This document shows positions 1-63,929 of a DNA stretch of 63,929 nt, one piece after another (the stretch's first letter is position 1; each line of letters starts with the position of its first letter). The DNA comes from Candidatus Omnitrophota bacterium (GTDB taxonomy: Bacteria; Omnitrophota; Gorgyraeia; Gygaellales; Profunditerraquicolaceae), in contig JAQUPI010000005.1 of NCBI GenBank assembly GCA_028716705.1, positions 1-63,929 on the forward strand, in the 5' to 3' direction. The translations under genes and the position numbers were made by a program. The notes below the pieces were generated by a model, which was given only the letters and a program-made list of their open reading frames with translations, was not told where the DNA came from and did no database searches.

Positions 1-1
1 G

Positions 2-94
2 GGGTTTTTTCTTAAAACAGTCAATGAGAATAATTTCGCCAACAGGTATGCTCACTCTGTCCGCGCCTTCTGGGCGGCTGAGGCTGGCCTGTGA
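2..94 (+). pseudogene. Window-truncated upstream reading frame with a PilX-like N-terminal motif, closed by an in-frame TGA (92-94); same frame as CDS 101-850
   Basis: Frame-2 translation is GFFLKTVNENNFANRYAHSVRAFWAAEAGL*. AFxAAEAGL is the helix motif I associate with PilX_N-type pilus assembly proteins. ATG 101 follows 6 nt later in the same frame. Confidence 0.4.
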
Positions 95-100
95 ACGGCG

Positions 101-850
101 ATGAAAAATTTACCGAAGCATTCCACGACCGGCAGTGTAGGCGGATGCGGGTACAGCGCGACTACAACCTTCAGGGCAAAAATAAACCACGTTAAATATT
201 ACGATATAGTTTCCACGGGCACAGTTAATTTGCCGAGAGGCGGAAGTATCAGCCGCACGGTGACCGCCGTGGTTAAAACCGGCTCTTCGGACCCCGCTAA
301 ATTCCAATATTCGATCCAGGCGGCTAATGAGCTTTGTTTCGGGGGGAATTGTTCGAAGGACCCCTATTTATACATAGAGCCCAGCGCCTCTCCTTACTGT
401 AACGACCATGATTGCTTCAAGGATATGGATGGCACCTTAAATTTCTCGGATATGCTGGGTTATCAGCTTGAATCCGTAAGCGGTATAGCTACTCACTACA
501 CAAGAGCCGATTTTCCGATGGCGGTCAGCGGTGTAAACTGGGTGGATGTGCAGCCGGGTGAAACCCTGATGGTGGACAGTTCCGCGACCGGAAGCGGCGT
601 ACTGGTCATCGACGGCAACGTGGAATTTGCCGGGGGTTATCATTTTTACGGGGTGATCTGGGTTTTAGGCACGCTTAGGGCGCGCGGCACGTTTGACGCT
701 TACGGAAGCGTGATAATCGCGAGTACCGCGGGGATCGACTCCATCAACGGGGACCCTATGTTCCATTGGAGCCCGACGGATGTCGAGCAGGCCTTGGAGA
801 TCCTGGGTGATAATTTCGCGGACACTGTATCCTGGTATGAGTCTTCATGA
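101..850 (+). CDS. PilX-like type IV pilus assembly / minor-pilin-associated protein, C-terminal portion (hypothetical)
   Basis: 249-aa ORF directly upstream of pilMNOQ. The segment GSGVLVIDGNVEFAGGYHFYGVIWVLGTL..GSVII resembles the C-terminal region of PilX-like proteins (from memory). A Cys-rich central region is present. Confidence 0.5.
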   Translation: MKNLPKHSTTGSVGGCGYSATTTFRAKINHVKYYDIVSTGTVNLPRGGSISRTVTAVVKTGSSDPAKFQYSIQAANELCFGGNCSKDPYLYIEPSASPYCNDHDCFKDMDGTLNFSDMLGYQLESVSGIATHYTRADFPMAVSGVNWVDVQPGETLMVDSSATGSGVLVIDGNVEFAGGYHFYGVIWVLGTLRARGTFDAYGSVIIASTAGIDSINGDPMFHWSPTDVEQALEILGDNFADTVSWYESS

Positions 851-869
851 AAGAGGTTTGACGCATTAA

Positions 870-1886
870 ATGTTAAGATTTAAAAATTTATTTTCGCACG
901 AAAAGTTCTCCTGCGGCCTGGATATCGGCACTCAGGCGATAAAAATGGTTACTTTAAAAGCGGCTAAAGACGAAGTTGAGCTTAATTCTTTCGGCTTGGA
1001 GCCTATCGGGCAGGACCTGGGAGCCGCCCTTAAAAGGATCATGGATTCAACAGGGATAAAGACGGCGGGAATTTCGGTTTCCGGGTCTTCCACCGTGGTA
1101 AGGTACGCTGATTTTCCCAAGATGAGCGAAGAGGAGTTAAGGCAGTCAGTCAGGTTTGAGGCTCAAAAATACATTCCTTTCCCGATAAGCGATGTGAGCC
1201 TGGACAGCTCTGTTTTGAAGGACGATCTTCCCGGGGGAAGGATGCTGGTCTTATTGGCGGCGGTGAAGAAGGATTTCATCAGCCAGCGCATAAAAGCTAT
1301 CCAGGAAGCGGGCATCAGGGTGGAGAATGTGGATTTTGATTCGTTAGCGCTGGTCAGGACTTTTAATTTCAATTATCCGAAGGAAGAATTCGCGGATGAG
1401 AAAAATAAAACCGTTGCCCTGTTGAACATAGGGGCGTCCATAAGCGCGCTCAATATTTTGGAAGAGGGTATCCCGGTTTTCAGCAGGGATATCCATATAG
1501 CCGGTAATAACTTCACAAATAAGATCCGGGAAACCCTGGGGTTAGACCCAAAAGCCGCGGAAGAAATGAAGGTAAACCCCGGCAAGGAAACGGGTAAGGC
1601 CGCCGCTTCCGCGGAAGCGGCGATCTCCGAGCTCGCTGAGCAGCTGAGGGTGTCATTTGACTATTATGAGAGCCAGAGCTCTTCTTCGGCGGGAAAGATC
1701 TTTTTGAGCGGGGGCTCAAGCAGGCTTTCCGGGCTCAAAGAAAGGCTTTCCGCGATCCTTGGATCTTCAGTCCAGGATTGGGACCCCTTAAAGAAGATAA
1801 AAATATCGCAGGAATTGGATCCCGCCAAGGCAAAAGAGTTATCGGGCCAATTTGCGGTAGCGGTGGGACTGGCACTTTCGAGGTAA
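870..1886 (+). CDS. pilM: Type IV pilus assembly protein PilM (actin-like ATPase fold)
   Basis: 338 aa. Contains GLDIGTQAIKMV, LLNIGASISALNIL and HIAGNNFT motifs. Followed by pilN/O/Q. Confidence 0.9.
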   Translation: MLRFKNLFSHEKFSCGLDIGTQAIKMVTLKAAKDEVELNSFGLEPIGQDLGAALKRIMDSTGIKTAGISVSGSSTVVRYADFPKMSEEELRQSVRFEAQKYIPFPISDVSLDSSVLKDDLPGGRMLVLLAAVKKDFISQRIKAIQEAGIRVENVDFDSLALVRTFNFNYPKEEFADEKNKTVALLNIGASISALNILEEGIPVFSRDIHIAGNNFTNKIRETLGLDPKAAEEMKVNPGKETGKAAASAEAAISELAEQLRVSFDYYESQSSSSAGKIFLSGGSSRLSGLKERLSAILGSSVQDWDPLKKIKISQELDPAKAKELSGQFAVAVGLALSR

Positions 1887-1890
1887 GAAT

Positions 1891-2457
1891 ATGGCGATCA
1901 ACCTTTTGCCGGATGAATTAAAGGGAAAAGCGGCGAAGAGCGGCAAGGCAGGCGTAGAAAAATACCTGCCTTACCTCATAGCGGCGATCTTCGCGGTATT
2001 GGTTTTGGCGCATATCTTTCTGGGGGCCGCGGGCTTATTCAAATCGCTTCAATTTAAAAAGCTTAACCGGCAATGGGATAAACTTAAACCGCAAAGGGAA
2101 ACCCTGGATAGGCTAAAGCTGGAGTATGACGCTTCGACTTATGACAGCAGGGTCATTGAATCGCTGGAAAGCCGGCAAATAAGGTGGGACGAGAAACTGA
2201 ACAGGTTAAGCCTGAACCTTCCCCCCGGTATATGGTTCAATGAAATTACGGCATCACGCAAGGAATTGATCCTCAAGGCGTCGGCAATATCCCTGGAAAA
2301 GGAAGAGATGAGCCTTATCAAGAGGTTCCTGGACAATCTAAGGAACGACGCTCTCTTTTTGCGGGGTTTGACCGGGATAGAGCTCGGCCAGGTGCAAAAA
2401 AGGACGATCAGCACCTATGACACGGTGGATTTTGTCCTTACCGCGAAATTAAGATGA
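1891..2457 (+). CDS. pilN: Type IV pilus assembly protein PilN
   Basis: 188 aa. INLLPDE N-terminus, single TM segment (YLIAAIFAVLVLAHIFLGAAGL), periplasmic domain. Lies between pilM and pilO. Confidence 0.8.
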   Translation: MAINLLPDELKGKAAKSGKAGVEKYLPYLIAAIFAVLVLAHIFLGAAGLFKSLQFKKLNRQWDKLKPQRETLDRLKLEYDASTYDSRVIESLESRQIRWDEKLNRLSLNLPPGIWFNEITASRKELILKASAISLEKEEMSLIKRFLDNLRNDALFLRGLTGIELGQVQKRTISTYDTVDFVLTAKLR

Positions 2458-3041
2458 TAAAACTCCCATTTGATAAACTTGGCGGGCTTCAGCTGGATAA
2501 TAAAAAGATCCTTCTCATCGCGGTTATTTCCTTCATGATAGCTTACCTGGACTTCGCGTATATCCTTAAGGCGCAGCTTAACGGAATAAAGACCGTGGGG
2601 CCGAAAATCGTGAAATTGAGAAAGGATATGGATAATTTAAATAAAGAATTGCCCCGGCTTCAGGACCTGGAAAGGAATAAGGGCAAGCTTAAGCAGCAGG
2701 CAGGCCAGCTTCGCCATAAAGAGATCATAAAGGAAGACAGGATACTGCTTTTATTGCAGGAGATAACCGACCTGGCCAATAAGAACAATGTCAAGATAAC
2801 CCAGATTAACACAACCCGGGACACAAAAGCAAAAGAAGAGACCATAGCCGGGGAGAGGCTTCTGCCCGCGATCATAAACTTGAATTTATCATGCGGCTAC
2901 CATTCTTTAGGGCGTTTTATGAATTCTTTCGCTTCGGCAAAGTATTTTATAGATGTGCAGGATATGAAGATCGCGCGCGATACGCGGAACTACATGCTTC
3001 AGAATGTGAATATGGTACTCAAGACCTATGTCAGGAAATAA
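2454..3041 (+). CDS. pilO: Type IV pilus assembly protein PilO
   Basis: 195 aa. One TM segment, a coiled-coil stretch and a C-terminal globular part (LSCGYHSLGRFMNSF). ATGA overlap with pilN. Confidence 0.7.
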   Translation: MIKLPFDKLGGLQLDNKKILLIAVISFMIAYLDFAYILKAQLNGIKTVGPKIVKLRKDMDNLNKELPRLQDLERNKGKLKQQAGQLRHKEIIKEDRILLLLQEITDLANKNNVKITQINTTRDTKAKEETIAGERLLPAIINLNLSCGYHSLGRFMNSFASAKYFIDVQDMKIARDTRNYMLQNVNMVLKTYVRK

Positions 3042-3420
3042 AAGCCGCAAGGTTAATAGAAGCCTATTATTGCCGGCCTGTGCCTGGTATCTTATGTTCG
3101 CCGTCTTGGCGTCTCCGGTTGTTCTGCGCGCGCAGGAGCGGCCCGTTTACGACTCCAAAGGCAAGCGCGATCCTTTTATTCCGCTTGTCACGCCTGACGG
3201 GAGGCTCCTGAGGCTGCCGGATGAAGGGCAATCGGGCCTTGCGCTGGAAGGCATTATTTACGACGGGCAGGGGACCTCTTACGCGATAGTGAACGGAGAA
3301 GTAGTCAAAGTGAACGACATGATCTCCGGATATCAGGTCCTGGGGATCCGGCAAAATAAGGTTACCTTCATGAAAGAGGGCCAGAAGACGGAAATAGAAT
3401 TAAAGGAGGATGAAAAGTGA
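3028..3420 (+). CDS. PilP / GspC-HR / GspB-like small secretin-docking protein
   Basis: 130 aa. Signal/anchor sequence LLLPACAWYLMFAVLASPVVL. C-terminal LALEGIIYDGQGTSYAIVNGEVVKVNDMISGYQVLGIRQNKVTFMKEG pattern. Lies immediately upstream of the secretin. Confidence 0.55.
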   Translation: MSGNKSRKVNRSLLLPACAWYLMFAVLASPVVLRAQERPVYDSKGKRDPFIPLVTPDGRLLRLPDEGQSGLALEGIIYDGQGTSYAIVNGEVVKVNDMISGYQVLGIRQNKVTFMKEGQKTEIELKEDEK

Positions 3421-5039
3421 GCTCAAAAAATTCGAAATTAAATTTTCTTATTTTTTCGCTTGTTTTGAGTTTCGGGCTTGCTTGTATACCGGGCAAGCAC
3501 GGTATTTGGAATTTATACGCCCAGGAGGAGAAAGCCGCGCAGGATGAAGGAGCCGGCACCTTGGATGCCGCCAAGGAAGGCCAGGCCGAAGCCGCCGCGG
3601 TAGTCTCGGAGAATGTCACTCTTGATTTCAAAGACGCGGATATCCGCAATGTGCTCAAAATAATTTCGTATAAGTCGGGCGCGAATATCGTTACCACGCC
3701 GGAAGTCATGGGAAACGTTACCATAAGGCTGGTAGACGTGCCCTGGGAGAAGGCATTGGATGTCATATTGAAGACCTACGGCTTCGGTTATGAGAAGCAG
3801 GGTTCGATAATCACGGTCGCGCCCATGGAGAAGCTAACAGCCCTTAAGAAACAGGAAGTCGAGCTTGCCCAGGTCCAACCCACTCTCACGGAAGTTTACA
3901 ATCTGAAATATATCGACGCGCAGGACGCGAAAAAAGCGCTGGAGCCGCAGTTGTCCGGCCGCGGGCGGATCACCGTCCTGGAGATGACCGGCCAGGCGGG
4001 GTGGGAATTCGGCGTGGAAGATATGTCTAAAAGGCAAAGGGTGGAAGAAGAAAAAAAGTCACGGTCAAAGGTCCTTATCATCAGCGATATACCACCTGTT
4101 CTTGATAAGATAAGGGAAGTGGTAGCGCAATTGGACGCCATGCCCCAGCAGGTCATTGTCGAGACAAGGATAGTCGAAGTCAACCGGGATAGATTAAAGG
4201 ATATCGGTTTTGACTGGGGCACCGGGACTACGGGCGCCGAGTCAACCGCGATCACCGCTACTCCCGCCAGCAAGGTAGGGGGAGAGGCTGCCAGCGAGAT
4301 AGGCGGCCATCTGCTGGGCGACCAGATAATCCCATCTGTCTTCGGCCCCCGCGAAAGCACCACGCTTACTACCGCTAACACCGGGTTAAAGGTATTATTC
4401 AGGAAACTGACCGGCACGCAGTTCGAAGTTCTTTTGCATGCCCTGGAAGAAGACGTAAATACCAACACCTTGTCCGCGCCCAGGATAATGGCGTTGAATA
4501 ACCAGGAGGCATCCATATTGATCGGGACAAAGTTCCCCATCCTTAAGACCGATACGACCGGAGCGGGCAGCACTGCCATAACCAATGTTACCCTCGACTA
4601 TTACCAGGATATAGGCATCCAGCTGAATGTCGTCCCGCAGATAGGCAGCAATGACTATATAAATATGGTCATACATCCCGCGGTGAGCACCTTTGTCAGT
4701 TCCGCGACTTCCATTACCTCGGCTACATACCCGATAATAGATATCCGGGAAGCCGAAACGCGCGTTTTGATGAAGGACAACGAAACCGTGGTCATCGGCG
4801 GGCTTTTGAAGGACGCCAAGGCCAAGGAAATTGTCGGGATCCCGTTCTTGAGCAGGATACCGTTTCTAGGAGTCCTGTTCCGCAGGGAAACCATTGACAC
4901 GCAGAAAGTCGACCTGCTTATTTTTATCACTGCCCATATTGTGCGGGAGAATGAATTTACCCCGGAGGAGATAGCGAGGCTGGAAGAAAGGCTGGAGAGG
5001 GCGCCTTCCAAAAAAGAAAAGAAAGTTTCCGCTGACTAA
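3417..5039 (+). CDS. pilQ: Type IV pilus secretin PilQ
   Basis: 540 aa, GTG start overlapping the upstream stop, RBS aaggagga. N0-like NVTLDFKDADIRNVLKII. Secretin core LSAPRIMALNNQEASI and VVIGGLLKD..IPFLSRIPFLGVLFR. Confidence 0.9.
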   Translation: MSSKNSKLNFLIFSLVLSFGLACIPGKHGIWNLYAQEEKAAQDEGAGTLDAAKEGQAEAAAVVSENVTLDFKDADIRNVLKIISYKSGANIVTTPEVMGNVTIRLVDVPWEKALDVILKTYGFGYEKQGSIITVAPMEKLTALKKQEVELAQVQPTLTEVYNLKYIDAQDAKKALEPQLSGRGRITVLEMTGQAGWEFGVEDMSKRQRVEEEKKSRSKVLIISDIPPVLDKIREVVAQLDAMPQQVIVETRIVEVNRDRLKDIGFDWGTGTTGAESTAITATPASKVGGEAASEIGGHLLGDQIIPSVFGPRESTTLTTANTGLKVLFRKLTGTQFEVLLHALEEDVNTNTLSAPRIMALNNQEASILIGTKFPILKTDTTGAGSTAITNVTLDYYQDIGIQLNVVPQIGSNDYINMVIHPAVSTFVSSATSITSATYPIIDIREAETRVLMKDNETVVIGGLLKDAKAKEIVGIPFLSRIPFLGVLFRRETIDTQKVDLLIFITAHIVRENEFTPEEIARLEERLERAPSKKEKKVSAD

Positions 5040-5052
5040 TCCTGCCGTTTTC

Positions 5053-5352
5053 ATGCGTAAGATCTATTTTACCTTCGCCAAGCGGGGCGAAATGGTGTAT
5101 ATCTCTCACCTGGACCTTATGCGTTTATTCATGCGCGCCCTGCGCAGGGCCGAGCTGCCGGTCAAGATGACCGAAGGTTTCAGCCCGCACCCAAAGATCA
5201 GCATTAAACGGGCCTTAAAACTGGGAATAGAAAGCGAAAAGGAAGAAGCGGTCTTCGTATTAAAAGAGCCGGTGGACGCCAAGGAATTTAAAGACAGATT
5301 GCAAGAACAATTACCCCAAGGAATAACAATAAAGGACGTTACGGCGTTATAA
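5053..5352 (+). CDS. DUF2344 (radical-SAM-associated, TIGR03936-like) protein, short form
   Basis: 99 aa. YISHLDLMRLFMRALRRAELPV..TEGFSPHPKIS matches the N-terminal half of DUF2344 as I recall it. Lies next to an Rne/Rng gene, as is typical. Confidence 0.6.
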   Translation: MRKIYFTFAKRGEMVYISHLDLMRLFMRALRRAELPVKMTEGFSPHPKISIKRALKLGIESEKEEAVFVLKEPVDAKEFKDRLQEQLPQGITIKDVTAL

Positions 5353-5381
5353 TCAATAACGCAAGATTAACGAAAACGAAA

Positions 5382-6827
5382 ATGCCAAAAGAGATATTGA
5401 TAAACATCCAGCCTCAAGAAAAACGGGTCGCCATAGTCAATAACGGGCGCCTTGAAGAATTTTACATCGAACGGCCGCAGGACAAGACCATAGTCGGGAA
5501 CATCTATAAGGGCAGGATCGAAGCCGTCCTGCCGTCGCTGGCGGCGGCATTTGTGGATATCGGGCTAGTCAAAAAAGGGTTTCTCTATCTATCAGAGATA
5601 GAGAATTATTTCGAGTCGCTTGAGACCCAGCAGGGCGCTAAATGCCTGACACAGCCCAAAAAAGGCCAGGAAGTCCTGGTGCAGGCGGTAAAGGAATCAT
5701 TCGGCACCAAGGGGCCGCGCCTATCCTGTTCTATAGGCCTTGCCGGAAGATACCTCGTATTGATGCCCCAGGAAGGGCAAGTAGGCGTCTCCCGCAGGAT
5801 AGAGGATGACGAAGAGAGAAGGCGTTTAAGATCGGTCTTATCGGAGGTAAAACTGCCCAAAGACATTGGTTTCATCGTGCGCACGGCGGCTTCGGGGAGG
5901 CCGAAACAGGAATTGATCCGGGACGCGCATTTTCTGCTTAAGCTATGGAAGCGGCTCGAAAAGATCATCGCGTCAAAGAAAGCCCCCTGCGTGGTTTATG
6001 AGGAGTACGATCTGACCCTGCGCGTGATCAGGGATTCTTTTACAGAGGATGTGACCAAACTGATCGTGGATTCAAAGGAGGAATTTTACAGGATACAGCA
6101 TTTTATGAGGACATTCCTCGGTTATTTGAGAAACAAGGTGGAATTGTACAGGGGCGACGACCTGTTCGAAGCCAAGGATATCGAACGGCAGGTAAACAGG
6201 ATCTTTGAAAGCAAAGTCTACTTAAAATCAAAGGGGTATATTGTCATCGAGCCCACGGAAGGGCTGGTGGTCATAGATGTCAATAGCGGTGGCTTTACCA
6301 AGAAACTGGACCAGGAGGAGACCGCTTTTAAGGTGAATTGCGAGGCGGCCGTTGAGGCGGCCAGGCAACTCATTCTGCGCGACTTGGGCGGGATCATCGT
6401 CATAGATTTCATAGATATGGGCCGGGAATCCCACCGCAGGGAGGTCCTTAATATATTGAAAAAGGCCCTGAGCGATGACCGGGCGAAATACGATATCCTG
6501 GGTATTTCAAAGTTCGGAGTAGTAGAGATGACCCGGGAGCGCATACACCGGACCGTGCAGACCCTCTCTTATCAGCCCTGCCCCTATTGCCAGGGAAGGG
6601 CTAAGGTCAAGTCGCCGGTCACGATGGCTATTTTCGCGCTTAGGGAACTAAAACGGTTCCTGAAAGGCAAATCCTTGAAGCAAGTCAACGTTACCCTGAA
6701 CCCCAGCGTGATCGAAGAGCTTTTAAAGAGTAAGCGCGACCTCAATATGATCGAGCGCAAATTCAGGACAAAGGTAAATTTTATCTCCGAATCTTTCATG
6801 CACATCGAGGATATCCGGATCGCCTGA
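5382..6827 (+). CDS. rng: Rne/Rng family ribonuclease (RNase G-like)
   Basis: 481 aa. S1 domain GNIYKGRIEAVLPSLAAAFVDIG; catalytic region VVIDVNSGGF and GGIIVIDFIDM; Zn-link-like CPYCQG. Confidence 0.85.
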   Translation: MPKEILINIQPQEKRVAIVNNGRLEEFYIERPQDKTIVGNIYKGRIEAVLPSLAAAFVDIGLVKKGFLYLSEIENYFESLETQQGAKCLTQPKKGQEVLVQAVKESFGTKGPRLSCSIGLAGRYLVLMPQEGQVGVSRRIEDDEERRRLRSVLSEVKLPKDIGFIVRTAASGRPKQELIRDAHFLLKLWKRLEKIIASKKAPCVVYEEYDLTLRVIRDSFTEDVTKLIVDSKEEFYRIQHFMRTFLGYLRNKVELYRGDDLFEAKDIERQVNRIFESKVYLKSKGYIVIEPTEGLVVIDVNSGGFTKKLDQEETAFKVNCEAAVEAARQLILRDLGGIIVIDFIDMGRESHRREVLNILKKALSDDRAKYDILGISKFGVVEMTRERIHRTVQTLSYQPCPYCQGRAKVKSPVTMAIFALRELKRFLKGKSLKQVNVTLNPSVIEELLKSKRDLNMIERKFRTKVNFISESFMHIEDIRIA

Positions 6828-6851
6828 TAGGCCCAAAATCCTAATTTGACC

Positions 6852-6880
6852 TTGACGCTGATGTTAGTGTATGTTAATAT
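6852..6880 (+). promoter_or_regulatory. Putative sigma70 promoter of the rplU-obg-pro operon (TTGACG-17-TAATAT with TGn extended -10)
   Basis: TTGACG at 6852-6857, 17-nt spacer, TGtTAATAT at 6872-6880. Lies 34 nt upstream of the rplU ATG, with RBS aaaggagag. Confidence 0.45.
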
Positions 6881-6913
6881 TATTATTTACCCTTAATCAA
6901 AGGAGAGCGAAAA

Positions 6914-7228
6914 ATGTATGCGATAGTTGAGGTTGGAGCAAAACAGTATAACGTAAAGAAAGGCGATACCATTGAAGTGGAGAAATTGGAAGGCAAGGAA
7001 GGGAAAGAAATCTCCCTAAGCAAGGTCCTCCTGCTATCCAAGGACAAAAAAGTGGAAATAGGCTCCCCTTACATAAAGGAAGCCAAGATCGAAGCGCAGA
7101 TCCTGGGACAGATCAAAGGCGAGAAAGTTGTTTCTTATAAGTACAGGCGCCGCAAGTCCTCCCATTGGAAGAAGGGCCATCGCCAGCAGCTTACCCGCCT
7201 GAAGATAAAAGATATTATTTTAAGCTAG
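6914..7228 (+). CDS. rplU: 50S ribosomal protein L21
   Basis: 104 aa. MYAIVEVGAKQYNVKKGDTIEVEKL and C-terminal HRQQLTRLKI. Confidence 0.95.
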   Translation: MYAIVEVGAKQYNVKKGDTIEVEKLEGKEGKEISLSKVLLLSKDKKVEIGSPYIKEAKIEAQILGQIKGEKVVSYKYRRRKSSHWKKGHRQQLTRLKIKDIILS

Positions 7229-7236
7229 TCCTTTTA

Positions 7237-8190
7237 ATGTTCATTGACAAGGCGAAGATCTTTATTAAATCCGGCCCCGGGGGGAAAGGCTGCGAAAGCT
7301 TTTACCGCGACAAATACACCAGAAATGGCATCCCTGACGGGGGGAAGGGCGGGAATGGGTCCGATATTATCATCAGATCGGACAGGAACCTGAGTACGCT
7401 TCTTGATTTTCAGTATAACCGTCATTTCTTTGGGAAAAAAGGCGAAAACGGCTCAAGTAAAAATAAAAAGGGTAAAGACGCCCCACCCATAATTATTCGG
7501 GTACCCTGCGGAACTCAGGTAAAAGACGCCAAGGCAAATTGCCTTTTACGGGATTTGAATCACGACCAGGACCAGCTCATTGCCGCTTACGGCGGGCGCG
7601 GAGGTTCCGGTAATAACCACGGACAAATCCCTTCCAACGGCGATCCGGGAGAAGAAAAAGAAATAATCCTGGACCTGAAGGTCATCGCGGACGCGGGAGT
7701 CGTGGGTTTTCCTAACGCCGGCAAGTCCACGCTTATAGCTGATATATCCAACGCTCACCCTAAGATCGCCGCGTATCCCTTTACGACGAAATTCCCTATC
7801 TTGGGCGTAGTGAGCGCCGGCAAAAAGAACTTTGTGATCGCGGACATACCAGGCCTTATCGAAGGGGCATCGCGCGGAAAAGGCCTGGGAGATAAATTTT
7901 TAAGGCATGTCGAGCGCACAAAGATACTCGTACACCTGATAGATATGTCCGGCAGCGAAGGCAGAGACCCCTTAGAAGATTATAAGACCATAAATAAGGA
8001 ACTAAAAGATTACGGCAGCGCGGTTTATAAGAAGACCCAGGTGATCGCCGCGAATAAGATGGACCTGGACGGCGCTCAGGCTAACCTGGAAAGATTTAAA
8101 AGGGCTGTAAAAAAGACCGTTTATCCCATATCGGCTTTAAAGAAGGAAGGGCTGGAGGAGTTAATTGAAGCAATCGGCAAAAAATTATAA
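7237..8190 (+). CDS. obg: GTPase Obg/CgtA
   Basis: The start is taken at MFIDKAKIFIKSGPGGKGCESF (the ORF-track start 7165 overlaps rplU and is implausible). Gly-rich Obg fold; G1 motif GFPNAGKST; DIPGLIEGA. Confidence 0.95.
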   Translation: MFIDKAKIFIKSGPGGKGCESFYRDKYTRNGIPDGGKGGNGSDIIIRSDRNLSTLLDFQYNRHFFGKKGENGSSKNKKGKDAPPIIIRVPCGTQVKDAKANCLLRDLNHDQDQLIAAYGGRGGSGNNHGQIPSNGDPGEEKEIILDLKVIADAGVVGFPNAGKSTLIADISNAHPKIAAYPFTTKFPILGVVSAGKKNFVIADIPGLIEGASRGKGLGDKFLRHVERTKILVHLIDMSGSEGRDPLEDYKTINKELKDYGSAVYKKTQVIAANKMDLDGAQANLERFKRAVKKTVYPISALKKEGLEELIEAIGKKL

Positions 8191-9226
8191 GAGGATAGTG
8201 GTAAAGATCGGAAGCAGCATATTCTGCTCCGAAGGCGGATTCGAGGGCGCGCTGTTCGACCATATCGCCGGACAGGTCGCTTCATTAACGCGCATGAAGT
8301 ATGAGTTGATCGTTGTTTCTTCAGGCGCCATCGCCCTAGGGATGCGCGTTTTGGGATTAAGGTCCAGGCCGGGAGACCTATCCTTTCTTCAGGCCGCGGC
8401 CAGCATAGGGCAAAACGCGCTTATGGATAATTACAGCCGCGCTTTTCGGGGTGATAAGGTAAACTGCGGGCAGATACTCCTTACCCGGGAAGACTTCAAT
8501 GACCGTAAACGTTATTTAAACGCGAAAAATACCCTGACTACGCTGCTTAAGCTGGGCAGCATACCGGTGATCAACGAGAATGACACGATTTCGACGGATG
8601 AGATCAGGTTCGGGGATAACGACCGTTTGTCGGCGCTTGTCGCGGTCCTCTGCGGAGCGGACCTTCTGGTCATGCTCTCCGACGTCGATGGGTTGCTCGA
8701 TAAAGACAAAAAGGTTATTCGCGTGATCGATGAGATCACGCCGCAGATAAAGGCGTTGGCCTGCCCCACGGATAAGAAAACCTGTGTGGGGGGGATGATC
8801 ACAAAGATAGAAGCCGCTAAGATCGCCCTGGATTCCGGCATACCCTGCGTGATCGCCAACGGAAGAAAACAAGGAATGATCCTTTCCGTGTTAAACGAGC
8901 CCGGGAAACACGGGACTCTTTTTTCTCCAAAGAAATCCCTGGCCGCGAGGGAACGATGGATCGCTTTCGGCACAAAGCCAAAAGGAAAGATAAGGGCCGA
9001 TCACGGCGCCTGCAAAGCGCTTTTAGAGAAGAAAAGCCTGCTTTCGGTAGGCGTAAGCGGAGTGGAAGGGGATTTCGAGGCCGGAGATATCGTAAGCGTC
9101 GTGGACAGCCAGGGTAACGAAATAGCCAGGGGCAAGTCCGGGATACCCGGCAGGCAGCTCCAAAAGGTCATGGGAAGCCGTTTTGACAAAGAAGTGATCC
9201 ATAGAAATAATATCGTGATCTTATGA
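8165..9226 (+). CDS. proB: Glutamate 5-kinase with C-terminal PUA domain
   Basis: RIVVKIGSS, VVSSGAIALG and INENDT motifs, with a PUA-like C-terminus (GDIVSVVDSQGNEIARG). The TTG start at 8165 overlaps obg, so the exact start is uncertain. Confidence 0.9.
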   Translation: MKQSAKNYKRIVVKIGSSIFCSEGGFEGALFDHIAGQVASLTRMKYELIVVSSGAIALGMRVLGLRSRPGDLSFLQAAASIGQNALMDNYSRAFRGDKVNCGQILLTREDFNDRKRYLNAKNTLTTLLKLGSIPVINENDTISTDEIRFGDNDRLSALVAVLCGADLLVMLSDVDGLLDKDKKVIRVIDEITPQIKALACPTDKKTCVGGMITKIEAAKIALDSGIPCVIANGRKQGMILSVLNEPGKHGTLFSPKKSLAARERWIAFGTKPKGKIRADHGACKALLEKKSLLSVGVSGVEGDFEAGDIVSVVDSQGNEIARGKSGIPGRQLQKVMGSRFDKEVIHRNNIVIL

Positions 9227-10479
9227 ACCTAAAAACAGAATTAACAGTCATAGCCCAGAAGGCGCAGGAGGCGTCACGATCCCTGCTCTCCGTGTCATCG
9301 GCGCAGAAGAACAGGATCATTAAAAGCATGGCGTCGGCCTTAATGGAGGGGAGAGACGCTATCCTTAAGGCGAATAAAAAAGATATCGCCAAGGCGCGCG
9401 CCGCAAAGATTTCAAACGCGTTCATTGACAGGCTTTGTTTAAATCCGAAAAGGATATGCCAGATGGCGGATTCGCTGGATGAGATCGCCAAATTGAATGA
9501 CCCTGTCGGAGAAGTGATCAAAGCCTGGCGCAGGCCGAACGGCCTTTGGATACATAAGGTGCGTTGCCCCATCGGTGTTATCGCCATAATTTATGAATCA
9601 AGGCCTAACGTCACTTCCGATTGCATTGGGCTCTGTTTTAAATCAGGGAACAGCGTGATATTAAGAGGAGGAAGCGAAGCCCTGAATTCCAATATCGCGA
9701 TATTCCGGATACTGCAGGAGGCGATAAAAAAACGCGGGGTGCCTGAAAATATAGTCAACATCGTTTCGACTTCCGACAGGCGCGCGGTCGATACGCTTTT
9801 AAAATTAAATAATTATATCGACGTAGTGATCCCGCGCGGCGGCGAAGGCCTGATCAACCGGGTGGTCAAAACTTCCTGTATCCCGGTGATAAAACATTAC
9901 AAGGGTATATGCCATACTTACGTGGATGAATGGGCGGATTTGAATATGGCGCAAAATATCTGTTATAACGCCAAGGTCCAGCGGCCCGGAGTATGCAATG
10001 CCATGGAAAGCATGCTTGTGCACCGCGAGGTGGCCGCAAGGTTCCTCCCCGGGATGGCTAAGAAATTCAAGGAAGCGGGGGTAGAGATACGCGGCTGCGC
10101 CATGACACGGAAGATACTAAAAAGCGCGAGGAGGGCCACAGAAAAGGATTACCGCACGGAATACCTGGGCCTGGTCCTTTCGGTAAAAGTTGTAGGCGAT
10201 ATGGATGAGGCGGTCGAACACATCAATAATTACGGCTCTCACCATTCGGATACGATTGTTACGGAAAATTACGATAACGCCCTTGAATTTTTAAGGAAGG
10301 TGGATTCAGCCTGTGTCTATGTGAACGCCTCAACCCGCTTTACCGACGGCTACCAGTTCGGGATGGGCGCTGAGATCGGCATCTCCACGGATAAGCTTCA
10401 TGCCCGGGGGCCGATGGCGCTGGAAGAATTGACGACATATAAATATATGGTATTCGGGAACGGGCAGGTGAGAGGGTAG
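9223..10479 (+). CDS. proA: Gamma-glutamyl phosphate reductase
   Basis: 418 aa. PGVCNAMESMLVH catalytic Cys motif. ATGA overlap with proB. Confidence 0.95.
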   Translation: MNLKTELTVIAQKAQEASRSLLSVSSAQKNRIIKSMASALMEGRDAILKANKKDIAKARAAKISNAFIDRLCLNPKRICQMADSLDEIAKLNDPVGEVIKAWRRPNGLWIHKVRCPIGVIAIIYESRPNVTSDCIGLCFKSGNSVILRGGSEALNSNIAIFRILQEAIKKRGVPENIVNIVSTSDRRAVDTLLKLNNYIDVVIPRGGEGLINRVVKTSCIPVIKHYKGICHTYVDEWADLNMAQNICYNAKVQRPGVCNAMESMLVHREVAARFLPGMAKKFKEAGVEIRGCAMTRKILKSARRATEKDYRTEYLGLVLSVKVVGDMDEAVEHINNYGSHHSDTIVTENYDNALEFLRKVDSACVYVNASTRFTDGYQFGMGAEIGISTDKLHARGPMALEELTTYKYMVFGNGQVRG

Positions 10480-10499
10480 GTAGATGAGCTTAGCCAGCA

Positions 10500-10526
10500 G
10501 GGACTGTCCCCAAAGGGGACTGTCCC
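10500..10526. repeat. Inverted/direct GGGACTGTCCC pair forming a 12-bp hairpin (one central mismatch, AAA loop) after proA
   Basis: gggactgtcccc (10500-10511), aaa, ggggactgtccc (10515-10526). Member of the TGTCCC/GGGACA intergenic motif family. No U-tract follows. Confidence 0.6.
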
Positions 10527-10560
10527 ACGACAAGATAAGTGTTGGCCGGGAGAAAAGCCG

Positions 10561-11127
10561 ATGAAAATTGGCTTACTAGGCGGCACATTCAATCCCATCC
10601 ACACCGGACATCTCATCCTGGCTGAAGAGGTAAGGGAAAAGCTTTTACTGGACAGGATAATCTTTGTGCCGGCTTACCTGCCGCCGCATAAGGATAACTC
10701 CGAGATCATTCCCGCCAGGCTCAGGCTGGATATGGTCAGGGCCGCCATAAAGGGCAACCGCCATTTTAGCGTTTCAGAGATCGAGATCAAGAGGGACGGC
10801 CGGTCTTTCACAATAGACACGATCAGGGAATTCAAAAAGGATTACCCGGGAGACAAATTATACTTTATTATCGGCTCTGATCTGCTAAAATACCTAGATG
10901 ACTGGAAGGACCTGGACGAAATAATAAAAATGGTGGATTTTATCGCCGCGACGCGGCCGGGTTACCCGCTGGAAAGGATCCCTTCCCGTATTTCAACCGT
11001 GCCCATCAGGGCGGTGGATATTTCGGGCTTCGAGATCAGGAAAGCGATAAAGGAAAATAAATCGTTCCGGTACCTGGTGCCGGAGTCCGTGTTTAACTAT
11101 ATACGCAAAAAAAGGTTATACCGTTGA
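10561..11127 (+). CDS. nadD: Nicotinate-nucleotide adenylyltransferase
   Basis: 188 aa. GGTFNPIHTGH (HxGH) and ISGFEIR (ISSTxxR-like) motifs. Confidence 0.9.
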   Translation: MKIGLLGGTFNPIHTGHLILAEEVREKLLLDRIIFVPAYLPPHKDNSEIIPARLRLDMVRAAIKGNRHFSVSEIEIKRDGRSFTIDTIREFKKDYPGDKLYFIIGSDLLKYLDDWKDLDEIIKMVDFIAATRPGYPLERIPSRISTVPIRAVDISGFEIRKAIKENKSFRYLVPESVFNYIRKKRLYR

Positions 11128-11768
11128 GAGTAAGGATCGCCCCTTCCATATTATCCGCGGATTTCAGCTGCCTGGATAGAGAGATAAAAAGGGTCGAGGA
11201 GGCCGGAGCCGACCTGCTGCATATCGACATAATGGATGGGCACTTTGTCCCGAATATCACCATCGGCCCGGTAGTGGTCAAATATATCCGGCGGGTAACA
11301 AGGCTTCCCTTGGATGTGCACTTAATGATCGAAAACCCCGGGGATTTTGTGGACAGTTTCGTCGAAGCGGGAAGCGATATGATCACGATGCATATAGAAA
11401 CGATATCGCCCTCAAAGTTCAAAGCCCAGAGTTCAAAGCTGAAGAAAAAGGGGGTAAAGCCGGGGATCTCATTGAATCCCGCGACTGCCCTGGAGAAAAT
11501 CAAACCGGTGCTCAATTGGGTAGATCTTGTCCTGGTAATGTCCGTTAACCCCGGTTTTAGCGGCCAGGCGTTCATACCCGGTTCGCTGACAAAGATCAAG
11601 AAATTGCGTTCTATGTTCAAGGGCGATATATCAGTCGACGGAGGGGTAAACGATAAATTTTGCGCGGATATCATCAACGCGGGAGCGAATATCCTGGCCG
11701 CCGGCTCGTTCATATTCGGCGCCAAAGACGCCAGGCAGGCGATAGAGAGGATAAGAAATGCAGCCTGA
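11124..11768 (+). CDS. rpe: Ribulose-phosphate 3-epimerase
   Basis: 214 aa, TTG start. APSILSADF, HIDIMDGHFVPN and VMSVNPGFSGQ motifs. Confidence 0.9.
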   Translation: MRVRIAPSILSADFSCLDREIKRVEEAGADLLHIDIMDGHFVPNITIGPVVVKYIRRVTRLPLDVHLMIENPGDFVDSFVEAGSDMITMHIETISPSKFKAQSSKLKKKGVKPGISLNPATALEKIKPVLNWVDLVLVMSVNPGFSGQAFIPGSLTKIKKLRSMFKGDISVDGGVNDKFCADIINAGANILAAGSFIFGAKDARQAIERIRNAA

Positions 11769-13137
11769 AACCAAAATAAAGTTCGGGACAGACGGCTGGC
11801 GCGCGGTCATAGGCGAAGATTACACTTTCGCTAACGTAAAAATCGTATCCCAGGCCACCAGCGACCTTCTGGGTCCGGGTAAGAAGATAGCGGTGGGTTA
11901 TGACACCCGTTTTATGTCGGATATCTTCGCGGAGGTCGCCTCGCGTGTTTTTAAAAACAACGGTATCGATGTCATCCTTTCAGATAAGCCCGTCCCGACC
12001 CCGGTCGTCAGCTTTACGGTAAAGAGTAGGAGGCTTGATGCCGGGATCATGATCACCGCTTCGCACAACCCGCCGCAATATAACGGTTTTAAGATAAAGA
12101 CCTCTTCAGGCGGCGCAGCCGGCCCTGAAATTACGGGGAAGGTCGAAGAACTCCTGGGCAAGACGCCGGTAAAAGAAAACTATGAAGGCCGCGCGCAAAT
12201 CACCGAGGAAGACCTGATCGGGGATTACGCGAAATTCATCCGCGGGTATATAGACTTTCCACGGATAAGAAAAAAAGTTTTCAGGGTATTGGTTGACGCG
12301 ATGCACGGTTCGGGCGACAGTTATATCGCCACTATACTCAAGGGGTCTAAGATAAAGCTGGAATTCATACGCAATACCATCAATCCTTACTTCGAAGGAA
12401 AAGGCCCGGAACCGGTAGAACAAAACCTCGCGCAATTAAAACAGCGGCTCAAGAAAGAAAGATTTGACCTGGGGATAGCGCTTGACGGCGATGCCGACAG
12501 GATCGCGGCTGTCGCGCCCGGAGGCGTATTCATTCATCCGCAGAAAATACTCGGGCTGTTGGCGCTGCATCTTAGCCAGGACAAAAAGTATAAAGGCGGC
12601 GTGGTCAAGACCGTGGTAGGTTCAACAATGATAGACCATATCGCCAAATTCCTTAATGTCGAGCTTTATGAAACTCCGGTCGGATTCAAATATATTTCCG
12701 GCCTGATGGAGACAAAGGACATTATAGCCGGAGGGGAAGAAGCCGGCGGCATGGGGGTAAAGGGTTATATTCCGGAAAGAGATGGCATAATGGCCGGCTT
12801 GCTGCTGCTGGAGATGATGGTTTATCGCAATAAAAATATCCTGAAGATATTGAATGAGGCCGAAAAACAATTCGGCAGGTATTATTACCTGCGCGAAGAC
12901 CTGCATTTGAATAAACAGGTCGACCTTGCTTCTAAGGATCTGCCGGAAGAGCTTTTGGGCAAAAAGATAACGCAGGTTAAGCGCGAAGACGGGATCAAGG
13001 TTATCTGCGAAGATGAAAGCTGGCTCGTGCTGCGCGCTTCCGGCACCGAGCCGATCATACGCATATATTCGGAATCCAAAAGCTTGATAAGATCCAGGAA
13101 ATTGATCGAATACGGGAAAAACTTCGTTAATGGATAG
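11758..13137 (+). CDS. Phosphoglucomutase/phosphomannomutase family protein
   Basis: 459 aa. Phosphoserine loop ITASHNPPQYNGFK, Mg loop ALDGDADRIA, sugar loop GGEEAGG. Confidence 0.85.
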   Translation: MQPETKIKFGTDGWRAVIGEDYTFANVKIVSQATSDLLGPGKKIAVGYDTRFMSDIFAEVASRVFKNNGIDVILSDKPVPTPVVSFTVKSRRLDAGIMITASHNPPQYNGFKIKTSSGGAAGPEITGKVEELLGKTPVKENYEGRAQITEEDLIGDYAKFIRGYIDFPRIRKKVFRVLVDAMHGSGDSYIATILKGSKIKLEFIRNTINPYFEGKGPEPVEQNLAQLKQRLKKERFDLGIALDGDADRIAAVAPGGVFIHPQKILGLLALHLSQDKKYKGGVVKTVVGSTMIDHIAKFLNVELYETPVGFKYISGLMETKDIIAGGEEAGGMGVKGYIPERDGIMAGLLLLEMMVYRNKNILKILNEAEKQFGRYYYLREDLHLNKQVDLASKDLPEELLGKKITQVKREDGIKVICEDESWLVLRASGTEPIIRIYSESKSLIRSRKLIEYGKNFVNG

Positions 13138-13194
13138 CATAGCCAGTCCTGCATATTTCTCAAGGAAAGGAGGGCGTTTTGTCAAAGTCCCTTC

Positions 13195-14052
13195 ATGACC
13201 CGCGTTAAATCCGCAAAAAGTATCGGTTTCTGTTCCGGCGTCAGGCGCGCTGTAAACATCGTCGAAAAGACGCTCTCCGAAAGCAAAGGGAAGGTCTATT
13301 CCCTTGGCCCGGTCATACACAATCCGGAGGTGATCAGGCGCCTTAAGCGGCAAAACCTTTGCATCGTAAATTCAATAGACGGCCTTGAACATTCCTCCAC
13401 GCTGATATTGCCTTCCCACGGCACCCCCAGCGACATATTAGATAAGGCGGTAAAAAAGCGCCTCAAACTTGTTGACGTTACCTGCCCTAATGTATCCGTC
13501 CTCCAGAAGACCTGCGGTTTGCTGCATAAACAAGGCATGGAAGTCATTATCGTGGGCGACAGAAGCCATCCGGAAATTAGGGCGCTTTTATCTTTCGCCG
13601 GGAAGGCGTTTGTCATCGATAAGGCCGGAGGCATAAAGAAAAATGTTTTTTCAGGCAAGAAAATCGGGATAATTTCGCAAACTACGCAGAACAGGGACTC
13701 TTTCTTCGAAATCGCGGCGAAATTGCTGCAAAAAAATCCTTTAGTAAAGGAGGTGCACGTCTATAACACGATCTGCCTGGATACACTGCGCCGGCAGAAC
13801 GAGGCCAAGGAACTTGCCGGATCCGTGGATACTTTATTGATAATCGGTTCCAGGTTGAGCGCCAATACAAAAAGGCTGCTGGGCATCGGCCGCAAGATCA
13901 ACCGGCGTACCTATCTTGTTGAAGACAGCGATGCCGATTTCGGCAGATTGTTAAGAGGGGCAAAGGTAGTGGGGCTCATAAGCGGGGCCTCAACCCCGGA
14001 TTGGTTGGTCAAAGAAGTGATAAAAAAAATAAAAAACAGAAAAGGGAGGTAG
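13195..14052 (+). CDS. ispH: 4-hydroxy-3-methylbut-2-enyl diphosphate reductase
   Basis: 285 aa. GFCSGVRRAV, VIHNPEV, VTCPNV and SANTKRL motifs. Adjacent to rpsA, as in many bacteria. Confidence 0.9.
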   Translation: MTRVKSAKSIGFCSGVRRAVNIVEKTLSESKGKVYSLGPVIHNPEVIRRLKRQNLCIVNSIDGLEHSSTLILPSHGTPSDILDKAVKKRLKLVDVTCPNVSVLQKTCGLLHKQGMEVIIVGDRSHPEIRALLSFAGKAFVIDKAGGIKKNVFSGKKIGIISQTTQNRDSFFEIAAKLLQKNPLVKEVHVYNTICLDTLRRQNEAKELAGSVDTLLIIGSRLSANTKRLLGIGRKINRRTYLVEDSDADFGRLLRGAKVVGLISGASTPDWLVKEVIKKIKNRKGR

Positions 14053-14058
14053 TAAAAA

Positions 14059-15600
14059 ATGGCTGCAGAAAAGTCACAAATGGAAGAGCTTTACAATCAA
14101 AGCATCAAAATACTCAGGGAAGGACAGATAATCAAGGGAAAGATAGTTTCTGTCAAATCGAAAGAGGTGCTTGTGGACGTGGGATTCAAATCCGAAGGGA
14201 TCGTCCCGATAACGCAGTTCAACAAGGACGATCTTGAGCCGGGCAAGGAGATCGATTTTTACATCGATTGCATCGAAGACGACTCCGGCATGATCGGGCT
14301 TTCCCGGGACAAGGCGATACGCATCCAAGGATGGGACAAGATCGTGAAGAACGCCAATGAAGGCGCGCTAGTGGAAGGCAAGCCCATAAAGAAAGTAAAG
14401 GGAGGTTTTTTAGTCGATGTAATGGGAATAGAGGGGTTCCTCCCGACGTCCCTTTCATCTTTTCGCGGGCTCACAGACAGGAACATCCTGTACAACAACT
14501 TTAAGTTCAAGATCATCAAGGTTAATAACCTGAGGCACAGCATAATCCTGTCTCACCGTGAGGCGATGCAGAAGGCGAAGGAGGAGGCCAAGGAAAAGCT
14601 CTGGCAGGAATTAAAAACCGGCAATATCCATCCCGGCACCGTAAAGGCGATCACGGATTTCGGGGCCTTTGTGGATCTGGGCGGCGTTGACGGGCTCCTG
14701 TATATAACCGATATGTCCTGGTCGAAGATCAGCCATCCATCCGAGATAGTGGCCCTTGGGGATAAGATCGATGTGGTCATTTTGAACATGGACAAGGAGT
14801 CGGGAAAGGTCTCTCTCGGCCTTAAGCAGAGGTTCCCCGACCCCTGGCAGGACATAGAGACAAAGTACACGGTCGGTTCCAAGGTTAAGGGTAAAGTAGT
14901 GAACATACTTCCTTACGGGGTATTCGTGGAGTTGGAAAAAGGGATCGAAGGGCTGATCCACGTCTCCGAGATCTCCTGGACGAAAAGGGTGAATAACCCG
15001 CAGGAGATGTTCGCGATAGGGGATATGGTGGAAGTCCAGGTATTGAACATAGATAAGGAATCACGGAAGATCTCGCTCAGCCTCAAACAGCTGGAACAGA
15101 ATCCCTGGCTGGAGGTAGAATCAAAATATCCTGTGGGCACCAAGATCCAGGGAAAGGTAAGGGGATTTACCGCTTACGGGGTCTTCGTAGAGCTGGATAA
15201 CAGCCTTGAGGGGATGATCCATGTTTCGGATATCTCATGGACAAAAAGAGTAACCCATCCGCAGGACATTTTTAAGAAGGGCCAGAAAGTCGATGTGGTC
15301 ATTCTTTCCGTGGATGCCCAAAACCGGCGCATTGCCTTAGGGTTAAAGCAGCTCCTGCCTAACCCGTGGCCTGAGATCGCGGTTAAATATCCCGTTGATA
15401 CCGAGCTGGATACGGAGGTCGTGAATATAAACGATTTCGGCGTATTCGTAAAGATCGAAGAGGAGCTGGAAGGCCTTGTCTACAGCAGCGAGATAGACAA
15501 GGAAATTCTTGCCCAGTTAAAGCCCGGTGATAAATTAAAGGCCAAAGTGATAAAGGTAGACGCCGAGCAGGCAAAGATCGGCCTATCCGCAAAGTTATAA
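14059..15600 (+). CDS. rpsA: 30S ribosomal protein S1
   Basis: 513 aa with six S1 repeats (e.g. GTVKAITDFGAFVDLGGVDGLLYITDMSW and GKVVNILPYGVFVELEKGIEGLIHVSEISW). Confidence 0.95.
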   Translation: MAAEKSQMEELYNQSIKILREGQIIKGKIVSVKSKEVLVDVGFKSEGIVPITQFNKDDLEPGKEIDFYIDCIEDDSGMIGLSRDKAIRIQGWDKIVKNANEGALVEGKPIKKVKGGFLVDVMGIEGFLPTSLSSFRGLTDRNILYNNFKFKIIKVNNLRHSIILSHREAMQKAKEEAKEKLWQELKTGNIHPGTVKAITDFGAFVDLGGVDGLLYITDMSWSKISHPSEIVALGDKIDVVILNMDKESGKVSLGLKQRFPDPWQDIETKYTVGSKVKGKVVNILPYGVFVELEKGIEGLIHVSEISWTKRVNNPQEMFAIGDMVEVQVLNIDKESRKISLSLKQLEQNPWLEVESKYPVGTKIQGKVRGFTAYGVFVELDNSLEGMIHVSDISWTKRVTHPQDIFKKGQKVDVVILSVDAQNRRIALGLKQLLPNPWPEIAVKYPVDTELDTEVVNINDFGVFVKIEEELEGLVYSSEIDKEILAQLKPGDKLKAKVIKVDAEQAKIGLSAKL

Positions 15601-15606
15601 ACAGAA

Positions 15607-15723
15607 GGGACACCCTTTTTGCCAAAGCTAAGGATGTCCCCAAAGAAACTAAAAATAATAATTTAGGGGACACCCTCCCGATTGCCAAAAAGGGTGTCCC
15701 CCGATTGCCAAAAAGGGTGTCCC
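15607..15723. repeat. rpsA-tyrS spacer repeat block: two GGGACACCC arms, two GGGTGTCCC arms, and a 23-nt tandem duplication
   Basis: gggacaccctttttg at 15607-15621 is the exact reverse complement of caaaaagggtgtccc at 15686-15700 and 15709-15723. gggacaccc also occurs at 15667-15675. The unit ccgattgccaaaaagggtgtccc occurs twice in tandem (15678-15700, 15701-15723). Confidence 0.8.
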
Positions 15724-15736
15724 TGGAGGTGATAAG

Positions 15737-16927
15737 ATGACAATGCCAGATATCGACAGGCAGTTGGAGGTAATCAAAAGAGGCGCGGTTGAGATAATTT
15801 CAGAGGAGCTGTTAAGGAAGAAATTAGAGGAGAGCATAAAAGCCGGCCGGCCCCTGGCCGTTAAGGCCGGATTTGACCCTACCGCTCCCGATATACACTT
15901 AGGGCACACGGTTTTGCTGCGCAAATTGCGCCAATTCCAGGACCTCGGGCACAAGGTAATTTTTCTGATCGGGGACGCCACCGCTTTAGTGGGGGACCCT
16001 TCCGGGCAATCGCAAACCAGAAAGGCGCTGACCCTTGAGGAAGTCGAGCAGAACGCGAAGACTTATATAAAGCAGGTCGGTAAGATACTGAACACCGCGG
16101 ACCGGCGCCTTTTTGAGCGCCGCCATAACAGCGAATGGTTTTCGCGCGGCTTCGATTTTGAGCAATTTGTGGAACTTGCCCAGAGATACACCGTCGCCCG
16201 CCTTTTGGAAAGGGATGATTTTCAAAAGCGGATGAAGGAAAATAAACCGATCACCTTCCTTGAGCTTTTTTATCCGTTGATGCAGGGCTTTGATTCTTAC
16301 AAATTAAAATCGGACGTGGAAATCGGAGGTACCGACCAGAAATTCAATTTGCTGGTCGGCAGGGACATTCAGGAGGCCTATGGAGAACCGGCCCAGGTGG
16401 TTATTACCATGCCGCTTCTGGAAGGGACCGACGGCGCGCTAAAGATGAGCAAATCTTACGGAAATTACATAGCCATAAACGACCGGCCCCCGGATATGTT
16501 CGGGAAGATCATGTCAGTTTCTGACGAAATGATGCTGAAATACTACACGCTGTTCACTGACACGGACCTGGAAAATATCAGGCAATTACACCCGATGGAG
16601 GCGAAATTAGACCTCGCTGAGAACATCACATCTTTTTACCACGGCGCCGCCGAGGGGAAAAAGGCAAAGGAGAATTTTAAGCAGGTCTTCAGCGATAAAG
16701 ATGCCCCCGAGGAGATGCCTGTATACAAGTTAAGGGGGGAAGGAGAAGGGATAATTGACATTCTCATCAACAGCGGCCTTACCGGATCAAAGAATGACGC
16801 CCGCAGGCTGGTAAACCAGGGCGGAGTATCTTTAGGCGGGGAGAAGATCGGAAATGAAGGCGTTGTAGTGAAAGCGGGGGGCATCCTCAAAGCCGGTAAA
16901 AGACGGTTCCTGAAGCTGATAAAATAA
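15737..16927 (+). CDS. tyrS: Tyrosine--tRNA ligase
   Basis: 396 aa. HLGH and KMSKS motifs; C-terminal S4-like domain (RRLVNQGGVSLGGEKI). Confidence 0.95.
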   Translation: MTMPDIDRQLEVIKRGAVEIISEELLRKKLEESIKAGRPLAVKAGFDPTAPDIHLGHTVLLRKLRQFQDLGHKVIFLIGDATALVGDPSGQSQTRKALTLEEVEQNAKTYIKQVGKILNTADRRLFERRHNSEWFSRGFDFEQFVELAQRYTVARLLERDDFQKRMKENKPITFLELFYPLMQGFDSYKLKSDVEIGGTDQKFNLLVGRDIQEAYGEPAQVVITMPLLEGTDGALKMSKSYGNYIAINDRPPDMFGKIMSVSDEMMLKYYTLFTDTDLENIRQLHPMEAKLDLAENITSFYHGAAEGKKAKENFKQVFSDKDAPEEMPVYKLRGEGEGIIDILINSGLTGSKNDARRLVNQGGVSLGGEKIGNEGVVVKAGGILKAGKRRFLKLIK

Positions 16928-18168
16928 TGCTGAATAGATTCAAGAAGATCGATCCTTTCGGGAAGAATATCATATTGGTTTTTGCCGGCACGACCTTAGG
17001 CAATGTATTCAATCTGCTTTATCAGCTTCTCATCGCGCACCGCATGAGCCCGCAGGATTTCGCGGGATTTAATTCGCTGCTTTCTTTGTTCATGCTGATC
17101 ACCGCTCCGCTGTCAACATTGCACACAGGCGTCTGTAAATACCTGGCGGATTTTAACGCCCGGGGCGAGCTCGTTAAAGTGCGCGCTTTATTATCCGCGC
17201 TCTTAAGAAAAATATTGCCGCTCGCCGCGGTCACCTGCGTTATTTTCTATCTTTCTTCTTTTTATATCATTGCCAAGCTGAAGATCGTTTCCGGGTGGGC
17301 GGGAAGCATCCTGGCGGCATCCCTGGCAGCGGCCTGGATCAGCCCGGTTTTATGGGGGGCGCTGCAGGGTCTGGAGTTGTTCCGGTGGTTCGTCCTGATG
17401 TCCATCATATGCGGGATCACGAAATTGATCTTCGCTTTTTCTTTTTTGAACCTGGGCTATAATATTTCCGGCGCGTTGTCCTCTTTTCTGCTGTCGCTCT
17501 TGGCGGGGATCGCCATTTCTTTTTTCCCCTTAAAGCGGCTGATCTCCTTTAAAAAGGCGGAAGGCGAAATAAATCTAATGGATTTCTTTTTATACCTCGC
17601 TCCGGTAGCCGTAAGCTTTTTTTGTTTTATGGCTTTGGTGAATCTGGATATGGTCCTGGTTAAATATTTTTTCAGCAGGGAAGACGCCGGATTTTATTCT
17701 TTGGCGCAGATGGAAGGGAAAATATTCCTTTTCTTGCCCTTAGCCATAAGCATCGTAATGTTCCCGAAAACGGCCGGGCTGAACGCCGTAAAAATGAAAA
17801 CCGGTTCGATACTCATGAAATCGCTTTTTTACGCTTTTGGCCTATGCGCCGCGGCGAATATTTTCTTTAACATTTTCCCGTCTTTTATCCTGAAGGCGCT
17901 CACCGGCAAGGCCCCGCTTGAATCCATTGTTTTGGGGAGGTTCTTCGGGGTGTCCATGAGCTTTTTCGCCCTTTTATTGATCCTGATGAATTATTTCCTT
18001 TCCATAAAAGATTTGCGTTTTATGAAATACCTTATTGTATCGGCGGCGCTGCAGCCTTTGGCAATCGTATTTTTCCATAAGAACCTGATCCAGGTGCAAT
18101 CCATAATTTGCCTGAATTCCATACTGTTATTTTTATCTTTATTCAGTTTATTCCGTAAAAGACAATGA
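16927..18168 (+). CDS. MOP/Wzx-type oligosaccharide flippase (polysaccharide biosynthesis protein)
   Basis: 413 aa, polytopic (about 12 hydrophobic segments). First gene of the glycan cluster. The call rests on topology and context. Confidence 0.65.
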   Translation: MLNRFKKIDPFGKNIILVFAGTTLGNVFNLLYQLLIAHRMSPQDFAGFNSLLSLFMLITAPLSTLHTGVCKYLADFNARGELVKVRALLSALLRKILPLAAVTCVIFYLSSFYIIAKLKIVSGWAGSILAASLAAAWISPVLWGALQGLELFRWFVLMSIICGITKLIFAFSFLNLGYNISGALSSFLLSLLAGIAISFFPLKRLISFKKAEGEINLMDFFLYLAPVAVSFFCFMALVNLDMVLVKYFFSREDAGFYSLAQMEGKIFLFLPLAISIVMFPKTAGLNAVKMKTGSILMKSLFYAFGLCAAANIFFNIFPSFILKALTGKAPLESIVLGRFFGVSMSFFALLLILMNYFLSIKDLRFMKYLIVSAALQPLAIVFFHKNLIQVQSIICLNSILLFLSLFSLFRKRQ

Positions 18169-18947
18169 AGGAAAAGATCTCCGTAGTCATGCCGGCTTAT
18201 AACGAGTCGGCGCATATTAATTCCAGCATAGAAGAGACGGTAAAGGCATTCGAGAGCTTCGGTTATTCGTGGGAGCTTATCGTGCTCGATGACGGCTCAA
18301 CCGATGACACTTTCGAGAGAGCGCTCCGCTTCGCGGAAAAATACCCGCAATTGACCGTAAAAAAGAACCCTTATAACCTTGGAAAGGGCAGGGCGATAAA
18401 GAAGGCGATGCACTATGTAAGCGGGGATTATGTGCTTTTTCTGGACGCGGACCTGGATCTGCATCCCAACCAATTCCCGGCTCTTTTTGATATTATGCGC
18501 TTGAATAACGCCGATATCGTGATCGGTTCAAAATTGCACCCAAATTCGGTGGTGGATTACCCGCTTCAGCGCAAATTGATCAGCTGGATCTATTATTTGA
18601 CGGTAAGGGCATTGTTTAACCTGCCCTGCCACGACACGCAGACAGGATTAAAGCTATTCAGGGCCCAGGTGCTTAGGGATGTAATGCCGCGCATCCTGGT
18701 AAAGGCGTTCGCCTTTGACCTGGAGATCCTGGTAAACGCCCATCACCTGGGATACAAGATCACGGAAGCGCCGATAGTCATCACCAAGCGCAGGAATTAC
18801 GGCCGCATCGGCCCCCAGGCCATCTTAAGGGCGGGCCTGGATACCCTGGCAATATTTTACAGGATGTATATATTAAGATACTATGACCGTATCGATTATT
18901 ATCGCCGTAAAAACCTGGCAAAAGAATTTAGAAGAATGCGCCGCTGA
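18165..18947 (+). CDS. GT2 glycosyltransferase, polyprenyl-phosphate sugar synthase-like (DPM1/GtrB-like)
   Basis: 260 aa. VVMPAYNE, LDDGSTDDT, NLGKGRA, LDADLD and DTQTGLKLF motifs. Confidence 0.75.
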   Translation: MKEKISVVMPAYNESAHINSSIEETVKAFESFGYSWELIVLDDGSTDDTFERALRFAEKYPQLTVKKNPYNLGKGRAIKKAMHYVSGDYVLFLDADLDLHPNQFPALFDIMRLNNADIVIGSKLHPNSVVDYPLQRKLISWIYYLTVRALFNLPCHDTQTGLKLFRAQVLRDVMPRILVKAFAFDLEILVNAHHLGYKITEAPIVITKRRNYGRIGPQAILRAGLDTLAIFYRMYILRYYDRIDYYRRKNLAKEFRRMRR

Positions 18948-19845
18948 GTGCCTTAAGCTCGACTATCCGGATTTCGAAATAATTATTTTACCGGACGCAG
19001 ACATAGGGACTGTCCCCGCTGTCCCTGTACGGATCATCCCTACAGGCCCGGTAAGCCCGGCCAAGAAAAGAGATATGGCCTTAAATTACGCCAAAGGCGA
19101 TATACTCGCCTTTATCGACGACGACGCTTATCCCGTAAAAGATTGGCTTACAAACGCTGTAAAGAATTTCGAAGATCCTGAGGTAGCTGCCGTGGGAGGT
19201 CCGGCTGTAACTCCCGCGAGCGACAATATAAGACAGAAAGCAAGCGGCCGGGTTTATGCCTCAATTTTGGTCAGCGGAAGCTTTTCTTACAGGTACCTTC
19301 CAAAAAGAAGAATGGAGATAGATGACTATCCCAGCTGTAATTTCTTCGTCCGTAAGTCCGTAATGCTGCAACTCGGCGGTTTCAACACAAATTTCTGGCC
19401 GGGGGAGGACACGAAACTTTGTTTGGATATAACGAAAAAACTGGGTAAAAAGATAGTTTATGACCCCGAGGTAATGGTCTACCATCACCGCAGGCCTTTA
19501 TTTATCCATCATCTGGGACAGATCGCCAGTTACGCCCTTCACCGGGGTTATTTTGTCAAACGCTATCCGGAGACCTCTTTAAAGCCGGCTTATTTTGTCC
19601 CTACTTTATTCTTATTCGGCATTATAATCGGGGCCGCCTTCTCTTTGCTCTCAACGCCTGCCAGAATAGTATACAGCTTAGGCTTAACGGTTTACCTGTC
19701 TTTAGTCCTTATATCCAGTTTCTCAAAGCAGATACTTTCCGTTCCCTATGTTTTTTGCGGAACGATATTAACGCATTTTACTTACGGGTTTTATTTTTTA
19801 AAGGGATTAATTTCCAGCAGGCTCAGAGAAGAGGATCTTCGGTGA
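18883..19845 (+). CDS. GT2 glycosyltransferase with C-terminal TM segments
   Basis: 320 aa. VSIIIAVKT, DFEIIILPD and FIDDDAYP (DxD) motifs. Hydrophobic C-terminus. 65-nt overlap with the preceding GT2. Confidence 0.75.
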   Translation: MTVSIIIAVKTWQKNLEECAAECLKLDYPDFEIIILPDADIGTVPAVPVRIIPTGPVSPAKKRDMALNYAKGDILAFIDDDAYPVKDWLTNAVKNFEDPEVAAVGGPAVTPASDNIRQKASGRVYASILVSGSFSYRYLPKRRMEIDDYPSCNFFVRKSVMLQLGGFNTNFWPGEDTKLCLDITKKLGKKIVYDPEVMVYHHRRPLFIHHLGQIASYALHRGYFVKRYPETSLKPAYFVPTLFLFGIIIGAAFSLLSTPARIVYSLGLTVYLSLVLISSFSKQILSVPYVFCGTILTHFTYGFYFLKGLISSRLREEDLR

Positions 19846-21353
19846 AAGTAATTATTTCTTATCCGCCTATTGATACGGAAAAAGGTTATCCTACCCTTGG
19901 TCAAAACCGGCAATTCCAGTTTTTCAGGGAACCGACGTACATATATCCGGTCGTCCCCGCTTCCGCGGCTACATTGTTGAAAAAAGCGGGCCATCAGGTT
20001 ATCTGGAATGACTGCATCGCGCTGGGTTGGGATTACCCAAGGTTCCTCGAATTTGTAAAAGCGGAAGAGCCCGGCCTGATCGCTATCGAGACCAAGACCC
20101 CGGCGGTCAAACAACACTGGAAAATAATTAATGATATTAAGGAGCTGTTCACGCGGATGGCTGATCCGAAAGAAACCGGGGGGACTGCCCCTCAAGTTGT
20201 CCTATACGGGGACCATGTTACTGCCCTGCCCGAAGAATCATTCCTGAACTCTAAAGTGGATTTTGTGCTGACAGGAGGGGATTACGACTTCCTTCTGCTA
20301 AATCTATGTAATTTCCTTTCTAGAAAGGAAACCAGGGGGATTGTCCCTGAAGATACCGAATTAGAACCGGGTATCTATTACCGTGACAACGGCCGGATCA
20401 GGAGTTCCGGCCAGTTCCAGCTCAACCATGACCTGGATTCGCTGCCGTTTATCGACAGGGAGCTTACTGATTGGCGGTTATACGCTTTCCAAAACGGTAA
20501 TTATAAACGCACACCCGGGACTTACATTATGAGCGCGAGGGACTGCTGGTGGGGTAAATGCACTTTCTGCAGCTGGCCTCAGATCTATCCTCGGTTTCGC
20601 AGCCGAAAGGCAGTGAATGTCCTCGATGAGATCGGCTCGCTGATTGAAAATCAAGGGGTCAGGGAGATAATGGACGACTCAGGCTCTTTCCCTGTCGGCC
20701 AATGGATTAATGATTTTTGCGAGGGGATGATCGCCCGCGGGTATAATAAACGGATATTCCTGGATTGCAATATGCGTTTTGGCGCTTTGTCCTTCGGAGA
20801 GCTAAATTTAATGAAGAGGGCGGGTTTTCGCCTGCTTCTTTTCGGGCTTGAGTCAGCTAACCAGGCAACTCTCGACAGGCTAAAAAAGAACATAAAAGTC
20901 GAAGATATCGTGGAGGGATGCCGGCAGGCCTCCAAAGCGGGATTATATCCGCATATCACGATCATGTTCGGTTATCCCTGGGAAACTTATGAAGATGCCT
21001 TAAAGACCCTGCGGTTAGGCGGATGGCTTTTAAGGAAAGGCTACGCTTACACTATGCAGGCTACAATGGTGATCCCTTATCCCGGCACCCCGCTTTTTGA
21101 AGAATGTAAACGTGAAAACCTGCTGAATACGCTTAATTGGGAAGATTATGATATGAAGAGTCCGGTAATGAAGACTAACGTTGAGGCCAGCAAGATAACG
21201 GGGCTGGTCCAGGGAATGTACAGGGTTTCTTTCCAGCCGGAGTTCATATTAAGAAAGCTCCTTTCATTAAGGGATATGGACGACATAAAATATTATTTTC
21301 GGGCGCTAAAGAAGGTAGGCGGACACATTTTTGATTTCAGGGGCCTGAAATAG
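19842..21353 (+). CDS. B12-binding-domain radical SAM protein (non-canonical Cx4Cx2C motif)
   Basis: The GTG start at 19842 overlaps the upstream stop; the track start 19755 is an unlikely extension. N-terminal Rossmann-like region (LIAIETKTP). Cluster motif DCWWGKCTFCSW. LLLFGLESANQ. Confidence 0.75.
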   Translation: MKVIISYPPIDTEKGYPTLGQNRQFQFFREPTYIYPVVPASAATLLKKAGHQVIWNDCIALGWDYPRFLEFVKAEEPGLIAIETKTPAVKQHWKIINDIKELFTRMADPKETGGTAPQVVLYGDHVTALPEESFLNSKVDFVLTGGDYDFLLLNLCNFLSRKETRGIVPEDTELEPGIYYRDNGRIRSSGQFQLNHDLDSLPFIDRELTDWRLYAFQNGNYKRTPGTYIMSARDCWWGKCTFCSWPQIYPRFRSRKAVNVLDEIGSLIENQGVREIMDDSGSFPVGQWINDFCEGMIARGYNKRIFLDCNMRFGALSFGELNLMKRAGFRLLLFGLESANQATLDRLKKNIKVEDIVEGCRQASKAGLYPHITIMFGYPWETYEDALKTLRLGGWLLRKGYAYTMQATMVIPYPGTPLFEECKRENLLNTLNWEDYDMKSPVMKTNVEASKITGLVQGMYRVSFQPEFILRKLLSLRDMDDIKYYFRALKKVGGHIFDFRGLK

Positions 21354-21371
21354 GGCGCTGTCCCCAATTAA

Positions 21372-22373
21372 ATGAAATATTCTATTGATAAGGACAATCG
21401 GCTTTTAATAAGGCAAAAGGGCAAAAAGGTTTCCCCGAAAGGCGCATTCAAGATAGAGAAGAATAACCGTCTTATCTATATTTTGAACGAACCAGCGCAT
21501 TGGCGCAGGGTACACAAGCTGCCTTCCAGGATAGTATTTCTCGGTAAATGGAAACTGGATGAAAATCATGACCTGGTCCTTGAGCGCAATGAGCCCAGGG
21601 AGAAAAAAGAGGGCCGGTTCGTATTCAAAGGAGAGATCATCTCAAGCCGTAAGGACGCCTTAGCTTTTGAGATCATCAGCCGTGACCGCAGAGGCCATAC
21701 GCAGGCGCAGGTATTAGAGCTGTCCGGTGCCTGGCAAGCCGATAAATCGAACCGTATAATATTTAAGGCGGATAAGAAAGGGATGCCCGATACCCTGACG
21801 CTGGAAGGTTCCTGGCAGCTTGATAACAACCAGCAGGTCACCTATAACTATGAAAAAACAAACTTATTAAAAAGGGCCAAGATATCCCGTTCTTTGACTT
21901 TCGAAGGCTTTTGGCAGATCAATGAAAAAAACCGTTTAACCTATATTTTATCCCGCGCCAGCCGTTCCCGTTTCGATTTTCGCGCGCAAATAGAGAGCCC
22001 GAGCCTGCGTCCTAAGGAAGGACAGATGAAATACCGCCTAGGCATAGGCCTCGCCAAGCCCAAGTCGCAAAAAAAGCGTATCGTTACGCTTTACGGGGCA
22101 TGGAAATTCAGCCGAAAGGGCGGGTTGGATTTCTCCATGGATTACGGAAAGGGCGCGTCCAGGACGGTTGAATTCGGCGTCAATGCCCATCTGAATAATA
22201 AGGACGAGATTATCTTTTCTTTGCGCAGCAAGAAAGGCGAGCCCTTGGGGTTGAATATCACTTTTAACCGCGAACTTTTTAAGGGGAATGGCGCGCTGGC
22301 CTATTTACGGCTGAAAAATCTCCTTGAAAGAAATAAACCCGCTGTGGAAGCGGGCGTGCGCATACCTTTTTAG
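21372..22373 (+). CDS. Hypothetical repeat protein (about 10 degenerate beta-hairpin-like G-x-W-x-hydrophobic-D-x-x-N-x-L repeats)
   Basis: 333 aa with no signal peptide. Repeats include GKWKLDENHDLVL, GAWQADKSNRIIF, GSWQLDNNQQVTY, GFWQINEKNRLTY and GAWKFSRKGGLDF. Confidence 0.6.
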   Translation: MKYSIDKDNRLLIRQKGKKVSPKGAFKIEKNNRLIYILNEPAHWRRVHKLPSRIVFLGKWKLDENHDLVLERNEPREKKEGRFVFKGEIISSRKDALAFEIISRDRRGHTQAQVLELSGAWQADKSNRIIFKADKKGMPDTLTLEGSWQLDNNQQVTYNYEKTNLLKRAKISRSLTFEGFWQINEKNRLTYILSRASRSRFDFRAQIESPSLRPKEGQMKYRLGIGLAKPKSQKKRIVTLYGAWKFSRKGGLDFSMDYGKGASRTVEFGVNAHLNNKDEIIFSLRSKKGEPLGLNITFNRELFKGNGALAYLRLKNLLERNKPAVEAGVRIPF

Positions 22374-22390
22374 AAAAAGGGGTTCATGAG

Positions 22391-22648
22391 ATGGTTTGGA
22401 AGATTATCGGGATGAGCGCGGCTGTATTGACCATGTTTTCTTTTGTACCGCAGATCATCACGATCCTAAAGCATAAGTCGGCCAAGGATGTAAGCATAGT
22501 TACGCTGCTGCAGCTTTCGCTGGGCGTTTCGTTGTGGATAGTTTACGGCCTTTTTTTAAATGACAAGATCATAATTACAGCCAATGCCGTTACTTTGACC
22601 ACCCTGGCAATATCGTTATATCTTTATTTCAAGTACAAAAACGGCTAA
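22391..22648 (+). CDS. SemiSWEET / PQ-loop family small membrane transporter
   Basis: 85 aa, three TM segments, with the PQ motif in MFSFVPQIITILKHKSAKDVS. Confidence 0.8.
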   Translation: MVWKIIGMSAAVLTMFSFVPQIITILKHKSAKDVSIVTLLQLSLGVSLWIVYGLFLNDKIIITANAVTLTTLAISLYLYFKYKNG

Positions 22649-22680
22649 AGCTTAAACTTATGGCGCGCAGGCCCTTATTA

Positions 22681-22689
22681 TGGTAAAAT
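22681..22689 (+). promoter_or_regulatory. Possible extended -10 element (TGgTAAAAT) 12 nt upstream of ATG 22701
   Basis: tggtaaaat at 22681-22689. No SD lies between it and the ATG, so the transcript would be near-leaderless. No good -35 element. Confidence 0.3.
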
Positions 22690-22700
22690 ATTAAACTTAA

Positions 22701-23732
22701 ATGGGAAATCCCGTCAAGAAAAAGCTAAAAATCGGAATAATCGGCTGCGGCCATTGGGGCCCCAATCACGTCAGGAATTTCTCTTCTTTTCCCGATTCCG
22801 AAGTCGCCTGGGTATCCGACCTGAATGAAGAGAGGTTGAAATTCATCCGGGATTCTTATCCCGGCATCCGTGTTTCTAAAGACTACAGGGATATCATCGC
22901 GGACCCGCTGGTTGACGCCGTGGTCATTTCTACGCCGACCTCTACGCATTACCAGATAGTCAAGGATTCTTTGGCCGCCGGCAAGAACGTGCTTTGTGAA
23001 AAGCCATTGACCTTGCGTTCCTGGGAGAGCGAAGAGCTGGTGCGGCTTGCCGAAGAGAAAAGAAAGACCCTGATGGTCGGCCATGTCTTCCTCTACAATA
23101 TCGGAGTGCAAAAACTTAAAGAATATATCAACTCCGGATCGATCGGGAAGATATATTACCTGCATTCGACAAGGGTGAACCTGGGCCCCATAAGGAACGA
23201 TGTAAACGCCGTCTGGGACCTGGCATCGCACGATATCTCCATATTTTGCTATCTTTTCGATAAATTCCCTGAAAAAGTAAGCGCCAACGGCAATTGTTTT
23301 CTGAGGGATAATATCGAAGATGTCGCTTTTGTCTCGTTAATGTTTTCGGGCGGCGTCCTTGCAAACGCCCATGTAAGCTGGCTTGACCCGCGCAAAGTAA
23401 GAGAGATAGTGGTTGTCGGGGATCAGAAGATGATCGTCTGGAATGATATGGCCCTGGAAGATACGTTAAGGATATATGAAAAGAGCGTGGAAGGCGAACC
23501 CTATTACTCAGATTTCGGCGATTTTCAGCTTCTGCCTAAAGAAGGCAATGTCATAGTGCCCAAATTGAAATTAATGGAGCCGCTTAAAAACCAATCCAGG
23601 CATTTCATCGATTGCCTTAAAGAGGGCAAGAGGCCGATCAGTGACGGCGAATTCGGATGGAAGGTAGTACGGGTGCTTGAAGCCGCCCAGAAGTCTCTTT
23701 CTGACGGAGGAAAGGTAGTTGATCTGAGATGA
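22701..23732 (+). CDS. Gfo/Idh/MocA family sugar-nucleotide oxidoreductase (WbpB-like)
   Basis: 343 aa. IGIIGCGHWG Rossmann start and EKPL motif (LCEKPLT). Confidence 0.8.
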   Translation: MGNPVKKKLKIGIIGCGHWGPNHVRNFSSFPDSEVAWVSDLNEERLKFIRDSYPGIRVSKDYRDIIADPLVDAVVISTPTSTHYQIVKDSLAAGKNVLCEKPLTLRSWESEELVRLAEEKRKTLMVGHVFLYNIGVQKLKEYINSGSIGKIYYLHSTRVNLGPIRNDVNAVWDLASHDISIFCYLFDKFPEKVSANGNCFLRDNIEDVAFVSLMFSGGVLANAHVSWLDPRKVREIVVVGDQKMIVWNDMALEDTLRIYEKSVEGEPYYSDFGDFQLLPKEGNVIVPKLKLMEPLKNQSRHFIDCLKEGKRPISDGEFGWKVVRVLEAAQKSLSDGGKVVDLR

Positions 23733-24370
23733 AGTTACCTGAGCATGTCAAAATAGGACAGGACCACAGGATCGAGACCGGTGTGGAGCTCGGATATTTA
23801 CCGGGCAGGAAGATAGCTGATCTTTCCCTGACGATAGGAAAGAACGCGGTGCTCAGGACGGGAAGCGTTATTTACGCCGGCACGAAGATCGGAGATCATT
23901 TCGAAAGCGGCCATAATGTAGTGATCAGAGAAGATGTTTCTATCGGTGATGGCTCCGCCGTATGGAGCAATTCGGTGGTTGATTACTCCTGCCGCATAGG
24001 CAGCAAGGTTAAGATACATAATAACTGCTATATAGCCCAATTCACCAATATAGAGGACGATGTCTTTATCGGCCCGGGGGTCATAACCGCCAATGACCCG
24101 CATCCGGTTTGCACAAAATGCATGAAAGGGCCCACCATAAAACGCGGCGCTAAAATAGGCGCTAATGTGACCATACTGCCCAGAGTGACTATCGGAGAGT
24201 ACGCTTTAGTCGGCGCCGGAAGCGTGGTAACCAAAGATGTGCCGCCGAGATCAGTAGTATACGGTAATCCCGCCCGGGTCATTAAGTCCGTTGAAGACCT
24301 GGAATGCGGCCTCAATATCGTTGACAAGCCCTATATAAATGGAGATGACGTCCGCTCGCGAGAGCATTAA
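23729..24370 (+). CDS. Left-handed beta-helix (hexapeptide) acyl/acetyltransferase (WbpD-like)
   Basis: 213 aa. Hexapeptide repeats (IGDGSAVWSNSVV, IGANVTILPRVTIGEYALVGAGSVV). Confidence 0.8.
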   Translation: MKLPEHVKIGQDHRIETGVELGYLPGRKIADLSLTIGKNAVLRTGSVIYAGTKIGDHFESGHNVVIREDVSIGDGSAVWSNSVVDYSCRIGSKVKIHNNCYIAQFTNIEDDVFIGPGVITANDPHPVCTKCMKGPTIKRGAKIGANVTILPRVTIGEYALVGAGSVVTKDVPPRSVVYGNPARVIKSVEDLECGLNIVDKPYINGDDVRSREH

Positions 24371-25349
24371 CACTGGGATACTTCCCGCCGTTTCGTTTGT
24401 GTTGCCCACCTTAAACGCGCAAGGATACCTGGGGAGATGCCTGAAAAGCATAAGAAGCCAGGATTATCCTTCCGAGAAACTGGAGATCATTGTCGCGGAC
24501 GGAGGCTCAAAGGATGATACCCTGGCGATCGCGGCGAAATACGCCTGCCGCGTGATACCCAACCCGAAAGTCCTGCATGATTCAGGTGTAAGCCTGGCCC
24601 TGGGAGAGAGCGGGGCTGATATCAGGTTTATCTTTGCCGCGGATAATGAATTGCCGGGGAGGGACTGGGTAAGGTTAATGATCAAGCCGTTCCAGAGAGA
24701 CAGCGGAGTATATGGGGCTTTTCCAAGCGTCGTCAGCCCTCGGCAGGACGATTCCGTAAACAGGTATTTTAACCTTACGCATTGCGATCCTTTCAGCTGG
24801 TTCGTTTTCCATAACGAGGCTGACCCGCGCTTGTTTAGCAAGGCCTATAAAATAAGGGATAACAGCGGCGATTATGTAATTTATGACTTTCCCATTAAGC
24901 GCTACCCGATGATAGGGTTTTCCCAGGGGTTTGCCGTGCGCAAAGATTTTTTTCGCAAGCCTGAAAACGCCTCGGATGACATATTGCCGGTCATCCAGAT
25001 GATAGAGGAAGGAAAGAAGATCGCCTATGTGCCGGGCGCGCTCATATATCACTGGCATTTAAAAGGTTTCAAAAGCTTTCTTAAAAAATACGGGCAAAGA
25101 ATAGAAGATAATATTAACAGCAGGAATTACGGATATATCGGAAGGGGAAAATACCTCTCATTAAGGCGTAAAATAAGGCAGTACCTTTGGGTAATATACA
25201 GCTTGACGCTTGTCTTTCCTGTTATTGACGCGCTTAGAGGCGTCTTTAAAGACAGGGACGCTGCCTGGTTATGGCATCCGGCAGCAAATCTTTGTCTGGC
25301 CTGGATGGTTATTATCAAGCTTATGAGAAAGGAGTTTGTTGCCAGATGA
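24339..25349 (+). CDS. GT2 glycosyltransferase
   Basis: 336 aa. VSFVLPTLN and EIIVADGGSKDDT motifs. C-terminal hydrophobic segments. 32-nt overlap with the upstream gene, so the start is uncertain. Confidence 0.7.
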   Translation: MEMTSARESINTGILPAVSFVLPTLNAQGYLGRCLKSIRSQDYPSEKLEIIVADGGSKDDTLAIAAKYACRVIPNPKVLHDSGVSLALGESGADIRFIFAADNELPGRDWVRLMIKPFQRDSGVYGAFPSVVSPRQDDSVNRYFNLTHCDPFSWFVFHNEADPRLFSKAYKIRDNSGDYVIYDFPIKRYPMIGFSQGFAVRKDFFRKPENASDDILPVIQMIEEGKKIAYVPGALIYHWHLKGFKSFLKKYGQRIEDNINSRNYGYIGRGKYLSLRRKIRQYLWVIYSLTLVFPVIDALRGVFKDRDAAWLWHPAANLCLAWMVIIKLMRKEFVAR

Positions 25350-26461
25350 AGATATTGGTAACCGGCGGCGCCGGATTAATCGGGTCTCATATAGCGGATC
25401 TACTCCTGAAAGAGGGGTTCGATGTTAAGATATTAGATAAACTGGAATTACCTACGCACAGGAACGGAAAACCCGGTTATATCTCCAAAGATATCGAGTT
25501 TATAGAGGGAGACGTCACAAAGAAGGCCGATTTATTCAAAGCCCTGGAAGGCGTAAAGGTGATCTTTCATGAAGCCGCGACAGGCGGCTTTACCCCTGAA
25601 GCAAGCAAGTACGTGATCAATAATTCCCTGGGGACAGCGGCATTATTCGAGGCGATCCGCGAAAAGAACCTTCCTATCGATAAAATAATAGTGGCGTCTT
25701 CCGTGGCTGTTTACGGAGAGGGGGCTTATTCGTGCCCCGAACACGGCGTATTTTATCCCGCCATGAGGGCCATCTCCCAGTTAGAAAATAGAAAATGGGA
25801 AGTAGCGTGCCCTGTTTGCGGCGCGGATACTTTTTCCCATCCTACGGGAGAAGATAAGCCCGTGAGCCCCGAATCTGTCTATTCGGTCTCTAAATATGAC
25901 CAGGAAAGATCGGCCCTGATCCTGGGGAAGCTCTTTCGCATCCCAACGGTTGCCTTGCGCTATTTTGTGACTTTTGGCCCAAGGCAGTCCATATACAATC
26001 CCTATACGGGAGTATGCTCCATATTCGCCACTCAGATCTTGAATGATAAACCTCCACTGTTGTTCGAAGACGGTTTACAAACCAGGGATTTTGTGTTTGT
26101 GGAAGATATAGCCAGGGCGAATTTGCTCGTAATGAAACAGGAAAAAGCCGATTTCGGCGTATTCAATGTGGGAAGCGGAAGAGCGATATCTATCCGGGAT
26201 GTCGCCCAAACGCTGATCAAGAAGCTGGGCAAGAAAGTTTCGCCGTTATTAGCCGATGAATTTCGGCCTTTAGACGTCAGGCATATACAGGCCGATATAA
26301 GCAAAATAAGCAAGATCGGTTATAAGCCTTTTGTAACCTTTGAAAAAGGCATAGATAAATATTTAGAGTGGATAGAAAAGCAAGGCACTATAGAAGATTA
26401 TTTTAGCGCCGCCAGGGAAGAGCTCAAGAAAGCGGGGATCATCAGAAGCGGAAATGCGTAA
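25346..26461 (+). CDS. NAD-dependent epimerase/dehydratase (extended SDR) with a Cys/His insertion
   Basis: Start at MKILVTGGAGLIGSH (the track start 25271 is rejected). YSVSK (YxxxK) motif. Insertion: SCPEHG...(24 aa)...ACPVCG. Confidence 0.8.
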   Translation: MKILVTGGAGLIGSHIADLLLKEGFDVKILDKLELPTHRNGKPGYISKDIEFIEGDVTKKADLFKALEGVKVIFHEAATGGFTPEASKYVINNSLGTAALFEAIREKNLPIDKIIVASSVAVYGEGAYSCPEHGVFYPAMRAISQLENRKWEVACPVCGADTFSHPTGEDKPVSPESVYSVSKYDQERSALILGKLFRIPTVALRYFVTFGPRQSIYNPYTGVCSIFATQILNDKPPLLFEDGLQTRDFVFVEDIARANLLVMKQEKADFGVFNVGSGRAISIRDVAQTLIKKLGKKVSPLLADEFRPLDVRHIQADISKISKIGYKPFVTFEKGIDKYLEWIEKQGTIEDYFSAAREELKKAGIIRSGNA

Positions 26462-27179
26462 AGAAAATGGTCCGGAAAAGAATACCGGGCATAAATTACT
26501 ATTTTCTGAGCTGGACCGTTCCATTGAGCCGGCGGCGGAACATAAGTTCTGTTATGAATTTTCCGCGCCTCATCTTAAGGATAAGTCAATCCTGGACGCG
26601 GGGTGCTGGAACGGAAAGTATTTAAACTTAATTAGAGGGTCAGTCTCCGGGATGTCTGTAGGGGTAGACATAGAAGAAAAAGCCCTGGGCGTGGCCCTGC
26701 GGAACGTACCCGGCCCAAAATTCCTCGCTGCTTCAGTCTTTGGATTGCCATTTAAAGATAAAACCTTCGACGCGGTCACTTTATGGGCGGTCATAGAGCA
26801 TATTACGGCTAAGGGCGAATCCAGGGCGCTAGGCGAGATCCACAGGGTATTGAAAGAGGATGGGAGCCTTTTTATTTCCACCCCATCCGGCCACTGGCTG
26901 GCCAGGGTACTTGATCCCGCGTATTTTCTTACCGGCCACCGGCATTATGGCCGCGCAGGCCTGGAAAAGATCCTGGGCTCAGCGGGTTTTAAGATCGAAG
27001 AATTCCGCGTTAAGGGCGGCATATGCGATTGTTTATCCACAATTATGTTTTACATATCAAAACATATACTCCGCAGGGCATGCGGATTAAAGACATTAAA
27101 GAAATTGGCTGAGAGGGAGTACGCTCCGGATTTTAACGGATTTAATGTGGTCTTTTTATCCGCTAAGAAAAAAAATTAG
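26454..27179 (+). CDS. Class I SAM-dependent methyltransferase
   Basis: 241 aa. Motif I ILDAGCWNG; FDAVTLWAVIEH; LKEDGSLFIS. Confidence 0.8.
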   Translation: MRKENGPEKNTGHKLLFSELDRSIEPAAEHKFCYEFSAPHLKDKSILDAGCWNGKYLNLIRGSVSGMSVGVDIEEKALGVALRNVPGPKFLAASVFGLPFKDKTFDAVTLWAVIEHITAKGESRALGEIHRVLKEDGSLFISTPSGHWLARVLDPAYFLTGHRHYGRAGLEKILGSAGFKIEEFRVKGGICDCLSTIMFYISKHILRRACGLKTLKKLAEREYAPDFNGFNVVFLSAKKKN

Positions 27180-27183
27180 TTCC

Positions 27184-28116
27184 ATGAATAAATTAGTCTC
27201 CGTAGTAATACCAACGAGAAACAGAAAGAAAGACACGATCGATTGCCTTGAATCATTATTCCAATCGGATTATTCTCCTTTTGAGGCCATAGTGGTGGAT
27301 AATGCCTCTTCGGACGGTACCGCCGCCGGAGTGAGAGAAAGATTCCCGCAGGTAAAAGTTTTGGAGAACAGCGAAGATCTCTGGGCTTCGGGCGGAAGGA
27401 ACAGGGGGTTGAAGGAGGCAAAAGGCGATTATGTTTTTTTTCTGGATTCGGATAATATCCTGCATAAAAGCTGCCTGAAGGAGCTGGTCAGTTTTATGGA
27501 AACGGACGAAAGGATCGGCATCGCGGGCCCCAAGATGTATTATTACGGGGAGCCTTCGCGTATCTCTTATGCCGGGGCGGATATAAGCCTTTTTACCGGA
27601 AAGACCACTTATTGCGGATTGAACTGTTATGATAACGGAAGATTCAACGCGACCAAGGAAACCGGCCATGTCCCGAACGCCTTTCTGGTGAGCAGGAAAG
27701 CCATAGAAAACGTAAAAGAATTCGATGAGTCGTACGTGATGTTCTTTGAGGAATCTGATTTCGCCATGCGCGCGAAAAAATCCGGTTTTAAGATCTTCTT
27801 TCGCCCTAACGCCATATTATGGCACAAGGTTACCCCTGTGGCATTGGGAATGTTTTCCGGGTTAGGCTTGAGATCCGCTCCCCGGGCGTATTTTACGGCG
27901 CGCAACCGCCTCGTATATATGAAAAGGCACGCCCATTCGATAGCATTCTTATTTTTCCTGGTCATTTTTTCCCCACTTTCCATTCTTGTTTATTCCATAG
28001 ACCTTATCGGCGCACGCAGGATGGATCTGGAAAGCGCGTATTTAAAGGGGAGCGTAGACGGTTTAATTTACGCTTTTACCGGTAAATTACGCAACCGGAG
28101 CGAGTCAACAAGATGA
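27184..28116 (+). CDS. GT2 glycosyltransferase (rhamnosyltransferase-like)
   Basis: Start at MNKLVSVVIPTRN. VVDNASSDGT and FFLDSDN motifs. C-terminal TM segment. Confidence 0.8.
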   Translation: MNKLVSVVIPTRNRKKDTIDCLESLFQSDYSPFEAIVVDNASSDGTAAGVRERFPQVKVLENSEDLWASGGRNRGLKEAKGDYVFFLDSDNILHKSCLKELVSFMETDERIGIAGPKMYYYGEPSRISYAGADISLFTGKTTYCGLNCYDNGRFNATKETGHVPNAFLVSRKAIENVKEFDESYVMFFEESDFAMRAKKSGFKIFFRPNAILWHKVTPVALGMFSGLGLRSAPRAYFTARNRLVYMKRHAHSIAFLFFLVIFSPLSILVYSIDLIGARRMDLESAYLKGSVDGLIYAFTGKLRNRSESTR

Positions 28117-30347
28117 AAAAGGAAAAGATATTATTTATTCTTCCGGCGGTCAAGTCACTTTTCGGGGATAGTTACGCTGCCCCCGGGCATCCGCATGTAG
28201 GAATAGCGTATTTGAGCGCCTTTTTGAAAAGCAGGGGCGTTGAAGTAAGCATATTTGACGCGGGGATAGAAAAAGACATCCGCGCGCTTAGCCCTTTTAT
28301 AAAAGATTTTGAACCTTCGCTTATCGGAGTAACTGTATTCAGCTATTGCCATCATCTGGCAAGAGAGATCATAAAAGAGGTCAGAAAGACTTCGGCTCTG
28401 CCCATAGTTGCCGGCGGCCCGCACATATCCGCGACTAAAACGCAAATGTTGCTGGAAGACGCGGATGTGGATTTTGCCATAAAGGGCGAAGGCGAAGAGA
28501 CGCTCCTGGAGTTGTTTCAAGCGTTAAATAACGGGAAAGATTATTCAAAGATAGATGGATTGATATGGCGGTCAAATGGGCAGGTGGTCGAAAATCATGA
28601 CCGGGATTTTATAGAAGACCTCGATTCTCTACCCTTGCCGGATTACGAGTCTTTCGGATTGGAGAAATATCTGAACACGCGGGAAGAGAAGAAACTCCCT
28701 ATCATTACTTCACGCGGCTGTCCTTACGGATGCAATTTTTGTTCGGTGCATTTATCCATGGGCAGGGGGTTCCGGCCGCGCAGCCCGGAGAATATTTTGA
28801 AAGAATTGGAATATTGGTATGGAAAAGGATTCCGCACTTTTGATTTCAACGACGATTGTTTCAGCCTGGACCTTGAGCGCGCAATGAAAGTCTGCGACCT
28901 GATCATTGGCAGCGGAATGAAGATAACCTACCAGCTGTATAACGGAATACGCGCCGACCGGCTTACTAAGGAGTTTTTGAAAAAAATGAAAGATTCGGGT
29001 TGTAATTTTGTATCCTACGGCTGCGAATCCGGGAACGAGGAGATATTGAAGGCCATAGAAAAAGGCCTGAAGCTGGAACAAGTCCGCAACGCGGTCGAAT
29101 GGAGCAATGAGGCAGGGATCAGGAATTCGGTCAATTTTATCATCGGCCATCCGCACGAAACTTACCGCACGGCAATGGAGACACTTGATTTCGCCAAGTC
29201 CCTGCCCTGTGATTTTGTAAATATTTATAACCTTGTCCCTTATCCGGGGACGGAACTTTACAAGTGGATAAAAGAGAACGGAAGGTTTTTGGTCGATGAG
29301 AAGGTTTATCTGCGCGGGATAGCGTCTTATGACAATGAGCCTATATTCGAAACCAAAGAATTCAGTAAAAAAGAGCGCGTTAAGGTGAATAAAAAGGGCA
29401 GGGCTTTATACGAGCGCCGCATCCTGGAATTCAGGTTAGGAAAACGGCTCGGTTATATTGCCTATCTGCTTATGCGCTTACGGCCTCTGGCAAAATTAGG
29501 CCGGACAATAGCTTTGAGCAATAAGCTGGGGAATAGAATATACGTATTTTTATCCAGAAGCTCAAGAAAGGAAACATCCGGTGATGAGGGAAATAAGTCT
29601 GTCAGGCTTAAGAACGATTGGGAGCACCGTTGGAGCGTCGGTACATTTGAAGCGATATCATCCGAGGTAAAAGCAAATCCTGATACCGCTCAGGGAAGAG
29701 TAAGCATTGAACTTCTTAAGAAATATGGAAAGGGGGCCAGGATCCTGGAAGCCGGATGCGGCTTAGGGGTATGGGTCTTTCTATTCGAAGGGATGGGTTT
29801 TAAGACCTTCGGGGTTGATTTTTCAGAAACAGGCTTGCGGGCGGCTTCGGCTTACGGTAAACAATACGGGATATCTGCGAAGTTAACACGGGCGGATATC
29901 CGGCGCATGCCTTTTCCTGACAACACATTCGACGTGATCGTCAGCTACGGAGTTGTAGAGCATTTCGACGATTCCATAAACGCGGTAAAAGAGATGCTCC
30001 GTGTATTGAAACCGGGCGGGACATGCCTGGTCACTACCCCAAATCCTTTTAATTTCCATCGTCTGATCGGCCGATTTGTCTTAAATGCCACTAAGAGCGC
30101 AAGGCTTGGATATGTAGGTAAAGAAGACGACTATACGCCTAAGGGATTGGCGGCAATGTTTAAGGAAGCGGGATTTAGATCGATAAATTGCGGCATCCTT
30201 GACGAGGGGCTTCTTTTTGGCATGTTCTGGCAGTTCATACCTTTTATCGGCGGGCCTATTTATAACATTTTAAAGAAATTCAGCCTGGTCATAGAACGCA
30301 GCCAAAGACTCGTGGGCACCGGATCATACGCTACGGGAAGTAAATAA
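28113..30347 (+). CDS. Fusion protein: B12-binding radical SAM enzyme (N-terminal ~480 aa) plus class I SAM methyltransferase (C-terminal ~220 aa)
   Basis: 744 aa. B12-like region LIGVTVFS..IVAGGPH. CPYGCNFC (CxxxCxxC). C-terminal motif I ILEAGCGLGVW, FDVIVSYGVVEH, LKPGGTCLVT. Confidence 0.8.
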   Translation: MKKEKILFILPAVKSLFGDSYAAPGHPHVGIAYLSAFLKSRGVEVSIFDAGIEKDIRALSPFIKDFEPSLIGVTVFSYCHHLAREIIKEVRKTSALPIVAGGPHISATKTQMLLEDADVDFAIKGEGEETLLELFQALNNGKDYSKIDGLIWRSNGQVVENHDRDFIEDLDSLPLPDYESFGLEKYLNTREEKKLPIITSRGCPYGCNFCSVHLSMGRGFRPRSPENILKELEYWYGKGFRTFDFNDDCFSLDLERAMKVCDLIIGSGMKITYQLYNGIRADRLTKEFLKKMKDSGCNFVSYGCESGNEEILKAIEKGLKLEQVRNAVEWSNEAGIRNSVNFIIGHPHETYRTAMETLDFAKSLPCDFVNIYNLVPYPGTELYKWIKENGRFLVDEKVYLRGIASYDNEPIFETKEFSKKERVKVNKKGRALYERRILEFRLGKRLGYIAYLLMRLRPLAKLGRTIALSNKLGNRIYVFLSRSSRKETSGDEGNKSVRLKNDWEHRWSVGTFEAISSEVKANPDTAQGRVSIELLKKYGKGARILEAGCGLGVWVFLFEGMGFKTFGVDFSETGLRAASAYGKQYGISAKLTRADIRRMPFPDNTFDVIVSYGVVEHFDDSINAVKEMLRVLKPGGTCLVTTPNPFNFHRLIGRFVLNATKSARLGYVGKEDDYTPKGLAAMFKEAGFRSINCGILDEGLLFGMFWQFIPFIGGPIYNILKKFSLVIERSQRLVGTGSYATGSK

Positions 30348-31507
30348 TGATGAAGACCGTTTTAATGGTTTCGCCTACATATTTGCCGGTGATGGGAGGG
30401 TCAGAGATTTATTCCGCCGACTTATGCAAATATCTATCAGGAAAAGGCCATAGAGTGTATCTTATCGGCTGCACCTTTCCGTTAAAGGGAAAATACAAAA
30501 TGATAGAGAACGGGAAGAACTATCGCATATTCAGGATCCCGTGCCTGAACCGCCGTTTATTAGAAAAGACGGCGAAACATCCTTTGATCTACCCTTTAAT
30601 GGTGATCCCGCCTCTTTTTTTCTTCTCCTTTTTATTTTTACTGATACAGGGAAGAGAAGTGGATGTAATTCACGCGCAGTCAGTAAGCGCCGGCCTGATA
30701 GTCCTTATTTTGTCGGCGATATTCGGAAAGAGGCGCGTGGTGACCACGCACGGAAAATATTTCAGCGAAAACCCTTATCATCTGCAATACAATAAATACG
30801 CCAGGTTTATAGGCAGGGTCTTCGGTAAATTTGACCGGGTTTTAGCCATAAATGAGCAGTCCAGGGAGGAACTGGCGCGTATAGGGGTAAAGGCGGAGAA
30901 TATAAAGGTCGCTCCGCATTGGGTTGACCAGGAAATATTCAAGCCCGAAGATAAAAAAACCAGCAAGGCGGCTTTGGGCTGGGAAGGGAAATTTATCGTG
31001 TTTTACGCGGGGAGGTTTGTGGAAGATAAGGGGATCGAGAACCTGATCTCGGCGGCAAAATCCGCTAAAAATAAAGCCGTCTTCGCTTTTGCCGGGACCG
31101 GCCCCCTGCAAAGAGCTGTCATTGACGCCTCCATAAGCCACGAAAACATCCTGTATTTAGGCGAGATCGATACGCAAAAAATGCCCCTTTATTATAACGC
31201 GGCTGACCTGGTCATTATCGCCTCCCGTCATGCCGGGGATGGGATACCGCGCGTGATCATGGAGACTTTATCCTGCGGGACGCCGGTTATCGGCGCAAAC
31301 CGCGGCGGCATACCGGATGTTCTTACGCCGCAGGTAGGTATGCTTATCGAACCTACGGTAAAAGAAATAAATTCCGCTATCGAGAGGTTATTTGAGGATA
31401 GGGTATTACTTGATAAATTGACCGGTAATTGCAGGAAATACGCCCAGGAAAAATTTTCCATGAAAAATGCGGAGATAGCGGAGGGCAGTTATTATGAAGA
31501 CCATTAA
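30347..31507 (+). CDS. GT4 (GT-B fold) glycosyltransferase
   Basis: 386 aa. C-terminal EX7E-like region GIPRVIMETLSCGTPVIGANRGGIPDV. Confidence 0.8.
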   Translation: MMKTVLMVSPTYLPVMGGSEIYSADLCKYLSGKGHRVYLIGCTFPLKGKYKMIENGKNYRIFRIPCLNRRLLEKTAKHPLIYPLMVIPPLFFFSFLFLLIQGREVDVIHAQSVSAGLIVLILSAIFGKRRVVTTHGKYFSENPYHLQYNKYARFIGRVFGKFDRVLAINEQSREELARIGVKAENIKVAPHWVDQEIFKPEDKKTSKAALGWEGKFIVFYAGRFVEDKGIENLISAAKSAKNKAVFAFAGTGPLQRAVIDASISHENILYLGEIDTQKMPLYYNAADLVIIASRHAGDGIPRVIMETLSCGTPVIGANRGGIPDVLTPQVGMLIEPTVKEINSAIERLFEDRVLLDKLTGNCRKYAQEKFSMKNAEIAEGSYYEDH

Positions 31508-32057
31508 ACTCAATCTTGGCTGCGGACAAAGGCGCATACCCGGTTTTACCGGGGTCGATAATAATCCCAATGCTACAGCGGCGCAGGTTACTCACAATTT
31601 AGAATCTTTTCCTTATCCTTTCGAAGATAATTCCGTGGATGAGATATTGATGGATCACATCCTGGAACATCTAGAGAGCCCAATAAACATCCTTATCGAG
31701 CTTTATCGTATCTGCAAGGATGAAGCTCAGATCACCCTGAAAAGCCCGCATTTCTCCTGCAACTGGCTGCACCCGGGGCATAAGAGCGGCATAAGCACAA
31801 TGTTATTCGGTTACTTTGACCGGTCAACTTCGGATTTCTACGGGGATTGCCGTTTTAAGGTCAACTCCATAAAACTGCGGTGGCTCAGGCCGGGAGGACC
31901 TCATGGAAAGGTTGTCCGCGCCCTGGGAGCGGTTGTCGATCTTTTCGCTAATTTACATCCCGGTTTCTGCCAAAGGGTATGGTGTTACTGGGTAGGCGGT
32001 TTTGAGGAGATAGAATTTGTGGTCACCGTACAAAAGGCTAAAACAAACCAGAAATAA
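31494..32057 (+). CDS. Small class I SAM-dependent methyltransferase (Methyltransf_11-like)
   Basis: 187 aa. LNLGCGQRRIPGFTGVD and VDEILMDHILEHL motifs. Confidence 0.75.
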   Translation: MKTIKLNLGCGQRRIPGFTGVDNNPNATAAQVTHNLESFPYPFEDNSVDEILMDHILEHLESPINILIELYRICKDEAQITLKSPHFSCNWLHPGHKSGISTMLFGYFDRSTSDFYGDCRFKVNSIKLRWLRPGGPHGKVVRALGAVVDLFANLHPGFCQRVWCYWVGGFEEIEFVVTVQKAKTNQK

Positions 32058-32058
32058 A

Positions 32059-33462
32059 ATGTTAAAAGTCCTTATTATAGAAGCGATCTCGAAAGACCCC
32101 TATCACACTGTGTTTTCTCCTTTGGGCCCCGCGTACTTAGCGTCTTACTTGTGTAAATATTCCAAAATAAAAGAGATCGATGTAAAAATGATCTTTTCTG
32201 ACGGTGAATTTGACTTCCGGAGATATAACCCCGACATTGTAGGCATTTCTTCCGTGACCGAAACATTCAATATCGCGAAAAGGATAGCGGCATTCGTTAA
32301 GGGAAATAAGGATATTCCTGTTGTGATCGGGGGAGTGCATATTTCCGCCCTGCCCTCAAACATGAGCTCCGATATGGACGCGGCGGTGATTGGCGAAGGA
32401 GAGCAGACTTTCCTTGAACTGCTTGAAACACATGCCGGAAAAGGCCTGACTAAGGCAAACTTATCGGGTATACAGGGGATAGCTTACAGGGACGATGGAA
32501 GGTTGATCCAGACAAAAGAAAGAGAGCTGATCGCCCCTTTAGATCTAATACCTCCGCCCGCCAGGCAGCTGCAAAAGAAAAATAAAAGGGATATATGGAT
32601 GATCACTTCAAGAGGGTGCCCATACAAATGCATTTTTTGTTCAGCCGCCCAGTTTTGGAAGACCGTCCGTTTCTTTTCCCCGCGGTACGTTGTGAACGAG
32701 ATCAAAAGCCTTATCGAAATGTACCATCCGGAAACCATTAATATCGTGGATGACCTTTTTATCCTTCAGAAGCAGAGGTTCAATGAAATTGTCGATCTGA
32801 TCGTCAAAGAGAAGATAAATGAACGGGTGCGGTTTACCGTGCTTGTCCGGCCAAACCTTATTGATGAGGATATCTGCCTTGGGCTTAAAAGGATGAATGT
32901 CACCCTTGTCGGGTGCGGCTTTGAGAGCGGGTCCGCGAAAGCTTTAAGCGTTATCAAACAGAACCAGACTTTGGAAGATAATGTCAACGCCACCCGTCTT
33001 TTACGAAAGCATGGAATACTCGTGGGGGCTTTTTTTATGATGGGGATACCAGGAGAGACGATCAAGGATATGGAAGAGACGTATCATTTTATCCAGGAAC
33101 AGGAATACAGCCGCGGCGAAAGCTACGTTTTGACCCCTTTCCCCGGGACGCAGGTTTGGGATAGCGCCAAATCCAGAGGCCTGGTGAATGATAATATGAA
33201 CTGGGACCACTTTACTATGGATTTCTACAAGCATCCGAAAGATTCAATTATAGTATCAGAGGTACCCCGGGAAGAACTATTCAAGGAGTATATGAGGATG
33301 CGTAAGATGTGGGAGAGGAAAAAGGCGATGGTTACCTCGCCCGTTGAAGCGCTCAGGACAGCCGGCATTTTATATCTTGTTAAACTTATCAGGCATAATC
33401 CCTATCGGGTCTGGTCTTTTTTTATCGCTTTCTTGCGTGCAAGCTTCACAAGGAGAAAGTAG
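32059..33462 (+). CDS. B12-binding-domain radical SAM protein
   Basis: Start at MLKVLIIEA (the track start 32017 is rejected). DIVGISSVT..VVIGGVH; CPYKCIFC; GCGFESGS. Confidence 0.8.
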   Translation: MLKVLIIEAISKDPYHTVFSPLGPAYLASYLCKYSKIKEIDVKMIFSDGEFDFRRYNPDIVGISSVTETFNIAKRIAAFVKGNKDIPVVIGGVHISALPSNMSSDMDAAVIGEGEQTFLELLETHAGKGLTKANLSGIQGIAYRDDGRLIQTKERELIAPLDLIPPPARQLQKKNKRDIWMITSRGCPYKCIFCSAAQFWKTVRFFSPRYVVNEIKSLIEMYHPETINIVDDLFILQKQRFNEIVDLIVKEKINERVRFTVLVRPNLIDEDICLGLKRMNVTLVGCGFESGSAKALSVIKQNQTLEDNVNATRLLRKHGILVGAFFMMGIPGETIKDMEETYHFIQEQEYSRGESYVLTPFPGTQVWDSAKSRGLVNDNMNWDHFTMDFYKHPKDSIIVSEVPREELFKEYMRMRKMWERKKAMVTSPVEALRTAGILYLVKLIRHNPYRVWSFFIAFLRASFTRRK

Positions 33463-33469
33463 TTAAAAC

Positions 33470-34276
33470 ATGGGCACCGGATGTACGAATGACCTGTTTG
33501 ACGTCAACCTCGCGCATTACGAAAAATTATATTGCGACCCTTTTGAGAGGCGCTCTTTTGAGGTGCGCAGCAAAACCCAGATATTCGATTCCTTGCGGTC
33601 AAAATACTTAAATTCGCCCGCAGGCAAAAAGGCGCTGGATGCGGGTTTTGGCTCCGGAGACATCCTATGTTCGCTATCCAGAAAAGGGGCTGATTGCTGG
33701 GGGACGGAGATCGCGCGTAACGCTATATCTGCGTTGAGCTCGCGTTGTCCAACTTTTAATATCTTAGAATCAAGAATAAGCTCGCTGCCTTTTGAGGATA
33801 ATTTTTTCGATCTTCTCGTTTGCTCCCACGTCCTGGAACACGAAAGCGATGAAAAGGCGGCTATGAAAGAAATGATAAGGGTATTGAAACCGGGCGGGTT
33901 GCTTTTTTTAGGAGTTCCGGGGGCGGCGGTAGGGGAAACAGAGCTGCACGCCCGTCTTTATAAAAAATGCGAACTTTACGGATTTTCCTCCAGTTTTGGA
34001 GTGGATCTGCTCGATTGCCGTGAATACGGTTCCCGTCTTTTTCAGTCAGTATATTATTTCATCAGCGGTATCGCCGCTTCCAATTCCCGGGTAAACTCCG
34101 GCAGTTCCGGAACTGATAAAATCGTAAAATACTCTTTTGTCAGGCGGCTTTACCATTATCTCGTGGTGCCTGCGCTGCTGTTTTTGTACCGGTTGGATTC
34201 AATGGCTGCGGGCAAAGCGCGCCCCATAGAAATATGGGCGGTTTTAAAAAAGAAATATAAGGAAGCTAAAGAATGA
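33470..34276 (+). CDS. Class I SAM-dependent methyltransferase
   Basis: 268 aa. ALDAGFGSGD, FDLLVCSHVLEH and LKPGGLLFLGVP motifs. Confidence 0.8.
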   Translation: MGTGCTNDLFDVNLAHYEKLYCDPFERRSFEVRSKTQIFDSLRSKYLNSPAGKKALDAGFGSGDILCSLSRKGADCWGTEIARNAISALSSRCPTFNILESRISSLPFEDNFFDLLVCSHVLEHESDEKAAMKEMIRVLKPGGLLFLGVPGAAVGETELHARLYKKCELYGFSSSFGVDLLDCREYGSRLFQSVYYFISGIAASNSRVNSGSSGTDKIVKYSFVRRLYHYLVVPALLFLYRLDSMAAGKARPIEIWAVLKKKYKEAKE

Positions 34277-36075
34277 AGAAGGAAATCGCTATTTTTTTAT
34301 CCTTTATTTTACTGATCGCCGCGTTTACCTACCCTTTGGCAACGAATATTAATTCTTATGTCCCCGGGTTTTCTTCCACCGATGAAGTATATGCGCTGAT
34401 AAATTACAGCTGGCTGAATAAATACAGCTGGCAGCACCAATTGCCCCTGAACCGCAGTTTTATGCTCGCTTATCCCTCCGGAATAAATTTATACACTCCC
34501 GGGTTCGTTCCGTTCTTTTGGATCGGCATAATTTATCTTTTGAGCATAGCCACCAGCCCGGCAATAACTTATAATATACAGGTACTTACTAATTTATTCT
34601 TAAGCGCGGCCTTCACTTATTTATTGATCCTGTTCCTTTCCAAAAAAAGATTCAGCGCTTTTTTGGGCTCTTTGATATTTGCTTTTTGCCCGTATCAGTT
34701 TTCCCGGATATGGCAGCATTTAGGGCTGACTTTCAATCAGTGGATACCGTTGTGCCTGCTGGCGGCTTTATTATTAAAATACAGGAAGAGCAAGAAATAC
34801 GCTTTTTTATTCCTCGCAAGCCTGCTGCTGCTTTTTTCTTTTGATTATTCGATCATCTATTTTTCCCTCGTTGGCCTGGCAACCCTTCTTTTTTACTCTA
34901 TTCTTTTCAACTGGAAGAAAAAATTTTCGGAGGGCCGGGGCATGTTCAGGGAAGACCTGCGGTATTTAAAGAAGATCGTTCTTTTGGGTGCCGTTTCTTT
35001 CCTTATCCTTTTGCCGCAAATCATGCCCATAATAAAAAACAGGCTCGGTTTTTCCGTTAAGACGGACCCTTCTCCGTTCAACCTCTTCCACCGCCAGTTT
35101 AACGACCTCTTTTCTCAGGCTGCCAGGCCTTTAAGTTATTTTCTTCCGTCGATATCGCATCCCGTTTTCGGTTCTTTTACGGAGAATTTCATCGGGTCTT
35201 CATTGTACGGAAAAAGCCTCACGGAACACGCCCTTTATTTAGGTTGGACACCGCTTTTTCTGGCCTTTTTTGCTTTGAGATCATGGAGGAAAAGAAGGAA
35301 ATCATGGGGGCCGGAATATCAAGGAACGGAGGAGAATTTTTATATCGGTTTTTCGCTTCTTTTGCTGATTACAGCCTGGTTGTTTTCCCAGCCTCCATGG
35401 TGGAAAATAGGCCCTGTCAAAATATTCATGCCCTCATTTTTCATGTATAAGCTTCTGCCGATGTACCGCGCCTATTGCCGTTTCGGAATTTTAGTTATGC
35501 TGGCGGTAGCGATGCTGGCCGGTTTCGGAAGTAAATTCATCCTAGAAAAGTTAAAAAGGAAGAGGGACCGGATATTGGCGGCGTCTTTATTTACATTCGC
35601 CGTCTTATTCGAATTCTGGAATTGGCCCCCTTACAAGGTCATTGATATATCGGCTGCGCCGTCGGCATATGATTGGCTTAAGGCCCAGCCGGAGGAACTT
35701 GTGGTAGCCGAATATCCGCTTGACGATGATTCTCCGAATGAGATGTATAAATATTATCAGACCAAGCATGAAAAAAAGCTGATCAACGGCAGCACCCCGG
35801 GGACTTACGCTAACCAGGTCGCCAAGACGCTCAAGAAACTGTCCCTCCCCGAGACAGCCGAGAAACTCAAAACTATGGGTGTAAAATACGCCATAGTGCA
35901 CAGGGACGATTACGGCATAACAGGCCTGATCGAGCAGTTGGAAGAGTTGAATAAGATCCCTCTAAACCCCAGGCTAAAATTAGTCACGAGCTTCCCGGAA
36001 GAGGCTTGCCCGAGAAGCGATATCATGTGCGTGCGTAAAAGCGGCCCCATTGATGTTTATGAAATAATCCCTTAA
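34273..36075 (+). CDS. Polytopic membrane protein, GT-C-fold-like glycosyl/oligosaccharyl transferase candidate
   Basis: 600 aa. At least 10 TM segments followed by a ~150-aa soluble C-terminal domain. Acidic motif (STDE) in the first extracytoplasmic loop. The call rests on topology and context only. Confidence 0.45.
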   Translation: MKKEIAIFLSFILLIAAFTYPLATNINSYVPGFSSTDEVYALINYSWLNKYSWQHQLPLNRSFMLAYPSGINLYTPGFVPFFWIGIIYLLSIATSPAITYNIQVLTNLFLSAAFTYLLILFLSKKRFSAFLGSLIFAFCPYQFSRIWQHLGLTFNQWIPLCLLAALLLKYRKSKKYAFLFLASLLLLFSFDYSIIYFSLVGLATLLFYSILFNWKKKFSEGRGMFREDLRYLKKIVLLGAVSFLILLPQIMPIIKNRLGFSVKTDPSPFNLFHRQFNDLFSQAARPLSYFLPSISHPVFGSFTENFIGSSLYGKSLTEHALYLGWTPLFLAFFALRSWRKRRKSWGPEYQGTEENFYIGFSLLLLITAWLFSQPPWWKIGPVKIFMPSFFMYKLLPMYRAYCRFGILVMLAVAMLAGFGSKFILEKLKRKRDRILAASLFTFAVLFEFWNWPPYKVIDISAAPSAYDWLKAQPEELVVAEYPLDDDSPNEMYKYYQTKHEKKLINGSTPGTYANQVAKTLKKLSLPETAEKLKTMGVKYAIVHRDDYGITGLIEQLEELNKIPLNPRLKLVTSFPEEACPRSDIMCVRKSGPIDVYEIIP

Positions 36076-36090
36076 TAAGAAGGAGATAAG

Positions 36091-36804
36091 ATGCAGACAG
36101 TAATTCTATGCGGAGGCAAAGGCACGCGTATGGGCTGCGAAGACCTGCCGAAGCCCCTATTTCCGATAGGCGACAAGCCGATACTCTGGCACATTATGAG
36201 AATATACGCGTTTTATGGATCCAGGGATTTTATACTTTGCCTGGGGTATAAAGGCGGCCAGATCAGGGATTATTTTAAAAAAGTAAGAACCTGGAAAATA
36301 ACTTTCGCCGATACCGGTACAGACACTCACACCGGAGGAAGGATCGCCAGGATCAGGCGGCACATCAAGGATGATAATTTTTTTGCCACATACGGGGACG
36401 GTTTGGCGGATATCAGATTGGATAAATTGCTCGATTTTCACAAAAGCCATAAGAAAATAGCCACAATTTCCGTCGTCAGGCCTAATTCGCCTTTCGGTAT
36501 AGTGGGGGTGCATCCAAAGACCCAGGCAGTGACCCATTTTGAAGAGAAGCCTTTGCTGGACCACTGGATAAACAGCGGATTTTTTGTTTTTAACAAAAAG
36601 ATATTTAATTACATACGCGACACGGATATACTGGAAAAGCAGAGTTTCGGACGCTTGACAGCCGAAAAGAACCTTTGCGCGTACAAACATAAAGGTTTCT
36701 GGGAATGCATGGATACTTATAAGGATAACCTTAGATTAAAGGAGCTTTGGAATTCCGGGGACCCTCCCTGGGCAGTATGGCGAAAAAGGAGAAAAGCCAA
36801 ATGA
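36091..36804 (+). CDS. rfbF: Glucose-1-phosphate cytidylyltransferase
   Basis: 237 aa. VILCGGKGTRM, PKPLFPIGDKPILWHIM and YGDGLAD motifs. Confidence 0.85.
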   Translation: MQTVILCGGKGTRMGCEDLPKPLFPIGDKPILWHIMRIYAFYGSRDFILCLGYKGGQIRDYFKKVRTWKITFADTGTDTHTGGRIARIRRHIKDDNFFATYGDGLADIRLDKLLDFHKSHKKIATISVVRPNSPFGIVGVHPKTQAVTHFEEKPLLDHWINSGFFVFNKKIFNYIRDTDILEKQSFGRLTAEKNLCAYKHKGFWECMDTYKDNLRLKELWNSGDPPWAVWRKRRKAK

Positions 36805-37802
36805 AAGATAATAAATTCTGGGATAATAAAGCGGTCCTGATAACCGGGGCCAACGGTTTTCTGGCCTCGCATTTAACCGCCGCTTTATTACGGAAAAAAG
36901 CCAAAGTCATAGGGGTAATTAAATACAACGTGCCTTCTTTGCTGGATAGCGACGCGATCAAAAGAAGCGCTAAGCTGAAGATCATAAAAGGCGATATCGT
37001 GGATTACCCCTTTGTAAAAAAATGTATGAAGGCCTATAAGCCGCAGTTTTGTTTTCATCTGGCAGCCCAGGCGATCGTTGGAAAAGCAAATAAACGGCCC
37101 ATACCTACCTTTAAAACTAATATACAGGGGACATGGAATTTACTGGAGGCGATCAGGGAAGCCAGCCCTGCTACAAAGATCATAGTCGCCTCAAGCGACA
37201 AGGCATACGGAGAGCATAAAAAACTGCCTTATATGGAGAACGCCGCCCTTCAGGCGCTGCATCCTTACGACGCTTCCAAGGCTTGCGCCGATATCCTTGC
37301 CCGGACATACGCGCACACTTATAATTTATCCGTGGCTGTCAGCCGCTGCGCGAACATATACGGTCCGGGCGACACGAACTTTTCCAGGATCATTCCGGAC
37401 ACAATGCGCTCGGTGCTTCTGGGTAAAGACCCGGTTATACGCAGTGACGGCACGCCGATAAGGGATTATATTTATATAGAAGATGTAGTCGAGGCTTATC
37501 TGGCCCTGGCAAAAGCGCTTTATTTAAGCCGGCCGGGAGTCAACGGAGAGCCGTTCAACTTCGGCACGGGAAGGCCGATCAGCGTGCTAAGGCTGGTAAA
37601 GATGATGATAAAGATCTCCGGAAACAGGAAATTAAAGCCGAGAATCCTCAGTAAAACCAAGATAAAGGGTGAAATAGACAGGCAGTACCTTTCCAGCGGT
37701 AAGGCGGTCAGCCTCCTGAAGTGGAGGGCAAGGCATGGCATTGCTGAAGGCTTGAAAAAAACGTTTGTTTGGCATAAGGAGCGTTGCCGTAAATGGGCGT
37801 AA
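36801..37802 (+). CDS. rfbG: CDP-glucose 4,6-dehydratase
   Basis: Start at MKDNKFWDNKAVLITGANGFLASHL (ATGA overlap with rfbF). SSDKAYG and YDASK motifs. Confidence 0.8.
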   Translation: MKDNKFWDNKAVLITGANGFLASHLTAALLRKKAKVIGVIKYNVPSLLDSDAIKRSAKLKIIKGDIVDYPFVKKCMKAYKPQFCFHLAAQAIVGKANKRPIPTFKTNIQGTWNLLEAIREASPATKIIVASSDKAYGEHKKLPYMENAALQALHPYDASKACADILARTYAHTYNLSVAVSRCANIYGPGDTNFSRIIPDTMRSVLLGKDPVIRSDGTPIRDYIYIEDVVEAYLALAKALYLSRPGVNGEPFNFGTGRPISVLRLVKMMIKISGNRKLKPRILSKTKIKGEIDRQYLSSGKAVSLLKWRARHGIAEGLKKTFVWHKERCRKWA

Positions 37803-39613
37803 ATATCCTGGGTTTATCCTGTTTTTACCATGACAGCGCGGCGTGCGTCTTGCGCGACGGGGAAATAATCGGCGCCGCGCAGGAAGAGCGTTTTACGCGC
37901 AAGAAACACGACTCCGGCTTTCCTGGGAATTCCATAAACTGGTGCCTTAGAGAAGGCGGAATTACCGCTAAAGAGCTGGATTTTATCGTTTTTTACGAGA
38001 AACCGCTCATTAAATTCGAGCGTATCCTGGAGACTTATCTCTCCAGCGCTCCTTCGGGAATACGGCAATTCATCCAGGCGATGCCATTGTGGGTTAAACA
38101 GAAGCTCTGGATCCCCGAGATAATCAGGAAGGAATTGGGCTTTGAAGGAAAGATATTATTTTGCGGCCACCATGAATCCCACGCGGCCAGCGCTTTTTAT
38201 CCCTCACCCTTTAAAGAAGCGGCTTTTTTGACCATGGACGGCGTCGGCGAATGGGATACCGCCAGTTTCGGCACAGGAAGGGATAATGAGATCGAAATTT
38301 TACAGACCTTGAGGTTCCCGCATTCTTTGGGGTTATTATATTCAGCCTTTACGTATTACGCCGGTTTTAAAGTCAATTCAGGGGAATACAAATTAATGGG
38401 CCTGGCGCCTTACGGGGAGCCGAAATACGCGGATTTGATCCTTGATGAATTGATCGACCTGAAAGAAGACGGCTCATTTAAGCTGAATATGAAATACTTC
38501 GGTTATTGCAGCGGCCTGAGGATGACCAACGGGAAATTCGACAAACTCTTTGGGGGCCCTGCCCGCAAGGCGGAAACGAAGATAACACAGAAGGATATGG
38601 ATATCGCGGCTTCCATCCAAAAAGTAACGGAAGAGATAATGTTAAGAATGATCCGGTACGCGCATAAGGTAACCGGGAAAGATAAGTTATGCCTGGCGGG
38701 AGGAGTGGCTTTAAACTGCGTGGGTAACGGCAGGATCTTGCGCGAAGGGCCTTTCCGGGAGATATGGGTACAGCCGGCGAGCGGGGATGCCGGAGCAGCG
38801 TTAGGCGCCGCTCTTTTAGCCTGGCATAAATATTCGGGCAATCCCAGGGCGAGCGACGATAAAAATGACAAACAGAAGGCTTCGCTCCTTGGGCCGGCAT
38901 ACAGCGAAGAGTATATTGAAGATTTTCTTAAGAAAGAAGGGATAATATACGAAAAGTTAGCTCATGCTGACATACCATTCATGATCGCGGACCTGATCGA
39001 CAGCCAAAATGTGATCGGCTGGTTCCAGGGCAGGCTGGAATTCGGGCCAAGGGCTTTGGGCGCGCGCAGTATAATCGGCGACCCGAGAAACCCTGAAATG
39101 CAGTCAAAGATGAATTTAAAGATCAAATACCGGGAATCATTCCGTCCTTTCGCCCCCTCGGTTTTGCTTGAGAAGGCCGGCGATTGGTTTGACCTGGATA
39201 AAGAGAGCCCTTATATGCTCCTGGTCGCTCCCGTTAAGAAAGAGAAAAGGCTGGCAGGCGGCAAGGAAGAGAATTTATCCGGTTTCGATAAATTGAAGAT
39301 AGAACGCTCGAAGATCCCCGCGGTTACGCACGTGGATTATTCCGCCAGGATCCAGACCGTAAAGAGCGAAGACAACCCCTTATTTTATGGCGTTATAAAA
39401 GCGTTCTATGAAAAAACAGGATGTCCTGTTATAATAAATACTTCTTTCAACGTCAGGGGAGAGCCTCTTGTCCTTACCCCCCAGGACGCTTATAGATGTT
39501 TTATGAGAACGGAGATGGATTGCCTCATTATGGGTCCATTCCTCCTGGATAAGAAAAAACAGGATCCAGTGAAAAAGGACGTAAAATGGCAGCAGGAGTT
39601 CGAATTGGATTAA
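37793..39613 (+). CDS. Carbamoyltransferase (NodU/CmcH/SxtI family)
   Basis: 606 aa. ILGLSCFYHDSAACVL, HHESHAASAF and LNTSFNVRGEP-like (INTSFNVRGEPLV) motifs. Confidence 0.9.
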   Translation: MGVNILGLSCFYHDSAACVLRDGEIIGAAQEERFTRKKHDSGFPGNSINWCLREGGITAKELDFIVFYEKPLIKFERILETYLSSAPSGIRQFIQAMPLWVKQKLWIPEIIRKELGFEGKILFCGHHESHAASAFYPSPFKEAAFLTMDGVGEWDTASFGTGRDNEIEILQTLRFPHSLGLLYSAFTYYAGFKVNSGEYKLMGLAPYGEPKYADLILDELIDLKEDGSFKLNMKYFGYCSGLRMTNGKFDKLFGGPARKAETKITQKDMDIAASIQKVTEEIMLRMIRYAHKVTGKDKLCLAGGVALNCVGNGRILREGPFREIWVQPASGDAGAALGAALLAWHKYSGNPRASDDKNDKQKASLLGPAYSEEYIEDFLKKEGIIYEKLAHADIPFMIADLIDSQNVIGWFQGRLEFGPRALGARSIIGDPRNPEMQSKMNLKIKYRESFRPFAPSVLLEKAGDWFDLDKESPYMLLVAPVKKEKRLAGGKEENLSGFDKLKIERSKIPAVTHVDYSARIQTVKSEDNPLFYGVIKAFYEKTGCPVIINTSFNVRGEPLVLTPQDAYRCFMRTEMDCLIMGPFLLDKKKQDPVKKDVKWQQEFELD

Positions 39614-40012
39614 ATGGAAAAACTCAATTTTAATAAAATAGACCTGAAGAAATTCGGGATAACCATGGCGGCAGCCTTTATTGCGATAGCTTCCATACTG
39701 GCGTTGAGGCATAAACACAGCTTTTTGCCTTTATCGATATCCGCGGGTTTCTTTCTTGCCGCTATTATCGCGCCGCTTTTCTTAAAGCCGTTTTATATTT
39801 TCTGGATGAGGCTTGCCTTTGTATTGAGCTGGGTAAATACCAGGCTTATTTTATTTATCTTATTTTTCCTTGTGTTTGCCCCTATGGGGATCATGATGCG
39901 GATCTTTGGCAAAGACTTCCTCGAGAGAAAAATAGATAAAAAGGCCGGATCTTATTGGAAGAAAGCCGAAAAGAAGGTTTTTAGCAGGTCAGATCATGAA
40001 AGGCAATTTTAG
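39614..40012 (+). CDS. SxtJ-like small membrane protein
   Basis: 132 aa. LKKFGITMAAAF; three hydrophobic segments; GKDFLERKIDKKAGSYWKK tail. Lies directly after the carbamoyltransferase. Confidence 0.65.
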   Translation: MEKLNFNKIDLKKFGITMAAAFIAIASILALRHKHSFLPLSISAGFFLAAIIAPLFLKPFYIFWMRLAFVLSWVNTRLILFILFFLVFAPMGIMMRIFGKDFLERKIDKKAGSYWKKAEKKVFSRSDHERQF

Positions 40013-40049
40013 AGTCCCAAACAGTTCTAACTATTAGGAGGAGTGTGTT

Positions 40050-40208
40050 ATGGGGAAGCTTTCAATATTGCGTGAATTTTGGGATTTCTTGCGTATAAGG
40101 AAAAAATGGTGGCTTACTCCTATAGTGGCCATGCTTTTATTGCTGGGCATGCTGATCTTCTTTACCCAGTCTTCCGCAGTCGCGCCTTTTATATACACAC
40201 TTTTTTAA
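40050..40208 (+). CDS. Unannotated 52-codon ORF: SxtK/DUF5989-like small membrane protein
   Basis: Not in the ORF track (<60 aa). RBS aggagg lies 8 nt upstream. Translation: MGKLSILREFWDFLRIRKKWWLTPIVAMLLLLGMLIFFTQSSAVAPFIYTLF. The sequence and its position next to the carbamoyltransferase and SxtJ fit this family as I recall it. Confidence 0.7.
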   Translation: MGKLSILREFWDFLRIRKKWWLTPIVAMLLLLGMLIFFTQSSAVAPFIYTLF

Positions 40209-40223
40209 ATCGAAAGGGATCTA

Positions 40224-41003
40224 ATGATAAAAAAAATCGCCTTATACTTCACGATCTTGCTTTCAGCCGCTATAATTTTGTGCGCCTTTAACGAAGCGTC
40301 AAAAAATAACCCCGCCTCAATAATTAAAGATAATAACTTACATGACAAGCTCAGCCAGGACCCCCGCAAGATAGTCCTTCTGGTGAATTTATTTGGCCTG
40401 ATCCCGGCCGCCGAAGCCACTTTTGAGGACAGGGGAATAGAGCTTTATGAGGGCAGGGAAGTGATCCATCTTAGCGGATACGCGAGGCCGTTAAATTTTA
40501 TCCGTAAATTCTTCAACGCCCGGGCGGAAGCGGATTCATATATGGATAAGGATAAATTACATGCCTTAAGGTTCAGACAGAAGATAATCCGTCCGAATAA
40601 GGCAGACGAGAGGGAGATCTTTTATAACCAAAAAGATAATTTCATGGAAGCCGAAGGGGTAAAAAGGCAGATACTGCCGGATACCCACGACCCTTTCTCG
40701 GCAATATTTTACCTGCGTAAACAGCCCTTGCGGGTAGGCAGCGCCTTAGACCTGAATATAAACACGAACCAGAAGAATTATCAGTTTTTAGTGAAAGTGA
40801 CGAAGAGGGAAGAGTACTCGATAGGGTCAAAAAAAATAGGGGTCTGGGTGCTGGAAGCGGTCGTCAGAAGGCGCGATAACAACCCCTACCACAAGACAAC
40901 GATCAAATTCTGGCTTCTGGATAACCCTTCAAAAACGCCCATATTGTTCAAGGCGATGACTAACGTCGGACAAGTAACCGCCAGGCTAACAGCGATAGAA
41001 TGA
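40224..41003 (+). CDS. DUF3108-like exported protein
   Basis: 259 aa. Signal peptide; HDPFSAIFYLRKQPLRVG and IKFWLLDNPSKTPILF resemble DUF3108 signatures (from memory). Confidence 0.5.
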   Translation: MIKKIALYFTILLSAAIILCAFNEASKNNPASIIKDNNLHDKLSQDPRKIVLLVNLFGLIPAAEATFEDRGIELYEGREVIHLSGYARPLNFIRKFFNARAEADSYMDKDKLHALRFRQKIIRPNKADEREIFYNQKDNFMEAEGVKRQILPDTHDPFSAIFYLRKQPLRVGSALDLNINTNQKNYQFLVKVTKREEYSIGSKKIGVWVLEAVVRRRDNNPYHKTTIKFWLLDNPSKTPILFKAMTNVGQVTARLTAIE

Positions 41004-41728
41004 CCGAAAATAAAATTAAAACCAAGGATATAATAAAAGATTACGACAGGATCTATTCGACTACAGGCCTGAGGACTAATAGCGCGTATTATAGATGGAT
41101 CATTAAAATGCTGCGTCCGATGCCTAACGCCAGGATCCTTGATGTATCCTGCGGCGAAGGATCATTATTAAGAGAAATAGCGAAATTAAATAAGAACATT
41201 GACGCTTATGGACTGGATATATCGGACGTAGCGGCCGCTATAGCGCGGAAGAACGCGCCCAAAGCGAAAATAATGTCAGCGGACGGGCAAAGGCTTCCCT
41301 TTGCCGATGAGTCGTTCGATTATGTAACCTGTTTAGGCAGCCTGGAACACTACCTGGATATCAGCCTCGGCCTAAGAGAGTTATTCAGAGTGGCCAAAAG
41401 AGAGGCGAGGTTTTGCATAGTGCTTCCCAACTCTTTCAGTATCCATGTTTTCTTGGAAATACTAAGGTCCGGAAACAGATTTCCGGATAATTTCCAGATC
41501 ATAGAAAGGACCGCGACAAAACAGGAGTGGATCGATTTATTGGACAAGAATGGTTTCTCCGTAAGAAAGATCTACGGGTTTAACCTATGGCCGGAATTAT
41601 TTAAAGAGGGAACGTTAAAAATTAAATCGATACCAAAATATTTAAAGCGCGTGCTTATTAAATATCTTTGCCCTTTAAATTTAGCGAAAGAATTCGTGTT
41701 TATCTGCGAAAAAAAGGGTAAGCTGTAA
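41000..41728 (+). CDS. Class I SAM-dependent methyltransferase
   Basis: 242 aa. ILDVSCGEGS, FDYVTCLGSLEH and RFCIVLPN motifs. Confidence 0.8.
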   Translation: MTENKIKTKDIIKDYDRIYSTTGLRTNSAYYRWIIKMLRPMPNARILDVSCGEGSLLREIAKLNKNIDAYGLDISDVAAAIARKNAPKAKIMSADGQRLPFADESFDYVTCLGSLEHYLDISLGLRELFRVAKREARFCIVLPNSFSIHVFLEILRSGNRFPDNFQIIERTATKQEWIDLLDKNGFSVRKIYGFNLWPELFKEGTLKIKSIPKYLKRVLIKYLCPLNLAKEFVFICEKKGKL

Positions 41729-41809
41729 TCCTTCCTTACTTTTATTTTTCAAGCCTCCCCAGGGCCTCCGGTTAGTGGAAAAAAGTCAATATAAAGTGGA
41801 ATCCTATTC

Positions 41810-41838
41810 TTGCCAGTAAGCCCTGCCTCTTCTACAAT
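41810..41838 (+). promoter_or_regulatory. Putative sigma70 promoter TTGCCA-17-TACAAT for the ferritin-like gene
   Basis: ttgcca at 41810-41815, 17-nt spacer, tacaat at 41833-41838. About 60-nt leader, with RBS aaaggag before ATG 41901. Confidence 0.5.
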
Positions 41839-41900
41839 ATAGTATCCGTTAAGCCAAACCATAAAAATCACTGAAAATCCTGTTTTGAAAGGAGTAGATC

Positions 41901-43097
41901 ATGTTTAATCCCATGCACAAAAAAGGACTACCCATCCAGAAGCAATTCAAAAACTGGAAAACGCTTAATACCAGGCCCTATGATAAGGAGTCGATTCATC
42001 CTTATTCCAGGACAGCCGGTATCTTGATGAACGGGATCGAGTGCGAGGCTGCTTTCTTCATGCACAACTTTGCCCGGCATACCAAGGATATGGAATTACG
42101 GGGAGCGCTGGCCATGGTCAGGCGCGCCGAACAGGAGCAGCAGAAGATGATCAACTGGATGATCCCGGGAAACGAATCGAGCCTTGAGGTCACTATCGGT
42201 TACGAGCAGGTAGCCGTAGACCTTACCGCGTTTCTGGCCCAAAAGGAGAAAGACCCCTATGTGAAGGAAGCGTTGGATTTCGCCTTGCTGGAGGATTTTG
42301 ACCACCTCTACCGTTACGCCAATCTTATGCGCCTGACCATGGGTAAGGAAGCCTCGGACGTAACCAAAGAATACACCGAGATCACTGTCGGGAGGCCTAC
42401 TTCCAAGGAGCACCGTTTTCCTGAAGATGACGTCAGGAATTTCACCGATAAGAGATCCGCCGACCCGATGAGCAATTTGCACATAATGACCATCGTTGCC
42501 GCCGAACAGCAGACGATGAATTATTACATGAACATCGGAAACAGGTTTGAGGATATGCTTGCCAGGGGATTGTATCTTGAGATCGCTCAAATCGAAGAGC
42601 AGCACGTGACCCATTACGAGTCGCTGATAGATCCCAGGATGAGCTGGTTTGAACAATGGGTCTGCCATGAACTTACCGAGTGCTGGCTATACCATTCCTT
42701 AATGAAGAATGATCATGAGCAGCGTTCACAGAAAGTATGGGAGCAAGCCCTGGATATGGAGCTAGAGCATTTAAAGATCGCTTCGGAGAACATGAAAAAA
42801 CACGATAAGAAAGATCCTGAGGAGCTTTCAGGGGGAGGGTTCACGCATATGTTTGAATTTAAATCGAATATCGATTATGTGCGTAATATCCTGGAAACGC
42901 AGGCGGATTTTGGGGCCATGGGCCCTGATTTTGTCCCGGGAAGCAAGATACCGGAAAATTACCGGTATTTCCAGCACCAGAAGATAGTCAATGAAGGCGG
43001 CGCGCCAAGCGACGAGGTAATCGACCGGGTAATTAAAAAGGACGGGCATGATTTCAGGCAGGAATTAAAGCCCGCGATGGCAGGAAGCGTCAGATAG
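41901..43097 (+). CDS. Ferritin-like (di-metal carboxylate four-helix-bundle) superfamily protein, function unknown
   Basis: 398 aa, predicted helical. Paired acidic/His motifs (GIECEAA, LLEDFDH, VAAEQQ, IEEQHVTHYE). Family not identified. Confidence 0.4.
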   Translation: MFNPMHKKGLPIQKQFKNWKTLNTRPYDKESIHPYSRTAGILMNGIECEAAFFMHNFARHTKDMELRGALAMVRRAEQEQQKMINWMIPGNESSLEVTIGYEQVAVDLTAFLAQKEKDPYVKEALDFALLEDFDHLYRYANLMRLTMGKEASDVTKEYTEITVGRPTSKEHRFPEDDVRNFTDKRSADPMSNLHIMTIVAAEQQTMNYYMNIGNRFEDMLARGLYLEIAQIEEQHVTHYESLIDPRMSWFEQWVCHELTECWLYHSLMKNDHEQRSQKVWEQALDMELEHLKIASENMKKHDKKDPEELSGGGFTHMFEFKSNIDYVRNILETQADFGAMGPDFVPGSKIPENYRYFQHQKIVNEGGAPSDEVIDRVIKKDGHDFRQELKPAMAGSVR

Positions 43098-43137
43098 CAT
43101 GGAGCTTAAAGAGCGGTTTGGATTAACAATAGAAAGA

Positions 43138-43171
43138 GGGATCCCGATAATTCAATGGGATTCCTTTTTTT
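43138..43171 (+). terminator. Rho-independent terminator after the ferritin-like gene
   Basis: Stem gggatccc (43138-43145) pairs with gggattcc (43157-43164): 8 bp including one G-U. 11-nt loop, followed by T7 (43165-43171). Confidence 0.65.
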
Positions 43172-43183
43172 ATGTGATATAAT
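43169..43183 (+). promoter_or_regulatory. Extended -10 promoter element (TGaTATAAT) of the gsp-like operon; the 15-mer is shared with 54107-54121
   Basis: tttatgtgatataat at 43169-43183. TGaTATAAT lies at 43175-43183, 27 nt before the gspE ATG. RBS ggaaagga. Confidence 0.5.
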
Positions 43184-43209
43184 GAATATGCCGGAAAGGA
43201 TAATATCTT

Positions 43210-44745
43210 ATGAGTATCCCCCATATAAAACTCAAGGATAGGCAGATCCAGCCTTCGGTTATCCAAAAGGTCCCCGCCAAATTCTCCAGCCACTATAAAA
43301 TCGTCCCTGTTGAGCTTAACGACAGCACGTTGACCATCGCCATGGCAGATCCTCTTGACGTACGCGCGCTTGATGACATAAAACTCCTGCTCGGGGTCAA
43401 TGTCGAAGCGGTCCTGGCCAGCGAACTGGAAATAGAAGAAGCCATACGCAAATATTACGGTGTAGGCGCGGAAACCCTGGAGAGCATGGTCTCCAAAGAA
43501 ACAGTTTCCAGGGAGATCATCCGGGAAAGAGAGAAAATTGAGGATGTGGAAAACCTCGCCGAAGACGCCTCGATCATAAAATTTGTCAACCAGATCTTGT
43601 CGGAAGCGGTAAAAGACAGAGCGACCGATATCCACCTTGAGCCGTTTGAAGATGAATTGCGCACGAGGTTCCGGATCGACGGTATGTTATACAGCATAAA
43701 TATCCCCGCGACCATCCGGTATTTCCACCCGGCGATCGTATCCCGCGTAAAGATCATGGCTAATTTGAATATCGCCGAACGCAGGCTGCCCCAGGACGGC
43801 AGGATAAAGATAAAAGTCGATGAGAATGAACTGGACCTTCGCGTCTCCATAATGCCCACAGCGTTCGGGGAAGCGGTGCACATAAGGATATTAAGCCCAA
43901 GTTTCTTCCTGGAATTGAAGAAATTAGGGTTATTGCCGGAGGATCTGGCGATCATCGAGCAGGTCATCCATAAGCCTCACGGTATCATCTTTGTTACCGG
44001 GCCCACAGGATCCGGGAAATCCACTACGCTATACGCCTGCCTGGCGCACATTAACGCCAATGCTGTCAAGATAATCACCATAGAGGATCCGATCGAATAC
44101 CAGTTAAGGGGAGCCAACCAGATACAGGTAAACCCTAAGATAGGGTTGGATTTCGCCGCGGGCCTGCGCCATATTTTAAGGCACGATCCGGATATCATGA
44201 TGGTCGGAGAGGTCCGGGATTATGAAACTGCCGAGACCGCCATACGCTCGGCGCTTACCGGCCACCTTGTGTTCTCCACCCTGCACACAAACGACGCTGC
44301 CGGAGCGATCACCCGGCTCCTGGATATGAAAATAGAGCCGTTTTTAGTATCTTCTTCCCTGGAGTGCCTCATCGCTCAAAGGCTGGTCAGGTTGATCTGC
44401 CCGAAATGCAAAGAGCCCGTTAAGTCAAAAGAAGACATCCTCAGGCAGCTTAAAGACGAGAAAATAGATCTGGATAAGGCAGCTTTCTATGAAGGCAAAG
44501 GCTGCGAAGAGTGCAGGTTTACCGGTTACCGGGGAAGGACCGCCATATACGAGATACTGAATATCAATGAGCCGATCAGAAGGATGGTCCTCGAGCAAGC
44601 TTCCAGCCAGCAGATAAAACAAAAAGCTGTTTCTCTGGGAATGAGGACATTACGCCAGGACGGATTGCAAAAAGTTTTTTCCGGCCTGACCACTTACAGC
44701 GAGGTTTTAAGGGTCACGCAGCAGGAAGAGCTTCCTGAAGGATAA
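43210..44745 (+). CDS. gspE: GspE/PilB-family type IV filament assembly ATPase
   Basis: 511 aa. T2SSE_N-like N-terminus (LTIAMADPLDVRALDDIKLLLG). Walker A GPTGSGKST. Asp box, Walker B and His box. Tetracysteine CPKC..CEEC. Confidence 0.9.
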   Translation: MSIPHIKLKDRQIQPSVIQKVPAKFSSHYKIVPVELNDSTLTIAMADPLDVRALDDIKLLLGVNVEAVLASELEIEEAIRKYYGVGAETLESMVSKETVSREIIREREKIEDVENLAEDASIIKFVNQILSEAVKDRATDIHLEPFEDELRTRFRIDGMLYSINIPATIRYFHPAIVSRVKIMANLNIAERRLPQDGRIKIKVDENELDLRVSIMPTAFGEAVHIRILSPSFFLELKKLGLLPEDLAIIEQVIHKPHGIIFVTGPTGSGKSTTLYACLAHINANAVKIITIEDPIEYQLRGANQIQVNPKIGLDFAAGLRHILRHDPDIMMVGEVRDYETAETAIRSALTGHLVFSTLHTNDAAGAITRLLDMKIEPFLVSSSLECLIAQRLVRLICPKCKEPVKSKEDILRQLKDEKIDLDKAAFYEGKGCEECRFTGYRGRTAIYEILNINEPIRRMVLEQASSQQIKQKAVSLGMRTLRQDGLQKVFSGLTTYSEVLRVTQQEELPEG

Positions 44746-45957
44746 ATGCCGCGTTATTTGTACACCGCCAAGTCCCAGCCGCAAAAGATAGAGCAGGGAG
44801 AGATAGAAGCGGATTCCCAGCTCGACGCCGTGAACAGGCTGGCGAAAACCGGCCATTTCCCCGTCACCATAGAATTAGAGGAAACATTCGCTTTAAATAA
44901 GAACGGTATCTTAAAACTGCGCAGGTTCTCTAAAAGCGATACCGCCGTTTTCACCCGCCAATTATCCACGTTAATAGAGTCAGGCGTAAATCTGCTTAAA
45001 GGCCTCACTATAATTTACAGCCAGTCGCGCGATAAATATTTAAAGGCGGTATTGAGCGATGTCATCGGGCAGGTAAAAGACGGAAAACCCCTTTCCGAGA
45101 GCCTTGCCCGGCACCCCGGTCTTTTTTCTGATCTATATACCTCGATGGCGCGTTCAGGTGAGGTAGGCGGGAACATTGAAGAGGCGCTCAAGCGCCTGGC
45201 CGATCACCTGGATAAAGAAGAAGAATTCAAGAATTCTATCCGCGCCGCCCTGACCTATCCTTTATTTGTATTGGGCGTGGGGGCTTTGACCATAATCGTG
45301 CTTTTAGGCTTTGTCATCCCGAAATTGGTAGAGATGTTCGAGGATATGGGGGAGGCACTGCCTTTACCCACGAAGATCCTGATCGGAATTTCCAACGGGC
45401 TGCGCTCTTATTGGTGGGTCATAATAGCCGTAATCGTTATTCTGGCTTTCTTATTTCAAAGGTTATTACGCGCGGAGAAAGGAATGATTTTCTGGAGCGG
45501 GTTCAAACTTAAGTTAAAGGTCTGGGGCCCGATCACCTTAAAGAGCGAGATCAGCCGTTTAATGCGCACACTTTCGCTTTTACTCTCCAGCGGTATTGCT
45601 ATAGTTTATTCTTTGGATATATCCTCGAAAGTGATCAGTAATCATCTCATTAAGCTTGAAGTGCAAAAATTCAAAGAGCAGATAAGCAGGGGTTTGAGCC
45701 TTTCGCGCTGTTTGAATAATTCCAGGATCTTCCCGGAGCTTGCGGCCAGTATAGTCGCTATCGGGGAAGAGAGCGGTACGCTGGAGGTATCGCTGGCGCG
45801 CATAGCGGATGATTACGAAAGGGATGTCGACCGCTCGCTCAAGGCATTAAGCAGGTTATTGGAGCCGGTAATGATCCTGGTGATGGGCTTGATCGTCGGT
45901 TTTATCGTCCTTTCGATGCTCTTGCCGATATTCCAGATCAACCTTCTGGTGCGTTAA
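44746..45957 (+). CDS. gspF: GspF/PilC-family inner-membrane platform protein
   Basis: 403 aa. Two T2SSF repeats (FTRQLSTLIESGVNLLKGL and LMRTLSLLLSSGIAIVYSL) and three TM segments. Confidence 0.9.
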   Translation: MPRYLYTAKSQPQKIEQGEIEADSQLDAVNRLAKTGHFPVTIELEETFALNKNGILKLRRFSKSDTAVFTRQLSTLIESGVNLLKGLTIIYSQSRDKYLKAVLSDVIGQVKDGKPLSESLARHPGLFSDLYTSMARSGEVGGNIEEALKRLADHLDKEEEFKNSIRAALTYPLFVLGVGALTIIVLLGFVIPKLVEMFEDMGEALPLPTKILIGISNGLRSYWWVIIAVIVILAFLFQRLLRAEKGMIFWSGFKLKLKVWGPITLKSEISRLMRTLSLLLSSGIAIVYSLDISSKVISNHLIKLEVQKFKEQISRGLSLSRCLNNSRIFPELAASIVAIGEESGTLEVSLARIADDYERDVDRSLKALSRLLEPVMILVMGLIVGFIVLSMLLPIFQINLLVR

Positions 45958-45959
45958 AT

Positions 45960-46346
45960 ATGAGAAAGAACGCATTTACGCTGATCGAATTAATGCTCGT
46001 TGTGATCATTATCGGCGTTCTTTCGGCTATGGTCATGCCGAGGTTAGTAGGACGCTCGGAACAGGCGCGCATGGCGGCCGCCGGAGCCGATATCAACGGA
46101 AACATCGCCATAGCTTTGGATATGTTTCAGCTCGATACGGGGGAATATCCCGAAAAGTTGGAAGACTTAAGGCAAAATCCCGGAAGGGATGCTTGGAAGG
46201 GGCCTTATCTGAAAAAAGACCCAAAGGACCCCTGGGGCAGGCAGTATAAATACGAGCTTGTAAGCTCGGGTGCGGAAGGAGAATATAAACTCTGTTCTGA
46301 TGGCGCGGATGAGGCGGATTCAGGCGATGATCTTTGTAACGAATGA
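45960..46346 (+). CDS. gspG: GspG-type major pseudopilin
   Basis: 128 aa. Prepilin signal MRKNA/FTLIELMLVVIIIGVL. T2SSG-type C-terminus (GPYLKKDPKDPWGRQYKY). Confidence 0.85.
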   Translation: MRKNAFTLIELMLVVIIIGVLSAMVMPRLVGRSEQARMAAAGADINGNIAIALDMFQLDTGEYPEKLEDLRQNPGRDAWKGPYLKKDPKDPWGRQYKYELVSSGAEGEYKLCSDGADEADSGDDLCNE

Positions 46347-46797
46347 CAAAAAAGGGTTTACCTTTATAGAACTCTTGATAGTCGTCATCATAGTGGCTAT
46401 TTTAACCGGCGTATCTGCGCCTAAATTAAAAAGGGCCTTTGATAACCTGAGCCTTCAAAATTTTGTAAAGGATATCTATTATTTAAGCTGTTACCTGCAG
46501 GCGCGCGCCATCAGCGAAGGAAGGACCTATTGTTTGAATATCGATAAGGATAGCGGGTTTTTGCGTCCGGCTTACCAGGAGGCCGACACAACTTTAAAGG
46601 AGATAACCGGCAGGTTCGGTAAAGGTCTCAATGTTCCGGAAGGCGTAATCATAACCGAGAGCCCTAAAGGCAAGGAGAGCATATTTTTTTATCCCGACTC
46701 GAGTGTGGATAAAGTAACTTTGGCCTTCGAGAATAAGAGTAAAGATACAGCGACGCTTCTCCTGAAAGGGATTTCCGGTGAAATCAAGATGCAATAA
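46327..46797 (+). CDS. Minor pseudopilin, GspH-like
   Basis: Start chosen at MIFVTNDKKG/FTFIELLIVVIIVAIL (the track start 46270 lies inside gspG). About 156 aa. Confidence 0.65.
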   Translation: MIFVTNDKKGFTFIELLIVVIIVAILTGVSAPKLKRAFDNLSLQNFVKDIYYLSCYLQARAISEGRTYCLNIDKDSGFLRPAYQEADTTLKEITGRFGKGLNVPEGVIITESPKGKESIFFYPDSSVDKVTLAFENKSKDTATLLLKGISGEIKMQ

Positions 46798-47167
46798 AGC
46801 TTTTAGTTTACTGGAGGCGTTGATCGCCACGGCGGTCGTTTCGGCCACAGTTATACTTATCTTCCGTTCTTTCGCCGCCGCTTTATCTTCCGCCCGTCTT
46901 AGCCTGAACATGAGTATGGCGAATTATCTGGCTGCCGATAAGTTATGGGAGATAGAAGAGGCCTGCGCGGTTAAAGGCGGTATCCTGCCCGGACCAACTT
47001 CCGCGAAAATAGCCGGGACTGATTTTGATTGCGGTTATGAGATAGCGGATATTGACGGCTCTTTCGCGGATTTAAAGCGGTTAAAGCTGGTTATCTCCTG
47101 GAGGGAGAGTATGCGTCTTGGAGATTATTCCGTGGATTTCCTGACTTACCTGAGGCCCAGGCAATGA
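46778..47167 (+). CDS. Minor pseudopilin, GspI-like
   Basis: 129 aa, GTG start. MKSRCNKA/FSLLEALIATAVV. Confidence 0.6.
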   Translation: MKSRCNKAFSLLEALIATAVVSATVILIFRSFAAALSSARLSLNMSMANYLAADKLWEIEEACAVKGGILPGPTSAKIAGTDFDCGYEIADIDGSFADLKRLKLVISWRESMRLGDYSVDFLTYLRPRQ

Positions 47168-47748
47168 AAAAAGGAATAACCCTGCTTGAGCTTTTGATAA
47201 CATCTTCGATCTTTTCCGTGATCATATTGAGCTTATACTCGGCCATGCATACCGGCATCATGAGTTATAACAGGTTGGATTCAGCTTCCCGGGCGTATCA
47301 TTCCGCCAGGCTTATCCTCGACAGGCTTGAGCGAGATCTGAGCGGCGCGTTTATTTATTCGGTGGATGGGGCTTTTTTCAAGGGGTCAGTTTCCGAAGTC
47401 GAGTTCTTTAAAAGCGGCCCCGATGAGGATCTTTGCCGCGTTAGATACACTTTTAACGGTGAAGTTTTGGAACGCGCCTGTTATCACGGAATGGAAGCGT
47501 TAAGGCGCGAGCCTGAGGTTCCGGCGGAGGAATTATCCGGCAATGTCAAGGAGATCGCTTTTGAATACGCTTCTTTAGCCCTGAACCCGCAGGGCCGCGG
47601 ATGGCAGAAGTCCTGGCCGCAGGAGAATAACGCTTCAGAAGCGTTCTCTCTTCCGCCAGCCGTCAAGGTAAGACTTTTACTGATCGATCCGGGAAAGCGC
47701 AAAAACCCCGCTTTATTGGAAGTAAGCCGGGTTATACCTTTGCATTAG
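47164..47748 (+). CDS. Minor pseudopilin, GspJ-like
   Basis: 194 aa. MKKG/ITLLELLITSSIFSVI. ATGA overlap with the upstream gene. Confidence 0.6.
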   Translation: MKKGITLLELLITSSIFSVIILSLYSAMHTGIMSYNRLDSASRAYHSARLILDRLERDLSGAFIYSVDGAFFKGSVSEVEFFKSGPDEDLCRVRYTFNGEVLERACYHGMEALRREPEVPAEELSGNVKEIAFEYASLALNPQGRGWQKSWPQENNASEAFSLPPAVKVRLLLIDPGKRKNPALLEVSRVIPLH

Positions 47749-47757
47749 AGGATCGGA

Positions 47758-48759
47758 GTGAAAGATAAAGGTTCTGTGTTGATGATAAGTATGTGGATCG
47801 TGGTAATTTTGGCGATGATGGCCGTAGGCTTGGGTTGGCGGGCCTCGATCAATTTAAAGATGAGCGGTATGCAAAGAGACAGGATGAAGGCGTATTTCCT
47901 GGCGAAGGCGGGATTGCAAAGAGCGATCCTGGAATTAGAGAGCGATAAAAATGATTTTGACAGCCTTAATGAAACCTGGAGCAGCGGTAAGGATCACATG
48001 GGAAAGAGCGTCTTTGAGAATATCGGGATTGGGGAAGGCCCCGGCGGGTCTTTCAGCGTCGGAATAATCGATGAAGACAGCCGGATAAATGTGAATACGG
48101 CTCCGGCATTGCTGATAACCGCGCTGTTGAAAGAATGCGGGATCTCTTCCGAAGAAGCGAACGGGCTAAGTGAGTATATTTGTCTTTGGCGGGGAGACGA
48201 TAACCCTGGTTATAAAAAAGAAGCACAACCGGTATTATTTAAGAGATCTCCCCTGATGAATAAAGCGGAGTTATCGGCGGCCTTCGAATGCTTTTATGAA
48301 AGATCCGGCAGGGATGATTACCTTTTACAAGCCAAGGCCTTATACGCAAAGTTGAAAGATTTGATCACGGTTTACCCGGCGAAGGGAGAAGCTAAAGTGA
48401 ATATAAATACGGTAAGCGCGGCCGCGCTTAAGCCGTTGATAGATAGAGCCCTTGCCAGCCTGCGCGCCGAAGGACAGGATATCAGCTTCGATCCGTCAAC
48501 CTTAAGGGAGAAGATCCTGGAGCACCGCGAGGATAATAATTTCAGCGATACAAAACTGAGAGAAGCTATAGATATAAGCGGACCGGATGAAACAGCCTGC
48601 GAAATGATCTTAAGCAAATTAGAAGAGTCGATCAAGACAAGATCGCGGGAATTCTTGATTACGGTCAGGGCAGAGGCCGCCAAGGCCGGAGCCACGCGCT
48701 TAATTAAGTGCGTCTATGACCGGGAGGATGACAAGGTAGTTTATTGGTCTCAAAATTAA
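47758..48759 (+). CDS. gspK: GspK-like minor pseudopilin
   Basis: 333 aa, GTG start. GSVLMISMWIVVILAMMAVGL; IIDEDSRINVNTA (the typical GspK D-E-x-x-K/R-hydrophobic-N-hydrophobic-N motif); helix-hairpin-helix-like region. Confidence 0.75.
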   Translation: MKDKGSVLMISMWIVVILAMMAVGLGWRASINLKMSGMQRDRMKAYFLAKAGLQRAILELESDKNDFDSLNETWSSGKDHMGKSVFENIGIGEGPGGSFSVGIIDEDSRINVNTAPALLITALLKECGISSEEANGLSEYICLWRGDDNPGYKKEAQPVLFKRSPLMNKAELSAAFECFYERSGRDDYLLQAKALYAKLKDLITVYPAKGEAKVNINTVSAAALKPLIDRALASLRAEGQDISFDPSTLREKILEHREDNNFSDTKLREAIDISGPDETACEMILSKLEESIKTRSREFLITVRAEAAKAGATRLIKCVYDREDDKVVYWSQN

Positions 48760-48761
48760 AG

Positions 48762-50099
48762 ATGAGTAAATTATTCGTTTGCCAGGTTGAAGGGGATTCC
48801 GTAAAGCTGATCATTATGCGGGGCCGAAAAGGAGAGGCCGCGCGCTACCGGCAGTTGCCGTTAAAAGATCTTGTTCCGGAATTAAAGAGGCTCGGTTTTA
48901 ACAACGATAATATGATCTTTTCTTTGCCGCGAAGCCTTGCCGCCTCACGCTACATAAAAATACCTTCGCATTCCCCTCCGGAAATCGAAAGGATGGTAAA
49001 TCTTCAGGCCCCGAGATTCCTTCCTTACCCCGCGGAGGAGCTGATCACCGGGTTTGAAATAGTATCTTTGGAAAAGGACGGCTCTTCCCGGATAAATCTT
49101 GCCATCGCGCAAAAAGACACGATCAACCGTTTGTTGGGATCATTAAGCGGGTTAAAAAGGGCCAAAATAGATGTTTTCATCAGTTCGTACGGGCTTTGCG
49201 GCCTTTATAATCATTTTATCCCGAAGGGTAAGGGCGCTACGGCGCTTATTGACGCGGACGCGGGGGGAATGGAATTAGCCGTTGTTTTAAACGGAAAACT
49301 CGCTTTCAGCCGCCATTCGAAATTTGACGCTTCTCCGGGCTGGAAGAGTTTTTTTATCGAAGAGCTGAAGAAAACCAGGGATTCTTACGCTAAGGAAATT
49401 TCGCCCGAGCCCTGGCAGAGAATATATGTATTCGGGAAAACCGCGTTTTCGGAACAGGTCAAAGGGGTCCTGAATGAGCAGGCCCAATACCCCGTCGAAG
49501 CCGTAACGTATGGAAATTCAGCGGATTCCGAGGCTTCCTTTGCCGCGTTGACCGGGTTAGGGTTGAAGAAAACGAAGGATGATTATTTCAGCCTGCTGCC
49601 CGCGGATCTAAAAGCGGGATACAGGAGGATAGCGCGAAGAAAAAAGGCCGCCAGGATAATTATCTGCGCCTGCGCCGTGGTACTTATAGTTATTTCCGCC
49701 TTCTCGAGGAATTTAAGGGCTAAGGCTGAATATGCCAAAGAGCTCAAAGAGCAGGCCGCCAGAATGGCAATAGAGGCTAAGCCTCTTGAGCGGATAGAGA
49801 AGGCCTTAAGGGTGATGGAGAGCCGCAGGAAGCCGGATATGATCGCGCTTAACGCGCTGTTCGAGCTGCATCAAGTCACGCCTGAAGGGATCTATCTGTA
49901 TAGTTTTAATTTTGAAGAGGGTAACGGCATCAGTGTCCGCGGACAAGCGCAGGAGCTTAATTCGGTATTTGAATTTCTTTCCTCCATGGAAAGATCGCCG
50001 GCCTTCAAGCGCTTCGGCCTGAAGGTAAAATACGCCGCGCATAAAAAGACACAATCGGGAGAAACCGTGGATTTCGAGATCTTTGGTTTAAAGAGATGA
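48762..50099 (+). CDS. PilM-like cytoplasmic domain fused through one TM segment to a PilN-like periplasmic domain (GspL/MshI-like)
   Basis: About 445 aa. N-terminal actin-like part (FSLPRSLAASRYIKIP, LIDADAGGMELAVV). TM segment AARIIICACAVVLIVISAF. C-terminal PilN-like fold. An alternative TTG start at 48744 is possible. Confidence 0.7.
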   Translation: MSKLFVCQVEGDSVKLIIMRGRKGEAARYRQLPLKDLVPELKRLGFNNDNMIFSLPRSLAASRYIKIPSHSPPEIERMVNLQAPRFLPYPAEELITGFEIVSLEKDGSSRINLAIAQKDTINRLLGSLSGLKRAKIDVFISSYGLCGLYNHFIPKGKGATALIDADAGGMELAVVLNGKLAFSRHSKFDASPGWKSFFIEELKKTRDSYAKEISPEPWQRIYVFGKTAFSEQVKGVLNEQAQYPVEAVTYGNSADSEASFAALTGLGLKKTKDDYFSLLPADLKAGYRRIARRKKAARIIICACAVVLIVISAFSRNLRAKAEYAKELKEQAARMAIEAKPLERIEKALRVMESRRKPDMIALNALFELHQVTPEGIYLYSFNFEEGNGISVRGQAQELNSVFEFLSSMERSPAFKRFGLKVKYAAHKKTQSGETVDFEIFGLKR

Positions 50100-50638
50100 C
50101 CCAGAGGATAAGAAAGATCATGAGCAGGCGCGAAAAAATGCTTTTATACGGAGCGGTATGCGTACTTTTTTCATACTTTTTCCTGCGTGTGATCATCTTT
50201 CCGATGATAAAAAGATACAGCGAATTGAACAGCGAAATACGCGTCAACAGGTTGAAATTACAAAAATACGCCCGGCTCTTATCGCAGAAGGATTCCATCC
50301 TCGCCAAGAATGACAGCCTTTCCAAGATCATGATCCTTTCTAAGGAAGAGGGGAGTTCCTCGGTCAGCGCCCTTTCCGAACTGGAAAACCTGGCGAAAAA
50401 CGCGAATATCCTGATCCTCGAGATCCGTCCTCAGTCCGTGAAAAGCACCTCATTACATAAAGAGATGGATATCGAATTAAAGACAGAGGGGGGTTTGCGG
50501 GATTATTTGAAATTTATGTATGATATTGAGCACTCCTTATCGTTATTAACTGTAAAAAAACTAAAGCTTAGCAGCCAGCCTAATACCCAAACGATTGAAG
50601 GCCTCTTCAGCATTTCCCAGCTTTCTATAACAGAGTAA
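50096..50638 (+). CDS. PilO/GspM/MshJ-like inner-membrane assembly protein
   Basis: 180 aa. One TM segment (LLYGAVCVLFSYFFLRVIIF), a coiled coil and a C-terminal alpha/beta part (LRDYLKFMYDIEHS). Confidence 0.6.
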   Translation: MTQRIRKIMSRREKMLLYGAVCVLFSYFFLRVIIFPMIKRYSELNSEIRVNRLKLQKYARLLSQKDSILAKNDSLSKIMILSKEEGSSSVSALSELENLAKNANILILEIRPQSVKSTSLHKEMDIELKTEGGLRDYLKFMYDIEHSLSLLTVKKLKLSSQPNTQTIEGLFSISQLSITE

Positions 50639-50663
50639 ATGAAGAAATTGTTTAAAAAAATGA

Positions 50664-50706
50664 TTGACAAAGTTTCGAGAGATGATATGCTCTCTACCTA
50701 GAGAGC
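50664..50706 (+). promoter_or_regulatory. Internal promoter TTGACA-16-TATGCT with an overlapping perfect palindrome GCTCTCTA-CC-TAGAGAGC (operator candidate)
   Basis: ttgaca at 50664-50669; tatgct at 50686-50691; inverted repeat at 50689-50706. The MerR-like gene ATG is at 50720. Confidence 0.55.
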
Positions 50707-50719
50707 ATAAGGTAATAAT

Positions 50720-50941
50720 ATGCGTAATGTATACTTGATCAAGGACTTAGCCCGCATTACCGGCTATTCTATCCACACACTTAAATTCTATCTGAAAACG
50801 GGTTTAATCAAGGAAGCCAGCCGCAGTCCCGAGACCAGGTACCGTTATTTCGACGACGCCAATGTCGAACAGTTAAAAAAGATCCGCACCCTGAGAAAGT
50901 CGGGAAAATCCCTGCGCCAGATCAAAGATGAGCTACTATAA
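50720..50941 (+). CDS. Mini MerR-family HTH protein (DNA-binding domain only)
   Basis: 73 aa. YLIKDLARITGYSIHTLKFYLKTGLI..RYRYFDDANVEQLKKIRTLRKSGKSLRQIK. No effector or long coiled-coil region. Confidence 0.75.
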   Translation: MRNVYLIKDLARITGYSIHTLKFYLKTGLIKEASRSPETRYRYFDDANVEQLKKIRTLRKSGKSLRQIKDELL

Positions 50942-51752
50942 GCTATTTGACCTTCAGAGGGAGCCTTTTTCGACAAGCCCTGACCCGGAATTTTTCTTTC
51001 ATTCCCACAGCCACGGAACAGCGCTTAAGCGTTTAGAGATATCCGTGCGCCTTCGCCGCGGCTTAAATCTTATTTTAGGCGATGTGGGTACCGGAAAGAC
51101 AACGCTGGCTCGCGCGTTCCTGAATTCGTTTTCCGGTGAAGATAACTATATATTCCACATGATCCTTGATCCGGGTTATAAGTCCGAATTCCAATTTCTT
51201 TTTGCCCTGGTGAAGATGTTCGGTATTTCCGTCCCCTTCAAGTCCACGCTGGATTTCAAGGAAGAGCTGGAGAAGTACCTCTTTCAGAAAGGCGTGGATG
51301 AGAATAAAACCATTGTGCTGGTCATTGACGAGGCGCAGAAGATAAACAGCGAGAATCTGGAGGTATTAAGGACGCTTCTGAATTTCGAGACTAATGAATT
51401 TAAGCTTCTCCAGCTGGTTCTCATCGCGCAGACGGAAGTCCTGCCCAGAATAACGCGGATACGTAATTTTATGGACAGGATAGCGTTGAAGTACACCATT
51501 AACCCGCTGGATGAGAAGGAAACCAGGGAGATGGTCCAATTCCGGTTAAGGCAGGCGGGGTATAATAATAAGAAAGAGCTTTTCTCGGAGGAGGCATCAA
51601 AACTTATATACCAGGCCACGCAGGGCTACCCCCGCAAGATATCCATGCTCTGCCATGACGCCCTGGAGGCGGCCGTAATGCGGGAACGCGATTCCGTGGA
51701 CGCGGATATGATCAGATATATAATCGAACGCGAAAGAAGAAATGAAGGATAA
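50928..51752 (+). CDS. ExeA/GspA/MshM-like AAA+ ATPase (ATPase module only)
   Basis: 274 aa. Walker A GDVGTGKTTL; Walker B VLVIDEAQ; LVLIAQ. 14-nt overlap with the MerR-like gene. No TM segment or peptidoglycan-binding domain. Confidence 0.8.
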   Translation: MSYYKLFDLQREPFSTSPDPEFFFHSHSHGTALKRLEISVRLRRGLNLILGDVGTGKTTLARAFLNSFSGEDNYIFHMILDPGYKSEFQFLFALVKMFGISVPFKSTLDFKEELEKYLFQKGVDENKTIVLVIDEAQKINSENLEVLRTLLNFETNEFKLLQLVLIAQTEVLPRITRIRNFMDRIALKYTINPLDEKETREMVQFRLRQAGYNNKKELFSEEASKLIYQATQGYPRKISMLCHDALEAAVMRERDSVDADMIRYIIERERRNEG

Positions 51753-52272
51753 CGCTTCACCCGAAGAAAGATTATTAAAGCTGATCCGGGGAGAAAAGAA
51801 ACAGGGCCCGGCGCTTGACCGCCCCAAGGCGAACAAATTTATACCGTTTATCCTGCCGGCTGTATCAGCGATCCTGATCTTCGCGCTAGTCCTTCCCCGC
51901 TTTTTTCCTAAAAAAACCGATTTGGCCGTAGAGGAGAGAAAAGAGGACGCGGAAGCCTTGCCTCCGGCAGGCGAAGAGGCCAGGCCTTATGAGTATTACG
52001 CTCAGGGGCCGGCCCGTGATATTTTTGGGGCGCCGGCTTCTGATCCTTCCGCGGCTTCGGCGGTTAAGGGGGAGGCGCAGTCGTTTAATGATATTACCTT
52101 GATAGGTATCATCGGCGGCGAAAGCCCTCAGGCTGTCATAGAGGATAAAAAATCGCAGAAAACTTATACCCTTTCCGAGGGGCAGTTCCTGGGAGATTTC
52201 CAGGTAGAAAAGATACTGGAAGGCAAAGTTATTTTGATCTCCAACGGCCGCAGGTACGAGCTTAATATATAA
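51742..52272 (+). CDS. PilP / GspB / MshK-like single-pass protein
   Basis: 176 aa. TM segment FIPFILPAVSAILIFALVL. C-terminal ITLIGIIGGESPQAVIEDKKSQKTYTLSEGQFLGDFQVEKILEGKVILISNGRRYEL parallels the C-terminus of ORF 3028-3420. Confidence 0.55.
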   Translation: MKDNASPEERLLKLIRGEKKQGPALDRPKANKFIPFILPAVSAILIFALVLPRFFPKKTDLAVEERKEDAEALPPAGEEARPYEYYAQGPARDIFGAPASDPSAASAVKGEAQSFNDITLIGIIGGESPQAVIEDKKSQKTYTLSEGQFLGDFQVEKILEGKVILISNGRRYELNI

Positions 52273-52284
52273 ACCGGAGGAAAT

Positions 52285-54090
52285 ATGAGAAATAAACTTT
52301 TATCCTTTTTAATTATTTTAGCGCTTTCCTGGAGCAGCGCGTTTGCGCAGAATACCATCTCCCTCGACCTGAAAGGCATGGATATAGTGGACGCGTTAAA
52401 AATACTGGCCAGCCGGGCGGGTATGAATATCGTGGTCGGCAAGAATGTCTCCGGCAAGGTCACGCTTTTCCTGAAAGACGTCGACGTGCGGGAAGCGCTT
52501 GAGATAATCCTGCTCTCCAACGACCTGGCATGCGAAGAGAAAACGGGCATTATCAGCGTAATGACGCAGAGAGAATATGAGCTTATTTACGGCCGGCGCT
52601 ACCAGGAGAAGAAGTCGACGAAGGGTATTCAGCTGAAATACGCCAAAGCCGCTGATGTTTCCAAGGCCTTAAGCCAGATCAAGAGTAATGTTGGCAAGAT
52701 CGTGACTGATGAGGCATCCAATACGGTTTTTTTGGTAGATTCTACGGAAAAGATCGCGGAGATGGAGGAGGTAATTAAAAACCTGGATCTGCCCCTTGAG
52801 ACCAGGTTTTTTGCCTTAAACTACGCACAGGCGGATAAGCTCAACGCGAAGATACAGGATGTTTTATCAAAAGGCGCCGGTACAATGAAGATAGATGAGC
52901 GCACCAATAAGATAGCGGTAACCGACTATCCACGCAAACTTGATGAAATAACGGCGATAATCAACGCCTTCGACGAGAAGACCCTGCAGGTATTGATAGA
53001 CGCGCAGGTCATCGAAATAAAGCCTTCCGATAAATTCGAAATGGGTATCGACTGGGACTATTGGATAAAGAATCATTTTCGGGTCAGTTCCGCCTTGCCC
53101 GTGGGAACAACGGGAAGGCTTTTGGTAGGCACGGATAATACAACCCCCGCCAGCCCGGGAGATTATAAGGCGGTAGTCGACCTTCTGCGGACTATCGGAG
53201 ACATAAAAATACTCTCCAGCCCCAGGATCATGGCTTTAAATAACCAGGAGGCAAAGATCCATGTAGGGACAAAAGACGCTTACATCACCTCAACCACCTC
53301 TCAGGGCGGAACAGGCACGGCGATTACTTCGCAAAGCGTGAATTTCGTGGATACGGGGATAAAACTTTTTGTAACGCCTACAGTGAACAGGGACGGGTTC
53401 GTGACCATGAAGATAAGGCCGGAGGTGAGTTCGGCTACCCGGACGAATATCACATCCGAAGGCCAGATCACCCAGATACCCATAGTAAGCACTTCCGAGG
53501 CGGAAACCACCATAATGATCAAAGACGGAGTGACCGTGATCATCGGGGGATTGAAAAAGAATGAGCGCAGCAGGGAAGAGAAAAGGGTCCCTATCCTTGG
53601 AAGCATCCCGGTTTTGGGGTGGCTTTTTGGAAGCACGGTAGATGACGCCCGGAGCACAGACCTGGTTATTCTTTTGACGCCGCATATTGTGAGCGCGGAG
53701 AGGCCCTTTTCCGACTTCCGGGATTTAAAGACCGAAGACAGCATAACCGCCGAAATGGTTAAAGGAGAAATAATCATCGAAGGCCCGGCCGGCAATCCGG
53801 AAGAGGAAGAGCCCGGTTTCAGGAAACTTTCAGACTACCGGGGCCTTATCGCGGAAAGAATAAGCACCCTGGCGGCATTTGAGGATGACCGGGGGCAAAA
53901 AGGTAAAGTAGAGCTGTCCTTCGCGCTGAACGCCGACGGGTCCTTAAGCGGCGAACCTGTGGTGGTCTCTTCCACTAATAAAGCCCTGGACGACATATCC
54001 CTTCGCTCTGTAAAAAAAGCGTCTCCCTTCCCATACCTTCCTGAAGGAAAAGAAAAAGAAAATTTCCGGGTCAGCCTGCTGTACAAATAA
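52285..54090 (+). CDS. Secretin (GspD/PilQ/MshL family) with a C-terminal TonB_C-like domain
   Basis: 601 aa. Signal peptide ..SSAFAQ. N0-like ISLDLKGMDIVDALKIL. Secretin core LSSPRIMALNNQEAKI and VIIGGLKKN..VPILGSIPVLGWLFG. Tail YRGLIAERI..GKVELSFALNADGSLSGEPVVVSSTNKALDDISLRSVKKASPFPYLP. Confidence 0.85.
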   Translation: MRNKLLSFLIILALSWSSAFAQNTISLDLKGMDIVDALKILASRAGMNIVVGKNVSGKVTLFLKDVDVREALEIILLSNDLACEEKTGIISVMTQREYELIYGRRYQEKKSTKGIQLKYAKAADVSKALSQIKSNVGKIVTDEASNTVFLVDSTEKIAEMEEVIKNLDLPLETRFFALNYAQADKLNAKIQDVLSKGAGTMKIDERTNKIAVTDYPRKLDEITAIINAFDEKTLQVLIDAQVIEIKPSDKFEMGIDWDYWIKNHFRVSSALPVGTTGRLLVGTDNTTPASPGDYKAVVDLLRTIGDIKILSSPRIMALNNQEAKIHVGTKDAYITSTTSQGGTGTAITSQSVNFVDTGIKLFVTPTVNRDGFVTMKIRPEVSSATRTNITSEGQITQIPIVSTSEAETTIMIKDGVTVIIGGLKKNERSREEKRVPILGSIPVLGWLFGSTVDDARSTDLVILLTPHIVSAERPFSDFRDLKTEDSITAEMVKGEIIIEGPAGNPEEEEPGFRKLSDYRGLIAERISTLAAFEDDRGQKGKVELSFALNADGSLSGEPVVVSSTNKALDDISLRSVKKASPFPYLPEGKEKENFRVSLLYK

Positions 54091-54103
54091 ACAGGCGGCT
54101 CTT

Positions 54104-54129
54104 GGCTTTATGTGATATAATATAAAGCC
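54104..54129. promoter_or_regulatory. Perfect 8-bp inverted repeat GGCTTTAT-N10-ATAAAGCC enclosing TGaTATAAT; weak terminator and/or promoter/operator
   Basis: ggctttat at 54104-54111 and ataaagcc at 54122-54129. TGaTATAAT at 54113-54121 lies only 10 nt before ATG 54132, with no SD between. Confidence 0.45.
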
Positions 54130-54131
54130 AT

Positions 54132-56195
54132 ATGCCTGTATTTATTTTCCTGTTTATCAATTCCATAGTAGGATTAAGCGCCTATATCGCCGTTTACAAG
54201 CTATTCCAATATAAGGGTTTTGTTGACGCGCTGATCTGCTGGTTCGTCTTTTATTTCAGCCAGATCGCGTTGACCTCGCTTATATTGGGGGTCCTGTCCC
54301 AGCTTAGGCTAAGTAATCTTATTCTCCTGAATTTAATTACGCTGTTTTCCCTCTGGCTGGTTTCCAGAAAACGCGCTTCTTCCTTCGATCCGCGGCCCCT
54401 TAAGAATTCTCTGCCCGCGCTTTTTAGCAATAAAGTTATACTTTTGGCCCTAAGCGTAATTCTTTCCTTCGGCGTGGTCAAGATCTTCATAAATTTGGTT
54501 AATCCTCCTTTTGGATGGGACAGCTTGAATTACCATTTTACTTTTCCCGTCGAGTGGCTCAAAAACGCTAATCTGCATACGCCTATCACCGTTTTCGACG
54601 ACCCTTCCCCGAGTTATTACCCTATAGGGGCAAGCCTTTATTTCTTCTGGTTGATCTTGCCTTTTAAAAGCGTGTTTATGGCGGACTTGGGCCAGGTGCC
54701 CTTTTTTGTCCTCGCGTTTTTCGCGGTATTCTCTATATCAAGAAAACTGAGCTTAAACAGGGAATTTTCTTTCCTTGCCGCTTCGCTCTTCTTTATGATC
54801 CCGAATTTTTTTAAACAATTACAGATCGCCTACGCGGATGTGATGATGGCGGCCCTGTTCCTGGCCTGCCTGAATTCGCTTTTCCTGTTACGCGGGGAAT
54901 TCTCGCGGCGGAATACGCTGAGCTGGAGCCTGAGCCTGGGGTTAATGCTCTCCACAAAAACCGTTGCTTTGCCATACTCCGCCCTTTTAACCATCCCGTT
55001 CATTTATTTGACTGTGAAAAACATTAACCGGGTCTATTTATTTTTCTTCTCGGCTGCCGTCGTTTGCGCGCTAGGCGGATTCTCTTATATCAGGAACTTC
55101 ATAGAAGCTCAAAATCCGTTGTATCCGTTAAACCTGTCTTTTTGGGGCAGGGAGATCCTAAAGGGCCCGATCAGCGCCGCGGATTACAGGTCGCGTTTTA
55201 GCCTTGGAGATTACCGTTTTGTTAAAATGCTTTTTCACGAGGGCCTGGGTTTGCAGACACTCCTCTTTGTTTTGCCTGCTTCTTTTTTGGCTTTGCCAAT
55301 TGCCTTCATAAAAAAAAGGAGAGGGGTGGGTTTTTTCAAAGGTTACCTGTTCTGTCTGCCTGTTCTCCTCTTTTTGGCCTACCGTTTCATAATTCCCTAC
55401 GCGAATCTAAGATACTTATATCCGCTTTTGGGCCTGGGTGTTATCCTGGCTTTTTATACCGCGGATAAATTGAATTTGCCAAGATCATCGATAAATATCC
55501 TGAGCGCGATCTGCGTCATTAGCTCTATGGCGGAGCTGGCCAAGCGCAGGGAGCTGGTTACTTCAGCAATACTGGCGATTTTGATTTTCGCGTTATCCTT
55601 GATCATGATTATCCGGAGGCCGAGGATCCCGGTAAAAAAATCCGTTCTTTACATGGGGATCGTTATTTCGGCGGTCATTTCTTTGTTTGTCCTCCAGGAT
55701 TATTACATAAAAAATGAATACCCAAGATATTTAAAGATGGTAAAATACTCAGGTTTCTGGCCGGATGCCGCCAAGGCGTGGGATTGGCTGAACTCAAATA
55801 CAGAGGGAGATAATGTCGCTTACGCGGGCAGGCCCGTGCCTTTTCCGCTGTACGGGACAAATTTTAAGAACAATGTTTATTATGTTTCCGTAAATAAGAC
55901 AGAACCGGCAAAGCTGCATTATTTTCCCGATAGCGATTACGCGTGGGGGGAAGATTTCATAAGCCTGCATATGAGCTTCGAGGAAGAAGGCAATTACCGG
56001 GGTGGGGCGGATTTTTCCACCTGGATGAATAACCTGGGGAGGCGGGGCACGGATTATTTATTCGTTTATTCGCTGCACCAGACAAAAGAGCTCGCCTTTC
56101 CGGTGGAAGATGATTGGGCAAGGCAAAATAAAGTATTCTTCCGCCCCGTTTTTATCAACGATACCATACACATTTACAAGATCAGTAAAGGATAA
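54132..56195 (+). CDS. Large polytopic GT-C-fold-like glycosyltransferase (ArnT/PMT-like candidate)
   Basis: 687 aa. About 14 TM segments plus a ~170-aa C-terminal soluble domain. Loop motif PPFGWDSLNYH. Followed by a polyprenyl-P GT2. Confidence 0.5.
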   Translation: MPVFIFLFINSIVGLSAYIAVYKLFQYKGFVDALICWFVFYFSQIALTSLILGVLSQLRLSNLILLNLITLFSLWLVSRKRASSFDPRPLKNSLPALFSNKVILLALSVILSFGVVKIFINLVNPPFGWDSLNYHFTFPVEWLKNANLHTPITVFDDPSPSYYPIGASLYFFWLILPFKSVFMADLGQVPFFVLAFFAVFSISRKLSLNREFSFLAASLFFMIPNFFKQLQIAYADVMMAALFLACLNSLFLLRGEFSRRNTLSWSLSLGLMLSTKTVALPYSALLTIPFIYLTVKNINRVYLFFFSAAVVCALGGFSYIRNFIEAQNPLYPLNLSFWGREILKGPISAADYRSRFSLGDYRFVKMLFHEGLGLQTLLFVLPASFLALPIAFIKKRRGVGFFKGYLFCLPVLLFLAYRFIIPYANLRYLYPLLGLGVILAFYTADKLNLPRSSINILSAICVISSMAELAKRRELVTSAILAILIFALSLIMIIRRPRIPVKKSVLYMGIVISAVISLFVLQDYYIKNEYPRYLKMVKYSGFWPDAAKAWDWLNSNTEGDNVAYAGRPVPFPLYGTNFKNNVYYVSVNKTEPAKLHYFPDSDYAWGEDFISLHMSFEEEGNYRGGADFSTWMNNLGRRGTDYLFVYSLHQTKELAFPVEDDWARQNKVFFRPVFINDTIHIYKISKG

Positions 56196-56197
56196 AT

Positions 56198-56875
56198 ATG
56201 CCGCTACTCTCAGTAATAGTCCCGGTCTTTAATGAAGCCAAGACTATCGCAAGCATTTTAGAAAACATCGATTCCGTCCCTGTCGAAAAAGAGATAATCG
56301 TGGTCAACGACGGATCAACCGACGGCACCGATAAGATCCTGAGCGGGATAAAATACAATAACCTCAAGGTCATTCATCACATCAGTAACCGCGGCAAAGG
56401 CGCGGCGTTCCTGACCGGGTTGTCCCAGGCCGGGGGAGAATTTGTGATCATCCAGGACGCGGACCTGGAATACGACCCGAACGACTACTTGAAGCTAATG
56501 CAGGCGATAAAGGAGAATAACGCGGATATCGTCCTTGGCGCCAGGTTCACAAAGGGCTACCGCGGTTTATTCATACACAGCCTTGGGAACAGGATATTGA
56601 CCGTTTTGATGAACCTTTTATTTGATCTGAAGCTCAATGATTGTTTTACCTGTTATAAATTGTTCCGGAGGGAGACTATAAGGAAGCTGGGCCTGAAAGA
56701 GCAGAGTTTTACCATTGAGACCGAGATTGTGGCGAAAGCCGCGAAAGGCGGCCTGAAGATAATCGAAGTTCCGGTATCGTATCATCCCAGGAGTTACGCG
56801 CAGGGAAAGAAGATACGCTGCGGCGACGGGTTCCAGGCGATCAAAACCATATTTAAATACCGTATACATGAATAA
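56198..56875 (+). CDS. GT2 polyprenyl-phosphate glycosyltransferase (ArnC/GtrB/DPM1-like)
   Basis: 225 aa. VIVPVFNE, VVNDGSTDGT, NRGKGAA and IQDADLEYDP motifs. Confidence 0.8.
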   Translation: MPLLSVIVPVFNEAKTIASILENIDSVPVEKEIIVVNDGSTDGTDKILSGIKYNNLKVIHHISNRGKGAAFLTGLSQAGGEFVIIQDADLEYDPNDYLKLMQAIKENNADIVLGARFTKGYRGLFIHSLGNRILTVLMNLLFDLKLNDCFTCYKLFRRETIRKLGLKEQSFTIETEIVAKAAKGGLKIIEVPVSYHPRSYAQGKKIRCGDGFQAIKTIFKYRIHE

Positions 56876-58100
56876 AATAGCGCGAACCGCCAAATTACTG
56901 GATCACATCATTTATTTCTTTATAATACTTATTCCTTTTTTTATGTCCATCGCCCCGGCGCCTGTCAATGTATTCGAAGGGTTTTTACTCGTTGCCTTTT
57001 TGGCCAAGAAGGCCCTTAAGAAAGAGAAACTCTTCGCGAGCTACGACGCGAATATACCCCTTTTGTTTTTATTCCTGATCACCTGCCTTTCAATGATCAA
57101 TTCAGTCAGCTATATGGATACCCTTAAAGGAGGGATATTCAAGCTTTTCAGGTATATCCTGGTATTCCTCATAGTCGCGGAAGAAGTCAAAGGCGTAAAA
57201 CAAATTAAAACGGTCATATTGGCTGCCGGGTTGGGGATCGTCCTCGCTTCTATCGACGGTTTTTGGCAGGTCTTTACAGGTAAGGACTTTATCAGAGGCT
57301 ATATTCCGGTCATCAATATCGGATTGGTCAGGGCTACGGCTTCCTTTAAAGACTCTAACCTGCTGGGAATTTACCTGAGCGCGTTAACGCCCCTGATCTT
57401 CGGCCTGGTATTGTTCTTACGCGGAAAGAAGAAAGCGTTGACAATGGCCGTCAGTTTAGTCGCTTTAACAGGCATATTCCTTACTTACTCCAGGCCGACT
57501 CTGCTGGCGGTATATGCCGCGCTATTTTTTCTAGGGATCGCCCGTAAGAATAAGAAATTAGTTTCGTTTTTAATTATACTCACGCTGCTCGCGCCTTTTA
57601 TCGCTCCAAGATCGGTTAAAAACTGGGCGAAAGAAGTCGATTATAACTTTTTCAGGTTTATGTGCAATGACGACAGGATAGCCGTCTACCGTAATTCCCT
57701 GAATATGATAAAGGACCATCCGGTCATCGGCCTGGGCGCCAATACATATATGAAGAGTTACAAGAAATACCGCGAGCCGGTGGAATACCGCAATGTCATC
57801 ACGAAAGACCATATGTACGCCCACAATAATTTTATCCACATGGCGGCGGAAATAGGGCTTGCGGGACTGGCGGTTTTCATCTGGTTCCTTTACGCTTTAT
57901 TCCGGCAAATCAGGCGCATTTATAAAAAGCTGGACGATCCTTTTATAAAGACCGTTTCCCTGTCATTAACCGCCTGTTTGATCGCTTTCCTGGCCAACGG
58001 CCTTACTGAAAGCAGCCTTTATTATTCCCGGGTGGCGTTGATATTCTGGTACATCTCCGGCCTTTCTCTTTCCCTTAATAAATTCGCTTATGATAAATAA
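56868..58100 (+). CDS. O-antigen ligase / Wzy_C-domain protein (WaaL/PglL/TfpO-like)
   Basis: 410 aa, about 10-12 TM segments. Signature HMYAHNNFIHMAAEIGLAGL. Confidence 0.8.
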   Translation: MNKIARTAKLLDHIIYFFIILIPFFMSIAPAPVNVFEGFLLVAFLAKKALKKEKLFASYDANIPLLFLFLITCLSMINSVSYMDTLKGGIFKLFRYILVFLIVAEEVKGVKQIKTVILAAGLGIVLASIDGFWQVFTGKDFIRGYIPVINIGLVRATASFKDSNLLGIYLSALTPLIFGLVLFLRGKKKALTMAVSLVALTGIFLTYSRPTLLAVYAALFFLGIARKNKKLVSFLIILTLLAPFIAPRSVKNWAKEVDYNFFRFMCNDDRIAVYRNSLNMIKDHPVIGLGANTYMKSYKKYREPVEYRNVITKDHMYAHNNFIHMAAEIGLAGLAVFIWFLYALFRQIRRIYKKLDDPFIKTVSLSLTACLIAFLANGLTESSLYYSRVALIFWYISGLSLSLNKFAYDK

Positions 58101-59049
58101 GGAAGCCGTTAAAGAGGTCCTGGTTTTTAGAAATGACAGGTTCGGAGAATTTCTCCTGAATATCCCGGCTCTGCGGGCGTTAAAAGAAACATTTGCGAAT
58201 GCCAGGTTGACCGCGGTAATAAACCCGCGGTTAGAAGAGCTGGCCGCGGGTATACCTTATATAGACGAGGTGATATTATGGGCGCCGGGTAAGCACAAAC
58301 TGGCAGAAAAGTTCGCCTTAATAAAAGAATTAAGGGAAAAGCGCATAGATATCGCGGTTATCCTCAATCCGTCTAAGGATTTCAATCTTTTATCATTTTT
58401 AGCCGGTATCAAGATAAGGGCGGGCTATGACAGGAAATGGGGTTTCCTGCTTACGCATAGGATGGCGGATAAAAAGCATCTTGGAGAAAAGCATGAAATA
58501 GAATATAATCTGGAATTAGTCTCTTTGCTCGGAGCCCGGACTCAGGACAAGGCGCTTTCATTGGAAGTGAAAGATACGGGCGGGCTTTTGGATGCCGAGC
58601 CCGGAAAAGAACTGATCGCCCTGCACCCGTGGACGAGCGACCCGGTAAAGCAATGGCCCCTTTCGAATTTCAGGAGATTAGCCGAAAGGCTTTGCGCGCA
58701 AGACAAGTGGGAAGTGCTTTTGATCGGCGGCGCAGAAGAAGCCGGGCAGGCAAAAGATTCCTTCTCAGGGGTCGGAGGGTTAATCGATCTAACGGGCCGA
58801 ACTTCCTTGATGCAGCTGGGAGCAGTTTTGAAGCGCTGCGGGATGCTGATCTCGGGCGATAGCGGCCCGGTGCATCTGGCTTGCTGTGTAAACACTAAGG
58901 TGCTTGCCCTTTTCAGGAGCGATCTCCCCGGAAAGAGCGCGCGCAGATGGGGCCCGTGGGGAAAGGGGCATGCGGTCATCGAGAAACCAAAGCTTTCGGA
59001 TATCAGCGTAGACGAAGTTTTCGAGAAAATAAAACAGGCGGCAGCATGA
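58090..59049 (+). CDS. GT9 glycosyltransferase (heptosyltransferase family)
   Basis: 319 aa. FGEFLLNIPALRALKETF and LISGDSGPVHLA motifs. Confidence 0.8.
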   Translation: MINKEAVKEVLVFRNDRFGEFLLNIPALRALKETFANARLTAVINPRLEELAAGIPYIDEVILWAPGKHKLAEKFALIKELREKRIDIAVILNPSKDFNLLSFLAGIKIRAGYDRKWGFLLTHRMADKKHLGEKHEIEYNLELVSLLGARTQDKALSLEVKDTGGLLDAEPGKELIALHPWTSDPVKQWPLSNFRRLAERLCAQDKWEVLLIGGAEEAGQAKDSFSGVGGLIDLTGRTSLMQLGAVLKRCGMLISGDSGPVHLACCVNTKVLALFRSDLPGKSARRWGPWGKGHAVIEKPKLSDISVDEVFEKIKQAAA

Positions 59050-60113
59050 ATTACGCGATCATTTTAGCGGGCGGATCGGGAAAACGCTTTTGGCCTTTGA
59101 GCAGGGAAATAAAACCGAAGCAATTCCTCAGCGTTTGTTCCTCCAGGCCGATGATCGAGGAGGTTATCGGGAAAATAACCCCGTTCATTGAGAGAAAAAA
59201 TATCTTTATAGCTTCCGGAAGGTTTTATGCGGGAAGAGTCAAAGAATGCGCAGGGAAGACGCGTATACCGTCCTCAAACTTATTATTGGAGCCGCGGGCA
59301 AAGAATACATTCGCTCCGGTAGCGGTTTTATGCGCGAAGATCTCTCGTCTTGATCCGGATTCCGCCATATTGGTCCTGCCGAGCGACCATTTTATTAAAT
59401 ATCAAAATAAGTTTCGAGATGTATTAAAGATAGCCTTTTGTGCCGCGCAAAACGGCCGTATCGTTACACTTGGGATCAGGCCAAACGGGCCCGAGACCGG
59501 ATATGGGTATATTAAAATAAAGGGGCCTGCCTGCCCGTCCGGCAGGCCGGCAGGCAGGACAAAAGTATATAATGTTGATAGTTTCATAGAAAAACCGGAT
59601 CTCGCCAGGGCGAAGTCATTCGCAAGGGATAAGAGGTATTATTGGAATAGCGGGATCTTCCTTTTCAAAGCCCGGGTAATGCTGGAAGAGATCAAAAGGT
59701 TAATGCCGCGGGTTTATGGCCTGCTTAATAGGGGCATGAGCAAAAGAAACCTTAACTTGATATGGAAGGGAATCCCTTCCGTATCCATCGATTATGCCGT
59801 GATGGAGAGGACGAAAAGGATGGCGGTTGTTCCCGCGGATTACGGATGGATGGACCTGGGCAGTTGGGAGGCGGCAGCTGAATTGGCAAAGAAAGATAAA
59901 CATGGGAATGTTTTCCCCGGAAAACACATAGATATCGGCAGCCGGAATACGTTTGTACGGCCAGGGAAGAGATTGATAGCCACGATAGGGTTAAAGGATA
60001 TTATCGTGGTAGATGCCGAAGACGCGCTTCTGATCGCCGACAGAAAAGAGTGCCAGCAGGTAAAAAGAATTGTTGAGATCTTAAAAAAGACGAACTTAAA
60101 AAGGCTGATCTAG
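59046..60113 (+). CDS. manC: Mannose-1-phosphate guanylyltransferase
   Basis: Start at MNYAIILAGGSGKRFWPLS (the track start 58947 is rejected). GYGYI, FIEKPD and WNSGIF motifs. Confidence 0.8.
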   Translation: MNYAIILAGGSGKRFWPLSREIKPKQFLSVCSSRPMIEEVIGKITPFIERKNIFIASGRFYAGRVKECAGKTRIPSSNLLLEPRAKNTFAPVAVLCAKISRLDPDSAILVLPSDHFIKYQNKFRDVLKIAFCAAQNGRIVTLGIRPNGPETGYGYIKIKGPACPSGRPAGRTKVYNVDSFIEKPDLARAKSFARDKRYYWNSGIFLFKARVMLEEIKRLMPRVYGLLNRGMSKRNLNLIWKGIPSVSIDYAVMERTKRMAVVPADYGWMDLGSWEAAAELAKKDKHGNVFPGKHIDIGSRNTFVRPGKRLIATIGLKDIIVVDAEDALLIADRKECQQVKRIVEILKKTNLKRLI

Positions 60114-60129
60114 GGCGAGGCTGGAACCA

Positions 60130-61200
60130 TTGAAGAAATTCCTTATTTGCAACCCTTTTGGTATCGGGGATATATTATTCACTACCCCGGTCATCAGGGC
60201 AATAAAAGACCAGGCGCCGGAAAATACGATAGGCTACTGGTGCAATGAGCGGGCGAAGGGCATTATTAAAAATAACCCGGCGATAGACAGGATATTCCCG
60301 TTATCAAGAGGGGATTTAAAGAAGATATCCCGGGAGTCGGTCTTTCGCGGCATGCGTGAATACGCCGGATTGGCTTTCGCCATAAAGAGGGAAAAATATG
60401 GAACTTTCCTTGATTTCTCCATGGACCATCGCTACAGCCTGTTAGCCAAACTCGTCGGAATTAAAAGAAGAATAGGCTTTGATTATAAAAATAGAGGCAG
60501 GTTCCTAACGGACAAGATAACCATAGAGGGTTACCGGGATAAGCACGTAGTCGAGCACTACCTCGAGTTATTAAAACCGTTGGGTATAGAGCCCAAATCC
60601 CTTAACTTGGAGATAAACGTTCCTCCGGATGATAGCGAGAGGGCGGAAGAATTTCTTGCCCGTTCCGGAGTGGGAAAAGGGGACGTGGTCATCGGTATGG
60701 CTCCCGGCGCGGGCGCCAGCTGGGGAAAAGATTCCGGTTTGAAACACTGGCCGGCGGAAAATTACGGAAAATTGGCGGACAGGCTGATCGATAATTTCCA
60801 AGCTAGTGTTGTGCTCTTGGGAGACGAATCGGAGAAATACATCGCGGATATAATTTCAGCTAACATGAAAAACCGGCCGGCGAATTTGACCGTAAGCACG
60901 AGCCTGGAGGAGCTTTGCGCGATAATAAACGAGCTTGACGTCCTTATCACTAACGACGGCGGCCCTCTGCATATAGCTTCCGCTTTAGGCAAGAAGACGC
61001 TCTCTTTCTTCGGGCCGGTCGACCCGCGGATCTACGGCCCGTATCCTTTTGACCCGAAACGCCATATAGTTTTAAGGAAACAGCTTGAGTGCAGCCCCTG
61101 TTACACGGATTTTCGTCTGGAAAAGTGCTTAAGAAATAAAGAATGTTTGGAAACAATTGACGTTGATTCAGCCTTTGAGGCGGTCAAGAAGTTATTGTAA
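60130..61200 (+). CDS. GT9 glycosyltransferase (heptosyltransferase family)
   Basis: 356 aa, TTG start. GIGDILFTTPVIRAIK and LITNDGGPLHIA motifs. Confidence 0.8.
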   Translation: MKKFLICNPFGIGDILFTTPVIRAIKDQAPENTIGYWCNERAKGIIKNNPAIDRIFPLSRGDLKKISRESVFRGMREYAGLAFAIKREKYGTFLDFSMDHRYSLLAKLVGIKRRIGFDYKNRGRFLTDKITIEGYRDKHVVEHYLELLKPLGIEPKSLNLEINVPPDDSERAEEFLARSGVGKGDVVIGMAPGAGASWGKDSGLKHWPAENYGKLADRLIDNFQASVVLLGDESEKYIADIISANMKNRPANLTVSTSLEELCAIINELDVLITNDGGPLHIASALGKKTLSFFGPVDPRIYGPYPFDPKRHIVLRKQLECSPCYTDFRLEKCLRNKECLETIDVDSAFEAVKKLL

Positions 61201-61230
61201 GAGGCAATAAGATAAGGAGGAACGCTTTAC

Positions 61231-62349
61231 ATGAACAAAATACCCGTTTTGGACCTTAAGAAGCAGATCGGCCCGATACGCGGCGAGATCGACGCCGCGA
61301 TCGCGAAAGTGATCGATAATACGAATTTCATCCTTGGGCAGGAGGTGCGGGATTTCGAGAGCGACGTCCAGAAATACTGCGGCGTAAAATACGCCGTCGG
61401 CGTCTCTAACGGGACAGACGCCATTAAGCTGGCGCTGGCCGCCTGCGGTATCAAGCCCGGAGATAAAGTGCTTTGTCCGGCATTTACTTATTACGCTACC
61501 GCCGGGGCGATAGCCGCAACCGGGGCGGACCCCGTTTTTGTGGATATAGATCCCGAAACTTATAATATTTCGGCGGAAGGCATAACAACGGCGCTTAAGA
61601 ACGACGAGGGAAAAAAGATAAAGGCGGTTATACCGGTCCATCTTTACGGGCAATGTTCAGATATGGACGTTATCATGAAAATCGCCGTAAAACATGACCT
61701 TAAGGTCGTAGAGGATACTGCCCAGGCCTTTGGGGCGGAATATAAAGGCAAAAAGGCGGGAACGGCCGGTGATTTCGGCTCAGTAAGTTTCTTCCCCGGT
61801 AAAAACCTGGGAGCTTTTGGCGACGCCGGGATGGTCATGACCAACAGCGAAAGCGCGGCGGATAAGCTCAGGATATTGAGGAACCAGGGGAATAAAGATA
61901 AATATTATCATTTAGTACTCGGTTTCAATAACCGGATGGATACGATACAGGCGGCCGTACTTAGGGTAAAACTGAAATACCTCGATTCGTGGAATAAGAA
62001 AAGGCAGCAGAACGCCGAATATTTTAACCGTCAACTATCCGGATTGGATATCAAGACTCCTTTTGTACCATCTTATACAACGCATATTTACCACCAGTAT
62101 ATCCTCAGGCTGAATTCTTCAAGCAAGGGCTTGATAGGGCACCTTCAGGGTAAAGGCATAGATACCCGGGTCTATTACCCGTTACCCTTACACATGCAGG
62201 ATTGCTTTAAGTATCTCGGATATAAGGAAGGCGATTTTCCCGTATCAGAAAAAGCTTCTACCACCACGTTGGCGATACCTGTCTATCCCGATCTGGCGCA
62301 AGAAGAACTGGATTACATAGTCAATTCCATAAAGGAGTTCCTGCGATGA
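61231..62349 (+). CDS. DegT/DnrJ/EryC1/StrS family PLP-dependent sugar aminotransferase
   Basis: 372 aa, RBS aaggagg. FESDVQKYCGVKYAVGVSNGTDA and SFFPGKNLGAFGDAG (Lys) motifs. Confidence 0.9.
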   Translation: MNKIPVLDLKKQIGPIRGEIDAAIAKVIDNTNFILGQEVRDFESDVQKYCGVKYAVGVSNGTDAIKLALAACGIKPGDKVLCPAFTYYATAGAIAATGADPVFVDIDPETYNISAEGITTALKNDEGKKIKAVIPVHLYGQCSDMDVIMKIAVKHDLKVVEDTAQAFGAEYKGKKAGTAGDFGSVSFFPGKNLGAFGDAGMVMTNSESAADKLRILRNQGNKDKYYHLVLGFNNRMDTIQAAVLRVKLKYLDSWNKKRQQNAEYFNRQLSGLDIKTPFVPSYTTHIYHQYILRLNSSSKGLIGHLQGKGIDTRVYYPLPLHMQDCFKYLGYKEGDFPVSEKASTTTLAIPVYPDLAQEELDYIVNSIKEFLR

Positions 62350-63116
62350 TCAATCTATCGGTTGTCGTGCTTACTAAAAACGAAGAGAAAAATATATCCA
62401 GATGCCTCGATTCCGTAGTTAAGTGGGCGGATGAAATAATCGTGATCGACGATGACAGCACAGACAGGACCCTGGAGATCGCCTCCGGATATAACGCCAG
62501 GATCATCAGGAGGAAAATGGATATAGAAGGCAGGCACCGGAACTTCGCTTATGCTCAGGCAAGGAATTTATGGGTATTAAGCCTGGACGCCGACGAAGTC
62601 GCAACCGAAGAACTAAAAGCGGAGATCAACGCGGCGCTGGCGCAAAACCCTTCATATAACGGCTTTACCATCCCAAGGAGGAATTTTATCGGAGAACACT
62701 GGGTCAGATACGGAGGATGGTATCCCAGCCCCCAGCTTAAGCTTTTCAGGAAGGATAAATTCAAATATGAAGAAGCAGGAGTGCATCCGCGCGCTTTTAT
62801 GGAGGATCCCTGCGGCCATCTTAGATCGGATATAATCCATTATTCTTACAGGAATTTTGAGGATTTTCTATCGAAATTGAATAATCAAACTACCCGGGAG
62901 GCGCAAAAGTGGTTTGAGCAAAACAAGCCCATGCGCCTGGGCAGGTTCCTCTGGCGCACATACGACAGGTTCATGCGCTCCTATTTCGGCAAAAAGGGGT
63001 ATAAAGACGGATTCTTAGGTTTTGTCGTCGCTTATTACGCGGGCCTTTATCAGTTCATCAGTTATTTAAAATACCGTGAGATAATTATGGGGATTTCCAA
63101 GAAGGAGGATCGATGA
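62346..63116 (+). CDS. GT2 glycosyltransferase (LPS-core WaaE/KdtX-like)
   Basis: 256 aa. LSVVVLTKNEEKNI, IIVIDDDSTDRT and SLDADE motifs. Confidence 0.8.
   Translation: MINLSVVVLTKNEEKNISRCLDSVVKWADEIIVIDDDSTDRTLEIASGYNARIIRRKMDIEGRHRNFAYAQARNLWVLSLDADEVATEELKAEINAALAQNPSYNGFTIPRRNFIGEHWVRYGGWYPSPQLKLFRKDKFKYEEAGVHPRAFMEDPCGHLRSDIIHYSYRNFEDFLSKLNNQTTREAQKWFEQNKPMRLGRFLWRTYDRFMRSYFGKKGYKDGFLGFVVAYYAGLYQFISYLKYREIIMGISKKEDR

Positions 63117-63929: not shown

Follow-up and report, generated by a model that had tools for sequence, protein, structure and literature searches.

A type II secretion system secretin of Omnitrophota with a TonB-type C-terminal domain

The operon and its secretin gene

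A type II secretion system (T2SS) operon lies on the plus strand of the window, by which is meant the whole stretch of 63,929 nucleotides of Omnitrophota DNA that was analysed. Its first part (43210-50638) carries gspE, gspF, gspG (45960-46346), gspH, gspI, gspJ, gspK, a gspL-like PilM/PilN fusion and gspM, assigned from open reading frames, Pfam, NCBIfam and synteny. Against the NCBIfam models GspE scores 611 bits (cut-off 630) and GspF 391 bits (cut-off 424), and GspH, GspJ, GspK and GspM are also matched. A MerR-family regulator follows within the operon (50720-50941; Pfam MerR_1, E 9.8e-18; syntenic in 29 of 52 loci), and after it come a GspA/ExeA-like AAA ATPase of 274 amino acids (50928-51752; Pfam AAA_22, 69.9 bits; syntenic in 38 of 52) and a bitopic GspC/GspB/PilP-like protein (51742-52272; Pfam T2SSC, 26 bits with a cut-off of 27; syntenic in 42 of 52). 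The last has a cytoplasmic N-terminal tail, one transmembrane helix and a periplasmic HR-type domain. The order gspE-F-G-H-I-J-K-L-M / merR / gspA-like / HR-protein / secretin is conserved, and GspE-F-G-H-I-J-K with the L-like, M and C-like components form one co-directional block, retained in relatives and lacking a retraction ATPase, which is the genomic context of a T2SS.

The gene that ends the series (52285-54090, plus strand) encodes 601 amino acids plus a stop, and its product is an outer-membrane secretin of the T2SS, of GspD type, that ends in a TonB/TolA-type C-terminal domain (open reading frame, Pfam, NCBIfam and AF2). It begins with a signal peptide read from the sequence (52285-52347; MRNKLLSFLIILALSWSSAFA, with QN following the cleavage site), of which residues 2-14 are helical in the AF2 model. 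The N0 (STN-like) domain (residues 24-102; 52354-52590) is matched weakly by Pfam STN (23.2 bits) and type_II_gspD_N0 (21.6 bits), both under the Pfam cut-offs; the fold is nonetheless present in the AF2 model, with consistent secondary structure. Two Secretin_N domains of N1/N3 type follow (residues 111-167 and 172-229; 52615-52971), supported by AF2 and by a Pfam Secretin_N score of 80.3 bits over two stretches. The β-barrel core (residues 235-469; 52987-53691) shows long AF2 β-strands and a Pfam Secretin match at residues 301-469 (164.9 bits, cut-off 27.5, E 1.6e-48), and its last residues are LVILLTPHIV. Barrel domain, N0, Secretin_N domains and signal peptide together place the protein in the secretin superfamily (PF00263).

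Foldseek searches with the full-length AF2 model matched many secretins (E down to 5e-22), and the best matches were the T2SS secretins PulD (6hcg), ETEC GspD (5zdh) and ExeD (6i1x). With the GspD equivalog model TIGR02517 the protein reaches 238.3 bits, short of the cut-off of 351.35, and the PilQ model TIGR02515 gives 265.6 bits on the same protein against a cut-off of 284.35; by these profile scores the secretin is a divergent one, an equivalog of neither GspD nor PilQ. With GspD, PulD and ExeD it shares the N0 / Secretin_N / barrel layout, the gspC-M, E, F context and the closest full-length fold, and like them it bears an additional module after the barrel, at the site of the S-domain. 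A scan near the gene end for promoters and terminators found nothing exceeding shuffled expectation.

Delivery and fixing of secretins at the outer membrane has several known solutions, among them pilotins, lipidation, AMIN domains, ExeAB and TsaP. Compared with GspD proteins that use a pilotin (PulS, AspS), the present secretin has only two Secretin_N domains and no linked pilotin gene; none of the operon's open reading frames is pilotin-like by Pfam, but pilotin genes are often unlinked, and their absence from an operon therefore says little. Self-piloting lipidated secretins of the HxcQ type carry an N-terminal lipid anchor. No lipobox cysteine is found at the signal peptide in the 601-residue sequence, hence the secretin is not of that type. 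What it would have in common with HxcQ is the idea that a secretin brings along a device for targeting or anchoring and dispenses with a separate pilotin, the device proposed here being a C-terminal protein-binding domain. Pfam finds no AMIN or other wall-binding domain in the protein. PilQ secretins with one to three AMIN copies are also secretins plus an extra periplasmic binding module, sometimes in tandem; the TonB-type module is folded differently from AMIN and occupies the C-terminal, not the N-terminal, end.

The layout upstream of the secretin recalls ExeA/ExeB (GspA/GspB) of Aeromonas and Vibrio, in that the gene of an AAA ATPase is translationally coupled to that of a bitopic HR-type protein (the two overlap by 11 nucleotides), directly upstream of the secretin. 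Elsewhere, secretin assembly requires pilotins and ExeAB (PMC3276575; PMC4098917), and in Aeromonas ExeA binds peptidoglycan (PMC4098917). ExeA/GspA proteins combine an AAA domain with a transmembrane segment and a periplasmic peptidoglycan-binding domain; the 274-residue ATPase yields AAA-type matches only, and no hydrophobic segment is seen in its sequence, which bears out the earlier description of an ExeA-like protein lacking any periplasmic part. An ExeA-like ATPase confined to the cytoplasm is not unusual in itself; among NCBIfam models this one is matched best by the XrtA/PEP-CTERM-associated ATPase (186.8 bits, under cut-off).

The tail behind the barrel

Three elements make up the tail. 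A conserved post-barrel segment (residues 470-500; 53692-53784), recognised from family conservation with the consensus SGE..YTDFSEIKPKDGAVAKM.KG.IVTEKI, contains a β-hairpin predicted by AF2 at residues 488-499. The helical S-domain of GspD is not predicted here; its place is taken by this hairpin segment of some 30 residues, followed by a disordered linker and the TonB-type globular domain, and the segment may be an S-domain analogue. AF2 gives it a pLDDT of 36-42 when the tail is modelled alone and of ~57-67 in the full-length model. The variable acidic linker (residues 501-514, GPAGNPEEEEPGFR...; 53785-53826) remains below pLDDT 50 in both models; the earlier note had described an acidic linker after the core, and 12 D/E against 4 K/R are counted across residues 469-511. 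Among 166 relatives the distance from barrel end to TonB-type domain ranges from 17 to 99 residues (median 42), the variable part being rich in E, K, S, A and P, with KP/EP-like repeats in some.

The TonB/TolA-type domain itself spans residues 515-601 (87 amino acids; 53827-54087, plus strand) and ends at the C-terminus of the protein, with several profile and structural methods in agreement. Pfam TonB_C (PF03544) matches residues 535-590 at 36.3 bits (gathering cut-off 24.6, E 7.7e-9), TonB_2 (PF13103) matches residues 516-596 at 29.1 bits (cut-off 22), and NCBIfam TIGR01352 (tonB_Cterm) scores 39 bits (cut-off 27.1). AF2 modelling of the tail, run with a 32-sequence alignment, predicts an α-β-β-α-β fold for residues 515-601 with pLDDT ~87-97 (helix 515-532, strands 540-549 and 559-563, helix 567-579, strand 591-600), and the full-length model agrees. 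The top 21 Foldseek matches in the PDB are all C-terminal domains of TonB, HasB, FusB or TolA (target TM at most 0.70), the best being the Helicobacter pylori TonB C-terminal domain 5lw8 (E 1e-4, target TM 0.68, rmsd 2.9 Å, 28% identity), and a profile built from the tail matches H. pylori TonB among PDB sequences with E 2.6e-6. The HMM scores above cut-off and the predicted packing of two helices against a sheet of three strands are as in TonB/TolA C-terminal domains; fold and Pfam/NCBIfam families are identical to those of TonB and TolA domain III (5lw8; TolA III, 3qdp). The core residues G540, F546, G552, P558 and F594 are invariant in the family down to ~40% identity.

The earlier note had called this domain from the letters alone, and profile scores, predicted fold and Foldseek concur with the call. 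One outcome it had named as fatal, the lack of a significant profile or structural match, did not occur. Its coordinates are exact: LVILLTPHIV closes the core at residue 469 (base 53691), and 53818-54087 encode residues 512-601. Its placing of the tail where an S-domain would be likewise holds, as does its remark that the first secretin of the window (3417-5039) has no such tail; that PilQ-type protein stops 30 residues past its Secretin domain without a TonB_C match, and it bears neither an AMIN nor a TonB-type module.

The C-terminal domains of TonB and TolA bind their targets through β-strand addition, and binding to the motor requires the N-terminal helix (PMC12204202). In place of the S..H (SHLS-type) transmembrane helix of TonB, the secretin has a cleavable signal peptide and then N0, with no ExbBD/TolQR coupling, and the domain is anchored at the outer membrane by the secretin, not at the inner membrane as in TonB and TolA. 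Reading the protein as an energy transducer TonB was rejected, since it has no membrane anchor for ExbBD; both the N-terminal ExbB/ExbD-docking helix and a genomic link to ExbBD or receptors, which characterise such transducers, are missing. Among 57 window open reading frames scanned (nearly all the large ones upstream of 58100), none matched Plug, TonB_dep_Rec or ExbB/ExbD, and none was a giant gene.

Spread and descent of the domain

Of 239 clusters of related proteins, about 236 have the tail. It is present in all 119 alignable sequences from close relatives (of 120) and in 117 of 119 from deep-branch relatives. At the level of loci, an in-frame TonB-type domain stands at the extreme C-terminus in 50 of 53 (52 species-level loci and the window), from independent assemblies, and it is exactly terminal in 144 of 166 relatives. 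The earlier note had raised the possibility that the tail results from a frameshift or an assembly join with a separate downstream gene. These counts answer it: the tail is in frame in nearly all of them, and the artefact reading is refuted by the conservation data.

The broader view, in which the tail is either an artefact of this kind, involving a TonB-like gene downstream, or a decaying remnant that has no function, is hardly credible. In its favour are two loci, L012 and L035, the only ones in which a frameshift or stop breaks the domain, two others from which it is gone, and a single genome with a gspG'-'gspD-tail remnant; opposed to it are the in-frame terminal tail in about 240 clusters, the invariant core residues and the high confidence of the predicted fold. 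The two loci without the domain, L047 and L052 at species level, keep the remaining secretin, including the post-barrel segment, and indicate that the domain is accessory rather than essential. The segment is conversely missing in deep-branch relatives that still have the domain. The gene remnant (P0187) had been considered as a second architecture, a pseudopilin-TonB_C fusion; in it GspG residues 1-49 run into 'FLTPRI', after which come a linker and the domain; T2SS genes are absent nearby, and it was read instead as the remnant of an in-frame operon deletion. The domain also occurs in multiple copies: one relative's secretin (P0121) carries three in tandem, and Omnitrophota encode, in addition, signal-peptide proteins composed of two to five tandem copies.

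Nearly all domain-carrying proteins and loci belong to Omnitrophota. Loci were found by scanning genomes with a single peptide pattern, L[VI]ILLTPHI, which favours close relatives, and the restriction to the phylum holds only within that reach. A few loci are labelled Planctomycetia, Planctomycetales or Deltaproteobacteria, and some proteins Portnoybacteria or Patescibacteria; these labels may reflect misbinning.

The nearest relatives outside the secretins are proteins of 190-250 amino acids with an N-terminal S..H transmembrane helix, and they share with the secretin tails the motifs YY..KI, G.V..F, ASPFPxFP and F.I.L.Y, the third and the terminal β-strand motif being common to Omnitrophota TonB and the secretins alike. 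One of them, P0272, a TonB of 236 residues found in a relative, directly follows a BtuB-like Plug+TonB_dep_Rec receptor with the canonical TonB box EKIVVTPSR. A secretin-TonB_C gene lies on the same 226,779-bp contig, not adjacent to the receptor. In a tree of the domain, 78 secretin-borne copies form one clade apart from 27 TonB C-terminal domains, from which they differ at a level of ~31% identity. Sequence comparison thus makes the secretin-borne domain a paralogue of the C-terminal domain of the lineage's own inner-membrane TonB, and the single clade of secretin-borne copies argues that it was captured once and then inherited across the phylum.

What the tethered domain may do

Through the fusion, the channel is probably tethered or directed to some other component of the envelope. 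The earlier note had proposed, reasonably, that the fused domain may anchor or pilot the secretin in place of a pilotin or of the ExeA peptidoglycan-binding domain. The reading we prefer, tentatively, is that the tethered TonB-type domain is a passive docking module by which the secretin is targeted, anchored or stabilised through an envelope partner. As its signal peptide is cleavable and a transmembrane helix of TonB type is missing, the protein would be unable to engage ExbB/ExbD or to transduce proton-motive force. Judging by the geometry of solved T2SS secretins, the C-terminus would emerge on the outer face of the barrel, on the periplasmic side and just below the outer membrane, which is the site where T2SS S-domains meet pilotins. 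A ring of 12-15 subunits would, with its C-termini at that face, present 12-15 tethered domains. Each would bind, by β-strand addition as in TonB and TolA, a peptide strand that a partner in the envelope exposes; candidates for the partner are an outer-membrane protein with a TonB-box-like strand or another component of the secretion system. Such a contact would replace both the S-domain/pilotin contact and the peptidoglycan contact of an ExeA-type GspA. The identity of the domain, the T2SS setting, the conservation and flexible tether of the tail, its paralogy with TonB and the want of a lipobox, an AMIN domain or a linked pilotin gene speak for this reading; the tail-less L047 and L052 and the tandem-copy proteins count against it.

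The partner might instead be the cell wall, the tethered domains binding peptidoglycan or another periplasmic polymer and fixing the ring to the wall, as AMIN domains do for PilQ and the periplasmic domain of ExeA for ExeD. This alternative is doubtful, though several observations speak for it. The ExeA-like ATPase here lacks its wall-binding part and the secretin lacks AMIN; L052 has lost both the ATPase and the domain; linkers of 40-100 residues could reach the wall; and tandem repetition, as in P0121 and the two-to-five-copy proteins, is typical of wall-binding modules. A repetitive ligand like peptidoglycan suits these proteins no less than a single peptide would. The C-terminus of E. coli TonB is also said to bind peptidoglycan, a claim reportedly made by Kaserer et al. 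in J Bacteriol in 2008. Against a wall anchor, Pfam matches no accepted peptidoglycan-binding motif or family in the domain, and its nearest relatives are bona fide TonB proteins adjoining a TonB-dependent receptor. The documented mode of the fold is peptide binding by β-strand addition (PMC12204202), and the wall contact of the Ton system is reportedly assigned to ExbD (Zinke et al. 2024, cited in PMC12204202). Paralogy to TonB and the strand-addition mode of binding together point more to a protein than to the wall as the partner.

A protein partner could also be the secretin itself, the domain binding the post-barrel hairpin of its own or an adjacent protomer and clamping the multimer as S-domains do. 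In the main clade the segment of 30 residues is more conserved than the domain, and only a short spacer parts the hairpin from the domain; the pLDDT of the hairpin rises from ~40 to ~60 in full-length context; and its second strand faintly resembles, in I-V-T, the TonB box of the lineage's receptor. Such stapling within the ring is nevertheless very unlikely. The two elements are separable, deep-branch relatives having only the domain and L047 and L052 only the hairpin, and the hairpin of the window's own secretin, GEIIIEG, is without threonine. Docking of the hairpin in cis on the domain was considered and set aside, as tail-only AF2, judged by pLDDT, gives no docking and leaves residues 460-508 below 50. 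The hairpin as a TonB-box mimic was likewise dropped; G.IVTEK and EKIVVTPSR have only I-V-T in common, a likeness judged to be within chance for a β-strand.

Among forms of the docking reading that name the partner, one has the domains of the ring recognise TonB-box-like strands on outer-membrane proteins, either as a built-in pilotin or as a coupling to importers; we think this distinctly unlikely. As a built-in pilotin, newly exported monomers would dock on resident proteins bearing a TonB box and so reach the outer membrane, and as a hub, the assembled channel would be in physical contact with TonB-dependent importers, forming a joint centre of secretion and uptake. In the most extreme version, the lineage's TonB might pull the post-barrel hairpin, making gating dependent on the proton-motive force, with the tail domain as a cap in the resting state.

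A still less probable proposal makes the role one of functional coupling, in which the domains capture the TonB boxes of receptors, with clustering of import and secretion or competition with TonB, or else receive secretion substrates. We know of no precedent for it. The gene pair of P0272 and its receptor, in a genome that also bears the fusion, is consistent with the proposal, as is the wide reach that the long flexible linkers would give. Also counted in its favour is that T2SS-like loci of Omnitrophota repeatedly adjoin genes for giant putative effectors (bioRxiv 10.1101/2023.11.21.568195; 10.64898/2026.06.07.730766). The absence of a receptor, ExbBD and a giant gene from the scanned part of the window argues the other way; the secretin-borne domains, in their own clade, are distant enough from TonB C-terminal domains that specificity may have diverged, and the C-terminus lies outside the channel, off the path of substrates.

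Omnitrophota have for the most part not been cultured; these bacteria are often ultra-small and may be predators. Returning to the passive docking module, the solution of this phylum to the placing of a secretin would differ from those listed above in that the target-binding head of its own TonB has been recruited onto the channel. Binding of the domain to a strand of an outer-membrane protein would, if true, amount to a new principle of targeting that needs no pilotin, and would be the first case of a TonB head that works with no motor at the outer-membrane side of the periplasm. Searches of the literature on secretins, TonB, Omnitrophota and type II secretion turned up no description of a secretin-TonB fusion, and secretins go unmentioned in a survey of TonB/TolA evolution (PMC12204202). 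Some relatives of the protein are named 'TonB family protein' or 'energy transducer TonB' by NCBI; the names are misleading, and annotation of this kind inflates TonB counts for Omnitrophota while hiding the secretin.

A TonB-type domain at the end of a secretin

The secretin gene at 52285..54090 (+ strand) encodes a 601-residue protein, the anatomy of which was assigned from the ORF translation, Pfam and a full-length AlphaFold2 model. A signal peptide (residues 1-21, cleaved between AFA and QN and without a lipobox cysteine) is followed by an N0 domain (24-102), two Secretin_N domains (111-167 and 172-229), the secretin barrel (235-469), a conserved post-barrel segment (470-500) with a predicted hairpin at 488-499, a disordered acidic linker (501-514) and a TonB-type domain (515-601) that reaches the C-terminus. 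Pfam recognizes Secretin at 301-469 (E 1.6e-48) and two Secretin_N stretches, with weak matches to STN and N0. The barrel closes with LVILLTPHIV at residue 469 (base 53691). Mapping of the ORF and its translation places residues 512-601 at bases 53818-54087, exactly as in the earlier note, which had read this tail as a TonB C-terminal domain.

Pfam, NCBIfam, AlphaFold2, Foldseek and a PDB-sequence profile all agree with that reading. At the C-terminus, three domain models pass their cut-offs: Pfam TonB_C with 36.3 bits (gathering cut-off 24.6), Pfam TonB_2 with 29.1 (cut-off 22), matched over almost the full model, and NCBIfam tonB_Cterm with 39 (cut-off 27.1). When residues 460-601 are modeled by AlphaFold2 with a 32-sequence alignment, 515-601 fold as helix-strand-strand-helix-strand (pLDDT about 87-97) and 460-508 remain below 50; the full-length model contains the same domain. 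In the PDB, the top 21 matches of Foldseek are without exception TonB, HasB, FusB or TolA C-terminal domains. H. pylori TonB (5lw8) ranks first, with E 1e-4, a target TM of 0.68 and an rmsd of 2.9 A across 89 columns, and TolA III (3qdp) has a TM of 0.70. Run against PDB sequences, the tail profile also picks out H. pylori TonB (E 2.6e-6). The match is well beyond chance. By family, this is a secretin-superfamily protein fitted with a domain of the TonB/TolA C-terminal superfamily, and it is not a TonB.

The post-barrel segment has the consensus SGE..YTDFSEIKPKDGAVAKM.KG.IVTEKI and, in the main clade, is conserved more strongly than the TonB-type domain; AlphaFold2 gives it a pLDDT of about 40 in the tail-only model and of about 60 in the full-length one. 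Among 166 relatives, 17-99 residues (median 42) separate barrel from domain, the variable part being enriched in E, K, S, A and P and in some relatives containing KP/EP-like repeats (e.g., PKKLVPKKLVPEKLVPEKLVP); the domain is the exact C-terminal end in 144. Deep-branch relatives keep the domain and lack the hairpin segment, and at two related loci (L047 and L052) the hairpin is kept and the domain is entirely absent, so the two are separable modules. This separability, together with the lack of hairpin-domain docking in the tail-only AlphaFold2 model, makes it quite improbable that the domains staple neighboring protomers through the hairpin.

A related 851-residue protein of the same secretin family (P0121, from a Logan contig of 3319 bp) has three tandem TonB-type domains after the secretin (515-601, 630-716 and 765-851). 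The first two are mutual nearest relatives, which suggests internal duplication. Tandem copies would suit domains that anchor the secretin to the wall or another polymer, an explanation that is nevertheless unlikely, as no wall-binding families are matched.

Distribution, loss and descent of the fusion

A search of 5.8 billion proteins seeded with the secretin (E <= 1e-10) returned 1754 relatives. The best 120 are 57-68% identical and all 600-745 residues long; each of the 119 with an alignable barrel end has a tail of 130-175 residues with the same motifs. Seeding with a deep-branch relative yielded 119 new proteins, 117 with the domain; the two others are shorter (463 and 495 residues). One genome per GTDB species was scanned for loci, giving 52, and with that of the window the domain is in frame with the secretin in 50 of 53. 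The frameshift or assembly join that the earlier note had named as a refuting outcome is thus ruled out as the source of the tail. A frameshift or stop falls within the domain at L012 and L035. In L052 (8534-10129) and L047 (secretin end near 10147), both from Omnitrophota species representatives, the stop lies 33-40 residues past the barrel. These are natural loss-of-domain controls, and loss in two lineages marks the domain as accessory, not essential. The MerR and AAA ATPase genes of the operon are missing from L052 as well.

Where a source organism is named, it is nearly always given as Candidatus Omnitrophota or Omnitrophica, with Candidatus Gorgyraea among them; a few metagenome-assembled genomes with a related secretin have other taxon labels, as deposited. 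NCBI names the relatives variously "secretin N-terminal domain-containing protein", "TonB C-terminal domain-containing protein", "TonB family protein" and "energy transducer TonB". Varied accessory modules are known on secretins, and the fusion is therefore not a new kind of system. It is clean, phylum-wide and previously unremarked; no description was found in the literature searched on secretins, TonB, Omnitrophota and type II secretion. Omnitrophota genome papers report T2SS-like loci and "TonB-domain" flanking genes and do not mention the fusion (bioRxiv 10.1101/2023.11.21.568195; 10.64898/2026.06.07.730766).

A domain-only profile matched 6511 of 1.84 billion cluster representatives at E <= 1e-3 (568 at E <= 1e-10). 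The best 150 of the 6511 comprise 39 secretins or secretin fragments, 39 short fragments, 36 signal-peptide proteins with 2-5 tandem copies (one from Candidatus Omnitrophica), 33 proteins of 190-250 residues with a TonB-type N-terminal helix and the domain C-terminal (e.g., ALIISLAVHSGIVLL), and three other long proteins. The tandem proteins include P0122, P0124, P0147 and P0148; P0122, from Candidatus Omnitrophica, has five copies, and one member of its cluster is 1183 residues long. A 236-residue TonB paralogue of the 190-250-residue class (P0272) is encoded directly 3' of a Plug+TonB_dep_Rec receptor that is BtuB-like, with the TonB box EKIVVTPSR, and the two end a cobalamin salvage cluster (CobU/T/S and BtuCDF-like genes). 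This gene and a secretin-TonB_C gene of a T2SS operon lie about 15 kb apart on one 226,779-bp contig of a relative (regions L054/L055:5923-8711 and L057:10001-11875). The TonB domain of P0272 is overlooked in stored Pfam annotation; on rescanning, TonB_C scores 24.4 bits against the cut-off of 24.6.

Secretin-borne and TonB C-terminal domains have the motifs YY..KI, G.V..F, ASPFPxFP and F.I.L.Y in common and average 31% identity (maximum 43.5%). A neighbor-joining tree separates the two groups completely, with an exclusive clade for all 78 secretin-borne domains and a second for all 27 TonB domains. The simplest reading of these sequences is that a TonB head of the lineage was captured once by the secretin and then inherited vertically. 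A 201-residue protein annotated as prepilin-type (P0187; L056:10001-10606; UCH12639.1 on CP070655.1, 1.14 Mb) consists of GspG residues 1-49, FLTPRI (a secretin barrel end), a linker and a TonB-type domain; no T2SS genes lie near it, and it looks like the chimeric remnant of an in-frame deletion spanning gspG to gspD.

The operon and a putative docking role

The secretin closes a co-directional block of gspE, gspF, gspG, gspH, gspI, gspJ, gspK, a gspL-like PilM/PilN fusion and gspM, followed by genes for a MerR-family protein, a 274-residue AAA ATPase (50928..51752) and a 176-residue bitopic protein with a GspC/PilP-type HR domain (51742..52272). The operon is a type II secretion system. GspE (611 vs 630) and GspF (391 vs 424) score slightly below their NCBIfam equivalog cut-offs and the secretin falls below those for GspD and PilQ alike; its full-length model comes nearest to PulD, ETEC GspD and ExeD, all of them T2SS secretins. 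Gene order is kept in related loci: of the 52, 38 have the ATPase gene in synteny, 42 the HR-protein gene and 29 the MerR gene; no conserved set of genes lies 3' of the secretin in the loci compared. The MerR gene (50720-50941, 73 residues) occupies an unusual site for a transcription factor, the interior of an operon. The listed GTG start of the gspH-like ORF (46270-46797) overlaps the end of gspG (45960-46346) by 77 nt; since the prepilin motif begins only at residue 25-28, translation probably starts farther 3'.

The ATPase and HR-protein genes overlap by 11 nt and resemble an ExeA/ExeB-like pair, but the wall-binding domain is missing: the ATPase has neither a membrane part nor a periplasmic one, the lack of the latter in line with the earlier note.

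What the analyses show is a T2SS secretin with a flexibly tethered, genuine TonB-type head. In solved T2SS secretins (PulD-PulS, GspD-AspS) the chain emerges from the outer face of the barrel in the periplasm, beneath the outer membrane, at the site of contact between S-domains and pilotins. From this geometry, the ring would display at least a dozen tethered heads under the outer membrane. TonB and TolA engage their motors via a transmembrane helix (PMC12204202); the secretin has no such helix and so cannot transduce energy. TonB and TolA heads also take up exposed peptide strands by beta-strand addition (PMC12204202), and the nearest relatives of the secretin-borne heads are working TonB proteins. 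By analogy we tentatively favor passive docking, in which the heads would bind a peptide strand of a partner protein, in the outer membrane or in the machinery, and thereby target, anchor or stabilize the secretin. Such a contact would replace both the S-domain/pilotin contact and the wall contact, which in Aeromonas comes from ExeA (PMC3276575, PMC4098917). It is very doubtful that the heads instead couple the secretin to receptors or substrates; the scanned ORFs of the window include no TonB-dependent receptor or ExbB/ExbD. With its head function putative, the fusion offers a concrete handle on pilotin-free secretin targeting.

Other genes of the window

The other secretin (3417-5039) lies in a pilMNO...Q operon and is tail-less, again in agreement with the earlier note. 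It belongs to a second type IV filament module (101-5039; pilM-pilN-pilO-gap-secretin) and is PilQ-like without an AMIN domain; the 249-residue ORF at 101-850 has no Pfam match. Pfam matches are likewise absent for ORFs at 54132-56195 (687 residues), 34273-36075 (600) and 21372-22373 (333). The 687-residue product, encoded directly 3' of the secretin and not syntenic with it in relatives, spans the membrane several times; GT2 and O-antigen-ligase-like genes come next. A large surface-polysaccharide cluster (16927-39613) encodes many GT2/GT4 glycosyltransferases, sugar epimerases/dehydratases, a carbamoyltransferase, several stand-alone methyltransferases and B12-binding/radical SAM proteins (19755-21353; 28113-30347, a methyltransferase fusion; 32017-33462), the radical SAM and methyltransferase content suggesting heavily methylated glycans.
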